Part shown: one piece after another, positions 1 to 64,000 of the stretch
How positions within the stretch are numbered: position 1 is the first letter of the stretch
How the letters are laid out: the number at the start of each line of letters is the position of its first letter
Origin: an uncultured Clostridia bacterium
Lineage (GTDB): Bacteria > Bacillota > Clostridia > TANB77 > CAG-508
Assembly (NCBI GenBank): GCA_944388705.1
Contig: CALXJU010000003.1
Coordinates: 3,501-67,500 of the forward strand
Direction: 5' to 3'
DNA length: 64,000 nucleotides
Notes under the pieces: generated by a model
Databases searched by the model: none
Seen by the model: only the letters and a program-made list of their open reading frames with translations
Told to the model about the DNA's origin: nothing
Made by a program: the position numbers and the translations under genes

Positions 1-275
1 ATAACTTTATAGCAATGAGATTAACAAATCCAAATGACCAAAATTATGTAAAAAAATTATTACCAGATGTAATGGGAGGAATGATTGATAAAATACAAAG
101 TTTACAAGCAGGGGAAGCACTGATAATTGGAGATTCAATTGTGGTACCATCACTTGTTAAAATTGAAGAATGCATAAATAAACCATCATCAGTAGATATT
201 CCTTATTTTGATTTATGGAAAGAAAAATGGAAGAATATAGACTTTAAAAAACTAGAAAAAGAATGGCATAAGTAA
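1..275 (+). CDS. 3' end of a HerA/DUF87-type P-loop ATPase gene (5' part lies upstream of the window)
   Basis: The frame is open from nt 3. The visible tail RLTNPNDQ...LLP...LQAGEALIIGDSIVVPSLVKI resembles the conserved C-terminal block of HerA-like ATPases. The stop lies 30 nt before the next gene. Confidence 0.5.
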   Translation, partial: NFIAMRLTNPNDQNYVKKLLPDVMGGMIDKIQSLQAGEALIIGDSIVVPSLVKIEECINKPSSVDIPYFDLWKEKWKNIDFKKLEKEWHK

Positions 276-304
276 GAATATAATAATTAGTAAGGAGAAG
301 AATA

Positions 305-883
305 ATGTTTATACCAACTAAAGAGCATTTTTGTAATATAACGCCAGAAGAATTTGAAAAATATTCATTGAAACTTCTTAAAGAACAAACTCAAGGATTA
401 GAGAATTTAGAAATACAACATAATGTTATAATACAAAAGAGTGATGGAAATTATCAAATAGATGGAAAAATACAATTTGATGTAATGGGGATTAGATATG
501 TTACTTTAGTTGAATGTAAACATTACAAAAATGCTATAACTAGAGAAAAAGTTCAAGTATTATATGATAAAATAAGAGCTGTTGGAGCACATAAAGGAAT
601 TTTAATTTCAACATCAAATTTTCAATCTGGAGCAATTAAATTCGCTAAAGAACATGGAATTGCTTTAATACAAATTGTTGAAGCAGATTTGACATATGAA
701 ATTAGAACAAAGCCAAATGTGATAATGATGGATGCATGTAAAAGTTTATATAACAATGGACAGCCATATATAGGAATTATGCAAATTGGAAGTAAGAGCG
801 GTTTTTATTGTAAATATTTAAGAAATGATGATACCAATTTAAGAGACTTCTTAGTTGAAGAAAAGGAGAAAATTTATGAGTGA
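305..883 (+). CDS. Mrr-like restriction endonuclease domain protein (PD-(D/E)xK)
   Basis: 192 aa. The core DGKIQFD...VTLVECKHYKN..ITREKVQVLYDKIRAVGAHKGILISTSNFQSGAIKFAKEHGIALI fits the Mrr_cat fold motif D...ExK. AAGGAG RBS upstream. Confidence 0.75.
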   Translation: MFIPTKEHFCNITPEEFEKYSLKLLKEQTQGLENLEIQHNVIIQKSDGNYQIDGKIQFDVMGIRYVTLVECKHYKNAITREKVQVLYDKIRAVGAHKGILISTSNFQSGAIKFAKEHGIALIQIVEADLTYEIRTKPNVIMMDACKSLYNNGQPYIGIMQIGSKSGFYCKYLRNDDTNLRDFLVEEKEKIYE

Positions 884-1916
884 TAATCAAATAACAAAAC
901 AACCAGAAGAATCATATAAAATAATTAGAAATAGTGTGTTAACAGCACAATCAAAAGTATATACTGCTGTTAATTCAGCAATGGTACAAGCATATTGGGA
1001 GATTGGACAAGAAATACATAAGGTATGTGGCGAAAATGATAGAGCTGAATATGGTAAGAAATTATTGGAATATTTATCTGAACATTTAACAAAAGAATTT
1101 GGAAAAGGTTTTACTGTTGCAAATTTGAAAAATATGAGGCAGTTTTATCGTACTTTTCCAATTCGCCAGACACTGTCTAGCGAATTGAGTTGGTCACATT
1201 ATAATTTATTAATGAGAATTGAAGATAATAAGGCAAGAGAGTTTTATGCTAATGAAAGTGTAAAAGGAAATTGGAGTGTAAGACAATTAAAAAGACAAAT
1301 AGGAGCATTTTACTATGAAAGATTATTAGCAAGTCAAGACAAAGATTCAGTAACAAATGAAATGGGGTTACCAGAAAAAGTTGAACCCAAAAATATTATA
1401 AGAGATCCATATGTATTAGAATTTTTAGGATTAGAAGGAAAGACAAGTTTTTATGAAAAAGACTTGGAACAAGCAATAATCAACCATTTACAAAAATTTT
1501 TATTAGAATTAGGAAGAGGATTTTCTTTTGTAGCAAGACAGCAGAAAATAACTTTTGATGGAAGACATTTCTTTATTGATTTAGTGTTTTACAACTATAT
1601 ATTAAAATGTTTTGTAATAATAGATTTAAAATTGGGGGATTTAACACATCAAGATTTAGGACAAATGCAAATGTATGTTAATTATTATACAAGAGAAATG
1701 ATGAATGAAGGAGATAATCCGCCTATTGGAATCGTACTTTGTGCAGATAAAAGTGACCAAGTTGTAAAATATACTTTACCAGAAGATAACAATCAAATTT
1801 TTGCTTCAAAGTATAAGTTATATTTACCAACAGAAGAAGAATTTAAGAAAGAACTAAATTTAGATAACTATGTAAAAAAGAAAGAAAATGAAAGTCAGAA
1901 CGATGTGAAAATATGA
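876..1916 (+). CDS. DUF1016/YhcG-family PDDEXK nuclease
   Basis: N-terminal AYWEIGQEI..RAEYGKKLLEYLSEHLTKEFGKGF..NLKNMRQFY, and C-terminal GRGFSFVARQQKITFDGRHFFIDLVFYNYILKCFVIIDLKLG. I chose the ATG at 876 (AAGGAG 8 nt upstream) rather than the TTG at 855. It overlaps the Mrr-like stop by 8 nt. Confidence 0.85.
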   Translation: MSDNQITKQPEESYKIIRNSVLTAQSKVYTAVNSAMVQAYWEIGQEIHKVCGENDRAEYGKKLLEYLSEHLTKEFGKGFTVANLKNMRQFYRTFPIRQTLSSELSWSHYNLLMRIEDNKAREFYANESVKGNWSVRQLKRQIGAFYYERLLASQDKDSVTNEMGLPEKVEPKNIIRDPYVLEFLGLEGKTSFYEKDLEQAIINHLQKFLLELGRGFSFVARQQKITFDGRHFFIDLVFYNYILKCFVIIDLKLGDLTHQDLGQMQMYVNYYTREMMNEGDNPPIGIVLCADKSDQVVKYTLPEDNNQIFASKYKLYLPTEEEFKKELNLDNYVKKKENESQNDVKI

Positions 1917-2062
1917 GTTAAATTATCTGTGAAAAAAATAGAAAAAATCAATAATATAACTTGATTATATTATAAATAAATTATATAATAATTATGGTAA
2001 ATAAAAATATGTTGGCGACATTGTTGCCAATTTGTTGCCACAATATAAGAAAAGATAATTAG

Positions 2063-2221
2063 AATAATACAATAAATACTATATGTACTTTTTTATATAA
2101 ATTCTTTAAATCAAGAAACACCAATAGTACAGATAATATTGCATATACTAATAATACTAAATTTTTCACTACTTGTGGCTCAGGAAAAAAATATAAAAAT
2201 TGTTGCGGTAAAAATGCATAA
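2063..2221 (+). pseudogene. Remnant of the C-terminus of a SEC-C-motif protein
   Basis: The frame ends ...KFFTTCGSGKKYKNCCGKNA*, the CxCGSGKKYKxCCG SEC-C metal-binding motif. There is no start codon in the open stretch after the TAG at 2060. Confidence 0.4.
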
Positions 2222-2226
2222 AATTA

Positions 2227-2270
2227 AAGAAGTGTAACCGAAATAAAATGGTGACACTTCTTCTTTTTTA
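2227..2270 (+). terminator. Rho-independent terminator
   Basis: AAGAAGTGTAACC / GGTGACACTTCTT stem (12 of 13 bp) followed by CTTTTTTT. Confidence 0.7.
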
Positions 2271-2304
2271 CATTAATTAGATGAATTATTTGGTAAATGA
2301 GATA

Positions 2305-2333
2305 TTGAAACTTAATTATGCTTGTAATATAAT
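2305..2333 (+). promoter_or_regulatory. Sigma-A-type promoter
   Basis: TTGAAA, 17 nt, TATAAT, 74 nt upstream of the 2407 start. Confidence 0.5.
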
Positions 2334-2406
2334 ATTATTGATGATTTTAAATAAGTGTAGATAAATTATTAAATATAAAAATTGTTTTAGAAAGTAGAGG
2401 TATAAA

Positions 2407-2946
2407 ATGGCAGTAAAAATAACATATTTTGTGCATGGGACTACAACAGATAATTTAGAACATAAAGCAACAGGATGGTTACCAGGAGAATTATCACAAA
2501 AAGGAATTGAACAAAGTATTGCATTAAGAGAGCAAATAAATATAAATGAATTTGATATAGTATTTTGTTCAGACTTAAAAAGAGCAATTGACTCAGCTAA
2601 AAATATATTTGAAAATAATAAAGAAATAATAAAAGATAGTAGATTACGAGAATGTAATTATGGAGATTTAAATGGGCTAGAAACATCATTAGTAAAATAT
2701 GAAGAACATATACAAGAAAAATTCCCAAATGGAGAAAGTCTAATCGATGTTGAAAATAGAATTAGAAGTTTCTGTGAATTTTTATTACAAAACTATGATG
2801 GAAAACATATTGCAATAGTTGCACACAAAGCTCCTCAATTAGCATTTCAGGTCATAACAGAAAGCAAAAGTTGGGAATATGTTATAGAACATGATTGGAG
2901 AAAAACAAAATCATGGCAACCAGGATGGGAGTACATTGTAAAATAA
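2407..2946 (+). CDS. Histidine phosphatase (phosphoglycerate-mutase-like) family protein
   Basis: N-terminal ITYFVHGTTTDN and later IAIVAHKAP fit the family. The usual RHG motif reads VHG here, so the catalytic Arg is apparently absent. GGAGG-like RBS (AGAGGT). Confidence 0.7.
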   Translation: MAVKITYFVHGTTTDNLEHKATGWLPGELSQKGIEQSIALREQININEFDIVFCSDLKRAIDSAKNIFENNKEIIKDSRLRECNYGDLNGLETSLVKYEEHIQEKFPNGESLIDVENRIRSFCEFLLQNYDGKHIAIVAHKAPQLAFQVITESKSWEYVIEHDWRKTKSWQPGWEYIVK

Positions 2947-2980
2947 TATAAAATTATAGTAATAAGAAATGGAGTAAAAA

Positions 2981-4072
2981 ATGTTGAAATTAAAGAAAAT
3001 AATAAAAACAATAATAATATTTATAATATTAATGATAATAATATGTTTTTTATTTAGTTTATATAAAGTACTTAATAATGAAATATCTCCAACAGAAATT
3101 GTTAGTGAGACAGGATTATACTTTTTATATACAATAGGATATGGAGCATTAGAAGGAGACTCTGTAGTACAAAATATATTAGCAATGGTAGGAATAATAT
3201 CACTTGCATTGATGACAACATTTTTAACAATAAACTTATTTTGGCGTCTAGATGATGTAAAATTAAATAAAGAAATCATATATGATAAAAATTCATTAAA
3301 AGTTCAATTTAAAAATAAAGGAAGAGCAATATGTGACATGAAGGCTACATTTGCACTTTATGATGAATTCACATCAGAAAATTTAGAAGAACCAAAAGAA
3401 TATTATATGCCAATATTATTAAAAAATTCTGTATGGAATTTGCGACTAGATTTAAATGAAACATTTTGGTACAAAACTGTATATGATTTATTAACAACAA
3501 CTGATAAAAAATTATATTGTATATTCTCATTTGTAGATACTCAAACAGGTCAAAGTAGTATAAAAGTAGAAGAAATAACAAAAGAAAATATAAAAACAAC
3601 AAATAAACTTTTAGAATATAAAGAATTCATAAAACCAACAATATTATCATGTGATAGATTAATGCCAATAGAAAACTCTGGAAAATTACAAAAAGAAAGT
3701 ATCGAAAATGATATAATTATGAATTATTCTTTTAATAATAGTTCAAATGATGATAGTTTTGTAATGGCATATTATAATTTACATGAACCATGTCTAAATT
3801 TAGAAAAATATAATAGAGAAAAAACATATTTAGAATTAAAATTAAGAACAGAGGATGATATAAAACTAAATTTTGAGTTAAAATTATCAAATGGAAATGT
3901 AATAACAAAATATATAGAAATCAATAATGAAGCAAAAACAGTAAAAATAGAATTAAAAGAAATACCAGATAATATAGAACAAGTAAAAGAAATATGTTAT
4001 ACAATATTTAAGAAAAACAATAAATTAAGAGGAAAATTAGAAGTTGGAGATTTAAGAATTGTAACAGGATAA
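2981..4072 (+). CDS. Two-TM potassium-channel-like protein with an uncharacterised ~270-aa C-terminal domain
   Basis: TM1 (IIIFIILMIIICFLFSLY), pore-helix plus the selectivity-filter signature LYTIGYG, and TM2 (ILAMVGIISLALMTTFLTINLF). I do not recognise the rest of the protein. Confidence 0.6.
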   Translation: MLKLKKIIKTIIIFIILMIIICFLFSLYKVLNNEISPTEIVSETGLYFLYTIGYGALEGDSVVQNILAMVGIISLALMTTFLTINLFWRLDDVKLNKEIIYDKNSLKVQFKNKGRAICDMKATFALYDEFTSENLEEPKEYYMPILLKNSVWNLRLDLNETFWYKTVYDLLTTTDKKLYCIFSFVDTQTGQSSIKVEEITKENIKTTNKLLEYKEFIKPTILSCDRLMPIENSGKLQKESIENDIIMNYSFNNSSNDDSFVMAYYNLHEPCLNLEKYNREKTYLELKLRTEDDIKLNFELKLSNGNVITKYIEINNEAKTVKIELKEIPDNIEQVKEICYTIFKKNNKLRGKLEVGDLRIVTG

Positions 4073-4077
4073 AAAAT

Positions 4078-4116
4078 AGTACTCAATGTAAAAAGTACAT
4101 TGAGTGCTATTTTTTT
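4078..4116. terminator. Bidirectional terminator between convergent genes
   Basis: AGTACTCAATGTA / TACATTGAGTGCT stem (12 of 13 bp) followed by a T7 run. Confidence 0.75.
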
Positions 4117-4750
4117 ATGGCATTTCAATTGGTTTATTTTTCCCTTCAGTTAAATCTAGTAACTCTTTAACTATATCTTTAAGAATATCTGTTTTAATTT
4201 TAGGAAGAGATATTTTACAAGTAGAAATATCTAATTCATAAACTGTACCTTGAAGTAAAAACTCTAAAGTATCTAATTCCTTAACAAAAACAGCTTCTTT
4301 GGTTTCTTGCGCTTCATATTCTTGCCATATTTCAAAATAATCATTTGTGAAATTTAGAGATTCTAACAACTTTTTTATTGCAGTTTCTTCTAATAAGTGT
4401 TTTTCTTCTTTTGAAATATTATCTTTAGGGGTCATATCTCCAGCATAAACTTCACCAAACTCATGAATTAAGCATAATTTTAAACACTTTAAAACATCAT
4501 AATCTAAATTATATTTTTCTATGATAGTAAGACATAATATAGCAATAGAAAATGAATGGTCAGCTATTGATTCACATTTAGAAGCAAAAGATGAACCAAA
4601 TTTATTTTTTATCCAACCTTGACGATAAATATTTTTTAATTGGTTATATTGAAGATAAAAATTTATTATATCATTTTTTATATTCTCATTTTGGTATTTT
4701 AAATATGGATTTATATCTTTTATATAATTGTTATTGTTATCTGTTAGCAT
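4115..4750 (-). CDS. HD-domain phosphohydrolase (YfbR-like 5'-nucleotidase family)
   Basis: ESIADHSF...LIHEFGEVYAGDMTP gives the H..HD..D pattern. Confidence 0.8.
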   Translation of the reverse strand: MLTDNNNNYIKDINPYLKYQNENIKNDIINFYLQYNQLKNIYRQGWIKNKFGSSFASKCESIADHSFSIAILCLTIIEKYNLDYDVLKCLKLCLIHEFGEVYAGDMTPKDNISKEEKHLLEETAIKKLLESLNFTNDYFEIWQEYEAQETKEAVFVKELDTLEFLLQGTVYELDISTCKISLPKIKTDILKDIVKELLDLTEGKNKPIEMP

Positions 4751-4840
4751 ATACTTTACCTCCTTGTGAGAAATTATAACATACTAAAGTATTTATTTCA
4801 AATTTATTGAAAAAAACACTTTAGTAAATTAAAATAAAAA

Positions 4841-4895
4841 TGAAACTTTTTTAATAAGATCGATACTCTTATAAGTGTAAGATATGTGCATATTA
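4841..4895 (+). promoter_or_regulatory. ECF-type (autoregulated?) promoter block
   Basis: TGAAAC-N20-TCTTATAAGTGTAAGATATGTGCATATTA. The same motif with the same 20-nt spacing recurs upstream of the paralogous sigma gene at 12674. Confidence 0.45.
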
Positions 4896-4908
4896 TACGG
4901 AGGAAAAT

Positions 4909-5430
4909 ATGGAAGAACTAGTCATAAAAGCCCAAAAAGGTGATAAGGAAGCATTTACAGAATTAATATATGAAATAAGACATGATTTATATAAAATAGC
5001 TAGATGTCGTTTATCTTGTGAAGACGACATAGAAGATGCTGTTCAAGAAACTATGATAATTGCATTTAAAAATATAAGAAAATTAAATAAAAGTGATTCT
5101 TATAAAAAATGGATTATAAAAATATTGATAAATAAATGTAATCAAATTTTTAATAAAAACAAAAAAAGGAATATTTCTTTTGAAGATTCCCAATTAGAAA
5201 ATGTATATTCACAAAACGAAAATTATGAAGAATTAGATAATATTGATTTTTATTTAATTTTAAAGAATTTAAATTATGATGAAAGAATAGCAATAACATT
5301 ATTTTACTTAGAAGATTATTCAATAAAAGAAATATCCAAATTATTAAAAACAAATGAAAACACCATAAAAACAAGATTAAAACGAGGTAAAGAGAAAATA
5401 AAGAATAAATTTTTGAAAGGAAATCAATAA
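4909..5430 (+). CDS. Sigma-70 family (ECF-like) RNA polymerase sigma factor
   Basis: Region 2 (DLYKIARCRL..EDDIEDAVQETMIIAF) and region 4 (ITLFYLEDYSIKEISKLLKTNENTIKTRLKRGKEKI). Confidence 0.85.
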   Translation: MEELVIKAQKGDKEAFTELIYEIRHDLYKIARCRLSCEDDIEDAVQETMIIAFKNIRKLNKSDSYKKWIIKILINKCNQIFNKNKKRNISFEDSQLENVYSQNENYEELDNIDFYLILKNLNYDERIAITLFYLEDYSIKEISKLLKTNENTIKTRLKRGKEKIKNKFLKGNQ

Positions 5431-5431
5431 T

Positions 5432-6985
5432 ATGGATGTATTAGATAAAATGATAAAAAGTGCGTTATCTAAAGAAATAGAAGAACCATATACTTATGAA
5501 AGAACAATAAAAAAAGCTTTATATATAAATAAAAAACATAAAATAAGGAATTATATAAAACAAGCCATTATAGTTATTATATCAACTATAACCACATTAA
5601 TAGGAACTTTTAGTGTATATGCAGTATCTGGTGGGAAAATTGAGGGGATTCCTGCTATGGATTGGTTAGGTATAAAGTTTTCAGATAAATATCTAGAATA
5701 TAAACAACCAGTAGAAAATCAAATAGTAGCATTTGGAGATACAAGTGTAGAATTAACATCTACAATGTGTAGTGAAGGAATTACAATTCTAGAATTTAAT
5801 ATAAAATTAAGCCAAGAAGATTATAATAATTTGAAACTCGGACAAACAGCTTATACAGAAGAGTTTAATAATCAAATTCAAGAATATAAAGAAAAAGCTA
5901 AACAAGATATGATAAAAAAAGTTAAATCAGACAAATATTTAGGACGTTTTACAAATGAAACAGACGAAGAAATAGATAGTATATTAGAACAGATAGAAGT
6001 AACAGAAGAAGAAATAGAAAAATCCGAATATTATCAAGAATATTTAGAAAAAATAAAAATGTATGATGAGCAATTAGAAGAAATAAAAAGTACAGGATTT
6101 AAAATAGGTTTAGCACTCAATGTAGAGCAAAAAGGTGGAGTATATAATTATGACAAATTTAATCCAAATACTACTTGGTATGCAAGTATATACATAGATG
6201 ATGAACCATTTTATGTTAGAAATTGGCAAAAAGTTGAAAAAATAAGTGATTACGAATATAAAATTTATAGTATGTATTCATTAACAGATGACGAATTAAA
6301 AGGTAAAGAAAATTTTAAAATTACATTAAAAAATAATAAACTAGTAAATATGGTGGCCTGGCAAAGTTTAGGTGATAATTGGATAAATGATTGTCAATGG
6401 TTTGCAAAAGAGGATAATAATATGTATTTACCTGAAAAATATATAAAAAGTTTGCCATTAGATTTTGAAGTAAATGTTTCTAAAGATTTAGTTTTAAATG
6501 ATAGTAAAGTAATAGAAAATCCAGAAATAAAATCAGAATTTAGAAATATAATACAAGAAGTAGAAAAAGTTGTAATTTCACCTATGCAAACGATTGTTAA
6601 AGTAAAACACTCAGCAAGTAAGCAATCATCTAATGCTTTTGCAAATAGATATACTGACCATAATATAGAACATTTACCAATAACAAGAGAATATAAGGTA
6701 TATGATGCCAATGGAAATGAATTAAGTTGTTTTGCTACGACAAATAAAAGAACATTAATTTATAGTGATGGAACAAGAGAAGATTATGACCCTCATGACA
6801 TACCTAATAAAAAATATAATAATGCTATATGGGAAACTATAGAATATTTGCTTATAGAAAATACTGATACAGATTATATAAAAATAGTGCCAGTAGAAAC
6901 AATTAGAAATCCTATAGAAGGTCAAGAAGATACAGGAGGAGAAATATATTATGAAATGGATCCATTAATTATAAATTTAAAATAG
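5432..6985 (+). CDS. Putative anti-sigma factor, single-pass membrane protein with a large extracytoplasmic domain
   Basis: It starts 1 nt after the sigma gene stop. It has a short cytoplasmic N-terminus and one TM (AIIVIISTITTLIGTFSVYAV). The call rests on position and architecture. Confidence 0.55.
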   Translation: MDVLDKMIKSALSKEIEEPYTYERTIKKALYINKKHKIRNYIKQAIIVIISTITTLIGTFSVYAVSGGKIEGIPAMDWLGIKFSDKYLEYKQPVENQIVAFGDTSVELTSTMCSEGITILEFNIKLSQEDYNNLKLGQTAYTEEFNNQIQEYKEKAKQDMIKKVKSDKYLGRFTNETDEEIDSILEQIEVTEEEIEKSEYYQEYLEKIKMYDEQLEEIKSTGFKIGLALNVEQKGGVYNYDKFNPNTTWYASIYIDDEPFYVRNWQKVEKISDYEYKIYSMYSLTDDELKGKENFKITLKNNKLVNMVAWQSLGDNWINDCQWFAKEDNNMYLPEKYIKSLPLDFEVNVSKDLVLNDSKVIENPEIKSEFRNIIQEVEKVVISPMQTIVKVKHSASKQSSNAFANRYTDHNIEHLPITREYKVYDANGNELSCFATTNKRTLIYSDGTREDYDPHDIPNKKYNNAIWETIEYLLIENTDTDYIKIVPVETIRNPIEGQEDTGGEIYYEMDPLIINLK

Positions 6986-6990
6986 ATTAA

Positions 6991-7027
6991 AAAAGAAAGT
7001 TTAAATGTAATTTAAGCTTTCTTTTTT
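6991..7027 (+). terminator. Rho-independent terminator
   Basis: AAAAGAAAGTTTAAA / TTTAAGCTTTCTTTT stem with a T-run. Confidence 0.7.
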
Positions 7028-7067
7028 AGAAAAGATATGATATAAATTTAATAAAGGGGAGATATAA

Positions 7068-7340
7068 ATGGGGAATAAAGAAGAATGGGATGAAATAGAA
7101 AGATATGTAAAAGAAGCAGATGATAAAAGATTAGAAAGATATAAAGGGAGAGATATTACTAAGAATTTAGAAGAACTTAATGAAAAAAATAAAACTACAA
7201 AAAAGAAAAAAATAGATGCAGCAGATGTTTTAAATGTGCTTTTAAAAATAATATTAGGAATTTTTACTGTATGGTTATTTTATAATTTATATAAGTTAAT
7301 GGTAAGTAGTTTTAACAATATAATAGAAGCATTTAAATAA
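7068..7340 (+). CDS. Hypothetical small tail-anchored membrane protein
   Basis: 90 aa with a GGGGAG RBS. Charged N-terminal half and one C-terminal TM (VLLKIILGIFTVWLFYNLY). Confidence 0.4.
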   Translation: MGNKEEWDEIERYVKEADDKRLERYKGRDITKNLEELNEKNKTTKKKKIDAADVLNVLLKIILGIFTVWLFYNLYKLMVSSFNNIIEAFK

Positions 7341-7358
7341 AATTTTAAGATAAAAGTG

Positions 7359-7388
7359 TTGCAATTAATATATTGTTTTTGATATAAT
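7359..7388 (+). promoter_or_regulatory. Sigma-A promoter with extended -10
   Basis: TTGCAA, 18 nt, TGATATAAT. Confidence 0.55.
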
Positions 7389-7416
7389 AGAAAAAATATA
7401 AAAAAGGAGCAAAAAA

Positions 7417-7500
7417 ATGAAAAACTATTTAAAAACAATGAATTTAATAATTAATTCAATTGCTTTTTTAATAGTTGTTTTATTTTTATTTGTATTTTAA
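7417..7500 (+). CDS. 27-codon hydrophobic leader/mini-ORF upstream of carA
   Basis: AAGGAG lies 7 nt upstream of the ATG. Product MKNYLKTMNLIINSIAFLIVVLFLFVF. The stop is 2 nt before a terminator stem. Confidence 0.4.
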   Translation: MKNYLKTMNLIINSIAFLIVVLFLFVF

Positions 7501-7502
7501 AT

Positions 7503-7528
7503 AAGGAATTTTCATTCCTTATTTTTTT
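7503..7528 (+). terminator. Intrinsic terminator/attenuator immediately upstream of carA
   Basis: AAGGAAT-TTTC-ATTCCTT hairpin followed by ATTTTTTT. Only 35 nt remain before the carA ATG, and I see no intervening promoter. Confidence 0.55.
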
Positions 7529-7563
7529 ATGTGGAAAAATATTATGTAGAAAGAGGAGGTTAT

Positions 7564-8646
7564 ATGAAAAAATTAAACAAAAAAATTGTACTAGAAGATG
7601 GAGAAGAATATTTAGGATATGGATTTGGAGCAGATAAAGAAGCAATATGTGAAATTGTATTTAATACATCAATGGTAGGATATCAAGAAATTGTATCAGA
7701 CCCATCATATACATATCAAATGGTAGTAATGACATATCCATTAATCGGAAATTATGGAATTACAGATGAAGATTATGAAACAAAACAACCTACAATTGGA
7801 GGAATTGTAGTAAGAGAATATAATGACATACCAAGTAATTTTAGATATACAAAAACATTATCAGAATATCTAGAAGAAAATAATATACCAGGTATAGAAG
7901 GGGTAGATACTAGAAAACTTACAAGAAGTATAAGAGATAAAGGTAGTAGAAAAGTTATTATTACAGATATAAATACAAGTAAAGAAGAAGCATTAGAAAA
8001 ATTAAAAAAATATGAAATGCCAAAAGATGCGGTATCAAAAGTTAGCTGTAAAAAGAGATGGTATTCAAGAACTGCAAATTACAAATATAATGTAGTAGCA
8101 GTAGATTGTGGAATAAAGCTAAATATAATTAGAAGTTTAAATAAAAAAGGTTGTAATGTTACGATAGTACCATATAATACAACTGCAAAAGAAATAGAAG
8201 AATTAAAACCAGATGGAGTATTTTTATCAAATGGACCAGGAAACCCAGAAGATGTAAAAGAAGTAATTAAATTAGTAAAAGAACTAAGAGGTAAATATCC
8301 GATTTTTGGAATTTGTTTAGGACATCAAATGATTAGTTTGGCTTATGGTGCAAAAACTTATAAATTAAAATTTGGACATAGAGGAGGAAATCATCCAGTA
8401 TTAAACTTAGAAAACGACAAAATAGAAATAACAAGCCAAAATCATAGTTATGCTGTAGATGAAAAATCATTAGAAAAAACAGCTTTAGTAGCAACACATA
8501 AAAATATTTTGGATAATACAATAGAAGGAGTTGAATGTAAGGAAGATAAAGTATTTAGTGTACAATATCATCCAGAAAGTGCTCCAGGACCACAAGATAG
8601 TGACTACTTATTTGATAAATTTATAAAAATAATGGAGAAAAAATAA
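7564..8646 (+). CDS. carA: Carbamoyl-phosphate synthase small (glutaminase) subunit
   Basis: [20 protein letters not shown] (catalytic Cys) and YHPES motifs. ATG at 7564 with a GAGGAGG RBS; the track start at 7531 is a GTG. Confidence 0.95.
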
Positions 8647-8654
8647 AGAAAGGA

Positions 8655-11600
8655 ATGAATAAAATGCCAAAAAGAAAAGATATAAAAACTATACTTGTAA
8701 TAGGTTCAGGACCCATTGTAATAGGACAAGCAGCAGAATTTGATTATGCTGGAACACAAGCTTGTTTAGCATTAAAAGAAGAAGGATATAAAGTAATATT
8801 AGTTAATTCAAACCCAGCAACAATTATGACAGATACAGCTATTGCAGATAAAGTATATATGGAACCACTAACACTTGAATATATAGCAAAAATAATAAGA
8901 TATGAAAGACCTGATGCCATTCTTCCAGGAATTGGTGGACAAACAGGATTAAATTTAGCTATGCAACTATATAGAAAAGGAGTATTACAAGAGTGCCAAG
9001 TAGAACTTTTAGGAACTAGTAGTGAAAGTATTGAAAAAGCAGAAGATAGAGAAAAATTCAAAGAATTGTGTCAAGAATTAGGAGAGCCAGTGTTAGAATC
9101 TATTATTGCAGAAACTGAAGAACAAGGAATAGAAGCAGCAGAAAAAATAGGATATCCAGTAGTTTTGAGACCTGCATTCACATTAGGAGGAACTGGAGGA
9201 GGATTTGCTGATAATGAACATGAATTAAGAGAATTAATCAAACATGCTTTAAAACTATCTCCAGTAGGGCAAGTATTAGTAGAAAAAAGTATTAAAGGAT
9301 ATAAAGAAATTGAATATGAAGTAATAAGAGATAGAAATGATACTGCAATAACAGTATGTAATATGGAAAATTTAGACCCAGTTGGTATTCATACAGGAGA
9401 CTCTATAGTAGTAGCACCAAGTCAAACATTAACAAATAAAGAATATCAATTACTTAGAGACAGTGCATTAAGAATTATAAGAGCATTAAAAATTGAGGGA
9501 GGATGTAATGTTCAATTTGCTTTAGACCCACATTCTTTCAATTATTATGTAATAGAAGTAAATCCAAGAGTTTCTCGTTCATCAGCATTAGCATCAAAAG
9601 CTAGTGGATATCCAATTGCTAGAGTATCGGCTAAAATTGCAGTTGGAATGAGATTAGATGAAATAGAATTAGCAAATACACCAGCAAGTTTTGAACCAGC
9701 ATTAGATTATATAGTATGTAAAATACCAAGATTTCCATTTGATAAATTTACACTTGCTTCTAATAAATTAAGTACACAAATGAAAGCAACAGGAGAGGTT
9801 ATGAGTGTAGGAAGAACATTTGAAGAAAGTTTATTAAAAGCAGTAAGGTCATTAGAAACAGGAGTATGCCATATTCATCATAAAAAATTTGACAAGATGG
9901 AAACAGAAGATATGATGAAATATATAAAAGATGGAACAGATGATAGAATTTATGCAATAGCAGAATTAATGAGGAGAAATGTAGATTTAGGATTAATTTT
10001 TGATTTAACTAAAATTGATATGTTTTTCTTAGAAAAAATAAAAAATATTGTAGAAATGGAAAAAATATTAACAAAAAATGTTGGAGATATAGAAATACTA
10101 AAACAAGTAAAGAAAATGGGATTTAGTGATAAATATATTGCAAAAGTGTGGAAACAAAAAGAGGAAGATATTTATGAATTAAGAAAGAAAAATAATATTT
10201 ACCCTGTATATAAAATGATAGATACTTGTAGTAGTGAATTTGAAAGTTATGTACCATATTTCTATTCAACTTATGAAGAAGAAAATGAATCAATTGTAAG
10301 TGATAAGAAAAAAATAATTGTTTTAGGTGCAGGTCCAATTAGAATTGGACAAGGAGTAGAATTTGATTATTCAACAGTGCATACAGTAAAAACAATAAAA
10401 GAAGCGGGATATGAAGCAATTATCATAAATAATAATCCAGAAACAGTATCAACAGATTATACCACAAGTGATAAATTATATTTTGAACCATTAACAGTAG
10501 AAGATGTTATGAACATTATTGATTTAGAAAAACCAGAAGGAATAGTTGCATCATTAGGTGGACAAACTGCAATAAATCTAGCAGGACCACTTTCAAAATT
10601 AGGAGTAAAAATTATTGGTACAGATGTTGATGCAATAGAAAAAGCAGAAAATAGAGATGCATTTGAAAGAGTTATGAAAAAATTAAAATTATTACAACCT
10701 AGAGGAGAAGCGGTAACAAATATAGAAGACGGAATTAAAGTTGCAAATGAAATTGGATATCCTGTACTTGTAAGACCAAGTTATGTATTAGGTGGTAGAG
10801 CAATGCAAATAGTTTCTAATCAAAAGGCATTAGAAAAATATTTGAAAACAGCAGTAGAAATTAATACAAAACAACCAGTATTAGTGGATAAATATATAAT
10901 GGGAAAAGAATTAGAAGTAGATGCTGTATGTGATGGAAAAGATGTATTCATCCCAGGAATTATGGAACATGTTGAAAAAACAGGAATTCATTCTGGAGAT
11001 AGTATTAGTGTATATCCTACATTTAGTGTTAGCCAAAAAGCAAAAGATAAGATAATAGAATATACAGTTAAATTAGGATTAGGAATAGGAATTATAGGAT
11101 TATATAATATTCAATTTATTGTTGACAAAAATGAAGATGTTTATGTTATAGAAGTAAATCCAAGGTCATCAAGAACAGTTCCATTTATATCAAAATCAAC
11201 AGGATATTCTTTAGCTGATATAGGAACTTTAGCTATGCTTGGAAAATCTTTAAGACAACAAGGAATTAATGAAATATATCCAAAAGAAAAAGAAAAATGG
11301 TATGTAAAAGCACCTGCATTTTCATTCTCAAAATTATCAGGACTAGATGCAACACTTTCTCCTGAAATGAAATCAACAGGAGAGGCAATTGGTTATGATA
11401 AAAAACTTACAAGAGCATTATATAAAGCATTACAATCTTCAGGAATGAAATTATCAAATTATGGAACTATTTTTGTAACAATTGCAGATAAAGATAAAGA
11501 AGAAGCATTACCATTAATCAGAAGATTTTATAATTTAGGATTTAATATAGAAGCTACAAAAGGAACGGCTAATTTCTTAAAATCACATGGAATAAGAACA

Positions 11601-11843
11601 AGAGTAAAGAAAAAAATTAGTGAAGGAAGTGAAGAAATTTTAGAGTCTTTAAGAAAAGGTTATGTGAGTTATGTAATTAATACAAGAAATGTAGATTCTA
11701 TAGAACAAGAAACAGATGGAACATATATAAGAAGTTGTGCAACACAAAATAATATACCAATGTTTACATCATTAGATACTGTAAATGCTGTATTAGATGT
11801 TTTAGAAGAAATTACATTAGGAATTTCTACAATTAATGAATAA
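8655..11843 (+). CDS. carB: Carbamoyl-phosphate synthase large subunit
   Basis: 1062 aa with duplicated ATP-grasp halves ([21 protein letters not shown] / [19 protein letters not shown]) and a C-terminal MGS-like domain. The start could alternatively be 8664. Confidence 0.95.
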
Positions 11844-11846
11844 TAA

Positions 11847-11890
11847 AAAAGAGTTAGCATTTTTAAAAATGTTAACTCTTTTACTTTTTT
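11847..11890 (+). terminator. Rho-independent terminator after carB
   Basis: AAAAGAGTTAGCATTTTT / AAAAATGTTAACTCTTTT palindrome followed by a T-run. Confidence 0.7.
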
Positions 11891-11930
11891 TGTCATATAA
11901 TGTAGTAAAATAAAAAAAGGAGGAACAAAA

Positions 11931-12290
11931 ATGTTAAGACGTAGATATAAAAAATGCTATTGCATGAATAATGCACAAAATTCAAATATGAATTTAATTG
12001 AAGATAAGTGTGATAATGTATGTCCATGTGCTTATGAAGAATGTAATAAAGACCAATGTGAATGTGGATTTGATGAAGATTACGAAATTGGTGTATTCCC
12101 AGAAAATCCAATGTTGGCACAAAGTTATGTTCCAATACAATATATGGATAAAACATTTAAACCATGTGTTGGCTTAAAAATGGGAACAATTTTTCCAGAA
12201 TTAGTTAGTCCTTATGAACCATGTCAATCTATGAGAACTAACGAATTTATTGAAGCAACAAATAAAATAGGAGAGGGGTGTAATAGATAA
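11931..12290 (+). CDS. cotJA: Spore coat-associated protein CotJA
   Basis: C-terminal block FPENPMLAQSYVPIQYMDKTFKPCVGLKMGTIFPELVSPYEP is the CotJA signature. AGGAGG RBS. Confidence 0.8.
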   Translation: MLRRRYKKCYCMNNAQNSNMNLIEDKCDNVCPCAYEECNKDQCECGFDEDYEIGVFPENPMLAQSYVPIQYMDKTFKPCVGLKMGTIFPELVSPYEPCQSMRTNEFIEATNKIGEGCNR

Positions 12291-12649
12291 TGAACGAAAA
12301 TGATAACAGAAATTGCAATTGTATGATGAATAATAATTATTCTGTTTATATGACTAATAATTCTATGTCAAATAATGATTGTGAATATAATAATACTAGA
12401 GAAGAAATGTTTGAAAAAATAAAATGTTTAAATTTTGCTATTGTTGAATTAGGTTTATATCTAGACACTCATCCAGATGATGAAAAAGCTTTATGCTTAC
12501 ACAGAAAATATAGTAAAGAATACAGAGAGTTAACAGATAAATATCAAAAAGTTTATGGACCATTGACTATTCAATTTCCATGTAATAAATGGAGATGGCT
12601 TGAAGAACCATGGGGTTCGTTTGTTTTTGGAGTAACTAATTATATATGA
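12290..12649 (+). CDS. cotJB: Spore coat protein CotJB, with its 3' end displaced by a mobile-element insertion after nt 12613
   Basis: FAIVELGLYLDTHPDDEKALCLHRKYSKEYRELTDKYQKVYGPLT is the CotJB core. After ...EEPW the tail GSFVFGVTNYI* is element-encoded. The native tail PWERGNF* lies at 20296-20319. Confidence 0.8.
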   Translation: MNENDNRNCNCMMNNNYSVYMTNNSMSNNDCEYNNTREEMFEKIKCLNFAIVELGLYLDTHPDDEKALCLHRKYSKEYRELTDKYQKVYGPLTIQFPCNKWRWLEEPWGSFVFGVTNYI

Positions 12650-12673
12650 AAAATGCAAAATATTAAATTTTGT

Positions 12674-12727
12674 TGAAACTAATATTGACTTACATATGGT
12701 CTAATAAGTATAAATATGTACATATTA
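12674..12727 (+). promoter_or_regulatory. ECF-type promoter block, paralogous to 4841-4895
   Basis: TGAAAC-N20-TCTAATAAGTATAAATATGTACATATTA. Confidence 0.45.
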
Positions 12728-12745
12728 AAAATGGAGGAACTCAAA

Positions 12746-13264
12746 TTGGAAGAATTAGTAAAAAAAGCCAAAGAAGATGATGAAGCATTTGATGAATTAA
12801 TAAATTCTATGAAAAACGACTTATATTGCATAGCAAGGACAAGACTTGATAATTTAGATGATATGGCAGATGCAATACAAGATACAATATTAACTTGTTA
12901 TAAAAATATTCAAAAACTAAAAAATAATAAAGTATTTAAAACATGGTTAATAAAAATACTAATAAGTAAATGTAATAATATTTATAACAAAAAGAAAAAA
13001 TACAATATTTCAATTGAAGAAAATGAAATGGACAAGTATATTGAAGTGAATGATAATTTAGAAAAAATGAATTTTGAAATGTTTATAAAAAATTTGTCGC
13101 TAGATGAACAAACAATTTTAACCTTATATTATTATTCAGGATATACAACAAAAGAAATTGGTCATATTATGAACAAAAATGAAAATACTATTAAAACTAA
13201 AATAAGAAGGGCAAAAGATAAATTAAGAGAAGAATATGGAGGTGAATTGTATGAAAGAAATTGA
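12746..13264 (+). CDS. Sigma-70 family (ECF-like) sigma factor (element-borne paralogue)
   Basis: The TTG at 12746 has GGAGGA 7 nt upstream and gives an N-terminus MEELVKKAKEDD, collinear with the paralogues MEELVIKAQKGD and MEELIKNTLNGD. The track ATGs at 12716 and 12731 lack an RBS. Confidence 0.8.
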   Translation: MEELVKKAKEDDEAFDELINSMKNDLYCIARTRLDNLDDMADAIQDTILTCYKNIQKLKNNKVFKTWLIKILISKCNNIYNKKKKYNISIEENEMDKYIEVNDNLEKMNFEMFIKNLSLDEQTILTLYYYSGYTTKEIGHIMNKNENTIKTKIRRAKDKLREEYGGELYERN

Positions 13265-13913
13265 AGAAAGCTTAAGAGATTTAAGTCAAAAAAATGTTAC
13301 AATACCACAACAAATTGAACATAGAATTAATTATACATTAAAAACAAAGCAAAAAAATACATATAATTATAAGATAAAAAAATTATTAACAACTACTATA
13401 TCAATAGTATTAGTTCTCTTAGGAACTTCAGGACTAGTGTATGGGCTTACAACAGCATATGAATATATAAATCTTAATAAAGAGAAGAATATTCCTAAAT
13501 CTGATGATTATGTGCTATTAGAAGAACTTCCAAGAGACTATTCAAAAGAACAAGCTATTTTAGATAATTGTGTTGTAATTTATAATTTAGAAGTGATTTC
13601 TAATAATAAATTGAGAATAGAAGAATTTGTAGAAAACACAAATAATAATAAAGAGGATTTTATAAGAATTGTTAGGGTACAAGATAAAATAGATTACTCA
13701 ATGAGTATTTTTGATATACAATATATAGATAATGAATATAGGGTTTATTTAGACCAAACTAGATGTAATGATAAAGAAATACAAGGTTATATTTATAATA
13801 CATATTCAAAAATCGAATTGTCATCATATAATATGAATGGAAAACTAACTAAAATAGAATTAACTAACGATTTTAAAGAAAAGTTGTGTGTTGGATTTTA
13901 TTTTGATAAGTAA
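13251..13913 (+). CDS. Putative anti-sigma factor (single TM)
   Basis: It overlaps the sigma gene end. GGAGGTG RBS before the ATG at 13251. TM LLTTTISIVLVLLGTSGLVYGL. Confidence 0.5.
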   Translation: MKEIEESLRDLSQKNVTIPQQIEHRINYTLKTKQKNTYNYKIKKLLTTTISIVLVLLGTSGLVYGLTTAYEYINLNKEKNIPKSDDYVLLEELPRDYSKEQAILDNCVVIYNLEVISNNKLRIEEFVENTNNNKEDFIRIVRVQDKIDYSMSIFDIQYIDNEYRVYLDQTRCNDKEIQGYIYNTYSKIELSSYNMNGKLTKIELTNDFKEKLCVGFYFDK

Positions 13914-13937
13914 AAAATTATATATTATAATTTGAAA

Positions 13938-13963
13938 AGTGCTAGTATTTTTATGCTAGCACT
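13938..13963. terminator. Bidirectional terminator hairpin
   Basis: AGTGCTAGTA / TGCTAGCACT stem between convergent genes. Confidence 0.6.
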
Positions 13964-13976
13964 TAATATTTATTAT

Positions 13977-14909
13977 TTATAGAGAAATATACCCCATTTC
14001 TTTTATAAATTTTTTGATAGTATTTTCATCTTTTCCTTCATAATATAAAATAAGTAAATCCTTAAATTTTTCTGTTAAATCTGCTGGAATTACTATTATT
14101 CCTTTTCCTTTAGAAATAAGATAATGATTACAAAATATTATTGAAGTTCTTTTATTTCCATCAATAAATATTTGTTTTTTCATTATATATAATAAAAGTT
14201 CAATAGATTTATCAATATCATCAATATCTTTATTTAAAATTGTTTCTAACTCTTCTTTTATTATACTTTCTATAGGTAATTCAGGCTTCCATTTTGTGCC
14301 ACCAATAGTTACAGGAACAGTTCTGACTTTTCCAGCTGAATAATAAAAACCTTCTTCAATCATCTTATTAATTTCACATAATAAAGAAAAATTAGTATCA
14401 CTTAAAATAACATTTTTATTTAATATAAATTCCCATGCATGTTTTAAATTTATGATTTTTAGAATATCTTCTGATGTCATATTATTAACTTTACCACCTT
14501 CAATAATACTTTCAGTATCTGCAAAAGTAGTTGCAACACCTTCTAATATCGCTTGATTATAGATAGTGTCTACTAAGTGTCTTTTTGCAAAATCTATATT
14601 TTGTTCTACTTTTGAAGAAAGTTCAGTTTCTATATAATTTAATTGTTTTAGTTTTTTGTTAATATCTCTTATATGTTTTTTTAATTCTTTTGCTTTTATA
14701 CTATTATTTAGTATTAAATTATATAATTCATCAGAATATTCACCAACATATTTCGTTAAGGAAATACCGTCTTCTCTATAATGTACATATATATATTTAT
14801 TTGAATCACTTTCTCTTATTTCAACAGCTCCATAAGAAAGAGATTGTAATTCGTGTTCAAGTAATTGCTTATTGTGAAGAAGTTCCATAATTTCAATTTT
14901 TTCTTCCAT
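13977..14909 (-). CDS. Fic/Doc (Fido) family protein with a degenerate active-site motif
   Basis: 310 aa. The motif region KQIFIDGNKRTSII aligns to Hx(F)x(D/E)(G/A)N(G/K)R. It is Doc-like (NKR) but has Gln where the catalytic His is expected. Confidence 0.65.
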   Translation of the reverse strand: MEEKIEIMELLHNKQLLEHELQSLSYGAVEIRESDSNKYIYVHYREDGISLTKYVGEYSDELYNLILNNSIKAKELKKHIRDINKKLKQLNYIETELSSKVEQNIDFAKRHLVDTIYNQAILEGVATTFADTESIIEGGKVNNMTSEDILKIINLKHAWEFILNKNVILSDTNFSLLCEINKMIEEGFYYSAGKVRTVPVTIGGTKWKPELPIESIIKEELETILNKDIDDIDKSIELLLYIMKKQIFIDGNKRTSIIFCNHYLISKGKGIIVIPADLTEKFKDLLILYYEGKDENTIKKFIKEMGYISL

Positions 14910-14926
14910 ATACTAATCCCTCCTTT

Positions 14927-15045
14927 AAAAATGTGAAACATTTTTAATTAAAAAACATGGATTTGTTTCACATTTTAATTATACCACAAAATTTAAAAAT
15001 GTGAAACATTTTTGATAAAAAAGTTGAATTTGTTTCACATTTTTA
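14927..15045. repeat. Two copies (68-bp period) of a 13-bp inverted repeat AAAATGTGAAACA-N23/N24-TGTTTCACATTTT
   Basis: Unit 1 is 14927-14976 and unit 2 is 14995-15045. The pair lies between the Fic gene start and the 3' end of the Spo0A-like gene. Confidence 0.7.
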
Positions 15046-15060
15046 AAATATGATTAAAAA

Positions 15061-15771
15061 TTACATAGCAAGTTTATTTAAAATTGTAAAAATAACAACT
15101 TTAGGCTTAGGTTTAATAGCTGTATAAAAATTAAAATATTTTTTTAATCTAGTTTCATCACAATCATAAAACATAGATGTAGTTGCACATGTAATACTAC
15201 ACTTAACATTATTAACAGTTTTATTATGTTTTTTAGCAATTATAGGATATATATTTTTATTTAAACTTTCACTATAATCATGGTTTGTATAAATTAAAGC
15301 AATACATTCAGATAAATATTTTGTTCCTGTATATGACATATTATAACCAATATATTCTAATTCTTTATTTATTTTTGAAATTAAATCAGTTTTATTAATG
15401 TTTAAAAATCTATTTTTCACGAGTTCACAAGTTTTTGCATAAATATTAGAAATATTTTCATCATCACTTAAAAAGCTATATATAAACTCATCTTCTATCT
15501 TTTCTGTAGAATTATTAGATAATATTATTATAGATTTTTTGCATTTTTCTCTGTAAGGTTTTGATAATTTTTTTAAAGAGTTAATAATTTCAACAATTTC
15601 ACAATCAGGATGTATTATAGTTATATCTATAATACCAGTATTTAAAAGTTTCATACCGTCTGATAATGAATCAGTTATATTATAAACTTTAATTTCATCA
15701 TTTTTTGCAAATTCATTTAATAATTTCATTGAATGTTTAATATCTTTATTAATAATAAGTAAATTTAACAT
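15061..15771 (-). CDS. Spo0A-like regulator: degenerate receiver domain plus Spo0A_C-type DNA-binding domain
   Basis: The C-terminal half LEYIGYNMSYTGTKYLSECIALIY...NIYPIIAKKHNKTVNNVKCSI...KPKPKVVIFTILNKL is collinear with Spo0A [56 protein letters not shown]. The N-terminal acidic pair of receivers is missing (IINKD). Confidence 0.6.
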   Translation of the reverse strand: MLNLLIINKDIKHSMKLLNEFAKNDEIKVYNITDSLSDGMKLLNTGIIDITIIHPDCEIVEIINSLKKLSKPYREKCKKSIIILSNNSTEKIEDEFIYSFLSDDENISNIYAKTCELVKNRFLNINKTDLISKINKELEYIGYNMSYTGTKYLSECIALIYTNHDYSESLNKNIYPIIAKKHNKTVNNVKCSITCATTSMFYDCDETRLKKYFNFYTAIKPKPKVVIFTILNKLAM

Positions 15772-16048
15772 TTTTATCCCATCTCCCAATCATTAGATGC
15801 AGAAAATTAATAATCGAATGCAAAATATTAAAAAAATGTCTAAAAAAGTAAAAAAATTTTTATCTTTTTTTACCTTTTTTTATTTTTTCTAACTTTTCGT
15901 GTTAAAATTATCAAGAAATGTACGAAAATGTACAAGAATTGTTGTAAATATTAGAAATCAATAGTTAAGTTTAAGATAAATTTCAAACTAACTTATTGGT
16001 TTAGCAGGAAAATGATTTAATTAGGTCAAAGTATAAGGAGGAAAATCT

Positions 16049-16573
16049 ATGAAGACTAAGAAACGGATTGTTGCTCTTGTAGTTGCATTGGCAATGTGTG
16101 TTACCAATTTTTCAATGGTAACATTTGCGGCTGAAGGTGAGGATATGACTTCAAATGCAAAGGTTATATCTGTTGAAGAAATGGAAGATGGAAGAGTCCG
16201 GTACGAGATGGAACTCACACCACAAAGCACAGATGAGAATGGTGTATCAACATATCTTATACAGTCCTGTTTTACAATGAATGGGACTTATTATCGTGGT
16301 GCTGACCGGAAGTATGCAGGAAACTATCTAGATTTTACAATTGAAGTAACCGGAGCGGATGGAACACCACAGCCCAACAAACAAATTCAGGCACAATTAT
16401 GGGATTATAACAATAACTGTTTGTTGGTTTCTACTGTAACAGCAGATGGTGGAGCGACTACAGAATCAGGAATAAAAATTGTACCCAATAGGACTTATTA
16501 TTTCAAATACTACTTAGTAACAGGTAGCAGTTCTAATTTAAGAGTTTGCATGTATTTCGATACGTGGGGCTAA
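16049..16573 (+). CDS. Secreted hypothetical protein (signal peptide), compositionally foreign
   Basis: Signal peptide MKTKKRIVALVVALAMCVTNFSMVTFAAEG and an AAGGAGG RBS. Hand counts give 23 G+C in nt 16049-16108 and 25 in 16321-16380, against 13 in the 60 nt before 16021. Confidence 0.6.
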   Translation: MKTKKRIVALVVALAMCVTNFSMVTFAAEGEDMTSNAKVISVEEMEDGRVRYEMELTPQSTDENGVSTYLIQSCFTMNGTYYRGADRKYAGNYLDFTIEVTGADGTPQPNKQIQAQLWDYNNNCLLVSTVTADGGATTESGIKIVPNRTYYFKYYLVTGSSSNLRVCMYFDTWG

Positions 16574-16640
16574 TAAAAAATTTTATTTAAAATTTTTAGA
16601 GATAAAGTGATTTTAAAAAATGAATCATTTTCTTGCAAAA

Positions 16641-16661
16641 GAGGCATCTTAACGGTGCCTC
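16641..16661. terminator. Short hairpin between convergent genes
   Basis: GAGGCA-N9-TGCCTC, with T-rich flanks on both strands. Confidence 0.45.
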
Positions 16662-17729
16662 CTATTTTGATAATTCTATATCTATACTTTTATCTATATC
16701 TAAATCAATGTGTAAAAATAACTTATCAATATTTGTATCATAAATTGTAATTGGATAAAAGATTGTTACTATACTACTTGATTTTGTAACATTCTTAAAC
16801 AACATTCTAATACGAGAATAATCTTTATTATTAACATCTCTTAAAATCGTAGAATTATGAGAATAGATAATATTTTTGTCAAAAGAAGTATTTAATTCCA
16901 AAGCAATACTTAAAGAAGTATCAGTAAGTAATGTTTCTACGTTATTAACATATTTATTATTACTACAGTTATATTTATAACTAGTTCTATATACAAATTT
17001 ATCAACTAAGTTTATCGAAAAATTCCAATTACCATCTATATTTATAATTTTATTTTCAGTTTTTAAAGAAATATTGTTTATTGAAATATATAGTATTTCG
17101 GATTTAGGCAAACTCTCAGAAGTTATCCATAAAGAACTTCTAATTGTTGAATTATCAATAATTTGTTGATTATTAACAAATTTAGCGATATTTTGTATAA
17201 TAGTAGTATTATTATCAGCTTGATTATCTTGTGATAATACACATAAAACATTTTCCTTCTCATCTTTAATAGTAATATCCATAAAATCCAATCCAGTAAT
17301 TTGTTCCACATCATTACCCATATACTTATACACAAAAGAAATATTAAGATTATGGTCATCCATAAGAACATAATCAACCTTAACACCTAAATTGTTATCT
17401 TCAATAAAATCCATATCTACATTTTGTACATATCCATTTTCAACTGCAGTATCTACACCTTCATTGCTATTAGTAAAAATAGAAGTAAAGAAATTAATAA
17501 TATCTTTAGCAAAAACAGTAGAAGCAGTAATAGCACTAAGTGAGATTACTAAAATAGCAACTCTTTTCAATATAAAATCAAAAGAACTTTTGTGTTTAGT
17601 ACTTTTCTTAGCAAAAATATTATCAATAGTATTATCAATAGTGTTTTGAGTAGAAAGAGGAATATCTTTATTTTTTTCATATGCATCAAATAAAATTTTA
17701 TCTAAATTATCATTATTTTCTTGATTCAT
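16662..17729 (-). CDS. Putative anti-sigma factor (single TM, large extracytoplasmic domain)
   Basis: It overlaps the upstream sigma gene by 17 nt. TM VAILVISLSAITASTVFA. Confidence 0.5.
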   Translation of the reverse strand: MNQENNDNLDKILFDAYEKNKDIPLSTQNTIDNTIDNIFAKKSTKHKSSFDFILKRVAILVISLSAITASTVFAKDIINFFTSIFTNSNEGVDTAVENGYVQNVDMDFIEDNNLGVKVDYVLMDDHNLNISFVYKYMGNDVEQITGLDFMDITIKDEKENVLCVLSQDNQADNNTTIIQNIAKFVNNQQIIDNSTIRSSLWITSESLPKSEILYISINNISLKTENKIINIDGNWNFSINLVDKFVYRTSYKYNCSNNKYVNNVETLLTDTSLSIALELNTSFDKNIIYSHNSTILRDVNNKDYSRIRMLFKNVTKSSSIVTIFYPITIYDTNIDKLFLHIDLDIDKSIDIELSK

Positions 17730-18258
17730 TATCTAACTCCTCCTTTTCCAAATATTTTCTAAGTTTTTGTTTTGTTCTATAGATTGTACTTTTTATAGTA
17801 TTTGCATTAATACCCAAAATATCAGATATTTCATCAGGAGTATATTTACTATTATAATGTAAAGCTAAAATTAATTGCTCTTTTTCATTCAAATGTTTTA
17901 ATAATATATCAAAATCAATCTTATCTTCAGTAATATTAAAAGGATTGGCAATTTCAACTGTAGTTTTAGAAATAGATAATTTATTAAAAATTTTAGTTTG
18001 TCTATACTTTTTTCTATAAATGATATTACATTCATTAATTAAAATTCTTATAATCCAAGTTTTAAAAAGTTTAGGTTCTTTCAAAGTATGTAATTTATCA
18101 AAAGCCTTAAAAATAGTTTCTTGAATAGCATCATTAACATCGTCAAGATTTTTAAGTTTTGCTTGAGCAACACGATATAAATCGCTTTTGACAGAATCAA
18201 TTAAAACTTCAAAAGAATGTTTATCGCCATTTAAAGTGTTTTTTATTAATTCTTCCAA
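17713..18258 (-). CDS. Sigma-70 family (ECF-like) sigma factor (element-borne paralogue)
   Basis: DLYRVAQAKLKNLDDVNDAIQETIFKAF and LILALHYNSKYTPDEISDILGINANTIKSTIYRTKQKL. Confidence 0.85.
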   Translation of the reverse strand: MEELIKNTLNGDKHSFEVLIDSVKSDLYRVAQAKLKNLDDVNDAIQETIFKAFDKLHTLKEPKLFKTWIIRILINECNIIYRKKYRQTKIFNKLSISKTTVEIANPFNITEDKIDFDILLKHLNEKEQLILALHYNSKYTPDEISDILGINANTIKSTIYRTKQKLRKYLEKEELDNESRK

Positions 18259-18545
18259 AACAAAATCTCCTTCTTAAATTATTTTTTTGGATTTTATCAA
18301 TAAAAAATCAAAATTTCAACCATGAATATTATAGGGGGATTTTGTCAAAAAACAATATAAAGATAAAAAAAGGTAAAAAATAATTCAAGACATATTAAAA
18401 AATTTGATGTAAAATATATCTTGTAAATATTATATTCAATTCAAAAAAATAGTTGAGGAAATTATTTCTTCACTATTTTTTTTATAAATAAAATGAAATT
18501 CTATAATAATTACCTAAGTGCATATAGTGTATAGAGGTGATTTAA

Positions 18546-18653
18546 TTGAATGAAAATATACAAGAAATATACACTGAAGATGGAAAAAGATTATTAGATT
18601 TAATTCAAGAATGGATTGATGAGAATAATTCTTTTTTTTATTTTAAAAGATAA
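18546..18653 (+). CDS. Possible 35-aa ORF upstream of the recombinase (TTG start)
   Basis: GAGGTG lies 6 nt upstream of the TTG. Product LNENIQEIYTEDGKRLLDLIQEWIDENNSFFYFKR. No recognised family. Confidence 0.25.
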   Translation: MNENIQEIYTEDGKRLLDLIQEWIDENNSFFYFKR

Positions 18654-18687
18654 GAAATAGTTATAGACTCAAGATAGGAGGGAAAAC

Positions 18688-20257
18688 ATGTATGAGTCAA
18701 ATAATTATTCATCAAACCAATATACATGGAATGTAGCTATATATGTAAGATTATCAAGAGAAGATGAAAAAGAAGCAAAATATAAAAGTCAATCAGAAAG
18801 CATTGAAAATCAAATTAAATTTCTTAAAAAAGTTGTATCAGAAAAAAACTGGAATTTAATAGATATTTATTCAGATGATGGTTATACTGGAACAAATTTT
18901 AATAGACCAGCTTTTCAACGATTGATAAAAGACATAGAAAATAAAATTATTAATTTAGTTATAACAAAAGATTTATCAAGACTAGGAAGAGACTACATAG
19001 AAACAGGAAGATTTATAGAAAAATATTTTCCAGAAAAAAGAGTAAGATATATAGCAGTTAATGATAATATAGATACATTTGATATAAATAATTTTAGTAG
19101 TGATATAACACCATTTAAAGCAGTATTTAATGATATGTATGCAAAAGATATTTCTAATAAGGTGAGAACAGCAATTACCACAAAAGCAAATGCAGGAGAA
19201 TGTATAAAACCTTTTTTACCATATGGACTAAAAAAAGATATACACAATAAAAATAATATATTAATAGATGAAGATGTTGCTGATAATGTTAGAAAAATTT
19301 TTGATTTATATATGTTAGGAAATTCAAAAACACAAATTGCAACAAAATTTAATGAGTGGGGGATAAAAACTCCATTACAACATAAGCAAGAAACAACAAA
19401 CTATTATAATCCAAAAGCAAAACAAAAAATGTATAAATGGAATTCTACAATGATAAATAAAATATTAAGAGATAGAAGCTATGTAGGAGATTTAGTTCAA
19501 TTAAAAAATAAAAAAATAAATTATAAAATCCCTAAAACGGAAAAAGTATCTTTAGAAAATCAAATAATAATAGAAAATAATTATCCTGGTATAATAAGCA
19601 GAAATGTTTATAATACCGTACAAGAAATGTTAGACAAACAAGCTAATGAGTGGAATTATTCTAATAAAAAAAGACATATATTAACAGGATTGGTTTACTG
19701 TAATTGTGGTGGTAAAATTACATATAACAAAAATCATGGTAAATATTTTAGATGTATATGCTCAAATTATAAAAAATATGGAAAAGATATTTGTAAAGGT
19801 GTCCATATTAGAGAAGATGAATTAATAGAAATTGTTAGAAAATCATTAAAAAATAATATACAACAATATTTGAATATTAGAGATTTAAAATTTAATCGGT
19901 GTTCAAAACAAAGAAAATAATAAAAATCATATTATAAAAATTGAAAATAAAAAAAGAGAAATTAATAAATTAATAAGTAATTTATATGAAGACAAGATTT
20001 CAGGTATAATTTCACAAGATACATTTTCTAGTCTTATTAATAAGTATGAAGAACAAAAACAACAATTAGAAATTGACATAGAGAAACATGAAATATATAT
20101 TCCTAATACAACAAAATATAATGATTTAATAAAAGAATTATTAAATTTTAATGAAATCAATGATAAAAATATAGGTTTAGTTTTTAAATTAATAAATAAA
20201 ATTATTATAGATGATAAAAATATTAGTATAAATTATAAATTTTCTTTATCTGCATAA
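18688..20257 (+). pseudogene. Large serine recombinase with an apparent frameshift near 19887-19900
   Basis: The N-terminus VAIYVRLSREDE (catalytic Ser), DDGYTGTNFNRPAFQ and SRLGRD, plus the recombinase and zinc-ribbon regions, run to a stop at 19920. The C-terminal coiled-coil (..INKLISNLYEDKISGIISQDTFSSLINKYEEQ..IIIDDKNISINYKF) continues in another frame to 20257. Confidence 0.7.
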
Positions 20258-20295
20258 AAAATTATTAAAATTCCTCCAGATTGAACCAAGGGTGG

Positions 20296-20319
20296 CCTTG
20301 GGAAAGGGGGAATTTTTAA
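20296..20319 (+). CDS. cotJB: Displaced native 3' end of cotJB (PWERGNF*)
   Basis: CCT TGG GAA AGG GGG AAT TTT TAA is in frame with 12613 after excision. The TAA is directly followed by the cotJC ATG. Confidence 0.65.
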   Translation, partial: PWERGNF

Positions 20320-20526
20320 ATGTGGACTTATAATAAAATGTTACAATATCCAGTTAATATCAAATGCACAGACCCTCGTCTTGCAAAAGTAATTATTTCT
20401 CAATATGGAGGTCCAGATGGAGAACTTGCAGCTTCTTTAAGATATTTGTCTCAAAGATTTGGTATGCCTGACCAAAATGCAAAAGCTATTTTAAATGATA
20501 TTGGTACTGAAGAATGTGTTCCATGA
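20320..20526 (+). CDS. cotJC: cotJC 5' segment (65 native codons to 20514, then CVP* from the inserted element)
   Basis: MWTYNKMLQYPVNIK..YGGPDGELAASLRYLSQRF..LNDIGTEE is the N-terminus of the CotJC/Mn-catalase family. Confidence 0.85.
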   Translation: MWTYNKMLQYPVNIKCTDPRLAKVIISQYGGPDGELAASLRYLSQRFGMPDQNAKAILNDIGTEECVP

Positions 20527-20684
20527 TGTTATCAAGAAGATGAAAAATCAGTGTGTTCCATTTTGGAATATACTGCATCAGATAAATTGGAAAAATAGTC
20601 CAGATGGTTTAATATACAAATATGATGTGTCACTTGGTGAACTGTCTTTTTAATACTGCTTTATAATCAATAGTCATAAACTAA

Positions 20685-22235
20685 TCAGGCTAAGAATTTA
20701 GGGTATATATGTAATTCAAAATTTGTTGAGTTAGAACTTTTTTTAATAGCTTTTTCTATTTTTAAATATGTAATTTTTGAAATTATGCTTTTTAAGAATA
20801 TATTCTTATCTTCAGCTGTTTCTAAGTTATCATATAAATCAATTATATTTTCTAATTTGGGTTTCATGGTTTCTTTTGGAAAATTTTTATTACTCTGTAA
20901 TAAAGATTTATATTCTTCTAATTTAATTTTTAAATTTTGAATATTATCTTTAATAGCTTTTGAACGAGTAATAAATTCATCTTTATTATAAAGACCGTTT
21001 TCCAAAAAGCTATAAACATTATCAAGTTTAGCATTTTCTTTTGCTAATTCTTTTTTTGTTGCTAAAATAGATTGCTCTATTATCTTGTTATTATCTGTAT
21101 TAAAATTACTTTTAATATCATAATTTACTTTATAATTTTTAAACCATATTTTTAAAGCCTCAATGATTTTATTTTCTACAATATAAAGTTTAGAACTTAT
21201 ATTATCACATTTTGGATTTGGACAAATAAGGGAGGAAGGTTTATCAGCTTTTGTATAAGGTCGTCTTTGCATAGGTTTTCCGCACTTTTCACAAAATACT
21301 AGACCAACTAATGGATTTTGAATAATGTTATTATGTTTTACTTTTGGAGTATTTTGTTTTCTTTTTTCTTGTACTAATTCCCAAGTCTTATTATCAATAA
21401 TAGGTTCATGTAATCCGTCATAAATTAAATAATCTTGATTACGAGGTCTACTAATTATAAGATGTCCATTTTTTGTTTTCTTATTTTGTTTTCTTCTATT
21501 CCAAACAATTTTACCGATATATGTAGGATTAGAGAGAATATCTTTAACAGAAGAAATACTCCATTCATTTGCAATTCTAGGCTTTAAATTTAAATTATTT
21601 AAATGTTTTGTAACTGAATTTATAGTAGTATTTTCAAAACAATATAATCTAAAAATTTCTTTTACAATAGGTGCTTCATCTTGATTTATAGATAAAGTAT
21701 ATCCTTTTGCATCTTTTAGTTTTACTCTATCATATCCAAAAGGAGCAATATTTCCAACAAATTTACCTTCTTGTACTGAAAGTTCACGACCTCTTTGCAA
21801 ACGTCTATTAATTGTTTTATATTCTCTTCTAGACATAAATAAGCCAAATTCAAAATATTCTTCATCAAATTCATTATCTGGGTCATAAGTTTTAACAGGA
21901 GTGATAATTTTTGTATGAGAATATTTAAAAGCTTTTGCAACAATGCCTTGGTCAGAAGTATCACCACGGGCAAGTCTTTCTACTTCAACAACTAAAATAC
22001 CAGTCCATTTTTCATTTTCGACATCTCTAAGAAGTTTTTGCATTTCTTTTCTTTCGCTAATAGTTTCACCACTAACAACTTCTCTATAAATTTTTGAAAT
22101 AGGCAGATTTCGGCTTGAAGCTAAAGTAGTTAAAATTTTTTCATGTCTTGCTAAAGTTTCACCTTCACCATATTTTTCAGCTTCAATATCTTCTCTGGAT
22201 TTTCTTAAATATATTGCATATGTGCCGTTTTGCAT
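20685..22235 (-). CDS. Large serine recombinase (intact, 516 aa)
   Basis: AIYLRKSREDIE (catalytic Ser), VERLARGD, a recombinase domain, a Cys4 zinc ribbon (CEKCGKPM...CPNPKCDN) and a C-terminal coiled-coil. Confidence 0.9.
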   Translation of the reverse strand: MQNGTYAIYLRKSREDIEAEKYGEGETLARHEKILTTLASSRNLPISKIYREVVSGETISERKEMQKLLRDVENEKWTGILVVEVERLARGDTSDQGIVAKAFKYSHTKIITPVKTYDPDNEFDEEYFEFGLFMSRREYKTINRRLQRGRELSVQEGKFVGNIAPFGYDRVKLKDAKGYTLSINQDEAPIVKEIFRLYCFENTTINSVTKHLNNLNLKPRIANEWSISSVKDILSNPTYIGKIVWNRRKQNKKTKNGHLIISRPRNQDYLIYDGLHEPIIDNKTWELVQEKRKQNTPKVKHNNIIQNPLVGLVFCEKCGKPMQRRPYTKADKPSSLICPNPKCDNISSKLYIVENKIIEALKIWFKNYKVNYDIKSNFNTDNNKIIEQSILATKKELAKENAKLDNVYSFLENGLYNKDEFITRSKAIKDNIQNLKIKLEEYKSLLQSNKNFPKETMKPKLENIIDLYDNLETAEDKNIFLKSIISKITYLKIEKAIKKSSNSTNFELHIYPKFLA

Positions 22236-22247
22236 AAATTCTCCTTT

Positions 22248-22382
22248 CTATGAAAAGGATTTTTCTATTAGATTAATAATTACATTATCGATATATTTTT
22301 TTTGTTCGGCAGTATCTTTAACTACACAATCATCATAAAATTTTATTTTAGTTTTTTCTATCATATATTCTTCTAAGAGCAT
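22248..22382 (-). CDS. 44-aa ORF directly upstream of the recombinase (candidate accessory/directionality factor, speculative)
   Basis: AAGAGGTG RBS before the ATG at 22382. It ends 12 nt before the recombinase start. Confidence 0.3.
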   Translation of the reverse strand: MLLEEYMIEKTKIKFYDDCVVKDTAEQKKYIDNVIINLIEKSFS

Positions 22383-22448
22383 TAAAATCACCTCTTTAAA
22401 ATTTATGAAAATAGAATAAAAAAATACCAAAACTATTTATAAATAATA

Positions 22449-22477
22449 TTGACGAAAGAAAAATAAGATAATATAAT
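22449..22477 (+). promoter_or_regulatory. Sigma-A promoter
   Basis: TTGACG, 17 nt, TATAAT. Confidence 0.5.
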
Positions 22478-22503
22478 TAACAAAAAAGATTGGAGTGAAG
22501 AAT

Positions 22504-23010
22504 ATGAAAACAAATTTATCTAATTTAATGAATATTGTAGTAGAAGAGGAGAGAAAATTCTCAGCATATGGATATGAATTAAAAGAATATGCATATAATA
22601 CTTCTACACAAGAATTAGATGGAACAGTTAATATAATTGAAGACTACAAAGAAGACTTTACAAAAGATTTTGAAGAATATAAAAAAACACAAGAAAAAAT
22701 TACAAAAATTAAATCTATGATATTCCAAAAAAACAATACATTTAAATTACCAGATGGGAGAACAATCCAAGAAGCACTAGTTGATAATACAAATTTAAGA
22801 AAAATGAAAAATCTATATAATTATTTATTATCACAAAAAAGTGTAAAGAAAAGAGTAACAGAAGTAAATAATTCATATTTTGAATGTAAAACAATTAATT
22901 TTGATATTAATCAAATAAGAGAAGAATACGAAATTTTAGAAAAGAAAATTCAAGATACAGATTTTGAAATTTCAAAATTAAATTCAATAGAGTTTGAAAT
23001 AGATATTTAA
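22504..23010 (+). CDS. DIP1984-family (septicolysin-like) coiled-coil protein
   Basis: The central FKLPDGRTIQEALVDNTNLRKMKNLYNYL resembles the L.DGRT..EAL..RD.L block of that family. The assignment is from memory. Confidence 0.45.
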   Translation: MKTNLSNLMNIVVEEERKFSAYGYELKEYAYNTSTQELDGTVNIIEDYKEDFTKDFEEYKKTQEKITKIKSMIFQKNNTFKLPDGRTIQEALVDNTNLRKMKNLYNYLLSQKSVKKRVTEVNNSYFECKTINFDINQIREEYEILEKKIQDTDFEISKLNSIEFEIDI

Positions 23011-23261
23011 AAAATGGGTGCTTGCAAAGTTATTTAGCAAGGTAAATGAGAAAAAAGCTAACAGCCTATACTATCCTTTTCATATCGAAAATGTTATAAA
23101 TGAATAAAAAGGAAGATAGCAAAATCTGGTCAAAAGATTGGCAATTTTTTATTACAAATTATATATTTTATGTGTTTTTTTCACAATTTAAATTTACAAT
23201 TCAAAAAAATAAAAATTGAAATGTGGATAATTATTAAATAAAAAGATATGAAAGGATAGGG

Positions 23262-23294
23262 CAGTCATACAATTATTTTGTAATTGTATGACTG
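23262..23294. terminator. Perfect 14-bp hairpin downstream of the sortase gene
   Basis: CAGTCATACAATTA-TTTTG-TAATTGTATGACTG. Confidence 0.55.
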
Positions 23295-23305
23295 TTATAA
23301 ATTTT

Positions 23306-24109
23306 CTATTTTTTTCCAACTACTGCAAATCTTCCATCTTTAACATGATAAGAACAAGTAGATAAAGTAATTAATTGGTCTCCATATTTAGCAGTTGGAG
23401 CAATATCGTATAAAGATGCATTTTTTGCATTATTTATAAACTCATTATATTCTTGTTCTGTTTCAGCATTAACAAAAAAATAATACCTAAAAACATTTTT
23501 TTCTGATTGATAATATACTCTTGATTTAAAAACAGCGATAATTTCATATTCTGAATCATCATCAACAGTCGTAAAACGAATTCTAGGGTGTTGTTCATAA
23601 AAAGATTGATTAGAATATTTTAATAATTCTTGAAACATCGTACCATTATTTAAATTGTGACCATATATTAACAAATTACTACTTGGAATTTCCCAATTAT
23701 AATCTTTTGTTAAAAAAATTGAACCATTTTTAGATTTTTGTTTTTTATAATTATGCTTCATATAATATTCATTATCAGCACCTTGTAAAACCGGATAATT
23801 AATGCTAGTACCAGGTATTTCTAACCAGCCTACAATATCAGAATTTTGGCTTTTAAGTTCTTTTACTTTAAGCATTCTTTCTGTTTCTTGAGGTAGTGTT
23901 TCAACAGGAGTGTTTTCTGTGATTAAATCTGTTTGCTTTCTAGAAACATTATTTACAATCTTATCACTATCAATGTCATTTAATAAATTACTTTCCTCAA
24001 TAGCTTCTTTTTTTAATAAAAACGAATTTATGATATATATAATCGATAAAATAATTAATAAAACTAAAATAAAATATATTAAAATATAAATTTTTTTAGT
24101 TTTTTTCAT
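23306..24109 (-). CDS. srtB: Class B sortase
   Basis: N-terminal TM, LIYGHN, and LITLSTCSY (catalytic Cys, TLSTC signature). Confidence 0.8.
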   Translation of the reverse strand: MKKTKKIYILIYFILVLLIILSIIYIINSFLLKKEAIEESNLLNDIDSDKIVNNVSRKQTDLITENTPVETLPQETERMLKVKELKSQNSDIVGWLEIPGTSINYPVLQGADNEYYMKHNYKKQKSKNGSIFLTKDYNWEIPSSNLLIYGHNLNNGTMFQELLKYSNQSFYEQHPRIRFTTVDDDSEYEIIAVFKSRVYYQSEKNVFRYYFFVNAETEQEYNEFINNAKNASLYDIAPTAKYGDQLITLSTCSYHVKDGRFAVVGKK

Positions 24110-24151
24110 ACTAACTCCAAAAATATATTATATAAGGATAGACTAAAAAGA

Positions 24152-25276
24152 CTATCCTTTAATATTTTTCTTGTTAATAGTTGCAATTGCTATTACTGAG
24201 AATAATATAGTTAATACAGCGATTCCCAAATAATTTTGAACACCAGTTTTTGGAGTTTCATCTTTTACTCCATTATTTACTTCTGGTGTAGTTTCTGGTA
24301 TAGTTGTTTCAACTTTTGAAATTTTTGCATAAACAGTTGTATCAGCAGTTATAGGATTATTAAAATCAAAAGCATTAGCAAAATTTGCATCTGTATAGAA
24401 TCCATCAACAACTTGATTTTCTCCTAATTTAATATGAGTTTTTAATAAATCAGCAGTTATTTTTTCACCTGAATTTACTGTTATTTTATAAGTTACATCA
24501 TTAACAAAAATAGTAACAATTAATTGTTTTACATCTACATTTGGTGTAGCTTTATCAGGTATAGTTGTTTCTGAAATAACATTATTATTTTTATCAGTTA
24601 ATACTACTTTATTTCCTGATAAAACAACTTTATTTGTTGTATCAGGTGTATTTGTAATAGTAAAATCTGTTAAATGACCATTTTCAGCTGGACGAACTAC
24701 ATTTTCATTTGATTCAGTAGTTAATACCCCATTCATTACTAAAGTTGGATTATTTGTAGCTGAAGCACCTTTGTCAATTTCTATACCATTATTGGCTCCT
24801 GTGCCATTTTTTCCTAAATGTAATCTTTTTACTTCAACATTACCACCATTTGCAAGAACACCGCCATATTTAAATCCTGAAATTGAAACATTATCTAAAA
24901 TAACAGTTGCACCATCATAAGATTGTACACCATATTTTGGACCATTTTTCAATTGAATATTTTTTAATGTAAGTTTAGCTGCAGAAAATTGAGCTGTAAA
25001 CATTGTTTGATTTCCTGATGTAGATGTCCAATCTTTAGAACCAACTACATTATGACCATTACCATCAATTGTTAATTCTTTAGCTATTACAATTGGTTTT
25101 GTTACTGTAATATCATTTTGTAATGTTATTGTTGCTCCTGAGTCTGCACTTGAAATTACACTATTTAAAGATTCCTCATCATGAGCTGTTGTTGCAGCCT
25201 TACTATAATTTGGTAGCATAATTGCAAAAATAGCTGTTACTATAAAAAATAAAATGAATTTTATTGTTTTATTCAT
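24152..25276 (-). CDS. Cell-wall-anchored beta-helix surface protein (sortase substrate)
   Basis: Signal peptide, an N-cap SLNSVISSADSGATITLQNDITV..LTIDGNGH, and a C-terminal TPKTG sorting motif followed by a TM and KKNIKG. ATG at 25276 with a GGAGGTG RBS. Confidence 0.75.
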   Translation of the reverse strand: MNKTIKFILFFIVTAIFAIMLPNYSKAATTAHDEESLNSVISSADSGATITLQNDITVTKPIVIAKELTIDGNGHNVVGSKDWTSTSGNQTMFTAQFSAAKLTLKNIQLKNGPKYGVQSYDGATVILDNVSISGFKYGGVLANGGNVEVKRLHLGKNGTGANNGIEIDKGASATNNPTLVMNGVLTTESNENVVRPAENGHLTDFTITNTPDTTNKVVLSGNKVVLTDKNNNVISETTIPDKATPNVDVKQLIVTIFVNDVTYKITVNSGEKITADLLKTHIKLGENQVVDGFYTDANFANAFDFNNPITADTTVYAKISKVETTIPETTPEVNNGVKDETPKTGVQNYLGIAVLTILFSVIAIATINKKNIKG

Positions 25277-25465
25277 TTTTTTCACCTCCATCAAAAATTA
25301 TTGTCTCCTTTTTAATTTTAAATATTTACAAAAATCATTAAAAAAATTTTCCAAAAAATTTTTTGCAGAATATGAATAATATTGTAAATGATTGTGTTAA
25401 ATAAAATTTTTATATAAAAAAATAAAAATACAGAACAAAAAGTTATTTTTGCATATAAAAATAAC

Positions 25466-25494
25466 TTGACAAAATTGCAATTAAATTTTATAAT
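25466..25494 (+). promoter_or_regulatory. Consensus sigma-A promoter
   Basis: TTGACA, 17 nt, TATAAT, overlapped by an 11-bp hairpin AAGTTATTTTT/AAAAATAACTT. Confidence 0.6.
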
Positions 25495-25502
25495 AAATAT
25501 AG

Positions 25503-26705
25503 GTGATGAATATGTTAAAAAGAGAACTATATTTAAAAAGAATTAGAGATTTTTATGATAGTGATTTAGTAAAAATTTTAGTAGGGATTCGTAGAAGTGG
25601 AAAATCAGTCATATTAGAACAAATAATAGAAGAATTGAGAAATAAGGGAATAGATATAGAACATATCATATATATTAATTTTGAATTTATAGAATTTGAA
25701 GAACTAACAGATTATAAAAAATTAAATAAATATATTAAAGACAAAATTAAAGATAATTCAATGTATTATTTGTTTTTTGATGAAATACAAAATGTAGATA
25801 ATTTTGAAAAAGTAGTAAATTCTCTTAGAGCTTCAGAAAAAGTAAGTATATTTATTACTGGTTCAAATAGTAGACTCTTATCAGAAGAATTATCAACAGT
25901 ACTTTCAGGAAGATATGTAAGTTTTAGAATAAATCCTTTATCTTATAAAGAAGTATTACAATTACAAGGAAAAGAATCAAATGATGAAATATTCAACAAT
26001 TATATGAAATGGGGAAGCTTACCTAATAGATTTGAATTTAAAAATGAAGAATCTATAAAAAATTATTTATACGGAGTTTTTGATTCTATTATATTAAGAG
26101 ATGTAGTAGAAAGATTAAAAATAAGAGATACAGCATTATTTAATTTAATTTTACAATATATTATAGATACAATAGGTAGAGAATTTTCAGCTGAAAATAT
26201 TATAAATTTTTTAAAAAACGAAGGAAGAGAAGTTTCTACATTGACCATATATTCTTACTTAGATGCTCTATGTAAAGCTTTATTAATTAGAAAAGTCTAT
26301 AGATATGATATTCACGGAAAAGCAGTTTTAAAAACTTTGAATAAATATTATGTTACAGATTTAGGAATAGCACAAATAAAAAATAACAAGACAGAAATAG
26401 ATAAAAGCTATGCAATTGAAAACATTGTTTATAATGAATTAATAATAAAAGGATATGATGTTTATACAGGAAAAACAAAAAAAGGAGAAATAGATTTTGT
26501 GGCAACTAAACCAAATAAAAAAATTTATATACAAGTTGCTTTTAGTATACCTAACGAAGATACTAAAATTAGAGAATTTGGAGCATATAATGTCATAAAC
26601 GATAATTATCCTAAATATGTTATTTCTTTAGATAAATTTACTTACGAATATAATGGAATAAAACATGTAAACTTAATAGATTTTTTACTAGATGATGAAT
26701 TTTAA
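25503..26705 (+). CDS. AAA-family ATPase with a DUF4143-type C-terminus
   Basis: Walker A GIRRSGKS, Walker B LFFDEIQ. The start may be the ATG at 25512. Confidence 0.7.
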   Translation: MMNMLKRELYLKRIRDFYDSDLVKILVGIRRSGKSVILEQIIEELRNKGIDIEHIIYINFEFIEFEELTDYKKLNKYIKDKIKDNSMYYLFFDEIQNVDNFEKVVNSLRASEKVSIFITGSNSRLLSEELSTVLSGRYVSFRINPLSYKEVLQLQGKESNDEIFNNYMKWGSLPNRFEFKNEESIKNYLYGVFDSIILRDVVERLKIRDTALFNLILQYIIDTIGREFSAENIINFLKNEGREVSTLTIYSYLDALCKALLIRKVYRYDIHGKAVLKTLNKYYVTDLGIAQIKNNKTEIDKSYAIENIVYNELIIKGYDVYTGKTKKGEIDFVATKPNKKIYIQVAFSIPNEDTKIREFGAYNVINDNYPKYVISLDKFTYEYNGIKHVNLIDFLLDDEF

Positions 26706-26789
26706 TAAAAATGAATATTTAAATGGTCAAAAAAGTGCTTTTGAAATAAAGAATTACGTAAAATTCTAATAAAGAAAGGATTTGATGAA

Positions 26790-27857
26790 ATGAAAAAAGT
26801 TTCAAAAATTATTCTATTAGTAATCTGTATCAGTATTGTATTAGCAGGAGGAGTATATGCAACAATAAAAATTGTAGAAAAATTTTCAGGAAAAACAGAT
26901 ATGACACCTACTTTTACAAGTAAAATATCAACAATAGACAGCAATAAAGTATGGGTAGGGACATTTAATTTAGTATGGAATGATTTAATGAATGATGTTA
27001 TTGGAGAAAAAATAGAATTTGAAGAAGGAAATCCTCCTATAGCTGATGAATTAAACAAACAATTATTTACAGAAGAACAACTTAATTCAAATTCTTATTT
27101 TAAAATACATGGAGGAGCAACATATGAATTAAAAAATGAAATTCAAAATGGTATAAAACAAAAATTTAATGAAGATAGTAAAATAATAGATAGAGTCGAA
27201 TGGGGAAATCCAGAGGGGTATGTTTTATATGCTATGCTAAAAAAAGAATTTAACTATTTAGAAAAATTCCCCACTTTAGAAAGTAAAACATTTGGTAATT
27301 CAGAAGAAAAAGTAAAATATTTTGGTTTAGAACCAAATACATCACAAGAAGCAAGTAAAAATGTAGAAATATTATTTTACAATTCAAAAGAAGATTTTGC
27401 AATAAAATTAAAAACAAAAGAAAAAGAAGAAGTTTATTTATATAGGTCAACAGGAGAAAATAAAAGTTTTGAAGAAAACTATCAAGAAATGAAAGAAAAA
27501 CAATTAAAATATACAGGTGAAAAAGACTGGAATGAAAATGATGTTTTAAATATACCATATATAAAAATAAGTGATGAAATAAATTATGATGAACTTTGTG
27601 GAAAAAGAATAAAAGGTACTAAATGGTATATTAGACAAGCATTACAAACAATAGATTTCGAATTAAATAATTATGGTGGAAGTGTAAAAAGTGAAGCATT
27701 AATAGAACTTCTTAAAATGGGAGTATCAAATATAAACAGAGAATTTATTTTTAATGATGATTTTATAGTTTATTTAAAAGAAGAAGATAAGGAGAAACCT
27801 TATTTTGCATTAAAAGTAGACAATACAGATATTTTAATACCTGGAGATGAACAATAA
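26790..27857 (+). CDS. Secreted/lipid-anchored serpin-like protein (tentative)
   Basis: Signal-like N-terminus. The C-terminal ...GGSVKSEALIELLKMGVSNINREFIFNDDFIVYLKE..KPYFALKVDN resembles the serpin hinge and F.adrPFlf.I end. Confidence 0.35.
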   Translation: MKKVSKIILLVICISIVLAGGVYATIKIVEKFSGKTDMTPTFTSKISTIDSNKVWVGTFNLVWNDLMNDVIGEKIEFEEGNPPIADELNKQLFTEEQLNSNSYFKIHGGATYELKNEIQNGIKQKFNEDSKIIDRVEWGNPEGYVLYAMLKKEFNYLEKFPTLESKTFGNSEEKVKYFGLEPNTSQEASKNVEILFYNSKEDFAIKLKTKEKEEVYLYRSTGENKSFEENYQEMKEKQLKYTGEKDWNENDVLNIPYIKISDEINYDELCGKRIKGTKWYIRQALQTIDFELNNYGGSVKSEALIELLKMGVSNINREFIFNDDFIVYLKEEDKEKPYFALKVDNTDILIPGDEQ

Positions 27858-27876
27858 AGTAATGTTATAAAAAATA

Positions 27877-27904
27877 AAAATGAGGATTTTATCCTCATTT
27901 TTTC
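27877..27904 (+). terminator. Rho-independent terminator
   Basis: AAAATGAGGAT-TTT-ATCCTCATTTT followed by a T-run. Confidence 0.8.
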
Positions 27905-27976
27905 TTGACAAATAAAAAAAATTGTCATAAAATAATATTTTGAAACTAATAGAAAAAAAGAAAGGAAGGAGAAAAA

Positions 27977-29722
27977 ATGATAAAAAAACTAGCAAGATAT
28001 GTTAAAGAATACAAAAAACAAGCAATACTTACACCTATATTTGTTATATTAGAAGTTGTAATGGAAGTAATAATACCACTTCTTATGGCAAGAATAATAG
28101 ATGTAGGAATACAAAACAGTGATATTCGTTACATTTTAGAAATGGGAATATTACTAATAATATCAGCAATAATGTCATTAATATTTGGGATGTTATCAGG
28201 AAGGTTTGCAGCAATAGCATCAGCAGGATATGCTAAAAACTTAAGAAAAGAAATGTTTCATAAAGTACAAGATTATGCATTTGAAAATATAGACAAATTT
28301 TCAACATCAAGTTTAGTAACAAGAATGACAACAGATGTAACAAATGTACAAATGGCATTTCAAATGATAATACGTATATTAGTAAGAGGACCAATAATGA
28401 TGATATTTGCACTTTTAATGGTATTATCAATTAGTGGAAAATTATCTTTAATCTTTTTAGTTGCAATTCCATTCTTAGGAATTATTTTATTTTTAATAGC
28501 AACAAAAGCACATCCAATTTTTGAAAAAGTATTCAAAAAATACGACAAATTAAATAGAGTAGTACAAGAAAATTTAAATGCAATAAGAGTAGTAAAAGCA
28601 TATGTTCGTGAAGAAACAGAAGAACAGAAATTTAAAGAAGTAAATGATGAAGTATACAAAAACTTTATAAAAGCCCAAAAAATAGTAGCCTTCAATAGTC
28701 CAGTAATGCAATTAACAATTTATACAAGTATTTTATTAATATCATGGTTTGGAGCAAAACTAATAGTTGGTGGAAGTATGCAAACAGGTCAATTATCTAG
28801 TATCATTACATATGCATGGCAAATATTATCAAGTTTAATGATGTTATCAATGGTATTTGTAATGATAATAATATCACAATCATCAGCAGAAAGAATAATG
28901 GAAGTAATAGAAGAAGAACCAGTTCTAAAAAATCCAGAAAATCCAATAAAAGAAGTAAAAGATGGTTCTATATCATTTAAAAATGTTAGTTTCTGCTATA
29001 GTGACGAAAAAGATAAAAATAAATTTGCATTAAAAAATATCAATTTAGAAATAAAAGAAGGAGAAACAATAGGAATTATAGGAGGAACAGGAAGTTCAAA
29101 ATCAACATTAGTACAATTAATTCCAAGACTTTATGATGCGACAAAAGGTGAAATTAAAGTTGGAGGAGTTAATGTAAAAGATTATGATATACATGCATTA
29201 AGAGACTCAGTAGCAATGGTATTGCAGAAAAATGTATTATTTTCTGGAACAATTGCAGAAAATTTACGTTGGGGAAAGAAAAATGCAGACCTAGAAGAAT
29301 TAGAAGATGTATGTAAATTAGCACAAGCAGATGGATTTATACAAGAATTCCCATCAAAATATGAAACAGTTTTGGACCAAGGTGGAACAAATGTATCTGG
29401 AGGCCAAAAACAAAGAATATGTATTGCAAGAGCAATTCTTAAAAAACCAAAAATATTAATTTTAGATGATTCTACAAGTGCTGTAGATACAAAAACAGAT
29501 AGTCTTATAAGAAAAGCATTTAGAGAAGAAATACCAAATACAACAAAAATAATAATAGCACAAAGAGTAACATCAATAGAAGATGCAGATAGAATTATAG
29601 TATTAAATGATGGAGAAATTGATGGAATAGGAACATCAGAAGAGTTACTAAAAACAAATGAAATTTATAGAGAAGTATATGAAACTCAAAAGAAAGGAGA
29701 TGGACAAGAAGATGGAGAATAA
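27977..29722 (+). CDS. ABC exporter, fused permease/ATPase (heterodimer subunit A)
   Basis: Six-TM N-terminal half, Walker A GGTGSSKST, signature VSGGQKQR, Walker B ILILDDS. Confidence 0.9.
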   Translation: MIKKLARYVKEYKKQAILTPIFVILEVVMEVIIPLLMARIIDVGIQNSDIRYILEMGILLIISAIMSLIFGMLSGRFAAIASAGYAKNLRKEMFHKVQDYAFENIDKFSTSSLVTRMTTDVTNVQMAFQMIIRILVRGPIMMIFALLMVLSISGKLSLIFLVAIPFLGIILFLIATKAHPIFEKVFKKYDKLNRVVQENLNAIRVVKAYVREETEEQKFKEVNDEVYKNFIKAQKIVAFNSPVMQLTIYTSILLISWFGAKLIVGGSMQTGQLSSIITYAWQILSSLMMLSMVFVMIIISQSSAERIMEVIEEEPVLKNPENPIKEVKDGSISFKNVSFCYSDEKDKNKFALKNINLEIKEGETIGIIGGTGSSKSTLVQLIPRLYDATKGEIKVGGVNVKDYDIHALRDSVAMVLQKNVLFSGTIAENLRWGKKNADLEELEDVCKLAQADGFIQEFPSKYETVLDQGGTNVSGGQKQRICIARAILKKPKILILDDSTSAVDTKTDSLIRKAFREEIPNTTKIIIAQRVTSIEDADRIIVLNDGEIDGIGTSEELLKTNEIYREVYETQKKGDGQEDGE

Positions 29723-31577
29723 AAAGAAAACCTCAAAATTAACAATAATAAAAAGACTTTTGGGATATGTATTTTCTACTTATAAATTACAATTAGCAGT
29801 TGTTTTAATTAGTATTATTATAAGTTCATTAGTAGGAGTAGCTGGTATTGAATTTATTAAATATCTAATAGATGATTTTATTACTCCACTTCTAGGAAGT
29901 CAAAATCCTGATTATACAGCATTATTAAATGTTATAATGACAATGGCATTAATATATTTAGTTGGAGTAATAGCTACATATATTTACAATAGATTAATGA
30001 TAAACATATCTCAGGGAATATTAAACAAAATACGTAAACAATTATTTGAACATATGCAAAAATTACCTATCAGATATTTTGATAGTAGACCACATGGAGA
30101 AATAATGAGTATTTATACAAATGATGTAGATAGTTTAAGAGAAATGCTTAGCCAAAGTATACCACAAGTATTTTCAGCACTTGTTTCTATGCTAACAGTT
30201 TTAATATCTATGTTTACCACAAATGTATATTTAACATTAGTAGTAATTGCAATGATGGTTATAATGATATTTGTATCTAAATATTTGGGTGGAAACAGTT
30301 CAAGATTTTTCGTAAAACAACAAGAAGACCTTGGAAAAATAGATGGATATATAGAAGAAATGATGGAAGGTCAAAAAGTTGTAAAAGTATTTAATTATGA
30401 AGAAGAATCTAAAAAGAAATTTGATGAATTAAATGAAAACTTATGTGATAGTAATGCAAAAGCAAATATGTATGCTAATATCTTAATGCCATGTATTATG
30501 AATATTGGTAATTTGGGATATGTTTTAGTAGCAGTAATAGGAGGAATGTTATCAGTTAATGGAATATTAACAATAGGAAGTATAGCTGCATTTTTACAAT
30601 TTGTAAAAGCATTTACTAATCCATTAGGTCAAGTTTCACAACAAATGAACTTTATGGTTATGGCATTAGCTGGAGCTGAAAGAATATTTGATTTAATAGA
30701 TGAAGAAGTAGAAATAGATGAAGGATATGTTACATTAGTAAATGCTAAAATTGAAAATGGAAAAATTACAGAATCAAAAGAAAGAACAGGAATATGGGCT
30801 TGGAAACATCCTCATCAAGATGGAAGAATTACATATACAAGATTGCGTGGTCAAGTTGAATTTGAAAATGTTCAATTTGGATATGAAGAAAATAAAAGAA
30901 TATTACATGATATCACTTTATCAGCAAAAGAAGGTCAAAAGGTTTCATTTGTTGGAGCAACAGGGGCTGGTAAGACTACAATTACAAATTTAATAAATCG
31001 TTTCTATGATATTCAAGAAGGAAAAATACGTTATGACAGAATTAATATTAGAAAAATTAAAAAAGATGACTTAAGAAGGTCACTTGGAATGGTTCTACAA
31101 GATACAAGTTTATTTACAGGAACTATAAAAGATAATATCAGATATGGAAAATTAGATGCAACAGATGAAGAAGTTTATGAAGCAGCAAAACTTTCAAATG
31201 CAGACAGATTTATTAAAAATTTACCACAAGGTTATGACACTATGATTACAGGAAATGGAGAAGGTCTATCACAAGGACAAAGACAGTTATTATCTATTGC
31301 AAGAGCAGCACTAAATAATCCACCAGTTTTAATATTAGATGAAGCTACATCAAGTATTGATACAAGAACAGAAAAAATAGTTCAAGAAGGAATGGATAAA
31401 TTAATGAAAGGAAGAACTGTTTTTGTTATAGCACATAGATTATCTACTATTAAAAATTCTGATTTAATTATGGTTTTAGACCATGGTAGAATTATTGAAA
31501 GAGGAAATCATAAAGAATTAATCGCTAAAAAAGGTACTTATTATGGTTTATATACAGGTGCTATTGAAATTGATTAA
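29712..31577 (+). CDS. ABC exporter, fused permease/ATPase (heterodimer subunit B)
   Basis: Walker A GATGAGKTT, signature LSQGQRQL, Walker B VLILDEATS. The ATG at 29712 overlaps the upstream stop. Confidence 0.9.
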   Translation: MENKKKTSKLTIIKRLLGYVFSTYKLQLAVVLISIIISSLVGVAGIEFIKYLIDDFITPLLGSQNPDYTALLNVIMTMALIYLVGVIATYIYNRLMINISQGILNKIRKQLFEHMQKLPIRYFDSRPHGEIMSIYTNDVDSLREMLSQSIPQVFSALVSMLTVLISMFTTNVYLTLVVIAMMVIMIFVSKYLGGNSSRFFVKQQEDLGKIDGYIEEMMEGQKVVKVFNYEEESKKKFDELNENLCDSNAKANMYANILMPCIMNIGNLGYVLVAVIGGMLSVNGILTIGSIAAFLQFVKAFTNPLGQVSQQMNFMVMALAGAERIFDLIDEEVEIDEGYVTLVNAKIENGKITESKERTGIWAWKHPHQDGRITYTRLRGQVEFENVQFGYEENKRILHDITLSAKEGQKVSFVGATGAGKTTITNLINRFYDIQEGKIRYDRINIRKIKKDDLRRSLGMVLQDTSLFTGTIKDNIRYGKLDATDEEVYEAAKLSNADRFIKNLPQGYDTMITGNGEGLSQGQRQLLSIARAALNNPPVLILDEATSSIDTRTEKIVQEGMDKLMKGRTVFVIAHRLSTIKNSDLIMVLDHGRIIERGNHKELIAKKGTYYGLYTGAIEID

Positions 31578-31586
31578 TATAAATAA

Positions 31587-31630
31587 AACAGAGCATTAAT
31601 TTGTAAAGAACTTAATGTTCTGTTTTTATT
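31587..31630 (+). terminator. Rho-independent terminator at the right end of the cotJC element
   Basis: AACAGAGCATTAA / TTAATGTTCTGTT stem (one G-T pair) followed by TTTATT. Confidence 0.7.
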
Positions 31631-31653
31631 GATAACATTTTGGAACAGAAGAA

Positions 31654-32070
31654 TTAGCTCACTTAGAAATGATTGGTGCAATAGTTCATCAATTAACAAA
31701 AGGTGCTTCAATTGAAGAAATAGAAGCAGCAGGATTAAGCGCATATTATACAGACCATGGTGTTGATGTATATCCACAATCAGCAGCAGGAGTACCATTT
31801 ACAGCAGCATATATTGCATGTAAAGGAGACCCAATAGCAAACTTACAAGAAGATTTGGCAGCAGAACAAAAGGCAAGAGCAACTTATGAAAAATTAATAG
31901 ATTTATGTAGAGACAATCCAGATGTATTAGACCCATTAAAATTCTTAAGAGAAAGAGAAGTAGTGCATTTTCAAAGATTTGGAGAAGCATTAAGAGGGGT
32001 ACAAGACAAATTAGCAGAAAAGAAATTCTACATGAATGATGGAACATGTATGAATATGAATAAAAAATAA
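31654..32070 (+). CDS. cotJC: cotJC 3' segment (138 codons)
   Basis: LAHLEMIGAIVHQL...AAGVPFTAAYIACKGDPIANLQEDLAAEQKARATYEKLI..FLREREVVHFQRF is collinear with the C-terminal two-thirds of CotJC/Mn-catalase. There is no RBS or start of its own at the homology boundary. Confidence 0.85.
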   Translation, partial: LAHLEMIGAIVHQLTKGASIEEIEAAGLSAYYTDHGVDVYPQSAAGVPFTAAYIACKGDPIANLQEDLAAEQKARATYEKLIDLCRDNPDVLDPLKFLREREVVHFQRFGEALRGVQDKLAEKKFYMNDGTCMNMNKK

Positions 32071-32071
32071 A

Positions 32072-32097
32072 AAATCAGCTCAATATAGGGCTGATTT
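32072..32097 (+). terminator. Hairpin after cotJC
   Basis: AAATCAGC-N10-GCTGATTT. There is no clear T-run. Confidence 0.4.
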
Positions 32098-32162
32098 AAA
32101 AATTCTTAAGTATTTGGAAAATATTATGATAGAATTATATTAAAATAATATAATTTGATTGA

Positions 32163-32209
32163 AAAATCCCCTTATTTGTGCTAAAATTTAATAGCAAATG
32201 AGGGATTTT
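32163..32209 (+). promoter_or_regulatory. 5'-UTR hairpin occluding the ABC-F ribosome-binding site
   Basis: AAAATCCC..ATTTG pairs with CAAAT..GGGATTTT. The 3' arm contains the GAGGGA Shine-Dalgarno, and the hairpin ends 2 nt before the ATG. Confidence 0.4.
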
Positions 32210-32210
32210 A

Positions 32211-34121
32211 ATGAATTATAAAATAACAAATGGCTCAATTACATTTGGAGCAGAAACAATAATAGAAGAAATAAATTTTGAAATAAAAGAAAAAGATAAA
32301 ATAGCAATAGTAGGCAGAAATGGAAGTGGAAAAACAACATTATTAAATTCATTAGTAGACAATTCAATGCTAGAAGAAGGAATTGGCGAAGAAAAATTCA
32401 ATATAATAAAACAAGGAAACATTGAAATTGGATATTTAAAGCAGATAAATTTTGAAAATTCAAATAACACAATGTTAGAAGAAATATTAAAAGTATATGA
32501 ACCAATAATAAAACTTGAAGAAAAAATTTCAAAACTAGCAGAAAAACTGCAAACAGATTCAAGTGAAGAAATTATAAAAGAATATACCAATTCTATGGAA
32601 AGATTTGAAATGCTTGATGGATATACATATAAAAAAGAATATGAAATAGCTATCAAAAAATTCGGTTTTTCAGAAGAAGACAAGCATAAAAAAATAAATG
32701 AATTCTCCGGAGGCCAAAGAACTAAAATAGCATTTTTAAAACTACTTTTAAGCAAGCCAGAACTTCTTTTATTAGATGAACCAACAAACCATTTAGACAT
32801 TTCTGCAATAGAGTGGTTAGAAACATATTTAAGAAGTTATCCAAAGGCAGTAGTAATAGTATCACATGATAGAATGTTTTTGGACAGAATAGTAAATAAA
32901 GTATATGAAATCGAATATGCGAGATTAATAGAATATTCTGGAAATTATGCAGAATTTGAAAAACAAAAAAAGGCGAACTATGAAAAACAATTAAAAGATT
33001 ATGAATATCAACAAGCAGAAATAAAAAGACTAAAATCAATTGCAGATAGATTTAGATATAAGCCAACAAAAGCAAAAATGGCATTATCAAAATTAAAGAA
33101 AATAGAGCAAATGACAATTATAGAAGAACCTAATAAATATGATTTAAAAACATTTCATGCAAACTTTAAAATTGAAACAGAAAGCGGAAAAACTGTATTA
33201 TCAGTAAAGAATTTAGAAATAGGTTATAATAAACCAATTCAAAAAATATCATTTGAATTATATAAAGGTCAAAAACTTGGTATAATAGGAGAAAACGGAA
33301 TAGGAAAATCTACATTATTAAAAACATTGAATGGAGATATTCCAAAACTAGGAGGAGAGCTTGAATATGGATATCATGTAAAAAGAGGATATTTTGACCA
33401 ACAGATGGAATTTTCAAACCCAGAGAATACTGTATTTGAAGAATTCTCTAGTGAATTTCCAGAGCTTACAACAACACAGGTAAGAACAATTTTAGGAACA
33501 TTTCTTTTTACAGGAGAAGATGTATTCAAAAAAATAAATGTACTTTCAGGTGGAGAAAAAGGTAGACTTCAATTATGTAAAATATTGAAAAAAACACCTA
33601 ATTTACTTTTATTAGATGAACCGACAAATCATATGGACATTGTAGGAAAAGAAAGCTTAGAAAATATACTTAAAGAATATGAAGGAACAATAATTTTTGT
33701 ATCACATGATAGATATTTTGTAAACAAAATAGCAGATTCATTATTAATATTTGAACCTAATCATGTTACATTTTTTAATGGAACTTATGAAGAATATCTT
33801 CAAAAAAGAGAAGAAAGTACTTTTGAAGAAATTAAAACAGAAAATAAAACAAAAGATAAAAAAGTTAATAACTCATACTTTATTAATAAAGAAATCAATA
33901 AAATGAAAAATAAAGTAAGTAAACTTGAAAATGAAATCGAACAAAAAGAAAATGAAATAAAAATGCTTGAACAAGAAATGTTAAAAGAAGAAAACAGTAC
34001 AGATTATTTAAAACTAAAAGAATTACAAGATAAAATACAAAATTTAAACAATGAAATTGAAACAAAGATGATTGAATGGGACGAATTAAATAAAAAAATA
34101 GAGGAAAGTAATAATGAATAA
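32211..34121 (+). CDS. ABC-F family ATPase (two NBDs, no TM, C-terminal coiled-coil)
   Basis: GRNGSGKTT / GENGIGKST Walker A motifs, FSGGQRTK / LSGGEKGR signatures, and an inter-domain linker. Confidence 0.9.
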   Translation: MNYKITNGSITFGAETIIEEINFEIKEKDKIAIVGRNGSGKTTLLNSLVDNSMLEEGIGEEKFNIIKQGNIEIGYLKQINFENSNNTMLEEILKVYEPIIKLEEKISKLAEKLQTDSSEEIIKEYTNSMERFEMLDGYTYKKEYEIAIKKFGFSEEDKHKKINEFSGGQRTKIAFLKLLLSKPELLLLDEPTNHLDISAIEWLETYLRSYPKAVVIVSHDRMFLDRIVNKVYEIEYARLIEYSGNYAEFEKQKKANYEKQLKDYEYQQAEIKRLKSIADRFRYKPTKAKMALSKLKKIEQMTIIEEPNKYDLKTFHANFKIETESGKTVLSVKNLEIGYNKPIQKISFELYKGQKLGIIGENGIGKSTLLKTLNGDIPKLGGELEYGYHVKRGYFDQQMEFSNPENTVFEEFSSEFPELTTTQVRTILGTFLFTGEDVFKKINVLSGGEKGRLQLCKILKKTPNLLLLDEPTNHMDIVGKESLENILKEYEGTIIFVSHDRYFVNKIADSLLIFEPNHVTFFNGTYEEYLQKREESTFEEIKTENKTKDKKVNNSYFINKEINKMKNKVSKLENEIEQKENEIKMLEQEMLKEENSTDYLKLKELQDKIQNLNNEIETKMIEWDELNKKIEESNNE

Positions 34122-34731
34122 ATATTTAGATTTTAGAAATGAAACAGATTATTCAAAATTAAAGGAGCCAGCTAATATAATAAAAAATGGTGGAATTGTG
34201 GTGTTCCCAACAGAAACAGTATATGGAATAGGAACAAATGGATTAAATGAAAATTCAATAAAAAGATTATATGAAGTGAAACAAAGGCCATTAAATAAAC
34301 CAATTAGTTTATTAGTAAGCAGTATAGAAATGATAGAACAGGTTACTCAGAATATTTCAGAGTTAGAGTATAAACTAATAAAAAAATTTATGCCAGGTCC
34401 ACTTACAATTATATTAAATAAAAAAGATATAATACCTAACATACTTACAGCAAATGGAGATACTGTTGGAATTCGTATGCCTGAAAATAAAGTAGCATTA
34501 AAATTAATAGAATATGCAGAAGTTCCAATTGCAACACCAAGTGCAAATATTTCTGGAAAACCAAGTGGAACAACTCTAGATATGATAAAGAAAGATTTTG
34601 GAGAAAAAGTAGATTATTTTATAGATGGAGGAAAAAGCAAAATAGGTGTTGCATCAACTATTGTACAGGTAATTGATGGAAAACCTCACATTTTGAGAGA
34701 AGGAGTAATTTTAAAAGAGGATTTGACTTGA
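34114..34731 (+). CDS. tsaC: L-threonylcarbamoyladenylate synthase (YrdC/TsaC family)
   Basis: VVFPTETVYGIGTN, KPISLLV, PGPLT, IRMP, SANISG. Confidence 0.85.
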   Translation: MNKYLDFRNETDYSKLKEPANIIKNGGIVVFPTETVYGIGTNGLNENSIKRLYEVKQRPLNKPISLLVSSIEMIEQVTQNISELEYKLIKKFMPGPLTIILNKKDIIPNILTANGDTVGIRMPENKVALKLIEYAEVPIATPSANISGKPSGTTLDMIKKDFGEKVDYFIDGGKSKIGVASTIVQVIDGKPHILREGVILKEDLT

Positions 34732-34756
34732 AAAATATGTAAAAATATGGTATAAT
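34728..34756 (+). promoter_or_regulatory. Strong sigma-A promoter with extended -10
   Basis: TTGAAA, 17 nt, (TG)G-TATAAT. It overlaps the tsaC stop. Confidence 0.55.
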
Positions 34757-34842
34757 TAAATTTAGTGTTATTGTTGTATCCAAAGAGTAACATAAGAAAA
34801 CTCGGAGGATATGCCTCCGAGTAATACAAGGAGGAAAACATT

Positions 34843-35175
34843 ATGAAGGTTATTTTAGTGGAAGGTTCTGTATCAATTGAATTTATTGACACTGGAAAGA
34901 AAGTACAGGTTGATAACAAAGTTATTTCAGAAAAGCTTTCAGAGGTTGGACCAAGCATGGGAACAATGCTGTTTCTAATGCGATTGCCATATATAAAGGA
35001 AATTGCATATAGCAAAAAGAAGAGAACAGTATCTTATGAGTTTTATGCTGGCGAGATATCATACAGGCTAGACAGACATAAAGGGTTTGAGTATGTTATT
35101 CCAGAGAACAGAGAATACATTCATGATGTGGATGAAAGCATAATAAAAGTCTTTGACTGGTGTGAATCTATATGA
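34843..35175 (+). CDS. Hypothetical 110-aa protein, compositionally atypical
   Basis: AAGGAGG RBS and a clean ORF. Hand counts give 18 and 24 G+C in two 60-nt samples (34843-34902 and 34903-34962). No recognisable motif. Confidence 0.5.
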   Translation: MKVILVEGSVSIEFIDTGKKVQVDNKVISEKLSEVGPSMGTMLFLMRLPYIKEIAYSKKKRTVSYEFYAGEISYRLDRHKGFEYVIPENREYIHDVDESIIKVFDWCESI

Positions 35176-35192
35176 ATTTGCAGACAGAATAT

Positions 35193-35225
35193 GCAAAAGG
35201 AGGCTACATTGTAGCCTCCTTTTGC
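35193..35225. terminator. Perfect 15-bp bidirectional terminator
   Basis: GCAAAAGGAGGCTAC-ATT-GTAGCCTCCTTTTGC. Confidence 0.85.
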
Positions 35226-36400
35226 TATTCAGAAATAGGTTTAGAAACATCTGAATCTGTAACATTACCAAATTCATAATAGTAATTTTCAATATCTTTA
35301 TTTCCAAGATTGTCTTGATAAACTTTTTGTAATGGCAGATAAGTATTCTTATCTAAATAAAGTTGAGAAAGACCATATTTAATAACATAACATTTAGTTC
35401 CATTATATATATCTTCATCAATACTAACATTAAATGATAAAAAAAATGTTCTCCAAAAAGTTACGGTTGTATCATAAAAAAATTGATTAGTAAAAACAAT
35501 ATTAGAATTGTGACTAATAGAAGAGTTAAAATCTTCACCACTAAATTTAGAAACAGTATTATCTTTTAAATAGTATGCAAAACCTTCTTTATTATTTAAA
35601 TCAAAGTAATTAATAAGTTTATCAGTTTTATATAAAATAATACCATCTTTACGCCATCTTTCTGAACTGCTAGAATAATTTGAAGATGTTCTAGTTTCTT
35701 TATAATAATAATTTTCACAATTAGATAATTCGTTCATTTTCTTTGAGTAATTAATTAAAATAACAGTTTTTCTGCCAATTACAAAAACAAAAACAAATAC
35801 GGCTATAATTAATATAAAAATTAAAATCTTTTTTAAATGGAACTTTTTCCAAAAACTATTTTTTATAGGCTTAGGTTGTTTTAAATTTTCATTTAGCTCT
35901 TTAACTTGATGTTTATTATAAAATATAATACCAGCAACAATTGTAATATAAATTAATATAAAAGAAACTGATATTATAAGAGCTACACTCATAAACAGGT
36001 CAAATCTATCAAAATGTGTATTTCCAACAAATTTATTGATTATAACCACAAATTCTGTCCAAATAATACTATATAATAAATATCCAAATATAAAGAAAAG
36101 TATATATTTTACAATAGAAAGTTCTTTAACTGAACGGAATAGACCAATCAAAGTACCTATACATGCAGATATTATAAATAAGTTTATATAAGTATTTAGC
36201 ATATAGATTATGCTATTATTTAAATTTATATGATTTTCTTTAGGAGATATAGTATTTTCTGAAATATATAAATCAGAATTTTCTTGAAAAATTTTAATAA
36301 GTTCTATTCTATAAGACTTGTAAATGAGAGTATAACTTAAAGTTAAAACAAGAAAAATTATAGAAATAGAAACAAAAATATTTTTTAAAGTATTTTTCAT
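35225..36400 (-). CDS. Polytopic membrane protein of unknown function with an extracytoplasmic C-terminal domain
   Basis: About 6 predicted TM segments. It is translationally coupled to the upstream LytTR gene (1-nt gap). Confidence 0.5.
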   Translation of the reverse strand: MKNTLKNIFVSISIIFLVLTLSYTLIYKSYRIELIKIFQENSDLYISENTISPKENHINLNNSIIYMLNTYINLFIISACIGTLIGLFRSVKELSIVKYILFFIFGYLLYSIIWTEFVVIINKFVGNTHFDRFDLFMSVALIISVSFILIYITIVAGIIFYNKHQVKELNENLKQPKPIKNSFWKKFHLKKILIFILIIAVFVFVFVIGRKTVILINYSKKMNELSNCENYYYKETRTSSNYSSSSERWRKDGIILYKTDKLINYFDLNNKEGFAYYLKDNTVSKFSGEDFNSSISHNSNIVFTNQFFYDTTVTFWRTFFLSFNVSIDEDIYNGTKCYVIKYGLSQLYLDKNTYLPLQKVYQDNLGNKDIENYYYEFGNVTDSDVSKPISE

Positions 36401-36401
36401 G

Positions 36402-36869
36402 TTAATTCCCCCTTTCTCTTAAAAACTTCATAATACTTGAAATTTTTCTTTTAGAAACATATTCGATAGAGCCATCTACAAATTTAATTATAATATTTCC
36501 TATTTTGCTTAAGTCAAAACTTTCTATATGCTCCACATTAGCAATACAAGAATTAGAAATTCTAATAAAAGATTTTTGAGGCAGACTTTCTTCAAGTTCA
36601 TACAATTTTTTCTTTATACGAAACTCACCATTTTTAGTTTTACAATAATTATTTTGTTCACGACTATAAAAACAGATAATATCTTGAATATTCAAAATAG
36701 ATAAACTATTATCTTTAGAGCCAACAATTGTATCTATATTGTCAGAAATAGATTGAATACTTTGAATTATTTTATTCAAATATTCTGAATTATTTGAAGC
36801 ATTTATAATAACTTCAATTTCATCATCTTTTAAATTATTATTTATATTAGTATTTATATTTATTTTCAT
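36402..36869 (-). CDS. LytTR-family DNA-binding protein (no receiver domain)
   Basis: The C-terminal ICFYSREQNNYCKTKNGEFRIKKKLYELEESLPQKSFIRISNSCIANVEHIESFD is a LytTR domain. Confidence 0.75.
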   Translation of the reverse strand: MKININTNINNNLKDDEIEVIINASNNSEYLNKIIQSIQSISDNIDTIVGSKDNSLSILNIQDIICFYSREQNNYCKTKNGEFRIKKKLYELEESLPQKSFIRISNSCIANVEHIESFDLSKIGNIIIKFVDGSIEYVSKRKISSIMKFLRERGN

Positions 36870-36981
36870 CAGTTACCCCCTTTATATCATTATACAATAA
36901 GAGTTAGAAAAAAACAGGATAACTTTAAATATTTAAGATAAATGTACAGTTTTTTAAAATAAACGTAAAATTAATGAAAAT

Positions 36982-37008
36982 TTCACATAAAGTTCACAAA
37001 TATATAAT
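36982..37008 (+). promoter_or_regulatory. Direct repeats TTCACA-N5-TTCACA abutting a TATAAT box (candidate LytTR operator/promoter)
   Basis: TTCACA at 36982 and 36993 (11-bp period), and TATAAT at 37003. It lies in the divergent region between the LytTR gene and the ABC gene. Confidence 0.3.
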
Positions 37009-37042
37009 AAAATACAAAAGACTTTAAATTAGGGAGGAAAAA

Positions 37043-39646
37043 ATGTTACAATTAAAAAATATAACCAAAAACTATTTATCAGGGGAAAATGAAGTAAAAG
37101 CATTAAAAGGAATAGATATAGAATTCAGAGAAAGTGAATTTGTATCAATATTGGGGCAAAGTGGTTGTGGAAAAACTACATTATTAAATATAATTGGAGG
37201 ATTAGATAGATATACAACAGGAGATTTAATAATAAATGGAAAATCAACTAAGGAATTTAAAGATAAAGATTGGGATACATATAGAAATCATTCAATAGGT
37301 TTTGTATTTCAAAGTTATAATTTAATACCACATCAAACAGTATTGTCAAATGTAGAATTAGCACTAACAATATCAGGAGTAAGTAAAGAAGAAAGAAGAA
37401 AAAGAGCAATAGAAGCACTAGAAAAAGTAGGATTAGGAGACCAAATAAATAAAAAGCCTAACCAAATGTCAGGTGGACAGATGCAAAGAGTTGCGATTGC
37501 AAGAGCATTAGTAAATGACCCTGATATACTTTTAGCAGATGAGCCAACAGGAGCATTAGATTCATCTACAAGTGTGCAAGTAATGGAAATCTTAAAAGAG
37601 ATTTCAAAAGATAGACTAATAATAATGGTAACACATAATCCAGAACTTGCAGAAAAATATTCAACAAGAATAATAAAATTATTAGATGGAAAAGTAACAG
37701 ATGACTCAAATCCATATCATGCAACTGAAAAAGAAGTAGAAAAAGCACACAACAAAAAAGAAAAAACTGGAAAAGCTTCAATGAAGTTCAAAACAGCAGT
37801 ACATCTAAGTTTAAATAATTTGATGACTAAAAAAGGAAGAACATTTTTGACATCATTTGCAGGAAGTATAGGAATAATAGGAATTGCATTAATATTATCA
37901 TTATCACATGGAATGCAAAGCTATATAAACAGAGTAGAAGAAGATACATTATCATCATATCCAATAACAATTCAAGAAGCAACAATAGATATGTCAAGTC
38001 TAATGGAATCGATGATGGGCAGTGATGAAAAAATTGAACATCAAGAAGGAAAAATATATTCTAGAGAAATAGTAAATAATATATTAGAAACTGTATCAAC
38101 AAAAATACAAACAAATAACTTGGAAGAATTCAAAAAATTTATAGAAAATGATACAGGAATGAAAGAAAATATAAACTCAGTGCAATATAGCTATAATTTA
38201 GATTTAAACATATATACACAAGATGATGAAGGAAACATACAACAAGTAAACCCAAGTATTGTATTTGATAAATTAGGGTTTGGAGATATGATTCAGGCTC
38301 AGCAAGAATCAAGTTCAATGATGTCAAGTGGAATGATGATGACAGAAACTAATGTATGGACAGAAATGTTAGATAATCAAGAACTACTTGAATCACAATA
38401 TGATGTATTAGCAGGTCAATGGCCAACAAATTATAATGAAGTTGTATTAATAGTAGATGAAAATAATGAAATAAGTGATTACACATTATATTCTTTAGGA
38501 CTAAAAGATGTAAATGAATTAAGTGATGCAATGGAAAAAATAGAAAATGGAGAAGAAGTAAAAACAAGTGAGGGAGAAGAAAGTTTCACATATGATGAGA
38601 TTTTAAATCATAAATTTAAAGTTTTATTAAACACAGACTATTATCAAAAAGTAGGTAACACATGGCAAGATATGTCTGATGATGAAGAATATATGAAAGA
38701 AATTGTAAAAAATGCAGAAGAAATAAAAATAGTTGGAATAATAAAACCAAATGGAGAAACAGTTTCATCTTCAGGAGCAGGACTTGTTGGATATAACAAA
38801 CAATTAAAAGAATATGTTATAAACAAAATAAATGAAGCAGAAATTGTAAAAGAACAAAAAGCAAATCCAGAAATAAATGTATTTACAGGTACAGCATTTC
38901 CAGAAGATACTGATAGTACATTTGATTATTCACAATTAACAGATGAACAAAGAGCATATATGGCTTCACTTTCAGAAGAAGAATTAGCAGAAATGTTACA
39001 AACATATACAGAAAATGCACAAGCAACATATGACTCAAATTTAACAAAATTAGGTGTAGTGGATTTAAATAAACCAAGTGCAATAAATATATATCCTAAA
39101 GATTTTAAAGCAAAAGATAATATTGCAAATATCATAACAGATTATAATAATAAACAAAATTCAGAAGGAAAAGAGGAAAATGTCATAAATTATACAGATG
39201 TTGTTGGAATTATGATGGATTCAGTATCAACAATTATAGATGTAATAAGTTATGTATTAATTGCATTTGTAGGAATTTCTTTAGTAGTATCTTCTATAAT
39301 GATTGGAATAATAACATATATTTCTGTTCTTGAAAGAACTAAAGAAATAGGAATTCTTCGTAGTATAGGAGCATCTAAAAAAGATGTTTCAAGAGTATTT
39401 AACGCAGAAACTTTAATTGTAGGTCTTGTTGCAGGCTTACTTGGAATAGGTGTAACTTTATTAATAGATATACCAATTAATTTAGTTGTTAATTCAATGT
39501 TTGGAATTTCAACTATTGCAAAATTACCAGTAGGTGGAGCAATAATTTTAGTTGCTATTAGTGTTATTTTAACCATGGTTGCAGGTTTAATACCAGCAAA
39601 ATTTGCAGCAAAACGTGACCCAGTTGAAGCTCTAAGAACTGAATAG
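37043..39646 (+). CDS. MacB-type ABC transporter, fused ATPase + FtsX-like permease
   Basis: N-terminal GQSGCGKTT, MSGGQMQR and LLADEPTGALD motifs, a large extracytoplasmic domain, and a C-terminal FtsX 3-TM bundle (..ERTKEIGILRSIGASKKD..). Confidence 0.9.
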   Translation: MLQLKNITKNYLSGENEVKALKGIDIEFRESEFVSILGQSGCGKTTLLNIIGGLDRYTTGDLIINGKSTKEFKDKDWDTYRNHSIGFVFQSYNLIPHQTVLSNVELALTISGVSKEERRKRAIEALEKVGLGDQINKKPNQMSGGQMQRVAIARALVNDPDILLADEPTGALDSSTSVQVMEILKEISKDRLIIMVTHNPELAEKYSTRIIKLLDGKVTDDSNPYHATEKEVEKAHNKKEKTGKASMKFKTAVHLSLNNLMTKKGRTFLTSFAGSIGIIGIALILSLSHGMQSYINRVEEDTLSSYPITIQEATIDMSSLMESMMGSDEKIEHQEGKIYSREIVNNILETVSTKIQTNNLEEFKKFIENDTGMKENINSVQYSYNLDLNIYTQDDEGNIQQVNPSIVFDKLGFGDMIQAQQESSSMMSSGMMMTETNVWTEMLDNQELLESQYDVLAGQWPTNYNEVVLIVDENNEISDYTLYSLGLKDVNELSDAMEKIENGEEVKTSEGEESFTYDEILNHKFKVLLNTDYYQKVGNTWQDMSDDEEYMKEIVKNAEEIKIVGIIKPNGETVSSSGAGLVGYNKQLKEYVINKINEAEIVKEQKANPEINVFTGTAFPEDTDSTFDYSQLTDEQRAYMASLSEEELAEMLQTYTENAQATYDSNLTKLGVVDLNKPSAINIYPKDFKAKDNIANIITDYNNKQNSEGKEENVINYTDVVGIMMDSVSTIIDVISYVLIAFVGISLVVSSIMIGIITYISVLERTKEIGILRSIGASKKDVSRVFNAETLIVGLVAGLLGIGVTLLIDIPINLVVNSMFGISTIAKLPVGGAIILVAISVILTMVAGLIPAKFAAKRDPVEALRTE

Positions 39647-39706
39647 TTGCCAATCGATAAAGCTTAATATTATATAATTGATATAAATAATAATTAAAAA
39701 CATTAC

Positions 39707-39838
39707 AGCATTTTGGATAAGCTAAACTTTCGCAGAAATTATAAGAAAAAACGATGAGCCTCTTTCAATGTGAAATTGAACATCCCTCATCGTTTTTTTC
39801 TTTAATTTCTAACTTCAAGTTTAGATACACAAAATGCT
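39707..39838. other. 132-nt rod-like imperfect hairpin (five stacked helices) enclosing a terminator
   Basis: Helices: AGCATTTTG/CAAAATGCT, CTAAACTT/AAGTTTAG, AGAAATTA/TAATTTCT, AAAAAACGATGAG/CTCATCGTTTTTT, TTCAAT/ATTGAA. Confidence 0.6.
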
Positions 39839-40028
39839 TTCATTTATTTTAATTATATTTATATCAATTAAAAAATAAAGAGTAATTCGATTGTAAAAAA
39901 TTCACACTAAATTCACAAAAGAATTGTATAATAAAAATGTCGAAAAAAATCGAATGGTATAACTTGAAAAAAATTTGCATATATGATATATTAGCCATTA
40001 TGAATTGAATTATAATAGGAGAGATTAT

Positions 40029-43000
40029 ATGAATAAGGTAATACATATAGGAATGGATGTGGGTTCAACCACAGTAAAAATAGCAGTAATGAATGAAAAA
40101 TTAGAAGAGATATATACATCTTATGAAAGACATTATTCAGATACAAAAAATACAGTATGTAAAGTATTAGAAGAATTAGTAGAAAAATATAAAAACAATG
40201 AATTTACAATAGCATTAACAGGTTCAGGAGCAATGAGTACAGCCCAATTTTTAGATGTACCATTTATTCAAGAAGTAGTAGCATGTAAAAGAGCAGTAGA
40301 AAAATATATACCACAAACAGATGTAGTAATAGAATTAGGTGGAGAAGATGCAAAAATAATTTATTTTGGAAGGTCAATAGAACAACGTATGAATGGAACA
40401 TGTGCAGGAGGAACAGGAGCATTTCTAGACCAAATGGCATCATTATTAAATACAGACACAGCAGGATTAAATGAATTAGCAAAAGGATATCAAACAATAT
40501 ATCCAATAGCATCACGTTGTGGAGTATTTGCAAAAACAGATGTACAACCATTATTAAATGAAGGTGCAGCAAAAGAAGATATAGCTGTATCTATTTTGCA
40601 AGCAGTCGTAAATCAAACAATATCAGGATTAGCATGTGGTAGACCAATAAGAGGAAATGTAGCATTTTTAGGAGGACCATTAACATATTTGCCAGAATTA
40701 AGAAAAAGATTTGTAGAAACATTACACTTAACACCTGAACAAACAATAGTACCAGAAGAAGCACATTTGTTAGTTGCAAAAGGAGCATGTTTAGATGCAA
40801 AAGACATGACACCTATAAGTGTAGAAAAACTAAAAAGTAAAATACAGGTATTAAGAGCTTCAAGAGATATGACAACACAACCATTAAAGCCATTATTTAC
40901 TACAAATGTAGAATATCAAGAATTTAAAGAAAGACATGCAAAAGCACAAGTTCCAAAAAAACCATTATCAGAACATAAAGGAGATTGTTTCATAGGAATA
41001 GATGCAGGTTCAACAACTTCAAAACTTGTAGTAACAGACAGAGATGGAACATTATTATATTCATCATATAAAAGTAATGAAGGAAAACCATTAGACAGTA
41101 TAATTGAGATGTTAAAAGAATTATATGCAGTTTTACCTAAAGAAGCAATAATAAGATATAGTGGAGTAACAGGATATGGAGAAAAATTAATACAAACAGC
41201 ATTAAATGTAGACCTAAATGAAATAGAAACAATAGCACATTATACAGCAGCCAAAAAATTTGAACCAAAAGTAACAAGTATAGTTGACATTGGTGGGCAA
41301 GACATGAAATACATAAAACTAAAAAATAATACAATAGACAATATCATGTTAAATGAAGCATGTTCATCAGGTTGTGGTTCATTTATAGAAACATTTGCAA
41401 AAAGTTTAAATTTAAGTATAGAAGAATTTGTAAATGAAGCATTAAGTGCAATAAATCCAGTAGACTTAGGCTCAAGATGTACTGTATTTATGAATTCAAA
41501 AATAAAACAAGCACAAAAAGAAGGATATTCAGTAGGTGATATTTCAGCAGGATTATCATATTCAGTAATAAAAAATGCAATACAAAAAGTAATGAAAATA
41601 AGAGATGTAAAAAAATTAGGAAGCCATATAGTTGTACAAGGTGGAACATTTTATAATGAAGCAGTATTAAGAGCATTTGAATTAATAGTTGGAAGAAATG
41701 TAATAAGACCAGATATTGCAGGATTAATGGGTGCTTATGGAATGGCTCTTTTAGCATGTGAGCAATATGAAGCAAATATGGATATGGAATATAAATCTAC
41801 AATATCTACAATAGAACAAATTAATAAATTAGATATAAAAGTTAGTCATACAAGATGTAATGGATGTGAAAATCATTGTCAATTAACAATAAACAAATTC
41901 AGCAATGGAAAAAGACATATATCAGGAAATAGGTGTGAAAAAGGTGAAGGAATAATAAGTAATGAAAAAGAACTTCCAAACCTTGTAAAATATAAATATG
42001 AAAGAATATTTAATTATACGCCATTAGAAGAAAAAGATGCTCCAAGAGGAACAATAGGAATACCAAGAGTATTAAACATGTATGAAGATTATCCATTCTG
42101 GTTCACACTACTTACAAACTTAGGATTTAGAGTAATAATTTCAGAAAAAAGTACAAGAAAAATATATGAAAAAGGTATGGAATCAATGCCATCAGAATCA
42201 GTATGTTATCCAGCAAAACTTTCACATGGACATGTAATAAGTTTATTACAAAAAGGAATAAAAACAATATTTTATCCATGCATGCCATATTCAAGAAAAG
42301 AATTTAAAGACAGTAATAACAGATATAATTGTCCAATAGTAATATCATATTCTGAGGTATTAAAAAATAATATAGAAGAATTGAAAGCAGAAGATGTAAA
42401 ATTCATAAATCCATTTTTACCATTTGAACAAAAACAATTAATGGAAAGAATGTTAGAATTAGATGAATTTAAAGAATATCATTTTACTAAAAAAGAATTA
42501 AAAAATGCAATAGCAAAAGCAGAAGAAGAATATCAAAAATGTAGACTAGATATTCATAATAAAGGAAAAGAAACACTTGAATATATTGAGAAAAACCATT
42601 TAAAAGGAATTGTGTTAGCAGGTAGACCATATCATGTAGACCCAGAAATAAATCATGGAATAGATACATTAATAACAAGTTTAGGAATGTGTGTATTAAC
42701 AGAAGATAGTGTTTCAGATAAAACACTTCCAGAAAGACCACTTCGTGTAGTTGACCAATGGGTATTTCATTCAAGACTTTATGCAGCAGCAGATTTCGTA
42801 GGAAGACATGATAATTTAGAACTAGTTCAAATAAATTCATTTGGTTGTGGTGTTGATGCAGTAACAACAGACCAAGTAGAAGAAATTTTAACAAGTTTCG
42901 GAAAAATGTATACATTAATTAAAATTGATGAAGTAAACAACTTAGGAGCAGTAAGAATACGTTTACGTTCATTACTTGCAAGTATAAATAAACGTTTAAA

Positions 43001-44339
43001 TGCAAAAGTTACAGAAAAGCCAAGTGGAGATTATCATTTGAATAGAATAGCATTTACAGAAGAAATGAAAAAAGATTATACAATATTAATACCACAAATG
43101 GCACCAATACATTTTGAATTTATTGAACCTATATTACAAAGTGAAGGATACAAAGCAAAATTATTAAGAGAATGTACACAACATACAATAGAAACAGGAT
43201 TAAAATATGTAAATAATGATGCATGTTATCCATCAATAATAACAACAGGTCAAATGCTTGAGGCACTTGAGTCAGGAGAATATGATGTAAATAAAACAGC
43301 ATTAATAATGTCTCAAACAGGTGGAGGATGTAGAGCAACAAATTACATAGGATTTATACGTAAAGCATTAAAAGATGCAGGGTTTGAACAAGTACCAGTA
43401 ATATCATTTAATGTTGTAGGAATGGAAAAAAATCCGGGATTTAAATTAACATTATCATTAGTAGAAAAACTTTTAAAAGGAATTATATATGCAGATTTAT
43501 TACAAAAAATGTTATATAAAAATAGACCATATGAAGTAAATAAAGGTGAAACACAAAAATTATTTGCTCAATGGATGGAAAAAGCAAAAAAACTTGCAAT
43601 AAAAAGTAAAATGAAAGAATTTTCTCAAAGTATTTACCAAATAGTAGATGATTTCGAAAAAATCAAACTAGATACAAGTAAAGAAAAACCAAAAGTAGGA
43701 ATAGTAGGAGAAATTTTAATAAAATATCACCCATTTGGAAATAATTTTGTAGCAAACTTATTAGAAAAAGAAGGAGCAGAAGTAATTTTACCAGACTTCA
43801 TGGGATTTATAAAATTCATAGCAAGTAATAAAGTAATATCAAATCAGATGTTAAAAAATGATAATAAAAAAGCATTTATATTTGATATGGCAATAAAATT
43901 AATAGAAAGTTTTGAAAAAGACTCTAGAAAAGCTTTAGCAAAATCAAAAAAAGGATATTTACCACCATCAGACATCTGGCATTTAGCTGATAATGTAAAA
44001 TCAGTATTATCAACAGGAAATCAAACAGGAGAAGGATGGTTCTTAACTGCAGAAATGCTTGAATATATGGAACATGATATTCCAAACATAGTTTGTGTTC
44101 AACCATTTGCATGTTTACCAAACCATGTTGTTGGAAAAGGTGTAATAAAAACTATTAGAGATAAATTCCCAGAAGCAAATATTGTACCTGTTGATTATGA
44201 CCCAGGTGCAAGTGAGGCAAATCAAACAAATAGAATTAAACTTCTTATGACTGTTGCTAAAGATAATTTAAAAATGAAACAAAAAGAGAAAAAAGCATTA
44301 GAAAAAGAAAATAAGAAAAAAGAAACTTCACATGTTTAG
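40029..44339 (+). CDS. Acyl-CoA dehydratase activase-related fusion protein (2x BcrAD/BadFG ATPase + HgdB/D-like domains)
   Basis: Two IGxDxGSTTxK actin-fold ATPase N-termini (IGMDVGSTTVK, IGIDAGSTTSK) with Cys clusters (CNGCENHC). The size is typical of this fusion family. ATG at 40029 with a GGAGAG RBS. Confidence 0.8.
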   Translation: MNKVIHIGMDVGSTTVKIAVMNEKLEEIYTSYERHYSDTKNTVCKVLEELVEKYKNNEFTIALTGSGAMSTAQFLDVPFIQEVVACKRAVEKYIPQTDVVIELGGEDAKIIYFGRSIEQRMNGTCAGGTGAFLDQMASLLNTDTAGLNELAKGYQTIYPIASRCGVFAKTDVQPLLNEGAAKEDIAVSILQAVVNQTISGLACGRPIRGNVAFLGGPLTYLPELRKRFVETLHLTPEQTIVPEEAHLLVAKGACLDAKDMTPISVEKLKSKIQVLRASRDMTTQPLKPLFTTNVEYQEFKERHAKAQVPKKPLSEHKGDCFIGIDAGSTTSKLVVTDRDGTLLYSSYKSNEGKPLDSIIEMLKELYAVLPKEAIIRYSGVTGYGEKLIQTALNVDLNEIETIAHYTAAKKFEPKVTSIVDIGGQDMKYIKLKNNTIDNIMLNEACSSGCGSFIETFAKSLNLSIEEFVNEALSAINPVDLGSRCTVFMNSKIKQAQKEGYSVGDISAGLSYSVIKNAIQKVMKIRDVKKLGSHIVVQGGTFYNEAVLRAFELIVGRNVIRPDIAGLMGAYGMALLACEQYEANMDMEYKSTISTIEQINKLDIKVSHTRCNGCENHCQLTINKFSNGKRHISGNRCEKGEGIISNEKELPNLVKYKYERIFNYTPLEEKDAPRGTIGIPRVLNMYEDYPFWFTLLTNLGFRVIISEKSTRKIYEKGMESMPSESVCYPAKLSHGHVISLLQKGIKTIFYPCMPYSRKEFKDSNNRYNCPIVISYSEVLKNNIEELKAEDVKFINPFLPFEQKQLMERMLELDEFKEYHFTKKELKNAIAKAEEEYQKCRLDIHNKGKETLEYIEKNHLKGIVLAGRPYHVDPEINHGIDTLITSLGMCVLTEDSVSDKTLPERPLRVVDQWVFHSRLYAAADFVGRHDNLELVQINSFGCGVDAVTTDQVEEILTSFGKMYTLIKIDEVNNLGAVRIRLRSLLASINKRLNAKVTEKPSGDYHLNRIAFTEEMKKDYTILIPQMAPIHFEFIEPILQSEGYKAKLLRECTQHTIETGLKYVNNDACYPSIITTGQMLEALESGEYDVNKTALIMSQTGGGCRATNYIGFIRKALKDAGFEQVPVISFNVVGMEKNPGFKLTLSLVEKLLKGIIYADLLQKMLYKNRPYEVNKGETQKLFAQWMEKAKKLAIKSKMKEFSQSIYQIVDDFEKIKLDTSKEKPKVGIVGEILIKYHPFGNNFVANLLEKEGAEVILPDFMGFIKFIASNKVISNQMLKNDNKKAFIFDMAIKLIESFEKDSRKALAKSKKGYLPPSDIWHLADNVKSVLSTGNQTGEGWFLTAEMLEYMEHDIPNIVCVQPFACLPNHVVGKGVIKTIRDKFPEANIVPVDYDPGASEANQTNRIKLLMTVAKDNLKMKQKEKKALEKENKKKETSHV

Positions 44340-44359
44340 TATCTAAATAGGGAGATATT

Positions 44360-45145
44360 ATGATAAGAGAAATTGAACAATATATAGCATTATTTTTTAT
44401 ATATTCATTTGCAGGATGGTTAATGGAAGTAATAAGAGTTTCAAAAAAAGAAAAGAAATTTGTGGATAGAGGATTTCTTATTGGTCCATATTGTCCAATA
44501 TATGGGTATGGAGTATTGTTAATAACAATACTCCTACGAAAATATACAGATGATATAATAGTTACATTTTTTATGTCATTGATTATATGTGGAATTCTAG
44601 AATATTTGACAAGTTATTTGATGGAAAAGATTTTCAAAGCTAGATGGTGGGATTATAGTGATAGAAAATTTAATATAAATGGTCGTATATGTTTAGAAAA
44701 CTTAATTCCATTTGGTATAGGTGGTTGTATAATTGTTTATATTATAAATCCTTTTTTACTTGGGATAATTGATTTTGTTCCAGATATAATTATGCATATT
44801 TTATTAACATTTCTTCTTATTGGCTATATTACAGACCTTATAGTTTCTTTAAAAATTATTTTGAATTTGAAGATTGTTAAAAAAGAATTAAAAGATAATA
44901 CTGATGAAATTTCAGAAAAGGTTAAGAAGATTATTTTAAGAAAATCTCGCTTATATAGAAGACTTGTTAATGCATTCCCTAGAATTAAAGATAATGTTAA
45001 ATTTTACAGTTGGGAAGAAATTAAAAAGAAATTGGATGAGTCTAAAAATGAGTGGAGAGCTAAATTTGATAATTCAAAAGCTGAAATTAGAGGTATTTTA
45101 GATAATTCAAAACAAAATTTTCAAAAATTGTATAAAAAGAAATAG
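44360..45145 (+). CDS. Membrane protein, putative ABC-transporter type IV (PF06541-like) family
   Basis: FFIYSFAGWLMEVI...GFLIGPYCPIYGYG N-terminal signature, multiple TMs, and a basic C-terminal tail. Confidence 0.55.
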   Translation: MIREIEQYIALFFIYSFAGWLMEVIRVSKKEKKFVDRGFLIGPYCPIYGYGVLLITILLRKYTDDIIVTFFMSLIICGILEYLTSYLMEKIFKARWWDYSDRKFNINGRICLENLIPFGIGGCIIVYIINPFLLGIIDFVPDIIMHILLTFLLIGYITDLIVSLKIILNLKIVKKELKDNTDEISEKVKKIILRKSRLYRRLVNAFPRIKDNVKFYSWEEIKKKLDESKNEWRAKFDNSKAEIRGILDNSKQNFQKLYKKK

Positions 45146-45150
45146 CATTA

Positions 45151-45335
45151 AAAAAGTAAAAATTTATTTGATATATTTTTTATTGATGATTTATAAAAAG
45201 TTTATATATTACTATTCCATGGTCAAAACATATTCTGGGTCTTCGTCGGGGGTCTTGACCTTATTTCATAGTAATATATAAACTTTTTTTAATATAATAA
45301 ATTTATAGAATATATCAAATAAATTTTTACTTTTT
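45151..45335. repeat. 185-bp long palindrome filling the convergent intergenic region
   Basis: Perfect arms of 27 bp (AAAAAGTAAAAATTTATTTGATATATT) and 22 bp (AAAAAGTTTATATATTACTAT), plus GGTCAA/TTGACC around a G+C-rich centre. Confidence 0.7.
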
Positions 45336-45345
45336 ATACATTAGA

Positions 45346-46221
45346 TTAAATTTTTTCAACTTTTTGTTTTAGTGTGTTTTTTAGTTCAGGAGAGCATTCT
45401 ACTAAAGGAAGTCTAGGCTTACCAAAATTAAAACCTAATAAATTAATTGTTTCTTTTACTGGAATAGGATTAGTTTCAACAAATAAAGCTTCAATTAAAG
45501 GCAAAGCTTCTAATTGATAATAACAAGCTTCTGTAATGGCATTTTTAAAAAAGGAATTTGTAATACTACATGTAAGTTTTGGTGCAACATTGGATAAAAC
45601 AGAGATTACACCTTTTCCACCTAATGAAAGTATTGGTAAAATTTGGTCATCATTACCAGAATATATAGCAAAATCGTCACCACAAAGATGTGCAATTTTG
45701 GCTATTTGTGAAATATTGCCACTAGCTTCTTTAATTCCAACAATATTATCAATTTTAGAAAGTTCAAAACATGTTTCTGGAAGAATATTCATACCTGTTC
45801 TACTTGGAACATTATATAAAATGATTGGAATTGAAACAGAAGTTGCAATTGCTTTAAAATGCTCGATTAATCCTTTTTGAGTAGTTTTGTTATAATATGG
45901 TGTAACAACTAAAAGTCCATCTGCTCCAAGACTTTCTGCAATTTTTGACATTTCAATTGCAGAAGATGTATTATTTGAGCCAGTTCCAACAATTACAGGA
46001 ACTCTTTTTTTGGTTGTATTAATTGCACATTTTATTGCTTCAATTTCTTCATCTTTAGTCATTGTACTAGATTCACCAGTAGTACCACAAACAACTAAAG
46101 CATCAATCCCAGATTCTATCTGAAAATTTATAAATTTTTCAAACTCGGGAATATTAATACCTTGAGCATTAAAAGGAGTAGCAAGTGCAGTTGCAACACC
46201 TGTAAATAAACATTTTTTCAT
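45346..46221 (-). CDS. dapA: 4-hydroxy-tetrahydrodipicolinate synthase
   Basis: GVATALATPF, VCGTTGES, PYYNK, and the typical length of 291 aa. Confidence 0.9.
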   Translation of the reverse strand: MKKCLFTGVATALATPFNAQGINIPEFEKFINFQIESGIDALVVCGTTGESSTMTKDEEIEAIKCAINTTKKRVPVIVGTGSNNTSSAIEMSKIAESLGADGLLVVTPYYNKTTQKGLIEHFKAIATSVSIPIILYNVPSRTGMNILPETCFELSKIDNIVGIKEASGNISQIAKIAHLCGDDFAIYSGNDDQILPILSLGGKGVISVLSNVAPKLTCSITNSFFKNAITEACYYQLEALPLIEALFVETNPIPVKETINLLGFNFGKPRLPLVECSPELKNTLKQKVEKI

Positions 46222-46222
46222 A

Positions 46223-47212
46223 TTACACCTCCATCAATTTTTCCATAATTTGAATTGCATTAGTTGCAGCACCTTTTCTTAGATTGTCAGCTACAACCCA
46301 CAGATTAAGTCCATTTTTTATACTATAGTCTTTACGTATTCTACCAACAAAAACTTCATCATGCCCATTTGCAATTTCTGATGTTGGATAAACATTATTT
46401 TTTATATCATCTTTTACAATAATTCCAGGAGATTTTTCTAGAACTGAAACTACTTCATTAATTTCAAAAGTTTTTTCAAATTCAATATTAATTGATTCTC
46501 CATGACAATTTGCAACTGGTACACGAACCGCTGTTGCTGTAATTGGTAAATATGGATGACCTAGGATTTTTCTTGTTTCATTAATTAATTTCATTTCTTC
46601 TTTTGTATATCTGTTTATTAAAAATGAATCAATATGTGGTAAGCAATTATCATAAATGGGATGTGAGAATTTTAAAAGGGGTTTATCTTTAGAAACATTT
46701 TTTAAGTCTTCTAGTCCGAATTTTCCAGCACCAGATACTGCTTGATATGTTGAATAAACTATTCTTTTGATTTTAAATTTGTCGTCTAAGGGTTTTAAAA
46801 CTACAACTGCTTGGATTGTAGAACAATTTGGATTTGCAATAATTCCACTATGGTTTAATACATCTTGAAAATTTACTTCTGGAACTATTAGTGGTACATC
46901 TTCTTCCATTCTAAATGTACTACTATTATCTATTACGATGCAACCTTTTGAAACTGCTATTGGTGCAAAATGTCTTGAAGTTTCTCCACCAGCAGAAAAT
47001 ATTGCAAAATCAAAGCCTTCATCAAATGAATTATCTTTTAATTCCTGTGCTATATATTCTTTACCCAAAAAAGTTATTTTTTGACCTGCAGATTTTGAAG
47101 AACAAAACAATGTATATTCAATATTTGGAATATTTTTTTCTTCTAATACTTTTAGAGCTGTTCTACCTACTAATCCAGTAGCTCCTACAATTGCTAATTT
47201 ATATTTTTTCAT
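46223..47212 (-). CDS. asd: Aspartate-semialdehyde dehydrogenase
   Basis: LAIVGATGLVG and IIANPNCSTI (catalytic Cys). ATG at 47212 with a GGAGG RBS. Confidence 0.9.
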   Translation of the reverse strand: MKKYKLAIVGATGLVGRTALKVLEEKNIPNIEYTLFCSSKSAGQKITFLGKEYIAQELKDNSFDEGFDFAIFSAGGETSRHFAPIAVSKGCIVIDNSSTFRMEEDVPLIVPEVNFQDVLNHSGIIANPNCSTIQAVVVLKPLDDKFKIKRIVYSTYQAVSGAGKFGLEDLKNVSKDKPLLKFSHPIYDNCLPHIDSFLINRYTKEEMKLINETRKILGHPYLPITATAVRVPVANCHGESINIEFEKTFEINEVVSVLEKSPGIIVKDDIKNNVYPTSEIANGHDEVFVGRIRKDYSIKNGLNLWVVADNLRKGAATNAIQIMEKLMEV

Positions 47213-47303
47213 GTGAGCCTCCTTATATTTAAATATATTCAATTATATGAATTTATATTTGTTTTGGAGATTGTTTTGAATAAAAAATACTTAATGATTT
47301 TCC

Positions 47304-47472
47304 TTAATTAGATAAATTAACGATAGAAAAATTTTACCAAAAACTATAGTTGATTTTATTTAAATATAATATTTTACCAATTTATGCTTTTAAAATCTAT
47401 CAAAAAATTTTTAAATATCTTGATTTTATTACTATTTATTGATATATTCTAATCGTTAATTTATCTAATTAA
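47304..47472. promoter_or_regulatory. Candidate invertible promoter segment: 127 bp flanked by perfect 21-bp inverted repeats
   Basis: TTAATTAGATAAATTAACGAT (47304-47324) and its exact reverse complement (47452-47472). Inside is TTGATT-17-TATATT with a TG extension (47420-47448), facing the giant gene. Confidence 0.55.
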
Positions 47473-47567
47473 AGAAATAAGGTATTTACAAATATCTTAA
47501 AAAATTATATAATAAAAATGTAGCAAAATATAAAAATTACTTGTAAAAAGAAAACGGAGGAAGAAAA

Positions 47568-50500
47568 ATGGAGAAAAATAAAAAAATAAATAGAAAAAAT
47601 GAAAGAGGAGCAATAACATTATTTGTATTATTAGCATGCCTCTTTTTTGTGTTTATATTAACAGGAGTATATGTATATAATTTAAACAAAATGCAAACAC
47701 AGGAACAAAATATAAAACAAATACAAGAAAATTATGCAAGAGATATAAACAATATAGATGAAATATATAATGAGTTATCAAAAAGTATAAAACTTGAATT
47801 AACACAAGAGCCTGAAAATGGAATATGGAGCCAAGAAGTAACATTAATAGGAAATGCAGAAGTAAAAGAAGGAAAAATAGTAACAATAGAAGAATATGCA
47901 TTTAGTAAAGATAGCACAGATGAGACAATGTTAGAGTGGGAAATAGCAGATAATGGAGAAAGAATAACAGAAACAACAAAAGTAACAGAAGGAGGAACAT
48001 ATTATTTTTGGGTAAAAGATAGTGAAGGAGAAATATATCAGTCAAATCCAGTAGAAGTAACAAATATAGATAGAACAGAACCAACAGCAGGAAGCATAGT
48101 AGCAAAAGAAGAAAATGCAAGTGGAGAAGAATATGATTTAACAAAAAGTCCATGGACAGATAAAAGTGTTTATGTAGAAAAAGTAGATGGAACAGATGGA
48201 GAGTCAGGACATGGAGAGACAACATATACAGTAAAAAAAGATGGAATAACAATACATGAAAATATAAAAGACCCAGTAATATTGGAAGAAAGTGGAATAT
48301 ATCAAATAGTAGTAACAACAAAAGATAATGCAGGAAATGAAGCAACAAGTAAACCATATGAAATAAAAATAGATAAAGTAGTACCAGTATTAGCATTAAA
48401 ACATAATGATGCAAATGGAGAAGATTATGATGGAACATGGACAAAAGACGATTTATATGGAGAAGTAAATATAGATACAAGTAGTACAGGAAAAAGTGTA
48501 GAAAAATACCAATATTCATATAATGGAGTAATATGGAATGATATATCAAGTGAAATAGTACCAACAAGCATAGATTATACAACGACATTTCCAATGAATG
48601 AAGATAAACCAGAGTGGATAAATGGACCAATAAATAATGGGGATTATTATTTTGAAGTACAAGAAGACGGAACATTAAAACCAACAAATGGAGGAAGTAC
48701 AGGAAATGATAACAAAAATACAGTAGCAAATAGCTATTTTGAAATAGACTTAACAGATTATCCAGAAGCAGAATTACAGATAACAATAAATGCAACAATA
48801 TCAAGTGAAGGTGCAGATAGAGGATATGCAACAATAACAACAAGTGAAACGGCACCTTTATATAATTCAACAGATGGAAGATTTATATATGTATCAGGTT
48901 CAACAAAAACAGAAGACCATACAACAACATTAACAGGAGGGCAAAAATACTATTTACATATAGGATATAGAAAAGATGGCTCTGTTTCAAGTAATCAAGA
49001 TATGTTTATAATAAATAGTATAAGATTACAATCAGAAACATTGGGAAGTAATATAAATTTCACAGAATATAGAAAAGAAGGAAATAAGATAACATTTAAA
49101 TTACAAGAAGATGTAGAAGAAGAGATATATATAAGAGCAGTATATACAGATGGAACAACAAGTAAATATGGAGATAAAACAACAATAAAAATAGATAAAA
49201 CAGCACCAGTAATAGAAAATTTAAACATAGAAATAACATCAATAACAGAAGCAAAAGTAGACATAAAAGTAACAGAGGATGCTTCTGGAATGAGAGGATA
49301 TTATATAAGTACAGAGAATACAGAACCAACAGAAGAAAATAACTGGGTAGAACAAAGCTTAAAAGAATTTACAATAGAAGGATTAAATACAGATACAATA
49401 TATTATTTATGGTTGATAGATAATGTAGGAAATATATCAGAAAGACAAGAAGTGATAATTGAAAAAGTTAATTATCAAATAGATGGAAAAGAAATAGCAG
49501 TAACTTTACAAGAAGCAATAGAAAAAGCCTCAGATGGTTCAACAATAGAATTATTAAATGACTATACAGATACAAGTACAGCCACATTTAGTAAAAATAT
49601 AACATTTGATGTGCAAGGATATACATTAACAAGAGATAAAACAATAACAATAAATAGTGGAAAAGAAGTAGAAATAACAGGAACAGGAAAAATAACAAGT
49701 GAAGTAAATAATATAGATACAATAACAAATAATGGAACATTAACAATAAGTGATAGCCTAACAATAGAAAACATGTCAACATCAAGTAGTTATGCACCAA
49801 TATATACTAATAACAGTAATTCTATAACAAATATAAATGATAATGTACAAATAATAGGAAATTATAGAGGAATTTATAATAGTAACGGAACAGTAAATAT
49901 AAATGGAGGAAAAATAGAGGCAACATATGAAGGAAGTAGTGCATATGGAATATATAATTATAGTAGAACAACAGTTAAGACATATATAAATTCAGGAGAA
50001 ATAAAAGGATATTATGGAATATATAATGGAAGTTCATCAACACTAGAGATAACAGGAGGAAAAATAATAGGAACAGGAGCATATGGAGTATATGCATATG
50101 GAACGACGAATGTATATGGAGGAAGGATAGAGGGAAAAACATATGGAGTATATTCGAACAGTACAGATAAAGTAACAATAGGAAGAGAAGAGGACGAATT
50201 AAGTACAACACAACCAGCAATATATGGAGCAAATTATGGAATATATATGAGTAATACAACATATAGTTTTAATTTCTATAATGGAGTAATAATAAGTAAT
50301 ACAAGAAAAACAGCATATAGAGGACAAGTGAATTTAAGAACAGGACATATGACATATACATATATAGATTATGAAGTAGAACAGAAATATTGTACAGTAC
50401 TAACACCAACCGTAGGAAACATAGAAATGAAGGTAGAGCCAACAGAATATACCAACAAAAATGTAACAGTAACAATAACATATCCATATACACAAGGGAT

Positions 50501-53500
50501 AACAAGAGAATATAGCGAAGATGGGACAGAGTGGAAGCAAGCCGATGAATATGTACAAGAAGTAATTGTAGAAGAAAATAGAACAATATATGCAAGAACA
50601 ATCAATGAATCAGGAGTAATAATAGAAGAAAAGCAAATAGAAGTAACAAATATAGATAAAGAAAAACCAACAGTAGAAGTGACACCAAGTCAGACAAAAT
50701 ATACAGTAATAGAGACAAATGGAACAATAGATTTAAATATAACAATAAAAGCACAAGATAGTGGAGTAAGTGGACTAAATCAAATGCAATATGCATGGAT
50801 AGAAGAAGGGAAAACGCCAAGTTATATAGATTTTACAAATGAAATAACAATAAATAAAACAAAACTAAAATTAGGAACATATTATTTATATATAAATGTA
50901 ACAGATAAAGCAGGAAATAAAGCAGATATAGAACAAATAAGATATACAGTAGAATATCAAGAGCCAGTAGCACAAATAGGAGATACAAAGTATCTAACAA
51001 TACAAGAAGCGATAGAAGCATGTAGTAAAACAGCAGGAGAAACACAAACAACAATAGAAATATTAAAAAGTACAGATGAAGAATTTAGTACATATGAAGG
51101 ACAGAATATAATACTAGATTTAAAAGGAAATACAATAGGAAGTTCAAATTCAAACACACCAATATGTACAAATAATGGAACATTGCAAATAGTAGATACA
51201 AGTACAGAAAAAACAGGAAAACTAGAAAGTTTAAATGGAACAGCAATAGAAAATAAAGGAACATTGACAATAGGAGATAATGGTACAGAAATAGAAATGG
51301 AAGTTCCAACAATATATGGAAAACAAATAGGAATAAAAAATGAATACATATTAAATTTCTATGACGGAAAAATTCAAGGAACAGCACCAATCCAAGGAAA
51401 TGTAACAAATACACCTGCAGAATATGGACCAGTATCAACAAATTATGAAAATGGAATAACAACAATACAATTAGGAGTAGTAAGTGGATATGAAGCAAGA
51501 ATAGAATGGGTATATTATACAACAGTACAAGAAGCTATAGATGCAACTCAAATATATAAAGACGGTTATAAAGATACAGTAACAATAATAAAAAATATCC
51601 AATTAAATGAAATACTAGAAATAAATTCTATAAAAAATGTAATATTGGATTTGAATGGATATGAATTAACAGTTGTAGATGGAAATAATAGAGTAATAAA
51701 TAATTATGGAAATTTAGAAATTACAGATAGTAGTGTAGAAGAAACTGGAGTACTTACAATAACATCAACAAGTACTTGTTACGGAATTTATAACAATGAA
51801 AAAGGAAAAGTAATCGTTTCAAAAGGAGATATAAAAAGTACTTTTTATGGAATTTACAATAATAGTAGTGAAGATATAGAAATAAGAGGTGGAAATATAT
51901 ATTGTACAAGTACAAATTATGTTTATGGTATATATAATAATAATGGAGGAGATATAATAATAGAAGGAGGAAACATAAGTAATACTAATACTACTAATAA
52001 TAGTTCCTATGGAATTTATAATAGGTATGGAAATATATTTATAAATAAAGGAGAAATAACTAGTATTTCAGGAAGCAGTAATTATGGAATTTACAATGCA
52101 AATGATGGAAATGTGATAATAACAGATGGAATAGTACAAGCAGTATATTATGGTAATTCATCATCTTACAGTTATGGAATTTATAATGCTAAAAATGGCA
52201 ATATTATAGTTAAAGGTGGAGAGGTAACAAGTAGTACAAAGTATAGCTATTATGCAAGTAATGCTATTTACAATGAAAAAGATGGAAGTGTAATAATTGA
52301 AGGTGGTGTGTTGAATGCAAAAGGTGCTAATTCTGTTTTTGGAATTGTTAATAAAGGAAAATTAGAAATGAACGGTGGGGTTATAAAAGGTGGAGAGGCA
52401 ACATATGGTGGAAAAGGAATTCGCAACATAGATAATGGAATTGTGGAAATAAATGGAGGAGAAATATACGGAATAAGGAGTACATCAATTTATAATGAGG
52501 ATAGTGGAAAAATAATAATAAATGATGGTATTATAAGGTCAAGTGATATTAGATCTAGCTCTGCTTCTAATAGTAGTAGTGTTTATAATGCTAGTAATGG
52601 AGAAATAATTATAAGAGGTGGCGAATTTTACTGTGTCGGAGATGGTGCTACTGTATATGGAGTATATAACAATAGTGATGGAACTATAATTATAGGTAAT
52701 AAAGAAGATGGACAGTTATCAAATCAAACTCCAAATATTAAGGCTGAATATACCGGAACTTCCTCATCATATAATGGATATGGTGTATATAATTCAATTG
52801 GCATAATAGAGTTTTATGATGGAATAATACAAGGAAGCTCAAATGCATTATATGGTAATATAGGAAAAATAGAAGATGGGTGTAAATTGGAAGAAAAGGA
52901 AGTTGATGGAAATGATGCAATATATCTAGTTAATAATACTGAAAAAGAAAATATAGTTCAAGTAGATAATACAAAATATACAGCATTATCAGAAGCAATA
53001 GATAGTATAGGAGAAAATGAAGAAAAGAAAATAGTAGTATTAAAAGATTTTGAAATATCAGAACCAGTATTGTTTAATAAAAATATAATATTAGATTTAA
53101 ATGGAAAAAAGGTTACGAATAAATACTATAGAATAGAAAATATAAATAATTTAACTATAACTGATTCATCATTAGAGGAAAGCGGCTTAATTGAGACAAC
53201 GGTAAATCCGGCAATATTGAACTCAGAAAATAAAATAAATATATCTAGAGGAAATATAAATTGTTCTGACATTACTTATGGAATTTATAATAAATATGGA
53301 GATATAGAAATAACAGGAGGAAATATAACTTTTAATAATACTAGCTATGGAATATTTAATGCTAATAATGGAAATATAAAAATAATAAATGGAACGGTAG
53401 AATGTACAAGTACTTATGCTATATATAATAATGATGTCGGAAGTATAGAAGTAACAGGAGGAACAGTAAGCATTAAAAATAGAACTACCAGTGGCACTAC

Positions 53501-56423
53501 TTATGGAATTTATAATAGTAGTGGCGGAAATATAGAAATAAGAGGAGGAATGATAAATAGTAATAACGGTTATAGTTCTGATGGTTATGGAATTTATAAT
53601 AGTAGTGGAAATGTAAAAGTAACAGGAGGAACAATAAGTAGTAAGAGTAGCAGTAATAGTAGCAGTAGTAGGAGGAGTTGTGGAATTTATAATAATAATG
53701 GAAATATAGAAGTAACAGGAGGAACTTTAAGTAGTAGTAGTTCTAGAAATAATTATGGAATTTATAATTACAATACTGGAAATATAATAATAGGAATAAA
53801 AGGAGATGGAATAGTATTACAAGAAGAACCATACATATATGGGGAATACACAGGAACATCAAGTAGTTATGTAGGATATGGAATTTATAATACAAAAGGA
53901 AAATTATATTATTATGATGGAAAATTAGAAGGAAGTACAAAAGCAGTATATGATATTATAACAGAAAGAGAAGAAAATACGGAATTAAATTATAATGAAG
54001 ATGAAACAACCTTAACATTAAGTACAACTATAACAGATGTAGCTCAAATAGGAAATACTACTTATCCAACATTACAAGAAGCAATAGAAACAGTAGGAAC
54101 AGAACAAACAACAATAAAACTATTAAGAAACGTAACATATACGAGCCAAGATATAGAAATAATAATTTCAGGTGGTAAGAATATAATATTAGATTTAAAT
54201 GGATATAAGATAACATCAGCAATACCAGAGCAGGCTATAAAAAATGAAGGAATACTAGAAGTAATAGATACAAGCGAAGGACAAACAGGAATCATCACAA
54301 CAACAGAAGAAACAACAGTTAAAAATGTAGAAGGAGCAAAATTAAGTATATCAGGAGGAACCATAGAAAATAGAACAACACAAAGTATACACAACCAAGG
54401 TGAATTAATAATAGCCAAAGGTACAATAAATGGTAATATAAATGGAATTTATAATGATGGAAATGGAATAGTAAAAGTAACAGGAGGAACAGTAAGTAGT
54501 AGTTATAATTACGGAATCTATAATAACAATAATGGAAGTATAGAAGTGACGGACGGAACAGTAAAGGGTGCATACGGAATTTATAATAATGGTAATGGAA
54601 CAGTAAAAGTAAACGGCGGAATTATAGATAGTAATATTAATAGTGTTTATAGTTATGGGATTTATAATAACAATAATGGAAATGTAAGAGTGACCGGTGG
54701 AACAGTAAGTGGTAGATATGGAATTTATAACTATGATAACGGAACAATAGAAGTGACAGGGGGAACGGTAAGCAGTAATAGTAGGATTAGTGGAGGTAGC
54801 TATGGAATTTATAATTGCAGTACAGGAAATATAATAATAGGAATAAAAGGAGATGGACAAATATCACAAGAAGAACCATATATAAATGGAAGTTATACTA
54901 GTACATCGGATAGTTATATAAGCTATGGAATTTATAACAAGGAAGGAAATCTGTATTATTATGATGGAAAAATAGAAGGAAGTACAAGAGGAATATATGG
55001 TAATATAACTGAAATAGAAGAAAAAGCAGAATTATTAATATCTAGAGATTCAACAGAAGTAATACAATTAGAAGCAAAAGAAACAAATGTAGCAAAAGTA
55101 AATGGGACGGAATATGACTCAATACAAAAAGCAATACAAGCATGTGGACAAACAGAAAGTACAATAGAAATACTAAGAAATGCAGAACCTGGAGCAACAT
55201 TAATAATTGAAGAAGTGCAGAATATAACAATAAATTTAAATGGATATACATTTAATAACTATACAGAATTACAAAATAAAGGAATGCTAAAAATAGTAGA
55301 TAGTTCAGCAGAAAAAAATGGTAAAATCAAAAGTGAATATGGAATAGCTGTATTAAACTCAGGAACAATGACAGTAGAAAGTGGAGGAATATCAAATTCA
55401 GGATATGGAATACAAAATAATGGAACGCTAAATATAGAAGGAGGAAATATCACCAACAATACATATGGAATATATAATGATGGAACCGGAATAGTAACGA
55501 TAACAGGAGGAAATATAAATACAAACACATATGGAGTATATAATTATAGTGGGAAAGTTGATATTGAAACATCAGGAATAATCAATAATGACTATGGAAT
55601 CTATATTGCAGGAGGAACAACAAACATAAAAGAAGGAGCAGAAATACAGTCGAATGTTGGAATATATAATGCAAAGGGAAGATTAAACATAGGTGACACA
55701 GGCACAATGAATCCAGATAGTCCAATAATAACAGGAGAAACATATGGATTAGTAAATTTAGCAACAGGAACAACATATATGTATGATGGACAAGTAAAAG
55801 GAAAAGAAGGAGCAACACAAGGATATATAACATATGCAGAAAGTGGATATGCAGTATCAAATAAAGTAGAAGGAGAATATAGTATAGACTATTTAGTATT
55901 AGCTGGAACGGTAGAAACAGTAGCAGAAGTAAATGAAATAGCATTCTCTAATCTACAGTCAGCAATAAATAGTGTAATAGGAGAAGAAGCACAAACAGTA
56001 AAACTAACAAATGGAGTAATATTAAATTCAACATTACATATATCAGAAGGACAAAATATCATATTAGACATGAATGGAAAAACAATAAATTCAGATACAG
56101 ATATAACAATACAAAATGCAGGAAATTTAACAATAATAGACTCAAGTTTAAGTGGAGTAGGAAAAATCTCAAGTACAGTAGGAGTAGCAATAGAAAATAG
56201 TGGAACACTAACATTAGGGCAAGATGATGGAACAATAAGTCAAGACTTAATAACAATAGAAGGAAATACATATGGAATAATAAATAGTGGAACATTAAAC
56301 TTCTATGATGGAACAATGAATGGAGCATCAGCGATACAAGGAGTAATAACAGACAGACCAGAAGGATATGTAATAAGAATAACAACAGTAAATGGAAAAG
56401 AAAGATATTACTTATCAATATAA
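47568..56423 (+). CDS. Giant (2951-aa) secreted/membrane-anchored beta-helix-repeat adhesin-like protein
   Basis: GGAGG RBS. N-terminal TadE/G-like hydrophobic anchor (ERGAITLFVLLACLFFVFILTG). Ig-like modules are delimited by TNIDRTEPT/IDKVVPV/IDKTAPV/TNIDKEKPT. About 7 super-modules follow, each with a ..Y.T.QEAI.. cap, ILDLNG, and dozens of YGIYN-type turns. There is no C-terminal anchor. Confidence 0.85.
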   Translation: MEKNKKINRKNERGAITLFVLLACLFFVFILTGVYVYNLNKMQTQEQNIKQIQENYARDINNIDEIYNELSKSIKLELTQEPENGIWSQEVTLIGNAEVKEGKIVTIEEYAFSKDSTDETMLEWEIADNGERITETTKVTEGGTYYFWVKDSEGEIYQSNPVEVTNIDRTEPTAGSIVAKEENASGEEYDLTKSPWTDKSVYVEKVDGTDGESGHGETTYTVKKDGITIHENIKDPVILEESGIYQIVVTTKDNAGNEATSKPYEIKIDKVVPVLALKHNDANGEDYDGTWTKDDLYGEVNIDTSSTGKSVEKYQYSYNGVIWNDISSEIVPTSIDYTTTFPMNEDKPEWINGPINNGDYYFEVQEDGTLKPTNGGSTGNDNKNTVANSYFEIDLTDYPEAELQITINATISSEGADRGYATITTSETAPLYNSTDGRFIYVSGSTKTEDHTTTLTGGQKYYLHIGYRKDGSVSSNQDMFIINSIRLQSETLGSNINFTEYRKEGNKITFKLQEDVEEEIYIRAVYTDGTTSKYGDKTTIKIDKTAPVIENLNIEITSITEAKVDIKVTEDASGMRGYYISTENTEPTEENNWVEQSLKEFTIEGLNTDTIYYLWLIDNVGNISERQEVIIEKVNYQIDGKEIAVTLQEAIEKASDGSTIELLNDYTDTSTATFSKNITFDVQGYTLTRDKTITINSGKEVEITGTGKITSEVNNIDTITNNGTLTISDSLTIENMSTSSSYAPIYTNNSNSITNINDNVQIIGNYRGIYNSNGTVNINGGKIEATYEGSSAYGIYNYSRTTVKTYINSGEIKGYYGIYNGSSSTLEITGGKIIGTGAYGVYAYGTTNVYGGRIEGKTYGVYSNSTDKVTIGREEDELSTTQPAIYGANYGIYMSNTTYSFNFYNGVIISNTRKTAYRGQVNLRTGHMTYTYIDYEVEQKYCTVLTPTVGNIEMKVEPTEYTNKNVTVTITYPYTQGITREYSEDGTEWKQADEYVQEVIVEENRTIYARTINESGVIIEEKQIEVTNIDKEKPTVEVTPSQTKYTVIETNGTIDLNITIKAQDSGVSGLNQMQYAWIEEGKTPSYIDFTNEITINKTKLKLGTYYLYINVTDKAGNKADIEQIRYTVEYQEPVAQIGDTKYLTIQEAIEACSKTAGETQTTIEILKSTDEEFSTYEGQNIILDLKGNTIGSSNSNTPICTNNGTLQIVDTSTEKTGKLESLNGTAIENKGTLTIGDNGTEIEMEVPTIYGKQIGIKNEYILNFYDGKIQGTAPIQGNVTNTPAEYGPVSTNYENGITTIQLGVVSGYEARIEWVYYTTVQEAIDATQIYKDGYKDTVTIIKNIQLNEILEINSIKNVILDLNGYELTVVDGNNRVINNYGNLEITDSSVEETGVLTITSTSTCYGIYNNEKGKVIVSKGDIKSTFYGIYNNSSEDIEIRGGNIYCTSTNYVYGIYNNNGGDIIIEGGNISNTNTTNNSSYGIYNRYGNIFINKGEITSISGSSNYGIYNANDGNVIITDGIVQAVYYGNSSSYSYGIYNAKNGNIIVKGGEVTSSTKYSYYASNAIYNEKDGSVIIEGGVLNAKGANSVFGIVNKGKLEMNGGVIKGGEATYGGKGIRNIDNGIVEINGGEIYGIRSTSIYNEDSGKIIINDGIIRSSDIRSSSASNSSSVYNASNGEIIIRGGEFYCVGDGATVYGVYNNSDGTIIIGNKEDGQLSNQTPNIKAEYTGTSSSYNGYGVYNSIGIIEFYDGIIQGSSNALYGNIGKIEDGCKLEEKEVDGNDAIYLVNNTEKENIVQVDNTKYTALSEAIDSIGENEEKKIVVLKDFEISEPVLFNKNIILDLNGKKVTNKYYRIENINNLTITDSSLEESGLIETTVNPAILNSENKINISRGNINCSDITYGIYNKYGDIEITGGNITFNNTSYGIFNANNGNIKIINGTVECTSTYAIYNNDVGSIEVTGGTVSIKNRTTSGTTYGIYNSSGGNIEIRGGMINSNNGYSSDGYGIYNSSGNVKVTGGTISSKSSSNSSSSRRSCGIYNNNGNIEVTGGTLSSSSSRNNYGIYNYNTGNIIIGIKGDGIVLQEEPYIYGEYTGTSSSYVGYGIYNTKGKLYYYDGKLEGSTKAVYDIITEREENTELNYNEDETTLTLSTTITDVAQIGNTTYPTLQEAIETVGTEQTTIKLLRNVTYTSQDIEIIISGGKNIILDLNGYKITSAIPEQAIKNEGILEVIDTSEGQTGIITTTEETTVKNVEGAKLSISGGTIENRTTQSIHNQGELIIAKGTINGNINGIYNDGNGIVKVTGGTVSSSYNYGIYNNNNGSIEVTDGTVKGAYGIYNNGNGTVKVNGGIIDSNINSVYSYGIYNNNNGNVRVTGGTVSGRYGIYNYDNGTIEVTGGTVSSNSRISGGSYGIYNCSTGNIIIGIKGDGQISQEEPYINGSYTSTSDSYISYGIYNKEGNLYYYDGKIEGSTRGIYGNITEIEEKAELLISRDSTEVIQLEAKETNVAKVNGTEYDSIQKAIQACGQTESTIEILRNAEPGATLIIEEVQNITINLNGYTFNNYTELQNKGMLKIVDSSAEKNGKIKSEYGIAVLNSGTMTVESGGISNSGYGIQNNGTLNIEGGNITNNTYGIYNDGTGIVTITGGNINTNTYGVYNYSGKVDIETSGIINNDYGIYIAGGTTNIKEGAEIQSNVGIYNAKGRLNIGDTGTMNPDSPIITGETYGLVNLATGTTYMYDGQVKGKEGATQGYITYAESGYAVSNKVEGEYSIDYLVLAGTVETVAEVNEIAFSNLQSAINSVIGEEAQTVKLTNGVILNSTLHISEGQNIILDMNGKTINSDTDITIQNAGNLTIIDSSLSGVGKISSTVGVAIENSGTLTLGQDDGTISQDLITIEGNTYGIINSGTLNFYDGTMNGASAIQGVITDRPEGYVIRITTVNGKERYYLSI

Positions 56424-56448
56424 AAAGCCAACCATAAAATCACATAAA

Positions 56449-56484
56449 AAGACACTTTGTAAGAATAATTTTACAGAGTGTCTT
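56449..56484 (+). terminator. Hairpin after the giant gene
   Basis: AAGACACTTTGTAA-N8-TTACAGAGTGTCTT (14 bp, one G-T pair). The T-run is weak. Confidence 0.45.
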
Positions 56485-56641
56485 AAAATTTAGAAGAAAT
56501 AATAGAAATAACATTTTTTAAAATCAAAAAATTAGGAAACTCAACCTAAAAATTCATTATTAAAAATAATATAAAAATATTGAAAAAAATAAAATAATAT
56601 AGTAAAATGAGACTGTTAAAATAAAAAGGAAGGGAAAACAA

Positions 56642-58147
56642 ATGGAAAAATTAAAAGAAAAAATCAAAAAAATAACATTAAAACAATGGCATATTGCACT
56701 AATAATATTTGGAATAATATTTGTAGGACTAGGGGCATTCCATAGAAATCTATGGTTTGATGAAGCGTATTCAGTAGGAATGGCAAGACAAAGTTTTGCA
56801 GACATATGGACAATAGGGGGACATGATGTACATCCAGTATTATATTATTGGATATTACATATAATATATCTAATAACAGGAGGTTCAATAGTAGCGTATA
56901 GATTAGCATCAGTAGTACCAATAGCAATAGTAATAATATTAGGATATACACATATAAGAAAAGATTTTGGAGAAAAAGTTGGATTTATATTTACATTTTT
57001 AGCAATATTTTTACCAGAAATGGCAACATATGCAATAGAAATAAGAATGTATGGCTGGGCAATGTTAACAGTAACATTACTTGCAATATATGCATGGAGA
57101 CTTGCAAAAGAAGATAATACAAAAAATTGGATAATATTTGGAATATCAAGTATAGCAAGTATATTTTTACACTATTATGGATTAATGGCAGCAGGACTAA
57201 TAAATGTAGTATTATTAATACATTTAATAAGAAACAAAAGAAAAAAAGGTTTAATATTTATAATATCATTTGGAGTAGTACAAGCAATTGCATATTTACC
57301 ATGGTTAGTATATCTTTCAACACAAATTAGTCATGTATCAGCAGGATTTTGGATAGGATTTGATTTTCCAAAAACTTTAATGGAATTAACAAGTTCACAA
57401 TTATCAGGATATATAAGAACAACAGAAGTCTCAGAATTATTAGTACCAACAGTACTAGCATTTGAGTTATATGGATATATAATTTATAAAACATATAAAT
57501 TCCATAAAGAAAAACAAGATTTAAAACCATTTAAATGGGCAGTAATAATGTATTTTGCAGTAATAGTTGCAGCATTAGTAATTACAATAATATTAAGACA
57601 ATCAATTTTATATTATAGATACTTATTTATATTAACAGGATTATACATATTTGCAATAAGCTTTATATTATCAAAAGAAAAAAGCAAAGTAGCAGTTGTA
57701 TCAATATTATCAGTTATAGCAATACTAGGAGTATTCTATAATTCTTGGATGGTAATAGATAATTATAGTAGTTCAAATGAAGAAGTTCTAAAATATATAG
57801 AAGAAAATATCAAACCAGAAGATACAGTAGTATATAGTGATTGCGGAGTAGGTTCAGTTGCAGCAAATCATTGCCTAGAAAGTCAAGTATACTTCTATAA
57901 TGGAGATGATTGGGGAGTACAAGAAGCTTATAAAGCATTTGGACCAAATTACGAAACAGTCGTAACAGAAGATTTTAAAGATAAGATATCATCTAAGAGA
58001 ATTTGGGTTATAGATAATGCTTGGGGTTCAGCAGCTGATGATATGTTTGGAGATGAAACAAAATATAAAAAGATTAGTGAAGAAAAATTTTATACAGATT
58101 ACCATGATTATGGTTGGGGAATAACTTTAATAGAACAATTACCATAG
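56642..58147 (+). CDS. GT-C fold glycosyltransferase (family 39, ArnT/PMT-like)
   Basis: About 11 TM segments, an LWFDEAYS acidic motif in the first loop, and a soluble C-terminal domain. Confidence 0.75.
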   Translation: MEKLKEKIKKITLKQWHIALIIFGIIFVGLGAFHRNLWFDEAYSVGMARQSFADIWTIGGHDVHPVLYYWILHIIYLITGGSIVAYRLASVVPIAIVIILGYTHIRKDFGEKVGFIFTFLAIFLPEMATYAIEIRMYGWAMLTVTLLAIYAWRLAKEDNTKNWIIFGISSIASIFLHYYGLMAAGLINVVLLIHLIRNKRKKGLIFIISFGVVQAIAYLPWLVYLSTQISHVSAGFWIGFDFPKTLMELTSSQLSGYIRTTEVSELLVPTVLAFELYGYIIYKTYKFHKEKQDLKPFKWAVIMYFAVIVAALVITIILRQSILYYRYLFILTGLYIFAISFILSKEKSKVAVVSILSVIAILGVFYNSWMVIDNYSSSNEEVLKYIEENIKPEDTVVYSDCGVGSVAANHCLESQVYFYNGDDWGVQEAYKAFGPNYETVVTEDFKDKISSKRIWVIDNAWGSAADDMFGDETKYKKISEEKFYTDYHDYGWGITLIEQLP

Positions 58148-58239
58148 GGATTAATCCTTATGGTAAAATTTTTTTACAAAAAGAATTCTTATGAAAATAA
58201 TGTAAAAATAAAAAAAGTGGCTTGATAAAAGCCATTTTT

Positions 58240-58440
58240 TTATGCAAGACCATATTTCTTTTTAAATTTATCTGCTCTACCACCTTTAGTATCAAGTCTT
58301 AAGTTACCTGTCCAATATGGATGACATTTTGAGCAAACATCTACTTTTAAATCTTTTTTTGTTGAACCAACTTCTAAAACATTTCCACATGCACATGTGA
58401 TTGTTGTTTGGTTATATGTTGGATGTATTCCTTCTTTCAT
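58240..58440 (-). CDS. rpmE: 50S ribosomal protein L31 (Zn-ribbon type)
   Basis: [23 protein letters not shown]....[11 protein letters not shown]. Confidence 0.95.
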
Positions 58441-58515
58441 TTGCAATTCACCTCTTTCTTAATAAAGTAATTTTTGCCATATATTATATTACCATATTTT
58501 TTTAAAATTTTCAAG

Positions 58516-58680
58516 TTATTTATCTAAATTTTCTGAATCTTTTTGTTGTTCTACATAAGTTGCAGAAGCTTCTAATTCATCTTTTAAAGATTTTTTATTA
58601 ACTAATTTACTCATTATATTAAAAATGCATGCAATAATTAAAATAAATAAACCGATTTTTTTCCAATATTTAGCTAACAT
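58516..58680 (-). CDS. 54-aa small membrane protein (hypothetical)
   Basis: AAGGAG lies 8 nt upstream of the ATG. Product MLAKYWKKIGLFILIIACIFNIM... It is below the ORF-track size cutoff. Confidence 0.4.
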   Translation of the reverse strand: MLAKYWKKIGLFILIIACIFNIMSKLVNKKSLKDELEASATYVEQQKDSENLDK

Positions 58681-58818
58681 AATAATCTCCTTTAAAAAAT
58701 TAATACACTATTAATTATACTATATTTTTGAATTTTGTCAATATTATTTGCATTTTTGGGTTAAAATAATTAAAAATATGTTTTTTAAATAAAAATATTT
58801 AAAAAGAAAGAGGTCAAA

Positions 58819-59532
58819 ATGAAAAAAGTTATAATAACAATAATAATTATTTTATCAGCTATTGGAATAGGGTGTTGGTGGTATTTTTCTAATAAAAATG
58901 ACAATGAGCCACAACAGAACAATTATCAAGCAGAAAAAAGTAGTACAAATATAAATACAAGTAATACAAATACAGATACAAATTCGAACACAAATACTAA
59001 CACAAATACTGACACGAATTCAACAAAAACAAAACAACCCGAAACACCAAAACAAACAGAAGAGTCAAAGCCTAAAGTAGAAACAGAAATATCAGCATTT
59101 TCAACAAAAATATATAACAAAGATTCAGAAAGGCAAAATAATATAACAATAACTTGTAAAGCAATATCAGGAAAGGAAATACAACCAAATGAAGTTTTCT
59201 CATTTTGTGATACAGTAGGAAAATCAACAAGTTCAAAAGGATATCAAGAAGCTGATATATATGTAGACGGAGAAAAGAAACAAGGATTAGGAGGAGGAAA
59301 CTGTCAAGTAAGTACAACATTATATAATGCAGTTGCAAAAATTCCAGAATTAGAGGTAGTAGAAAGGCATCAACATAGTGGACATGTGCCATATATAAAA
59401 GATGGACAAGATGCAGCAGTTGCATATGGAAGTTATGATTTTAAATTTAAAAATAATACAGGAAGTGTGATAAAAGTAGTAATGGAAAATACAGCAGAAA
59501 ATATTACAGCCAAAATAATAAAAATAACATGA
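58819..59532 (+). CDS. VanW-family protein with an N-terminal TM and a low-complexity N/T-rich linker
   Basis: FSFCDTVGKSTSSKGY, GLGGGNCQVSTTLYNA and ERHQHS motifs. Confidence 0.8.
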   Translation: MKKVIITIIIILSAIGIGCWWYFSNKNDNEPQQNNYQAEKSSTNINTSNTNTDTNSNTNTNTNTDTNSTKTKQPETPKQTEESKPKVETEISAFSTKIYNKDSERQNNITITCKAISGKEIQPNEVFSFCDTVGKSTSSKGYQEADIYVDGEKKQGLGGGNCQVSTTLYNAVAKIPELEVVERHQHSGHVPYIKDGQDAAVAYGSYDFKFKNNTGSVIKVVMENTAENITAKIIKIT

Positions 59533-59607
59533 TAAAAAAATAAAAAATAAATAAAAAAAGAATTGACGAAACCAAAAAAGTATGATATATAAATATGGTA
59601 AAAAAAA

Positions 59608-59682
59608 GGCCCGTTGGTCAAGCGGCTAAGACGCCACCCTCTCAAGGTGGAATCATGGGTTCGATTCCCGTACGGGTCACCA
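59608..59682 (+). tRNA. tRNA-Glu (anticodon CUC), CCA encoded
   Basis: Acceptor GGCCCGT/ACGGGTC. Anticodon stem CCACC/GGTGG with loop CTCTCAA. T-arm ATGGG-TTCGATT-CCCGT. 3' ACCA. TTGACG-17-TATATA promoter about 20 nt upstream. Confidence 0.9.
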
Positions 59683-59771
59683 TATCTGTATAATATTAGA
59701 GTATCAATACTTCCAGAGAAAAAGATTGATATTCTATTTTTATATTTAACACACTTTTAACACTTTAGTTT

Positions 59772-60878
59772 TTATAAAAGCTTATTTAATTTATTTACAG
59801 CTTCTGTTTTTGTTTTAGGCAAAACATGTAAATATATTTGTGTTATGGTTATATCAGAATGGCCCATTAAATCTTGTACGGTTTTTAAATCTATACCTTT
59901 AGTTAAAAGCATAGTTGCATAGGTATGTCTTAACGCGTGAAATTTTCTGTATTTAATATTGTTACTATTTAAAGCCTTTTTCCAATTTCCAAATAAGGTT
60001 TTGGAAGAAATAGGTTGTCCATTTTCGCTAAAAACAAATTCAGATTCTTTTTTCATATTAGACAATATAGATATTAGTTTGTCAGGCAAATCAACTTTGC
60101 GTATTGAATTTTTTGTTTTAGGAGTAGAATATATTGTTTGTAAAGTTTTATTTTCATTACTGTCAAAAACATAAATTTTCTTCACACTTTCTTTTACTTC
60201 CAAATATTTTTTGTCTAAATGTACATTTTTCCATTTTAAGGCTAAAATTTCTCCCTGTCTTAATCCAGTTCCTAAAGCAAACAGTATTAAATTTTCAAAT
60301 TTGTGTCCTTTGAATGCCTTTTTTAATTGTTTTATTTCTTTTTCGTTAAAATATTCAATATCTGATTTTATATTATTAATTTTTTTATTCGGAATTGTTA
60401 TATTGTTACAAGGATTTTTTAATATAAATCCTTCACGTTCTGCATAAGAGAAAAATTGTTTCAATAGTTTATTTAATTTTTGTATTTGTGAATAAGTTTT
60501 ATTTTTTCCTAACTTATTATAATATTCTTGAATATGTAAAGATTTTGTATTATAAACTTTTAAATATGCTATATCAGAATTTTTAATATAGTTTCTGTAA
60601 ACTCCTTCATACGATAGAAAAGAAGATGGTTTTACTTCATTAATTTTTACCTGAAATAACCATTTATGAATAAGCATATCAATTGTAACTGTTTCAAAAT
60701 CTAAAGACATTCCACTATTTAATTTATTTATATAATCATCAGCTTTTTTTATTGCATCCTTTTTGCCATTTCCATAAAATGGTTTTCTAATAGGTTTACC
60801 ATCTGCCATATGTCCTATTGTTTTTGTAATTCGATAATATTTTTTACCATTTATTTCACAATTATATTCTATGGCCAT
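59772..60878 (-). CDS. int: Tyrosine recombinase (phage integrase)
   Basis: C-terminal ...[30 protein letters not shown] (R..H-x-x-R..Y catalytic pattern). ATG at 60878 with a GGAGGT RBS. Confidence 0.9.
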
Positions 60879-61028
60879 AAAAAATACCTCCATTTTTTAA
60901 TAATTTATTTTTAATAAACTATTGAAAATGAAAGCAAATTCTTGTATAATAAAAATACAATCACTTTCAATAGTGTTTATGAATGAGAAATATGTACCGT
61001 GTCGCAAACGTTGTAACATATTTCTCTT

Positions 61029-61241
61029 TTATTTTATCTCTTTATTGTTATAGGCATTATCAATATCATAGTAAAACATTCCAAGTCCATATATTACTAT
61101 AATAAATGTAAATAATCCGTTAAATGAACCAGAAATCCCTATTGACATTAACAAACTACTAATCCCTGTAACACCAAAAATCAATATATAAAAAATAATT
61201 ATTACATATAAAATTTGACTTATTAATTTTATTATTTTCAT
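61029..61241 (-). CDS. 70-aa two-TM membrane protein downstream of the repressor
   Basis: It abuts the repressor stop. Two hydrophobic helices. Confidence 0.4.
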   Translation of the reverse strand: MKIIKLISQILYVIIIFYILIFGVTGISSLLMSIGISGSFNGLFTFIIVIYGLGMFYYDIDNAYNNKEIK

Positions 61242-61865
61242 TTAAAACTCCCTCTTTAATTGTTTTACTACACCAACAATAGTAACAGGTATAGTTTTCA
61301 TTTCATCGTAAGTAAATATAAGTGGTTCATAGCTACTATTCAATGGTTGTAATAATATTCCAACTTCACTTTTTTTCCCTTTCTTAATTGTTGCTTCATC
61401 ACCATTTATGATTGCAACTACTATATCTCCATTTTCGAAATCTTCTTGTTTCTTTATTATAACAATATCATCTTCAACAAGAACAGGGGACATACTATCG
61501 CCATGTACTTTTAAAGCAATAAAATCTTTTCCATCTCCAACTAAAGAAGTTTCAACATCAACTGTTCCTATCCAATTTTCTTGAGCCAGATAATTATATC
61601 CAGCCTTAACCGTACCAAGAATAGGAATAGATACAACAGGATTACCAAATTTATCAGTTTTAGGTTCGTCTAAACACATTAGATAAGATGGAGTTACACC
61701 AAATAAATTAGATAGTATTTCAATTGATGAACGTTTCATATTTTTAACATTACCTTTTTCATATTTCATAATAGCTGCTTTTTTCACACCAATATATTTA
61801 CCTAATTCTTCTTGGGTAAGGCCTTTTTCCAATCGAAGTTGTTTTATTCTATCTCCCATATTCAT
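61242..61865 (-). CDS. CI/LexA-like repressor (XRE HTH + S24 peptidase)
   Basis: IKQLRLEKGLTQEELGKYIGVKKAAIMKYEKG (HTH) and VHGDSMSP...ATIKK (Ser/Lys dyad). ATG at 61865 with a GGAGG RBS. Confidence 0.85.
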   Translation of the reverse strand: MNMGDRIKQLRLEKGLTQEELGKYIGVKKAAIMKYEKGNVKNMKRSSIEILSNLFGVTPSYLMCLDEPKTDKFGNPVVSIPILGTVKAGYNYLAQENWIGTVDVETSLVGDGKDFIALKVHGDSMSPVLVEDDIVIIKKQEDFENGDIVVAIINGDEATIKKGKKSEVGILLQPLNSSYEPLIFTYDEMKTIPVTIVGVVKQLKREF

Positions 61866-61883
61866 AAGATTAACCTCCTCAAA

Positions 61884-62020
61884 GTATCTTAATTTTATCA
61901 TATTAATACAGATATTGCAAGGTTTTTACGATAAAGTATCTTAAAAATTTAATTTTTTTTCAAAAATATATTGACAAGAATAAAAAAATGATATACTATA
62001 CTTGTATCTTAAAAAGATAC
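61884..62020. promoter_or_regulatory. Lysogeny switch region: repeated GTATCTTAA operator half-sites and a rightward promoter
   Basis: GTATCTTAA at 61884, 61936 and 62004. The perfect palindrome GTATCTTAAAAAGATAC is at 62004-62020. TTGACA (61971) precedes TGATATACT. Confidence 0.55.
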
Positions 62021-62042
62021 AAAAAAGAAAAGAGGTGTATTT

Positions 62043-62306
62043 ATGAATACTGTTTTATTGAGATCTAAGATGGTTCTGCATGGAGACAATAATTCAACAT
62101 TAGGACAATTTTTAGGCTTATCATATCAAACAACTTCGGCAAAAATAAACAATACAAATGGAGCAGAGTTTACTCAGGGAGAAATTTTAAAAATAAAAAA
62201 GAGATATAATTTAACTGCTGAGGAAGTAGATGAAATTTTTTTTAATCTAGAAGTATCTCAAAAAGATACAAAACAAAGCGACACGGTACAAATAGAAAGG
62301 AGATGA
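62043..62306 (+). CDS. Cro/XRE-like small regulator
   Basis: It is divergent from the repressor. STLGQFLGLSYQTTSAKING...FTQGEI pattern. GAGGTG RBS. Confidence 0.5.
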   Translation: MNTVLLRSKMVLHGDNNSTLGQFLGLSYQTTSAKINNTNGAEFTQGEILKIKKRYNLTAEEVDEIFFNLEVSQKDTKQSDTVQIERR

Positions 62307-62310
62307 GAAT

Positions 62311-62553
62311 ATGCCAATACCTAAATATGTTTCTGCTGAAGAATATAGTAGAAGAAGTGGAATAGGTTCAGAAGAAGTAAAAAGACTTTGTAAGACAGGA
62401 CAATTAAAACACTATATGACAGAAGGAGGATATTACAAAATAGCAGTTGACGATGATTCTGTTCCAAAAGAAATATATGAAGAAGAAAAACAAAGAAGAA
62501 TAGAGGCGGAAACAAAAATAAATTTATTAACAAAAATTTTAGTGGGAGGATAA
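62311..62553 (+). CDS. Excisionase/MerR-type HTH DNA-binding protein
   Basis: YVSAEEYSRRSGIGSEEVKRLCKTGQLKHYMTEGGYYKI. Confidence 0.55.
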   Translation: MPIPKYVSAEEYSRRSGIGSEEVKRLCKTGQLKHYMTEGGYYKIAVDDDSVPKEIYEEEKQRRIEAETKINLLTKILVGG

Positions 62554-62554
62554 A

Positions 62555-62734
62555 ATGAAAACATTATTATTAGAAATAATATTTACAATTATAGGACTAG
62601 CATTCTTATTTGGAATGATATGGCTAGTAGAATTTCTAGCAAGTGTTATTAACGTTAATACTTTTATGCACATATTAACAAATATAGCTTATATAGTAGG
62701 AGTATTAAGTTTTATATATTTAATAAAAAATTAG
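62555..62734 (+). CDS. 59-aa hydrophobic phage ORF
   Basis: GGGAGGA RBS. Two TM-like segments. Confidence 0.4.
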   Translation: MKTLLLEIIFTIIGLAFLFGMIWLVEFLASVINVNTFMHILTNIAYIVGVLSFIYLIKN

Positions 62735-62750
62735 AAAGGAGGGAAAGAAA

Positions 62751-62924
62751 ATGGAAGAAAAAAAGCTTTTATTAGATGAATTAAAAAGACTAAATAGAAG
62801 AAATGATTTATTAGAAAAAGAAATAAATACAAGTACAGAAAATAAGGTTGATTCAGAAGAAAGAATTATAAAAAATGCATTAGCTATGTGTGAGATAGCT
62901 AACACATTAAAAAGATTTTGCTAA
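62751..62924 (+). CDS. 57-aa coiled-coil phage ORF
   Basis: AGGAGGG RBS. Product MEEKKLLLDELKRLNRRNDLLEKEI... Confidence 0.4.
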   Translation: MEEKKLLLDELKRLNRRNDLLEKEINTSTENKVDSEERIIKNALAMCEIANTLKRFC

Positions 62925-63116
62925 ACATCAGGATTTATTACAGCATCATATATTTTCTTATATGCTTCTGTAACATTTTCTGTAGATGTTAACATTTTTG
63001 AGTTAATCATAGCAATAACTATGTTTGAAACGATTTCAGAATAATTCAAATTAATCACCTCGCTTTCGAGGTAATTATATGACAATTTACAAAATTTTAC
63101 AAGAAAGGAGACAAAA

Positions 63117-63377
63117 ATGCAGGACTTATTAATATTAATGTACATAATTGTATTAATGCTTTTATTTGTTGCTATATACAATGCAATTAAAGTAGAAGAA
63201 ACAAAAAGAAATTTAATAGAAGAACAATTTAAACTAACAGAAGAATGTTCTAAATTAAATAAATGCTTAACAGATAAAATAATACAAATAAATTTAATAT
63301 TATATTTAGATAAAAATGGTACAGAAAAAATAAAACAAATAGAAAAAGTTATCCATTCTAGCGACCAACTACCATAG
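63117..63377 (+). CDS. 86-aa phage ORF with an N-terminal TM
   Basis: AAAGGAG lies 7 nt upstream of the ATG. I prefer it to the overlapping 159-aa minus-strand ORF. Confidence 0.45.
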   Translation: MQDLLILMYIIVLMLLFVAIYNAIKVEETKRNLIEEQFKLTEECSKLNKCLTDKIIQINLILYLDKNGTEKIKQIEKVIHSSDQLP

Positions 63378-63463
63378 ATAACTTTAAATAAAAAATACAT
63401 AAATATATGATTTTCTAATTAATTTTACCACAAAAACATTAGAAAATCAAGGGAAAAGAGAAA

Positions 63464-63904
63464 ATGAAATGTATTAATTTTAGAATAAGGACAAGGAATT
63501 ACGAAAAATATCTTTATTGTACTAAAAGAGGTAAAGAAATTGAGTTTAAAGATTGCAGTAATTGTAAATATAAAGAATTTAAACCAATAAAAGAGTTAAA
63601 AAAGAAATCTAATAAATTAAAAAAAATAGAAGCAAAAAGATTTAGCATAATAACAGATAATTTAAAGGTTTGCTATGTATGTAAAAAAAAGAAAAAAGAC
63701 GATTTAAATGAAATATTTGAAGGCAGTAACAGGCAAATGAGCATGAAATATGGACTAGTTATACCTATTTGCAGACAATGCCATATAGAATACGATTTAA
63801 ACAAAGAATTAAGACAGAAATACCAAAGAGAAGCACAAAAGAAATTTGAAGAAAAATATGGACACGATTTATTTATGCAAGAGTTTAAGAAAAACTATTT
63901 ATAG
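63464..63904 (+). CDS. Cys-rich phage protein (zinc-ribbon, possible NinG/nuclease-like), function uncertain
   Basis: CxxC pairs (CSNC, CYVC, CRQC) and an ..NEIFEGSNRQMSMKYGLVIPICRQCH.. block seen in phage early regions. Confidence 0.35.
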   Translation: MKCINFRIRTRNYEKYLYCTKRGKEIEFKDCSNCKYKEFKPIKELKKKSNKLKKIEAKRFSIITDNLKVCYVCKKKKKDDLNEIFEGSNRQMSMKYGLVIPICRQCHIEYDLNKELRQKYQREAQKKFEEKYGHDLFMQEFKKNYL

Positions 63905-63921
63905 AATGGAGGATTTAAAAA

Positions 63922-64000
63922 ATGAGAATGAGTGCAGTAGCAAAACATAAAAACTTTATGCCAAAAGAAAATAGTAAAAACCAACAAGAAAAGAGAAAGA
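63922..64000 (+). CDS. 5' end of a phage ORF running off the window
   Basis: GGAGG RBS before the ATG at 63922. The frame is open to the window end. Confidence 0.3.
   Translation, partial: MRMSAVAKHKNFMPKENSKNQQEKRK

Follow-up and report, generated by a model that had tools for sequence, protein, structure and literature searches.

A probable skin-type intervening element with a two-frame serine recombinase gene at the 3' end of cotJB in an uncultured gut Clostridium

The closest described systems are skin (in sigK of Bacillus subtilis, with SpoIVCA) and skinCd of Clostridium difficile (CD1231 with the directionality factor CD1234). Both are defective, non-lytic elements in a mother-cell sporulation gene, with a large serine recombinase at one end, a precise removal that rebuilds the open reading frame and a small factor expected to set the direction of the reaction (PMC5025042, PMC4191935). 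The small intervening elements gin, in gerE of Bacillus cereus ATCC 10987, which is explicitly described as not being a prophage (PMC5595907), and yin, in yabG of C. botulinum (PMC10747680), likewise occupy late mother-cell genes, and their attB sites are conserved in element-free strains. In the cotJ operon, cotJC is a known integration locus (Abe et al. 2013, cited in bioRxiv 10.1101/2021.11.22.469490) and is listed among the sporulation genes often struck by phage- or transposon-related insertions; cotJB is not named as an insertion target in any of the literature that could be searched. Here, we describe an element in cotJB, found in a 64,000-nucleotide stretch of DNA from an uncultured Clostridia bacterium (the window). 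It shares the layout of skin and skinCd, and a small direction-setting factor is likewise expected in it. Taken as a whole, the data are best explained, with a probability that we put at roughly 0.6, by an excisable skin-type element whose recombinase is encoded in two frames and whose excision is timed to the mother cell.

All coordinates refer to the plus strand of the window unless the minus strand is stated. The cotJ operon likely starts from a sigma-K/E-type promoter, as the box CATATAAT (11894-11901), with AC 17 nt upstream, reads as its -10 box; mother-cell promoters of C. difficile show the same type of motif as the -10 boxes named here (PMC3789822). Following cotJA (11931-12290; Pfam CotJA, E 3.7e-13), the first 108 codons of cotJB (12290-12613; open reading frame and Pfam match) read normally to KWRWLEEPW, and the integrated reading frame (12290-12649) then continues past 12613, after W108, into the alien tail GSFVFGVTNYI. 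The remaining seven codons, which encode PWERGNF and are followed by the stop, lie at 20296-20319 (CCT TGG GAA AGG GGG AAT TTT TAA), contain the cotJC ribosome-binding site and abut the cotJC ATG at 20320. An earlier note on this DNA had proposed that the 7.7 kb in between are a large serine recombinase element inserted in the final cotJB codons, and this proposal is supported: the 12613|20296 joint is in frame, yields a CotJB of 115 aa (Pfam CotJB match over positions 2-76 of 76, E 4.6e-27) and restores the abutment of cotJB and cotJC, and TGG is common to both junctions (12611-12613 and 20293-20295). Only seven CotJB residues are exchanged by the insertion, and the interrupted CotJB might therefore still function.

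The joint is exact. The predicted empty site, the 24-mer GAAGAACCATGGCCTTGGGAAAGG, is found without mismatch in 76 species-representative genomes, always as the end of cotJB before the cotJC ATG, which is an agreement far beyond chance. This 24-bp target is highly conserved and encodes the PWPWE-type C-terminus together with the cotJC ribosome-binding site; a PWPWE-like ending is present in 109 of 145 CotJB homologues, and alien tails of the form (G/A/P/V)SF... in 32 of them. Public data contain the reconstituted protein exactly (P0241; P0249 is a one-residue variant), as well as a contig of 1,349 bp (L175) that is identical over 1,323 bp to the window minus the cotJB and cotJC elements, with 26 differing bases at its 5' end. 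This contig may have originated by excision or, just as well, from a strain in which the elements had never been present. The interrupted allele dominates the species-level cluster (at least 22 contigs from at least 10 samples), intact alleles being found in only 3 contigs, and neither an excised circle nor an attP junction turned up in the collection searched, which probably lacks this organism. Such a distribution, together with insertion at the extreme 3' end of cotJB, would likewise be expected if this were an ordinary integrative mobile element for which the conserved cotJB end is a safe landing site and which undergoes no developmental excision. The altered CotJB (7 residues replaced by 11) and the lost co-transcription of cotJC would then be tolerated, cotJ being dispensable or redundant, and C. 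difficile mutants in the cotJC-like catalase indeed show no gross coat defect (PMC11222575). Simple landing is, however, less easily reconciled with a cotJB tail and a cotJC ribosome-binding site that are intact, and with cotJC halves that still join to one open reading frame.

These halves of cotJC, with the first 65 codons at 20320-20514 and the remainder at 31654-32070, form a joined gene of 203 aa. They are separated by a neighboring element of 11,139 bp (20515-31653; core GAAGAA), given here for context only, with its recombinase at 20685-22235 on the minus strand. The two elements had been taken to be independent, and indeed their recombinases are only about 23% identical and their core sequences differ; cotJB and cotJC of one operon are thus both interrupted, by unrelated recombinase elements. 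Across species, cotJC is cut at no fewer than six distinct positions and is a multi-site insertion hotspot. As long as the cotJB element is present, convergent genes and a terminator-like hairpin precede cotJC, and operon continuity therefore requires removal of the element, as the earlier note had argued.

The element comprises 7,682 bp (12614-20295), which are missing from the 76 species and from the L175 contig. Host and element sequence switch in all family members at the left copy of the TGG overlap (12611-12613), in which the attL crossover would lie. An attL of the window type is found at the same cotJB codon in 54 species-representative genomes, in which the left end, the P' arm GGTTCGTTTGTTTTTGGAGTAAC (12614-12636), is conserved as NNTTCGTTnnnTTTGGGAGTAA; the right end, the P arm TTCCTCCAGATTGAACCAAGGGTGG (20271-20295, including the right TGG copy), is also conserved family-wide. 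The end repeats described earlier are present as CTCCA/GAACC (20274-20287) and GGTTC/TGGAG (12614-12632). Related recombinases adjoin cotJB or cotJC fragments, and the window element thus belongs to a large, previously unrecognized family with conserved ends. This family, the cotJC hotspot and the conserved +1 frame change in the recombinase had escaped the earlier note. About 40% of species having the cotJB site carry an insertion, with cotJC split in most of these, an occupancy that is hard to fit to simple gene loss and so counts against simple landing, although the cargo differs between related elements in the manner of mobile islands.

The regulatory cargo that had been read from the window is confirmed. 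An ECF-type sigma factor (12716-13264; Pfam Sigma70_r2/r4_2, NCBIfam TIGR02937) is overlapped by the gene of a membrane protein (13236-13913), which has no family match in Pfam, PHROGs or NCBIfam and which position and overlap suggest as a putative anti-sigma factor. On the minus strand follow a Fic/Doc-family protein (13977-14909; Pfam Fic, E 5.9e-10; PHROG 11900) and a protein with a Spo0A C-terminal domain and no recognizable receiver domain (15061-15789; Pfam Spo0A_C, E 5e-13), homologues of which are also found in the related elements L082, L085, L160, L161, L167 and L176. A gene for a secreted protein (16049-16573; 33% GC, three CGG codons) lies in a hypervariable patch and is followed, again on the minus strand, by a DUF4179 anti-sigma factor (16662-17729; Pfam DUF4179, E 3.9e-9) and a second ECF-type sigma factor (17713-18258; Pfam and NCBIfam). 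As PHROG matches are limited to regulators and the integrase, the element is not a prophage. It is best read as an intervening element of the skin type, and its host is an uncultured gut Clostridium with 26% GC.

The recombinase gene lies where it had been placed (18688-20257) but is not the single open reading frame that had been described. Frame 0 (18688-19920; 410 aa) encodes the catalytic domain, the recombinase domain and the zinc ribbon (PF00239, PF07508, PF13408), with the TnpX catalytic domain as the closest solved structure, and stops directly before the coiled-coil region, while the remaining 119 codons and a stop, encoding the coiled-coil and a closing beta-hairpin, are in the +1 frame (19898-20257). 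The frame changes at a CGG codon (19897-19899; AAT CGG T), and a structure model (P0002) places the break in the linker between zinc ribbon and coiled-coil. In all nine diverged lineages examined (recombinases 63-87% identical) the break reads NNN CGG N, CGG being the sole invariant triplet of the linker; the +1 frame opens 2-23 nt upstream of it, frame 0 stops 2-13 codons downstream and the +1 frame stays open for 119-127 codons in DNA of 21-26% GC. At a dN/dS of 0.12-0.47, purifying selection acts on the +1 part, whose dS reaches 1.9; the two-frame architecture at CGG is conserved. A stop at the same spot is found in 17 of the best 120 cluster representatives, and in the tree the truncated forms lie scattered among in-frame sisters.

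Gene decay, in which a frameshift mutation inactivated the recombinase and locked the element in place, would account for a frame 0 that ends at 410 aa, ahead of the coiled-coil, and for a break common to all near-clonal strains. Nonetheless, it is highly improbable and largely refuted by the identical CGG break in the nine lineages, by the stop-free, selected +1 frame and by the existence of intact alleles with identical flanks; given their dS, the +1 frames were also not copied recently from a single sequence. A sequencing or assembly error, for which nothing specific speaks although the site is A-rich, is practically negligible, as there is no homopolymer at the break, the architecture recurs in the diverged lineages and, decisively, the exact 410-aa protein is found in at least four independent assemblies (ENA, Logan). 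In several lineages, gene callers give a second open reading frame of 102-131 aa, and in some a TTG or ATG lies near the overlap, as would suit a two-subunit enzyme in which the 410-aa protein joins, after translation, a coiled-coil protein of about 120 aa that has its own start, for instance through termination-reinitiation. We consider this improbable, as the +1 frame of the window contains no ATG, GTG or TTG, start codons elsewhere vary in position (-20 to +73 nt) with no conserved ribosome-binding site, and a separate start leaves the invariant CGG unexplained. We infer instead that the +1 part would be read by programmed +1 ribosomal frameshifting at CGG. This codon accounts for 1 of 444 Arg codons in the window and 1.1% of those in the clade, where it is rare yet not unassigned, three CGG codons occurring in one cargo gene. 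The preceding codon varies (AAT, AAA, GAG, GAA, GAT) and is never classically slippery, and neither a stimulatory structure nor an upstream Shine-Dalgarno-like element could be found at the frameshift site. The literature that could be searched holds no report of a programmed +1 frameshift in any serine recombinase.

The recombinase is preceded by a -10 box of the sigma-E/K type, CATATAGT (18521-18528), and by a conserved small acidic open reading frame (18546-18653; 35 aa, pI 4.3, motif IYTxDGKxLxxLIQEWIxENN) with a strong Shine-Dalgarno sequence. The box recurs across the family, with CATAnAnT at most 45 nt upstream in 12 of 20 loci against 3.3% expected, and is missing in the other 8. Every family recombinase has a conserved frame of 35-55 aa directly upstream; its product in the window has no match in Pfam, PHROGs or NCBIfam and is likely the recombination directionality factor. 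As both genes lie behind such a box, mother-cell expression and excision are to be expected, and the conserved box, together with the skin-type analogy, makes sporulation-timed excision likely. Simple landing explains neither this box nor that the characterized elements of the same layout in mother-cell genes are all excised at sporulation (PMC4191935, PMC5595907, PMC10747680); it is possible, but seems to us unlikely.

Under the preferred, excisable reading, a TnpX-like large serine recombinase would have inserted the element into the conserved 24-bp 3' end of cotJB. During sporulation, the two junctions would recombine in the mother cell by a crossover within the shared TGG. This would delete the 7,682 bp and rebuild a CotJB of 115 aa and, once the separate cotJC element had left too, the cotJA-cotJB-cotJC operon; the spore would retain the element. 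Full recombinase would be made only by ribosomes slipping one base at the very rare CGG in the flexible linker: decoding of CGG would lead to a stop seven codons on and the 410-aa form lacking the coiled-coil, and a +1 shift, with GGT read, to the full-length enzyme of about 522 aa. The small acidic product would set the direction.

Compared with skin and skinCd, the window element targets a coat-assembly gene rather than a sigma factor, is inserted in the last seven codons, has no phage remnants, requires a frame change in its recombinase and has its candidate factor directly upstream of the recombinase, apparently in one operon; its excision is a prediction. From gin and yin it differs in target gene, recombinase lineage and regulatory cargo (ECF sigma/anti-sigma pairs, Spo0A_C, Fic), and its family spans at least 54 species. 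Prophage SPbeta in spsM (SprA with SprB) is similar in its large serine recombinase and in a mother-cell excision triggered by a small factor, which is expressed from a sigma-E/K promoter, but is a functional 134-kb phage with its recombinase in a single open reading frame. As to the frame change, programmed +1 frameshifts at slow codons are known from Ty3 (GCG AGU U), Ty1 (CUU AGG C) and prfB (CUU UGA C). Glass-sponge mitochondrial genes shift +1 at a rare CGG or UGG before GGA, so that the new frame begins with GGN (Gly), as at the window CGG (PMC5009743). All of these share with the window a change from frame 0 to +1 at a rarely used A-site codon, and for Ty3, too, a slippery P-site codon is unnecessary; the host gene class is different, and the window site lacks the upstream Shine-Dalgarno-like stimulator of prfB. 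Transposases of the IS1 and IS3 families, in which a -1 frameshift fuses two open reading frames, also set the level of a DNA-rearranging enzyme by recoding, although in the opposite direction and in a different enzyme family. In the bldA-UUA control of Streptomyces development (PMC10732093), a developmental protein is likewise gated by a rare codon that lies in a linker between domains, but this control acts through tRNA supply and leaves the frame unchanged.

The cotJB gene of the window (GC content 26%) starts at 12290, after cotJA (11931-12290) and downstream of carB, and is split in its last codons by a 7,682-bp element (12614-20295). As the earlier note had described, the gene (Pfam CotJB) reads up to ...CNKWRWLEEPW at 12613 and then runs into the tail GSFVFGVTNYI*, and the codons CCT TGG GAA AGG GGG AAT TTT TAA lie at 20296-20319, abutting the cotJC ATG (20320). 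The same holds for the TGG overlap and for the short inverted repeats found at either end of the element. Joining 12613 to 20296 is in frame and yields a 115-aa protein that matches the Pfam CotJB profile to its end. The expected PWPWE-like C-terminus is present in 109 of 145 CotJB homologues, with PWERGNF being the commonest of these ends, and 32 of the 145 carry alien tails that start with (G/A/P/V)SF and correspond to the translated element end. The predicted empty site was recovered as well, the exact 24-mer being found in 76 species-representative genomes of uncultured gut Clostridia, always at the end of cotJB and immediately 5' of cotJC.

A public protein collection contains the exact reconstituted 115-aa CotJB (P0241), together with a one-residue variant (P0249). 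P0241 is encoded on a 1,349-bp public contig (L175), in which cotJA, cotJB and cotJC are all uninterrupted. When both 12614-20295 and a second element, found in cotJC (20515-31653), are deleted from the window, the remaining sequence is identical to positions 27-1349 of this contig (1,323 of 1,323 bases), and the cotJB joint is thus real to the nucleotide. We put the probability of the insertion and its exact joint at about 0.97; the observation is real and the core interpretation of the earlier note is right. It should be considered that the first 26 bases of the contig differ from the window, where the equivalent stretch holds the likely promoter. The contig may come from an element-free strain or may carry an assembly tip at its 5' end, and it is not a proof of excision.

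Within the same species-level cluster, interrupted alleles far outnumber intact ones and were found on at least 22 contigs, drawn from at least 10 samples. Samples in which this strain is present include ERZ24773228, ERZ28613860 and ERR15825599. Among the species-representative genomes, the nearest ones with an empty site are only ~82% identical; the same-species empty allele came from the protein collection and not from these genomes. When occupied and empty forms were sought in one sample, SRR11402182 was absent among the listed carriers of the interrupted allele. For the excised circle, the pattern of its joined ends (attP, 20295|12614), AACCAAGGGTGGNNTTCGTTTNNTTT, had two matches in JGI metagenome contigs, both in unrelated high-GC DNA, and the organism is probably outside that collection. 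In one metagenome-assembled genome, UMGS1689, the ends of contigs USGK01000019 and USGK01000028 (L004 and L069) meet and overlap within the empty-site sequence. This overlap resembles a branch of the assembly graph at the empty site (attB), which a sample containing both the occupied and the empty form would be expected to give.

The element interrupts the coding region of a sporulation gene that is expressed in the mother cell and carries its own site-specific recombinase beside one end, and its precise removal restores an intact, conserved ORF. Relatives of the recombinase adjoin cotJB or cotJC fragments in many genomes. With a degenerate pattern for the left junction (attL), 54 species-representative genomes were found to carry an element at the same cotJB codon, and the 24-bp cotJB site is occupied in 54 of the ~130 species having it. 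The target site is conserved because it encodes PWPWE and holds the cotJC ribosome-binding site. The att sites of large serine recombinases are short, with imperfect dyad symmetry and a 2-bp crossover common to attL and the right junction, attR. Here, the element-side arms are conserved (left, NNTTCGTTnnnTTTGGGAGTAA; right, TTCCTCCA-N4-GAACCAAGGGTGG), the arms CTCCA-N4-GAACC and GGTTC-N8-TGGAG are kept across the family, and the core shared by attL and attR is TGG. As the two bases after TGG differ by element (GT, CC, GC or GG), the crossover lies in or before TGG.

We also considered that the element may be inverted in some species, since in several relatives (loci L082, L083, L085-L090, L161 and L173) the recombinase gene stands at the end nearer to cotJB and runs antisense to cotJ. 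The arms at the junctions of these loci nevertheless look the same as those of the window; they are alike in both layouts because attP is a near-perfect palindrome (AACCAAGG-GTGG-CCTTGGTT in L083). A prophage origin was rejected, as a PHROG search found the element to be without phage structural, packaging or lysis genes, its matches being confined to sigma factors, a Doc-like protein, unknowns and the integrase. The only close relative in IMG/VR is similar in kind and is likewise without such genes. In the literature searched, no paper on cotJB interruption was found, nor any mention of cotJB as an insertion target.

The cotJC gene is split after 65 codons by the second, 11.1-kb element, the recombinase of which (20685-22235, minus strand; 516 aa, intact) is unrelated to that of the cotJB element. 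This second element has its own small upstream ORF (within 22248-22430, minus strand; ~44 aa, pI 4.9), a cargo of sortase and surface-protein genes (23306-25294) and the core GAAGAA within GG(T/A)AC(T/A)GAAGAA. The remaining, 3' part of cotJC occupies 31654-32070, and joining both parts gives a gene for 203 aa. We scored the state of cotJC in the 76 species with an empty cotJB site (L001-L076): the gene is intact in ~25 and cut at ~65-73 aa in ~31, and in the remaining species it is cut at ~38-40, 100, 111, 122, 133-136, 160 or 174 aa. Cuts follow GTEE (~65 aa), QYGGPDGE (~38-40 aa), YYTDHGVG (~111 aa) and QEDLAAD (~136 aa), the last being occupied by two tandem recombinases in one locus (L182). 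Across species, cotJC is a multi-site insertion hotspot with at least six distinct codon positions, and it is already a listed integration locus according to Abe 2013, as cited in a passage of bioRxiv 10.1101/2021.11.22.469490.

The earlier note had placed a large serine recombinase gene at the right edge of the cotJB element (18688-20257). This position stands, with the gene ending 36 bp before the right junction, but the gene is not one ORF and is distributed over two frames, 0 and +1. Frame 0 (18688-19920) encodes 410 aa with the resolvase, recombinase and zinc-ribbon domains (Pfam matches PF00239, 1.5e-21; PF07508, 9.1e-18; PF13408, 7.1e-10) and ends immediately short of the coiled-coil. 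Among solved structures, the TnpX catalytic domain is the closest. Only the +1 frame (19898-20257) encodes the coiled-coil and, at the C-terminus, the hairpin. In the structure model of an in-frame relative (P0002, 78% identical, mean pLDDT 76), helices span residues 414-474 and the closing hairpin spans residues 505-519, and the shift site falls in a flexible linker (residues 399-413) that connects the zinc-ribbon helix to the first helix of the coiled-coil. An error as the source of the frame break was rejected, since an identical 410-aa product is found in at least four independent assemblies. The same end position is shared by 17 of the 120 best cluster representatives.

We read the DNA at the frame break for nine lineages, with 63-87% protein identity. 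All nine have an in-frame CGG at the break (the preceding codon being AAT, AAA, GAG, GAA or GAT), a +1 frame that opens only 2-23 nt upstream and then has no stop for 119-127 codons, as far as the usual C-terminus, and a frame 0 that stops 2-13 codons downstream. Across the nine lineages, the interval in which a shift is possible shrinks to CGG and one codon on either side, and CGG is the sole invariant triplet of an otherwise variable linker. It is also the rarest Arg codon, accounting for 1 of 444 Arg codons in the long ORFs of the window, and for 1.1% of Arg codons, or 0.39 per 1,000 codons, in related species (81,615 codons). The +1 part is under purifying selection (dN/dS 0.12-0.47, dS up to 1.9), and, as the +1 ORF of the window contains no ATG, GTG or TTG, it cannot be a separate gene. 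The simplest reading, which these sequence comparisons make likely, is a programmed +1 ribosomal frameshift at the slow CGG codon, with the new frame continuing from GGN. The fused product would have 522 aa, with ...RDLKFN-GVQNKENNK... across the frame junction.

No consensus RNA structure was predicted around the shift site, an Rfam scan of 11000-33000 gave no RNA family and a tRNA scan of the window gave no tRNA-Arg. In a neighbour-joining tree, two-frame forms are spread over at least five clades that all have in-frame sisters. When frameshifted recombinases were sought among the species-representative genomes, all 28 scorable relatives were in frame; only the subfamily closest to the window has the two-frame recombinase. 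Among the relatives, a large clade (P0068-P0095, 464-466 aa) starts at MMVTLGTNFDRPDF and is without the first ~70 residues, including the catalytic serine motif. Either a further recurrent break, in the 5' end of the gene, or a problem with the start site there may account for this shortening.

Every family member has a small ORF (35-55 aa) upstream of the recombinase, ending ~35 bp before it, with a strong GAGGTG ribosome-binding site and the motif IYTxDGKxLxxLIQEWIxENN. In the window, this ORF lies at 18546-18653 and is acidic (pI 4.3). Searches in Pfam, PHROGs and NCBIfam gave no family match, and no homology to known directionality factors was found. Because of its size, charge, position and conservation, the small ORF is a candidate recombination directionality factor. 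A CATAnAnT box is present at most 45 nt upstream in 12 of 20 family loci, as compared with 3.3% expected; in the window, the -10 box of this type, CATATAGT, is found at 18521-18528, before the small ORF and the recombinase. CATAnAnT is the -10 type common to sigma-E and sigma-K promoters in C. difficile, where operons of the cotJB/cotJC type are sigma-K dependent (PMC3789822). Upstream of cotJA, the sequence AC-N17-CATATAAT was found, in which CATATAAT is the -10 box. A scan for sigma-70 promoters was uninformative in this AT-rich DNA, with 89 found versus 86 expected in shuffled sequence.

Most likely, recombination between attP and attB brought the element into the conserved end of cotJB; in the chromosome, it parts cotJC from the cotJ promoter. 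Genes between cotJB and cotJC are partly convergent, with a terminator-like hairpin at 13937-13964. At the left junction (12605-12628), a small hairpin, GAACC ATGG GGTTC, followed by GTTTGTTTTT, was scored as terminator-like by the scan and could stop cotJ transcription while the element is present. In the mother cell, transcription from the sigma-E/K-type promoter would cover the small ORF together with the recombinase gene, some ribosomes would change frame at CGG and so complete the enzyme, and attL x attR recombination would rebuild cotJB; with the second element also removed, the whole operon would be restored. We consider the chances that excision is timed to sporulation to be roughly even. 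Indirect evidence for excision in the mother cell alone, with the spore retaining the element, comes from the sigma-E/K-type -10 box in 12 of 20 loci and from the dominance of the interrupted allele in metagenomes. The long form of the recombinase is taken as the active one because the LI integrase without its coiled-coil loses directional control and is left as a weak enzyme (PMC5499577). The CGG frameshift might be a regulatory device and more than a tolerated defect, in which case the ratio of the 410-aa to the full-length form would be set by charged tRNA-Arg and the mix of short and long forms would act as a directionality switch, tying excision and the rebuilding of cotJB to mother-cell nutrition; we regard this as improbable. 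Recombination of attL with attR is normally blocked by the coiled-coil, and a mix of short and long subunits is therefore a possible switch of direction; the supply of charged tRNA-Arg drops with starvation at the onset of sporulation. Such a mix could complement the small upstream ORF in this role or take its place.

The cargo of the cotJB element includes two ECF sigma factors, both paired with a membrane protein (DUF4179 in one case), a Fic/Doc protein, a secreted protein and a Spo0A_C protein without a recognisable receiver domain. The set of sigma factor, DUF4179, secreted protein and Spo0A_C is found again in related elements. Relative to two other strains (L077 and L078), the window is ~16% different at 16000-17500 (69, 104 and 68 differences per 500 bp) and ~100% identical elsewhere. 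This patch takes in the gene of the secreted protein and, of the DUF4179 anti-sigma gene, the outer part, and points to a sensor-ligand pair shaped by recombination or by diversifying selection. The secreted-protein gene has a GC content of 33%, compared with ~21% around it, and holds three of the window's four in-frame CGG codons. Outside the element, the chromosome at 4909-6985 encodes a further ECF sigma factor and a large membrane protein, like the pairs of the element.

Gene-splitting elements that are removed in sporulation are known from a few genes of cultured Bacillus and Clostridium. The present case shows that the phenomenon is common in uncultured gut Clostridia and that one operon can hold two unrelated elements. 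Split fragments will be mis-annotated as truncated coat genes, and inventories of sporulation genes of gut bacteria built from metagenome-assembled genomes will be distorted. The sporulation-type regulators on such elements (a Spo0A DNA-binding domain and ECF sigma/anti-sigma pairs) could alter host development. Serine recombinases are widely used for directional genome engineering. No report of recoding or frameshifting in these enzymes was found in the literature searched, and the frameshift, if real, would be the first such event there; it would add translational control to serine recombinases and provide natural short and long forms for studying the role of the coiled-coil in direction. 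Within a known type, that of intervening elements in sporulation genes, this case stands out by how large its family is and by the conservation of both the upstream ORF and the two-frame recombinase. A +1 shift at a rare CGG or UGG before GGA is described for glass-sponge mitochondria, with the same pattern for Ty3 (PMC5009743), and the recombinase of the window resembles both in combining a slow codon with a new frame that would start with GGN.

Follow-up and report, generated by a model that had tools for sequence, protein, structure and literature searches.

The spore-coat gene cotJC of this uncultured Clostridia bacterium is cut in two between positions 20514 and 31654 by an insert of 11,139 bp (20515-31653, numbered within the window, i.e., the whole stretch of 64,000 nucleotides analysed here). 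The best overall explanation, to which we give a probability of roughly 0.55, is that this insert (element 2) is an island of a large serine recombinase (LSR) family that integrated in cotJC and is most likely excised in the mother cell. The anatomy proposed in a preliminary description of this DNA, namely an intervening element that carries a serine recombinase and non-phage cargo and would, if excised precisely, restore cotJC, is strongly supported, and homologous elements occur at the same codon.

The split cotJC gene and the ends of the element

The features of element 2 and of the cotJC fragments that flank it are the following.

20293-20319, plus strand: displaced true 3' end of cotJB (..WPWERGNF and stop), adjoining the cotJC start codon
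20320-20514, plus strand: cotJC N-terminal fragment, residues 1-65; the ORF continues to 20526 through CVP and a stop
20509-20515, plus strand: attL core GAAGAAT, with the inferred crossover dinucleotide GA at 20512-20513
20517-20535, minus strand: left terminal arm of element 2 (TTGATAACATCATGGAACA on that strand), conserved in homologous elements
20685-22235, minus strand: rec2, intact LSR of 516 aa with catalytic-serine motif YLRKSRED (Pfam, PHROG)
22248-22382, minus strand: 44-aa ORF (MLLEEY..KIKFYDD..QKKYID) directly upstream of rec2, conserved family-wide
22399-22428, minus strand: conserved promoter-like motif GGTATTTTTTTAT-N8-TCATAAATTT (alignment of seven elements)
22495-23010, plus strand: cargo, DUF6847 / DIP1984-family protein (profile matches)
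23306-24109, minus strand: cargo, class B sortase (TIGR03064, 163.9 bits vs a cutoff of 153.75)
24152-25294, minus strand: cargo, secreted protein weakly matching beta-helix and Flg_new; its TPKTG sorting signal precedes a membrane anchor
25503-26705, plus strand: cargo, AAA_14 / DUF4143 ATPase (Pfam)
26790-27857, plus strand: cargo, protein of 355 aa that is hydrophobic near its N terminus and to which no family could be assigned
27977-31577, plus strand: cargo, a pair of overlapping genes for ABC exporters of 581 and 639 aa, with transmembrane and ATPase domains
31629-31647, plus strand: right terminal arm of element 2 (TTGATAACATTTTGGAACA), from the arm search and homologous elements
31648-31654, plus strand: attR core GAAGAAT, conserved among homologous elements
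31654-32070, plus strand: cotJC C-terminal fragment, residues 66-203, in frame (ortholog and PDB alignments)

As initially described, the ORF at 20320-20526 encodes 65 CotJC residues before it runs into CVP and a stop, and the remainder of the protein follows in frame from 31654 to 32070. The C-terminal half was also said to have neither start codon nor ribosome-binding site of its own; the latter is indeed not apparent, but an in-frame ATG is present at 31669. Fused in silico, the two halves form the expected ORF of 203 aa, which matches the Pfam family Mn_catalase (PF05067) in a single stretch (residues 1-184, 187.8 bits, E = 2.7e-55) and is collinear over residues 1-202 with 80 uninterrupted orthologues, at no more than 94% identity. 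Manganese catalases of the PDB (6j42, 1jku) align straight across the junction, through TEELAHLE, and the predicted junction GGTACTGAAGAATTAGCTCAC was found, as anticipated, in the intact gene of a relative (L013). With its full-length Mn_catalase fold and E-E-x-x-H ligand block, the predicted joined protein is a member of the CotJC/manganese catalase family, and precise excision would rebuild cotJC as an intact, conserved ORF. The joined gene exhibits dN/dS values of 0.05-0.12 against intact genes, compared to 0.04-0.07 between intact pairs, and its N-terminal part carries no nonsynonymous change within the species. No second cotJC copy is present within the 64-kb window.

The cotJ genes of B. 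subtilis are expressed in the mother cell. Since cotJC sits here in a cotJA-cotJB-cotJC operon, the interrupted ORF is, by analogy, a mother-cell gene. In C. difficile, cotJ-type operons depend on SigK (PMC3789822), and single CotJC paralogues are dispensable for coat formation (PMC11222575).

The preliminary description reported GAAGAAT at both junctions. This holds, but the 7-mer is not the full identity, as attL and attR share an imperfect stretch of about 16 nt (13/16). Beyond the cores lie 19-nt inverted arms (TTGATAACATnnTGGAACA), perfect in the arm search, at 20517-20535 (minus) and 31629-31647 (plus), for which chance alone would yield just 0.79 matches in the window with three mismatches tolerated. 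An attP reconstructed in silico would consist of 19-bp arms, symmetric at 17 of 19 positions, flanking the 8-bp centre GAAGAATG. The GA at the centre of the dyad is the sole core position conserved in all family members compared; even in L088, the variant attR of which retains only this GA of the core, the join still yields GTEELAHLE. Integration took place within the codons of the metal-ligand block (TEE/LAH), attB is nearly invariant across 80 species, and attL as well as attR are conserved between the loci of different species. Such short predicted att sites, with an imperfect dyad around a 2-bp crossover, are those of an LSR.

That the split merely reflects misassembly or a chimera is practically negligible as an explanation. 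Independently assembled sequences of other samples show the same left junction (L081, L171, L172 and L174; the L173 sequence ends about 25 bases before it), and both types of junction recur in several other species.

Recombinase, cargo and relatives of the element

The intact 516-aa recombinase contains all three domains that its initial assignment called for: a resolvase domain (PF00239, residues 7-158, E = 8.7e-14) with the motif AIYLRKSRED and Ser13, a Recombinase domain (PF07508, 83.2 bits) and a zinc ribbon (PF13408, 26.8 bits vs a cutoff of 25.3). It belongs to PHROG 95, integrase (E = 1.8e-99), shares 39.8% identity along its whole length with the integrase of phage PhiS63, and matches the XisF model below threshold (E = 8.5e-27). 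The predicted order of a catalytic domain with serine nucleophile, Recombinase and then zinc ribbon identifies rec2 as a large serine recombinase. Its stop codon is about 170 nt from attL, which places the recombinase near the end of the element. Within the species, 12-15 synonymous and 6-9 nonsynonymous changes are observed (pN/pS 0.10-0.18); rec2 is thus intact and under purifying selection.

Besides rec2, the 44-aa ORF is the only one conserved across the family. It matched no family in Pfam (one meaningless hit at E = 0.09), PHROGs, NCBIfam or 50,697 phage genomes. From its position and conservation, one might guess at a directionality factor (RDF) or a regulator. The promoter-like motif ends about 20 nt ahead of this small ORF and has a -10 box of the CATAnnnT type, whereas its -35 region poorly matches both the SigE and the SigK consensus. 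No strong SigA promoter is listed on the strand of the 44-aa ORF and rec2, and a comparable layout precedes the unrelated rec1 operon described below. These predicted signals are weakly suggestive of a control of element 2 by sporulation.

Most of the cargo was correctly recognized at the outset: the class B sortase scores above the TIGR03064 cutoff, and the TPKTG-tailed protein, the AAA_14/DUF4143 ATPase and the two ABC exporters were all confirmed. The "serpin-like" label of the protein at 26790-27857 was dropped, as no sequence support was found in Pfam, NCBIfam, PHROG or the PDB (no match at E<=1). The reported absence of phage structural genes agrees with the PHROG and Pfam scans. Among six element-2 proteins compared with PHROGs, the integrase alone matched a family with an assigned function, leaving no structural, packaging or lysis gene, and Pfam returned sortase, ABC exporters, ATPase and DUFs for the nine ORFs of the element, among which no relaxase, coupling protein or type IV secretion gene was found. 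By its sequence, element 2 is a real, site-specific, non-phage integrative island.

Relatives of rec2 form more than 120 protein clusters at 82-98% identity. All homologues at least 80% identical with sufficient flanking sequence adjoin cotJC residues 1-65 (L081-L089, L091), and the C-terminal fragment is located 3.4-8.2 kb away wherever the other flank exists (L082-L085, L087, L088, L108). Even relatives at 45% identity, on mobile-element contigs, lie next to this same residue of cotJC and have a similar arm. Thus, element 2 is almost certainly a site-specific LSR element of this cotJC-targeting family, which is large, mostly undescribed and hosted by uncultured low-GC gut Clostridia. Family members have in common the arms, rec2 and the 44-aa upstream ORF, and DNA similarity between elements is confined to rec2, the small ORF and the cotJ fragments; their cargo is wholly different and, to judge from these comparisons, freely exchanged. 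Other LSR elements occupy three further cotJC positions in relatives, and the small cotJ operon presents at least five different insertion points of LSR lineages. One of these loci, L087, was considered as a decayed cotJC, a reading that was rejected since the truncation is a second insertion with its own LSR.

This distribution bears on a rival explanation, in which element 2 is an ordinary island for which a highly conserved part of cotJC serves as a safe place to insert; its carriers would do without CotJC, and excision would be rare, serving horizontal transfer only and not being tied to sporulation. The rec2 proteins are 80-87% identical between hosts whose CotJA are just 59-74% identical, which indicates that the elements spread horizontally and that intact fragments may simply be young. 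Similarly, the cotJ locus is about 99% identical between strains vs about 97% for carB, suggesting a recent spread, or swap of the locus, among them. A nearly invariant attB would suit a promiscuous integrase perfectly, C. difficile has redundant catalases of the CotJC type (PMC11222575), no sporulation-type promoter is established, and decay has set in at L108, where both rec2 and the N-terminal cotJC fragment are frameshifted. However, the convergence of five or more insertion points on one small operon is expected if landing in mother-cell genes is favoured, and the published intervening elements named below are reported to excise, nearly all in step with sporulation. Moreover, element 2 has no genes for transfer or replication, with which an occasional excision would be of use to it, and both cotJC halves are open with orthologue-like dN/dS. 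We regard a plain island as rather unlikely, and prefer an LSR-family island that leaves cotJC in the mother cell.

A second element in cotJB

A second LSR element, overlooked in the preliminary description, lies in cotJB just upstream (element 1).

11931-12290, plus strand: cotJA, first gene of the cotJ operon, with a conserved CATATAAT box upstream (Pfam CotJA; upstream alignment)
12290-12649, plus strand: cotJB, 3'-truncated; native to about 12613 (..WRWLEEPW), then 11 foreign codons (Pfam CotJB, intact relatives)
12614-20292, no strand assigned: element 1, a 7.7-kb LSR element in the 3' end of cotJB, attB CCATGG/CCTTGGGAA (the slash marks the insertion point)
18546-18653, plus strand: small ORF of 35 aa (..EIYTEDGKRLLDLIQEWIDEN..) upstream of rec1, conserved across rec1-family loci
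18688-19920, plus strand: rec1, LSR of element 1, which stops at 410 aa ahead of the coiled coil (Pfam)
19925-20257, plus strand: rest of the rec1 C terminus, with coiled coil and LYEDK motif, read in the +1 frame

The site of element 1 is occupied in 7 of 80 related species. The element itself encodes a Fic protein, a Spo0A_C-domain protein and a pair of ECF sigma factors, one of which precedes a DUF4179 protein. The truncated CotJB still covers positions 2-73 of the 76 of its Pfam profile. As cotJB harbors this second insertion with a truncated recombinase, the cotJ operon would stay interrupted if only the 11-kb element were excised. The box ahead of cotJA fits SigK (AC-N17-CATAnnnT) and also contains a perfect SigA TATAAT, and was therefore not used as evidence for the compartment of expression.

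The operon could already be dead, element 1 being stuck in cotJB, cotJC reduced to orphaned fragments, and element 2 a passenger whose rec2 is kept for its own mobility. Indeed, the rec1 stop is identical in six other assemblies and hence fixed in the species (7/7), one of which (L081) has a further 253-bp deletion; the conserved PWPWE tail is lost from CotJB, and the N-terminal cotJC fragment is 8.4 kb from the sole recognizable promoter of the operon. We first read rec1 as a plain pseudogene, but its polymorphism contradicts simple decay: the truncated ORF shows 11 synonymous vs 6 nonsynonymous changes where 18% synonymous would be expected, and is on this count under purifying selection. 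Furthermore, the spacing of the homologue would be regained by a +1 shift at AAA-TAA, cotJA, cotJB (residues 1-108) and the cotJC N-terminal fragment are free of disabling changes in every strain, and no obvious terminator separates rec1 from cotJC, towards which it reads. A dead operon seems quite improbable. The presence of the doubly split locus in seven independent assemblies, with no nonsynonymous change in the cotJC N-terminal fragment, speaks for the main explanation.

A more elaborate version of mother-cell excision, which we consider speculative and on balance unlikely, would make the cotJ operon a multi-site landing pad, put back together in the mother cell when two elements are excised independently by serine recombinases (three in L087-like relatives); the cotJB element would be removed by Rec1, either through +1 recoding at AAA-TAA or without the coiled coil.

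Proposed excision and comparison with known systems

In the proposed mechanism, Rec2 dimers would bind attL and attR with the help of a directionality factor, for which the probably co-transcribed 44-aa ORF is a candidate. Rec2 would then cleave at the GA dinucleotide, the subunits would rotate and the ends be religated, yielding an intact cotJC (attB) and an 11.1-kb circle with attP. Modelled on skin, SPbeta, vfbin and gin, these steps would take place in the terminally differentiating mother cell, where the coat gene is rebuilt while the spore genome retains the element; the whole operon would be restored only if the unrelated cotJB element also left. We consider it likely that element 2 is still able to excise precisely, whereas the odds that sporulation programs this excision are about even. 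On this reading of the sequence, cotJC may be developmentally reassembled in this organism. No excised junction or circle of element 2 was found in public data: an intact cotJC of the same species was absent from 5.8 billion proteins (best match 95%, from other species), and a degenerate pattern of the attP joint had no match in IMG/VR.

If excision is programmed by sporulation, developmental rearrangement would extend from a few cultured Bacillus and Clostridium cases to abundant uncultured spore formers of the human gut, and one small coat operon could hold several independent genetic locks. The family is also a source of naturally occurring LSR/att pairs, in which attP is a defined site of 46 bp and attB is strongly conserved, and it illustrates the shuttling of surface proteins, exporters and defence-like genes between gut species. 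For annotation, fragments of cotJB or cotJC in such MAGs should not be called pseudogenes until checked for elements of this kind.

Split sporulation genes are a known kind of arrangement, and it is the element family at this cotJC codon that is mostly undescribed. The novelty claimed initially for this combination of gene and cargo was too strong, as cotJC had already been reported among interrupted sporulation genes (Abe 2013, as cited in bioRxiv 10.1101/2021.11.22.469490; Galperin 2022), including in Laceyella sacchari (bioRxiv 10.1101/2022.02.25.481979), and the non-phage gin element was published (PMC5595907). These bioinformatic accounts, which concern different taxa, describe cotJC as interrupted by an element of skin-like or phage/transposon type. 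We found no description of att sites, recombinase family, distribution or cargo, nor did we find cotJB mentioned as a target, or more than one element per operon.

The skin element interrupts sigK and is excised by SpoIVCA in B. subtilis and CD1231 in C. difficile. Element 2 resembles it by an LSR gene near one end and a split mother-cell sporulation ORF whose frame precise excision would restore. It differs by a cargo devoid of phage remnants and by its target, a coat-protein gene instead of a sigma factor, so that no regulatory cascade depends on it. In the C. difficile skin, the directionality factor is CD1234, a SigE-controlled small acidic protein of 72 aa without homologues, transcribed from 14 bp ahead of its start codon (PMC5025042). 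The 44-aa ORF has a similar layout, but is directly upstream of rec2 and probably co-transcribed with it, an arrangement that would not provide the control through the RDF only that is seen in C. difficile. Skin (B. subtilis, C. difficile), SPbeta, vfbin, vrin, gin and yin are all reported to excise, in step with sporulation except for yin, which depends on growth phase (PMC4191935, PMC5025042, PMC5595907, PMC10747680).

Another parallel is gin, in gerE of Bacillus cereus ATCC10987 (GirC/GirX), a non-phage island with serine recombinases and strain-variable content in a late mother-cell gene, which established that intervening elements need not be prophages (PMC5595907). In contrast to element 2, known from sequence, gin has three recombinases, 28.6 kb and a Bacillus host, and its excision during sporulation was shown experimentally. 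PhiS63 of Clostridium perfringens (PMC3442830) also occupies a sporulation gene, and its integrase is among the closest relatives that rec2 has in sequenced cultured phages. Unlike element 2, it is a complete inducible siphovirus and a functional prophage intervening in sigK. In the heterocysts of cyanobacteria, nifD, fdxN and hupL are interrupted by elements with the recombinases XisA, XisF and XisC. Although this is an analogy only, with another phylum and developmental programme, there too several independent elements with their own recombinases lie in genes needed only in a terminally differentiated cell, and a multi-site landing pad in cotJ, if real, would be the spore-former counterpart of the multiply interrupted heterocyst nif/hup genes.

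The cotJC gene and the ends of element 2

The preliminary description held that cotJC, a spore-coat gene of the Mn-catalase family, is cut in two by an 11,139-bp insert, here called element 2. This observation is correct, and its structural interpretation is sound, being now backed by a large family of elements with defined attachment (att) sites. The relevant features, including a second insert (element 1), are as follows.

11931-12290: cotJA, 7.7 kb upstream of cotJC
12290-12649: cotJB, 7.7 kb upstream of cotJC, reading ..WRWLEEPW and then 11 foreign codons
12614-20292: element 1 (7.7 kb), a large serine recombinase (LSR) element in the 3' end of cotJB
18546-18653: small conserved ORF (35 aa) preceding rec1
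18688-19920: rec1, LSR of element 1
20293-20319: displaced cotJB tail, WPWERGNF and a stop, directly before the cotJC start
20320-20526: ORF with the cotJC N-part, 65 residues of the Mn-catalase family followed by CVP and a stop
20517-20535 (minus) and 31629-31647 (plus): arms of element 2, perfect inverted copies of TTGATAACATnnTGGAACA flanking GAAGAAT
20685-22235, minus: rec2, LSR of element 2 (516 aa; Resolvase, Recombinase and Zn-ribbon domains; motif YLRKSRED)
22248-22382: small conserved ORF (44 aa) preceding rec2
31654-32070: remainder of cotJC, in frame

Joined in silico, the two parts encode 203 aa with a single Pfam Mn_catalase match (residues 1-184, E=2.7e-55), and Mn catalases of the PDB align with the product unbroken through TEELAHLE. 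Residues 1-202 are collinear, as anticipated, with uninterrupted cotJC in 80 related species genomes, all from uncultured low-GC gut Clostridia, at up to 94% identity, and the predicted intact junction GGTACTGAAGAATTAGCTCAC was recovered in one of these relatives (L013). The dN/dS ratio is 0.05-0.12 between joined cotJC and intact orthologues, against 0.04-0.07 between intact pairs. By these comparative measures, the fused gene behaves as a normal CotJC. No second cotJC lies within the 64-kb window.

The GAAGAAT block reported earlier is indeed present at both junctions, and for its flanking arms the number of matches expected in the window stays below one at up to three mismatches. Joining the right and left ends yields a 46-bp attP made of two 19-bp arms (17/19 symmetric) around GAAGAATG, with GA at the dyad centre. 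The attR core of a homologous element (L088) reads GTCGAAC, not GAAGAAT, and keeps the central GA alone; a crossover at GA would still give GTEELAHLE there. Judged by these motifs, the architecture is what should be expected of an LSR site. A hairpin with a T-run (AACAGAGCATTAA...TTAATGTTCTGTTTTT, 31586-31628), seen by eye and absent from the terminator scan output, ends just before the right arm and would keep transcripts of the ABC exporter genes from running on into the cotJC C-part.

Cargo and relatives of element 2

Besides rec2, element 2 carries a DUF6847 protein, a class B sortase (scoring above the TIGR03064 cutoff), a secreted protein with a TPKTG tail, an AAA_14/DUF4143 ATPase, a 355-aa protein without a recognisable family and two ABC exporters. 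The claim of non-phage cargo holds, the integrase being the only PHROGs match with an assigned function among six element 2 proteins scanned; the label "serpin-like" for the 355-aa protein found no support in Pfam and PDB searches. The cargo varies inside the species, as two assemblies (L081 and L171) have a 1.5-kb module encoding RhuM plus a 60-aa protein between attL and rec2, and L171 ceases to match the window beyond the sortase/surface-protein pair. The module position (20539-20694) is occupied in the window by 156 bases of unrelated sequence. These include a second arm-like motif, GTGTTCCATTTTGGAA (about 20553-20568), and may be the scar of a module exchange.

Relatives of rec2 form more than 120 protein clusters (at 90%) with 82-98% identity to it, and genomic context was examined for homologues at least 80% identical. 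In every locus with enough flank on that side (L081-L089, L091), they adjoin a cotJC fragment that breaks off at residue 65-69 and is preceded by cotJB and cotJA; wherever the other flank is available, the C-fragment (from residue 62-66) is found 3.4-8.2 kb away. Both attL and attR can be aligned between these loci, and DNA similarity between the elements is limited to rec2, the short upstream ORF and the cotJ fragments, with unrelated cargo such as PBECR2 and HTH proteins (L082) or RhuM, HEPN_Swt1 and DUF5343 (L085). More distant homologues (42-47% identity) occur at ends of IMG/VR contigs; three distant homologues (L104, L118, L125) abut a cotJC C-fragment from residue 63-65 and show a similar arm, TGATAACAT, and L118 carries ParA, ParB and replication genes. 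Full-length matches in sequenced phages include, at 39.8% identity, the integrase of Clostridium perfringens PhiS63, a functional sigK-intervening prophage (PMC3442830).

Between hosts, rec2 differs far less (80-87% identity) than CotJA (only 59-74%), and the elements of this family thus move horizontally. Within the species, rec2 differs by 12-15 synonymous and 6-9 nonsynonymous changes (pN/pS 0.10-0.18) and is therefore maintained by selection. Past its cotJC C-fragment, L085 has the host genes that in L082 flank cotJA, and the converse also holds, pointing to a chromosomal inversion of which one end would lie at the cotJC element.

Element 1 and repeated insertion in the cotJ operon

Element 1 was overlooked in the preliminary description. 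Since intact relatives are continuous across the cotJB break (CCATGG running directly into CCTTGGGAA), 12614-20292 is a second element. Its cargo comprises two ECF sigma factors, one of which precedes a DUF4179 protein, together with one Fic and one Spo0A_C-domain protein, and rec1 is 23% identical to rec2. Among the 80 species whose cotJC is intact, 7 have elements of this type (rec1 identity 51-68%), exactly at the cotJB site in the six with a readable junction (L003, L024, L039, L055, L072, L074), the seventh having its recombinase at the matching position; both element types are present in L108. We found no paper mentioning cotJB as an insertion target. Three ECF-type sigma genes, each beside a putative membrane anti-sigma gene, lie at 4909-6985, 12716-13913 and 16662-18258; the first pair is outside element 1 and the other two are inside it, their sigma genes sharing about 68% DNA identity.

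The 90% protein cluster holding the 68-aa cotJC fragment of the window has 557 members, some of which pass residue 65 and break between HGV and DVYP (about codon 102) or between LAAE and QKAR (about codon 139), in each case with a foreign tail. In relatives with other cotJC insertion sites (L176-L182, L087, L107), one LSR beside a ParE toxin is found near the former break and two LSRs in tandem near the latter. Insertions at codons 65 and ~102 divide the cotJC of L087 into three, and in L107 an LSR sits at the 5' end of the gene. These breaks beside LSRs bring LSR-associated insertions to five positions in one small operon. Four of these five sites have recombinases with only 22-35% identity to each other; the fifth, the cotJC 5' end, has one with about 40% identity to rec2. 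The codon-102 site (GACCATGG cut before TG) resembles the cotJB site (GAACCATGG cut before CC), and the LSR found there has ~30% identity to rec1. The locus is most interesting for this multi-site targeting and for the peculiar state of rec1.

A stop ends rec1 after 410 aa, ahead of the coiled coil, and the remaining ~110 residues, LYEDK motif included, follow in the +1 frame (whole region 18688-20257). The lesion is identical in six other same-species assemblies from different samples (L081, L171-L175) and hence fixed in 7 assemblies. A +1 shift at AAA-TAA (19915-19920) would match the spacing of an intact homologue, and recoding at this point is possible. Polymorphic sites in the truncated ORF are 11 synonymous and 6 nonsynonymous, where neutrality expects 18% synonymous; the truncated ORF is thus still under purifying selection, and a new function, or one without the coiled coil, is also among the possible readings. 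Downstream of the stop, the counts are 4 and 5 at twice the polymorphism density. L081 has an additional 253-bp deletion. Recent decay of rec1 is a further possible reading. If element 2 alone were excised, 8.4 kb would still separate cotJC from the recognisable promoter of the operon, and cotJB would remain altered.

Possible timing of excision and comparison with known systems

Developmental reassembly of cotJC is plausible but unproven, and complicated here by the second insertion in the same operon; we put its probability at about 0.5. The unrelated rec1 and rec2 operons have comparable leaders (CATAnnnT, about 8 nt, AGAGGTGATTT, the small-ORF start, then the LSR), and neither the 35-aa nor the 44-aa ORF belongs to a family known so far. 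A GGTATTTTTTTAT-N8-TCATAAATTT motif, conserved throughout the seven elements aligned, stops about 20 nt short of the 44-aa ORF, and the sequence farther upstream diverges. The CATAnnnT box of the rec2 leader resembles the -10 shared by SigE and SigK promoters (PMC3789822), with a -35 that fits either consensus poorly. Operons of the cotJ type are SigK-dependent in C. difficile (PMC3789822), and the box upstream of cotJA, CATATAAT, is compatible with SigK but also with SigA.

Neither an intact same-species cotJC allele in a collection of 5.8 billion proteins nor an attP joint in IMG/VR (degenerate pattern) was found, and L108 has frameshifts in both rec2 and the cotJC N-part. The split allele may be young, because the stretch from cotJA to the cotJC N-part, element 1 included (within 8655-20514), is 98.7-99.7% identical among strains (L171, L174, L175) that share only 96.7-97.0% identity in the neighbouring carB. 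This pattern suggests that the interrupted locus was recently swept or transferred within the species.

Elsewhere in the window, a 2,951-aa ORF (47568-56423) with only a weak Big_13 match probably encodes a giant surface protein, and a nearby tyrosine integrase gene (59772-60893) may mark another mobile element.

The literature search turned up no paper in which cotJC occurs together with "intervening" and "serine recombinase". A passage of one preprint, citing Abe et al. 2013, lists cotJC among sporulation genes hosting phage or transposon integration (bioRxiv 10.1101/2021.11.22.469490), and Galperin et al. noted that cotJC of Laceyella sacchari harbours a skin-like element (bioRxiv 10.1101/2022.02.25.481979). 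The gin element in gerE established that intervening elements can be non-phage (PMC5595907), and skinCd that a recombination directionality factor can control excision (PMC5025042). Element 2 belongs to a known class and is well characterisable.

Follow-up and report, generated by a model that had tools for sequence, protein, structure and literature searches.

A probable invertible-promoter switch upstream of a giant surface protein gene in uncultured gut Clostridia

A probable flip switch between asd and a giant gene

A 127-bp intergenic segment, located between asd and a divergent gene coding for a giant surface-type protein, is found in opposite orientations in independent assemblies of otherwise nearly identical strains; very probably it works as a genuine flip switch, of a kind already familiar but encountered here in a new lineage. 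We consider it likely that this segment is an invertible-promoter switch (inverton), flipped by a site-specific recombinase whose gene lies in another part of the genome. The locus had been singled out in an earlier note on the window, i.e., the whole stretch of 64,000 nucleotides analysed here. Its main features are the following:

46223-47212, minus strand: asd, the divergent neighbour (Pfam match), followed by dapA; outside the conserved context of the switch
47300-47324, plus strand: putative left recombination site, asd-proximal, TTCC-TTAATTAGATAAATTAA-CGAT, containing the perfect 21-bp arm; part of the 14-arm consensus
47325-47451, no strand: invertible segment of 127 bp, reverse-complemented in strain L004 between identical flanks
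47420-47448, plus strand: P1, putative invertible promoter, with -35 TTGATT (47420-47425), a 17-nt spacer and an extended -10 TGaTATATT (47440-47448)
47452-47476, minus strand: putative right recombination site, gene-proximal, an inverted copy of the left site
47485-47513, plus strand: P2, putative fixed promoter, TTTACA-17-TATAAT (11/12 consensus matches), outside the repeats
47568-56423, plus strand: the gene presumed to be regulated; its 2951-aa product combines a membrane anchor at the N-terminus with Ig-like domains and a tandem series of seven right-handed beta-helix-like modules
56642-58147, plus strand: PMT_2-type glycosyltransferase, syntenic downstream, with a hairpin (56450-56483) and a promoter-like site (56580-56608) ahead of it

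The inverted repeats and the inversion between strains

The earlier note described perfect 21-bp inverted repeats around a 127-bp spacer, and they are exact: TTAATTAGATAAATTAACGAT at 47304-47324 and its reverse complement at 47452-47472. Outward of these arms, a single mismatch is followed by four more matching bases, which extends the repeat to 26 bp with one mismatch; 95 nt separate the right arm from the ATG of the giant gene (47568). As the G+C content of the 64-kb window is only 25.9%, a chance test was needed for such a repeat. We used 200 second-order Markov shuffles of the window and allowed spacers of 20-440 bp: the longest perfect inverted repeat measured 12-19 bp in the shuffled windows, and 21 bp was reached in none of the 200, so that the repeat is longer than chance would provide.

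An exact look-up of the Asd protein led to four assemblies, which made a comparison between closely related strains possible. L003 is identical to the window and L005 carries the segment in the same orientation, whereas in L004 (ENA ERZ2916212, an independent assembly) the segment is reverse-complemented and the flanks are unchanged. Once 47325-47451 is flipped in silico, L004 differs from the window by four SNPs only across 47000-47567 (one in asd, two in the segment and one in the right arm), and the asd DNA of the two is 99.9% identical. The inversion foreseen in the earlier note is thus borne out as an exact flip of 47325-47451, and both orientations occur in nature between unchanged flanks, in L004 versus the window, L003 and L005 as well as across the lineages described below. 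Two of the three Logan contigs covering such loci (L006 and L109) stop at the inner edge of an arm, and for L006 the break coincides exactly with the inner limit of the 17-bp core; this is what is expected if the assembly graph branches at the arms.

Terminal inverted repeats around a short, A+T-rich, non-coding segment could also be those of a miniature transposable element (MITE), and an apparent inversion could be an assembly artefact. We regard both as hardly credible. The arm has no other copy in the window at up to four mismatches, and the exact 21-mer in species-representative genomes, like the arm with a C/T variant at position 18 in JGI metagenome contigs, gave chance single matches only. 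A scan for paired arms returned a single other match, in one MAG (L094) and at the homologous locus, and the 24-position site consensus matched nothing in viral contigs. Neither dispersed copies nor a target-site duplication, the two marks of a MITE, were seen (the flanks are CC and AG), and the position relative to the giant gene is constant. Regarding an artefact, three different assemblies and assemblers agree on the structure of the locus. A 21-bp repeat is also shorter than the k-mers usually employed for final contigs.

Architecture of the arms

We then aligned 14 arms from eight loci, from outer to inner end, and obtained the consensus TTC-n-TTAATT-AGATA-AATTAA-n-GA(T/A). TC at -3/-2, TTAATTA, AATTAA and GA are invariant in the 14 arms, a degree of conservation that fits a recognition site. 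Each arm consists of two inverted half-sites of about 10 bp (TTCnTTAATT and AATTAAnGAA) placed around an asymmetric centre, AGATA. Whenever the centre changes, it does so in both arms of one locus (G>A in L101, AGAATC in L100), as expected if strand exchange needs identical centres. An apparent reversal of site polarity in L100 was not retained: it rests on three central bases, in a site whose flanks are symmetric, and is not robust.

The layout of dif and lox sites is the core-site architecture of tyrosine recombinases. The arms share with them two inverted half-sites of about 10-11 bp and a short asymmetric centre identical in partner sites, but their centre is only 5-7 bp long, and the enzyme is here only putative. 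The arms are therefore best described as quasi-palindromic, dif/lox-like sites, presumably of a tyrosine recombinase; the class of enzyme is read from their layout, and they may alternatively be hix-like sites of a serine invertase. The true crossover point is within the arms.

Quasi-palindromes of the form TTAATT-N5-AATTAA are also the type of sequence bound by dimeric regulators, and the two arms stand about 148 bp apart, one on each side of a promoter. The arms could accordingly be operators of a dimeric DNA-binding regulator controlling P1 by repression or looping, with inversion being incidental. This seems to us highly improbable, since it leaves unexplained both the presence of the two orientations in near-identical strains and across lineages and the identity of the central bases of both arms in every locus. 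The inverted-repeat core itself was found neither in the searchable literature nor in the supplements of one inverton catalogue, and no Rfam family was found in the switch region.

Promoters inside and outside the segment

The sequence TTGATT-17-TATATT with a TG extension, noticed earlier at 47420-47448, is present inside the segment and faces the giant gene in the window. Promoter-like hexamers are frequent in DNA with 26% G+C (27 found versus 18.4 expected), which counts against the reading as a promoter switch. When the segments of six lineages are aligned in a common orientation, conservation inside them is confined to the P1 block, with a mean pairwise column identity of 0.77-0.85 in the arms and 0.70-0.86 in the 35-nt P1 block (TTGATT-17-TGnTATATT), versus 0.2-0.55 in the segment outside this block. 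The putative promoter P1 is, in other words, the conserved cargo of the switch. It is directed toward the giant gene in four lineages (the window with L003 and L005, L107, L094, and L102) and away from it in three (L004, L100, and L101).

On the opposite strand, the two motifs pointed out in the earlier note as extended -10 elements do exist (ATTTTACCA at 47331 and 47371), but a promoter role for them is not supported: TGGTAAAAT is conserved in no other lineage, the sibling L107 included, and we rejected these motifs as a second, oppositely directed promoter. A minus-strand TTCAAA-17-TATAAA, proposed as the promoter of asd, is also there and lies between asd and the left arm.

The strongest promoter match in the intergenic region as a whole had been overlooked so far. 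This match, P2, lies about 12 nt beyond the gene-proximal arm and, judging by its hexamers, is a near-consensus sigma-A-type promoter. It is conserved in the window, L094, L101, L102, L104, and L107, with an invariant -10 (TATAAT) and a -35 that reads TTTACA, TTGAAA, or TTGCAA across these six lineages. The decayed locus L098 has lost it by deletion, and L100 and L108 do not have it; in these last two, only 20-42 nt separate the arm from the ribosome-binding site. In most lineages, the giant gene thus probably keeps a promoter in either orientation of the switch. P1 and P2 are presumed to be active promoters, and any ranking of their strengths is presumed as well.

A family of switches that follows the giant gene

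Further members of the family were found through homologues of the N-terminus of the giant protein and their surrounding DNA. In at least five other lineages (L094, L100, L101, L102, and L107), a pair of sites sharing the 17-bp core occurs directly upstream of the homologous giant gene, and the spacers in the further paired-site loci are 145-153 bp long. Elsewhere in the 855 kb of fetched loci, no paired sites were found. The upstream neighbour of the switch varies: asd is present in L107, but its place is taken by gerA in L094, by pyrG in L100, or by other genes. Conversely, the asd loci examined in 80 related species showed no homologous switch upstream of asd, so that the switch goes along with the giant gene and not with asd. 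Judging by Asd homologues, the window belongs to a lineage of uncultured gut Clostridia MAGs; among species representatives, the best (such as Clostridium sp. 28_12, CAG:354, and Ca. Scatovivens) reach 82-83% identity at most. The more distant N-terminal homologues, L105 and L106, carry no switch.

Some strains have one arm only, namely L098 and L099, as well as L104, where one arm is accompanied by P2; in L108 and L109 the second arm is missing or lies past the contig end (L109, a Logan contig, begins at the arm). In L098 (2243-3000) and L099, the synteny of asd and dapA is that of the window, and an insertion with a 172-aa ORF has taken the place of both the left arm and the segment; P2 has lost its -10, and only 466 aa of coding capacity are left to the giant gene. 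This locus is a decayed or locked version of the switch locus. In L100, G+C-rich direct repeats (GGGAC.GTCCTTG.C.CGGACTTT) are found upstream of the switch, at 2600-2700, in a locus that is otherwise A+T-rich.

A second inversion polymorphism nearby

A nested hairpin is located at 45151-45335, 2 kb from the switch, between a CmpB-like gene and dapA, which converge on it. It is built from two pairs of repeats:

45151-45177 and 45309-45335: outer repeats, perfect over 27 bp, enclosing 131 bp
45195-45215 and 45268-45288: inner repeats, perfect over 21 bp, nested in the 131-bp interior

The interior also holds a 52-nt core richer in G+C. With their A- and T-tracts, the inner repeats fold in the manner of a bidirectional terminator (z-scores of -7.6 and -8.9). 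The inner 94-bp module is 87% identical to positions 3721-3812 of L017, from another species. The outer arms of related nested-repeat elements are unrelated in sequence between species. The 131-bp interior is reverse-complemented in L004 and L098, with identical flanks. Inversions between inverted repeats can thus occur in this region without an obvious switch function or recombinase site.

This second case keeps alive a different explanation for the giant-gene switch, namely a non-programmed polymorphism: rare homologous recombination, or template-switching during replication, between repeats of 21-26 bp would leave an orientation fixed per strain, with no dedicated invertase and no phase variation. 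Besides the inversion of the terminator-like element with its 27-bp repeats in two strains, the lack of an invertase among the genes of the window speaks for it. We nevertheless hold it to be unlikely. Such a process requires only that one arm match the other, and the outer arms of the hairpin-type elements indeed differ completely between species, whereas the arm sequence of the giant-gene switch is conserved across lineages although the interiors have diverged to 20-55% column identity. Moreover, every arm shows an internal dyad symmetry like that of a recombinase core site, and what the segment carries is a conserved promoter. Strains with 99.9% identity in asd differ in orientation, and Logan contigs break at the arms. 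The giant-gene switch is set apart from 45151-45335 by the conservation of its sites, their dyad architecture, and its conserved promoter cargo; with both arms and P1 conserved across lineages, it does not belong with the non-programmed inversions of the hairpin type.

How the switch would act

For the invertible-promoter switch, the following course can be proposed. The arms would be complete core recombination sites in inverted orientation, and strand exchange within them would flip the 127-bp segment, P1 along with it. With P1 toward the giant gene, as in the window, transcription would start from about 47455 and be added to the output of P2; with the segment flipped, P1 would fire away from the giant gene and P2 alone would be left. 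The population would be split into cells with a high and cells with a low (or no) level of the giant beta-helix surface protein. Flipping would be enzyme-catalysed and reversible within one population.

The proposal of the earlier note that the switch gates the giant gene stands as far as the tie to this gene, and not to asd, is concerned; strict ON/OFF gating is doubtful. A conserved fixed P2 outside the switch, between it and the gene, makes high/low control likelier than strict ON/OFF, and the scheme that we favour, from the distribution of P2, is high/low control in lineages with P2 and ON/OFF control in lineages without it. That note had also deemed the ON orientation impossible to decide from sequence. 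We differ on this point: the likely high-expression orientation can be deduced, and would be the one with P1 facing the giant gene, as in the window.

The giant protein

Sequence searches of the giant protein against PDB, Pfam, and NCBIfam returned almost nothing, apart from weak Ig-like (Big_13) signals. Its N-terminal membrane anchor, RGAITLFVLLACLFF, is highly conserved among homologues. The anchor motif (residues 1-45; 47568-47700), (K/R)GAITLFVLLACLFFVFILTGVY...QTQEQ.IKQIQENYA, is kept in otherwise divergent homologues (P0001-P0023) and has no match in Pfam; we take it to resemble the N-terminal segments of pilin/PilX-type proteins. The protein also contains seven tandem modules, each opening with 'Y.TLQEAI'. 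One module was modelled and came out as all-beta (pLDDT 89, pTM 0.90), and every one of its best PDB matches is a right-handed parallel beta-helix (AlgE4, phage tailspikes, pertactin, and the L. reuteri SRRP adhesin), these matches being weak, with every E-value above 0.01. A putative surface or adhesin-like protein is a reasonable inference from these features. Between L004 and the window, the giant protein is 93% identical over 881 residues (47568-50212); such rapid evolution in comparison with its flanks is what an exposed, variable surface protein would be expected to show.

Comparison with known switches and significance

The switch of E. coli fimS and the promoter invertons of gut Bacteroidales listed in PhaseFinder catalogues resemble the present one in having a promoter within a repeat-flanked segment before surface-structure genes, and an inverted-repeat motif common to a switch family across related species. 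They differ from it in that their invertase is usually adjacent or well defined (FimB/E, Mpi, cluster 3b tyrosine invertases) and that a conserved fixed promoter downstream is usually lacking. The cwpV and flgB switches of Clostridioides difficile are placed after the promoter, in the 5' UTR, and act post-initiation (cwpV by a terminator, flgB through Rho; PMC7446863, PMC8844915); the switch described here is located upstream of the fixed P2 and carries its own P1, and is thus not a 5'-UTR switch of this kind. Those RecV-dependent switches are nonetheless of a similar size class (154 bp for flgB), with flanking inverted repeats, control of surface structures, and a tyrosine recombinase whose gene is not at the switch (PMC7446863).

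The nearest published counterpart is the cmr switch of C. difficile (Cdi6, upstream of cmrRST, RecV): it carries an internal promoter when ON, and another one, P4, weak alone in reporters, is located between it and the gene (PMC8844915). Both systems belong to the class Clostridia and combine a short intergenic invertible segment with inverted repeats, a non-adjacent recombinase, an orientation-dependent promoter for the downstream gene, and an extra promoter between switch and gene (PMC8844915), the last three being putative in the giant-gene switch. The organism and the inverted-repeat sequence are different, however; no c-di-GMP riboswitch or upstream promoter is evident here, the target is a giant surface protein and not a signalling operon, and as fixed promoter there is a sigma-A site close to consensus that six lineages have kept.

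Good documentation of invertons exists for Bacteroidales and some few cultured Firmicutes. For uncultured gut Clostridia, a large part of the MAG catalogue, there is very little, and Clostridia-like genomes are reported to have few invertons, with a median of 3 per genome (PMC11892184). The giant-gene switch is not a new principle. The analysis supplies a switch family defined by sequence, in which the recombination site can be recognised, the cargo promoter is conserved, and natural variants exist both ways. Such a family offers a handle for measuring the phase variation of giant surface proteins directly in metagenomes, for searching the cognate invertase by phylogenetic profiling, and for asking whether a fixed promoter downstream turns ON/OFF into graded control.

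A broader scheme can be put forward as a speculation, to which we give a small chance of being right as a whole. In this clade of uncultured low-G+C gut Clostridia, one unlinked "master" invertase, acting on a shared dif-like site, would flip an auxiliary promoter placed before a conserved constitutive one, so that fast-diverging giant membrane-anchored beta-helix surface proteins would be under two-level (rheostat) and not ON/OFF control. The same genomes would perhaps also flip the bidirectional terminator module at 45151-45335, i.e., an invertible terminator, a class that, to our knowledge, has not been described so far.

Neighbouring genes and recombinase candidates

The earlier note extended the control of the switch to the downstream glycosyltransferase, and here we do not follow it. 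A hairpin and a separate promoter-like site stand ahead of this gene, and in L098 an opposite-strand gene lies between it and the gene upstream; for these three reasons, co-regulation is unsupported, and the glycosyltransferase probably has its own promoter.

A distantly encoded recombinase, as assumed in the earlier note, fits the window, where none adjoins the switch: no recombinase was found within 12 kb of it, the nearest being more than 12 kb away. No RecV-like gene was found in the window either, and the host is not C. difficile. The only tyrosine recombinase of the window is an integrase encoded on the minus strand at 59772-60893, within what appears as the end of a prophage or integrative element (59608-64000), together with:

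59608-59682: tRNA-Glu, beside the tyrosine integrase
61242-61901, minus strand: CI/LexA-like S24 repressor, near the integrase
62311-62553: Cox-like excisionase, near the integrase

Because of these three neighbours, we considered it a typical prophage integrase and rejected it as the invertase of the switch. Two serine recombinases are encoded at 18688-22235, 25 kb from the switch; both are large and of the integrase type. They are convergent (a plus-strand one of 410 aa and a minus-strand one of 516 aa) and are followed by a sortase (23306-24109) and then by a List_Bact_rpt-like protein (24152-25294), a region that is possibly a small mobile or excisable element. Finally, at 14924-15047, between a Fic-domain gene and a Spo0A_C-domain gene, several copies of TTTAAAAATGTGAAACA or of its 13-nt core are found in both orientations, in what looks like an operator array.
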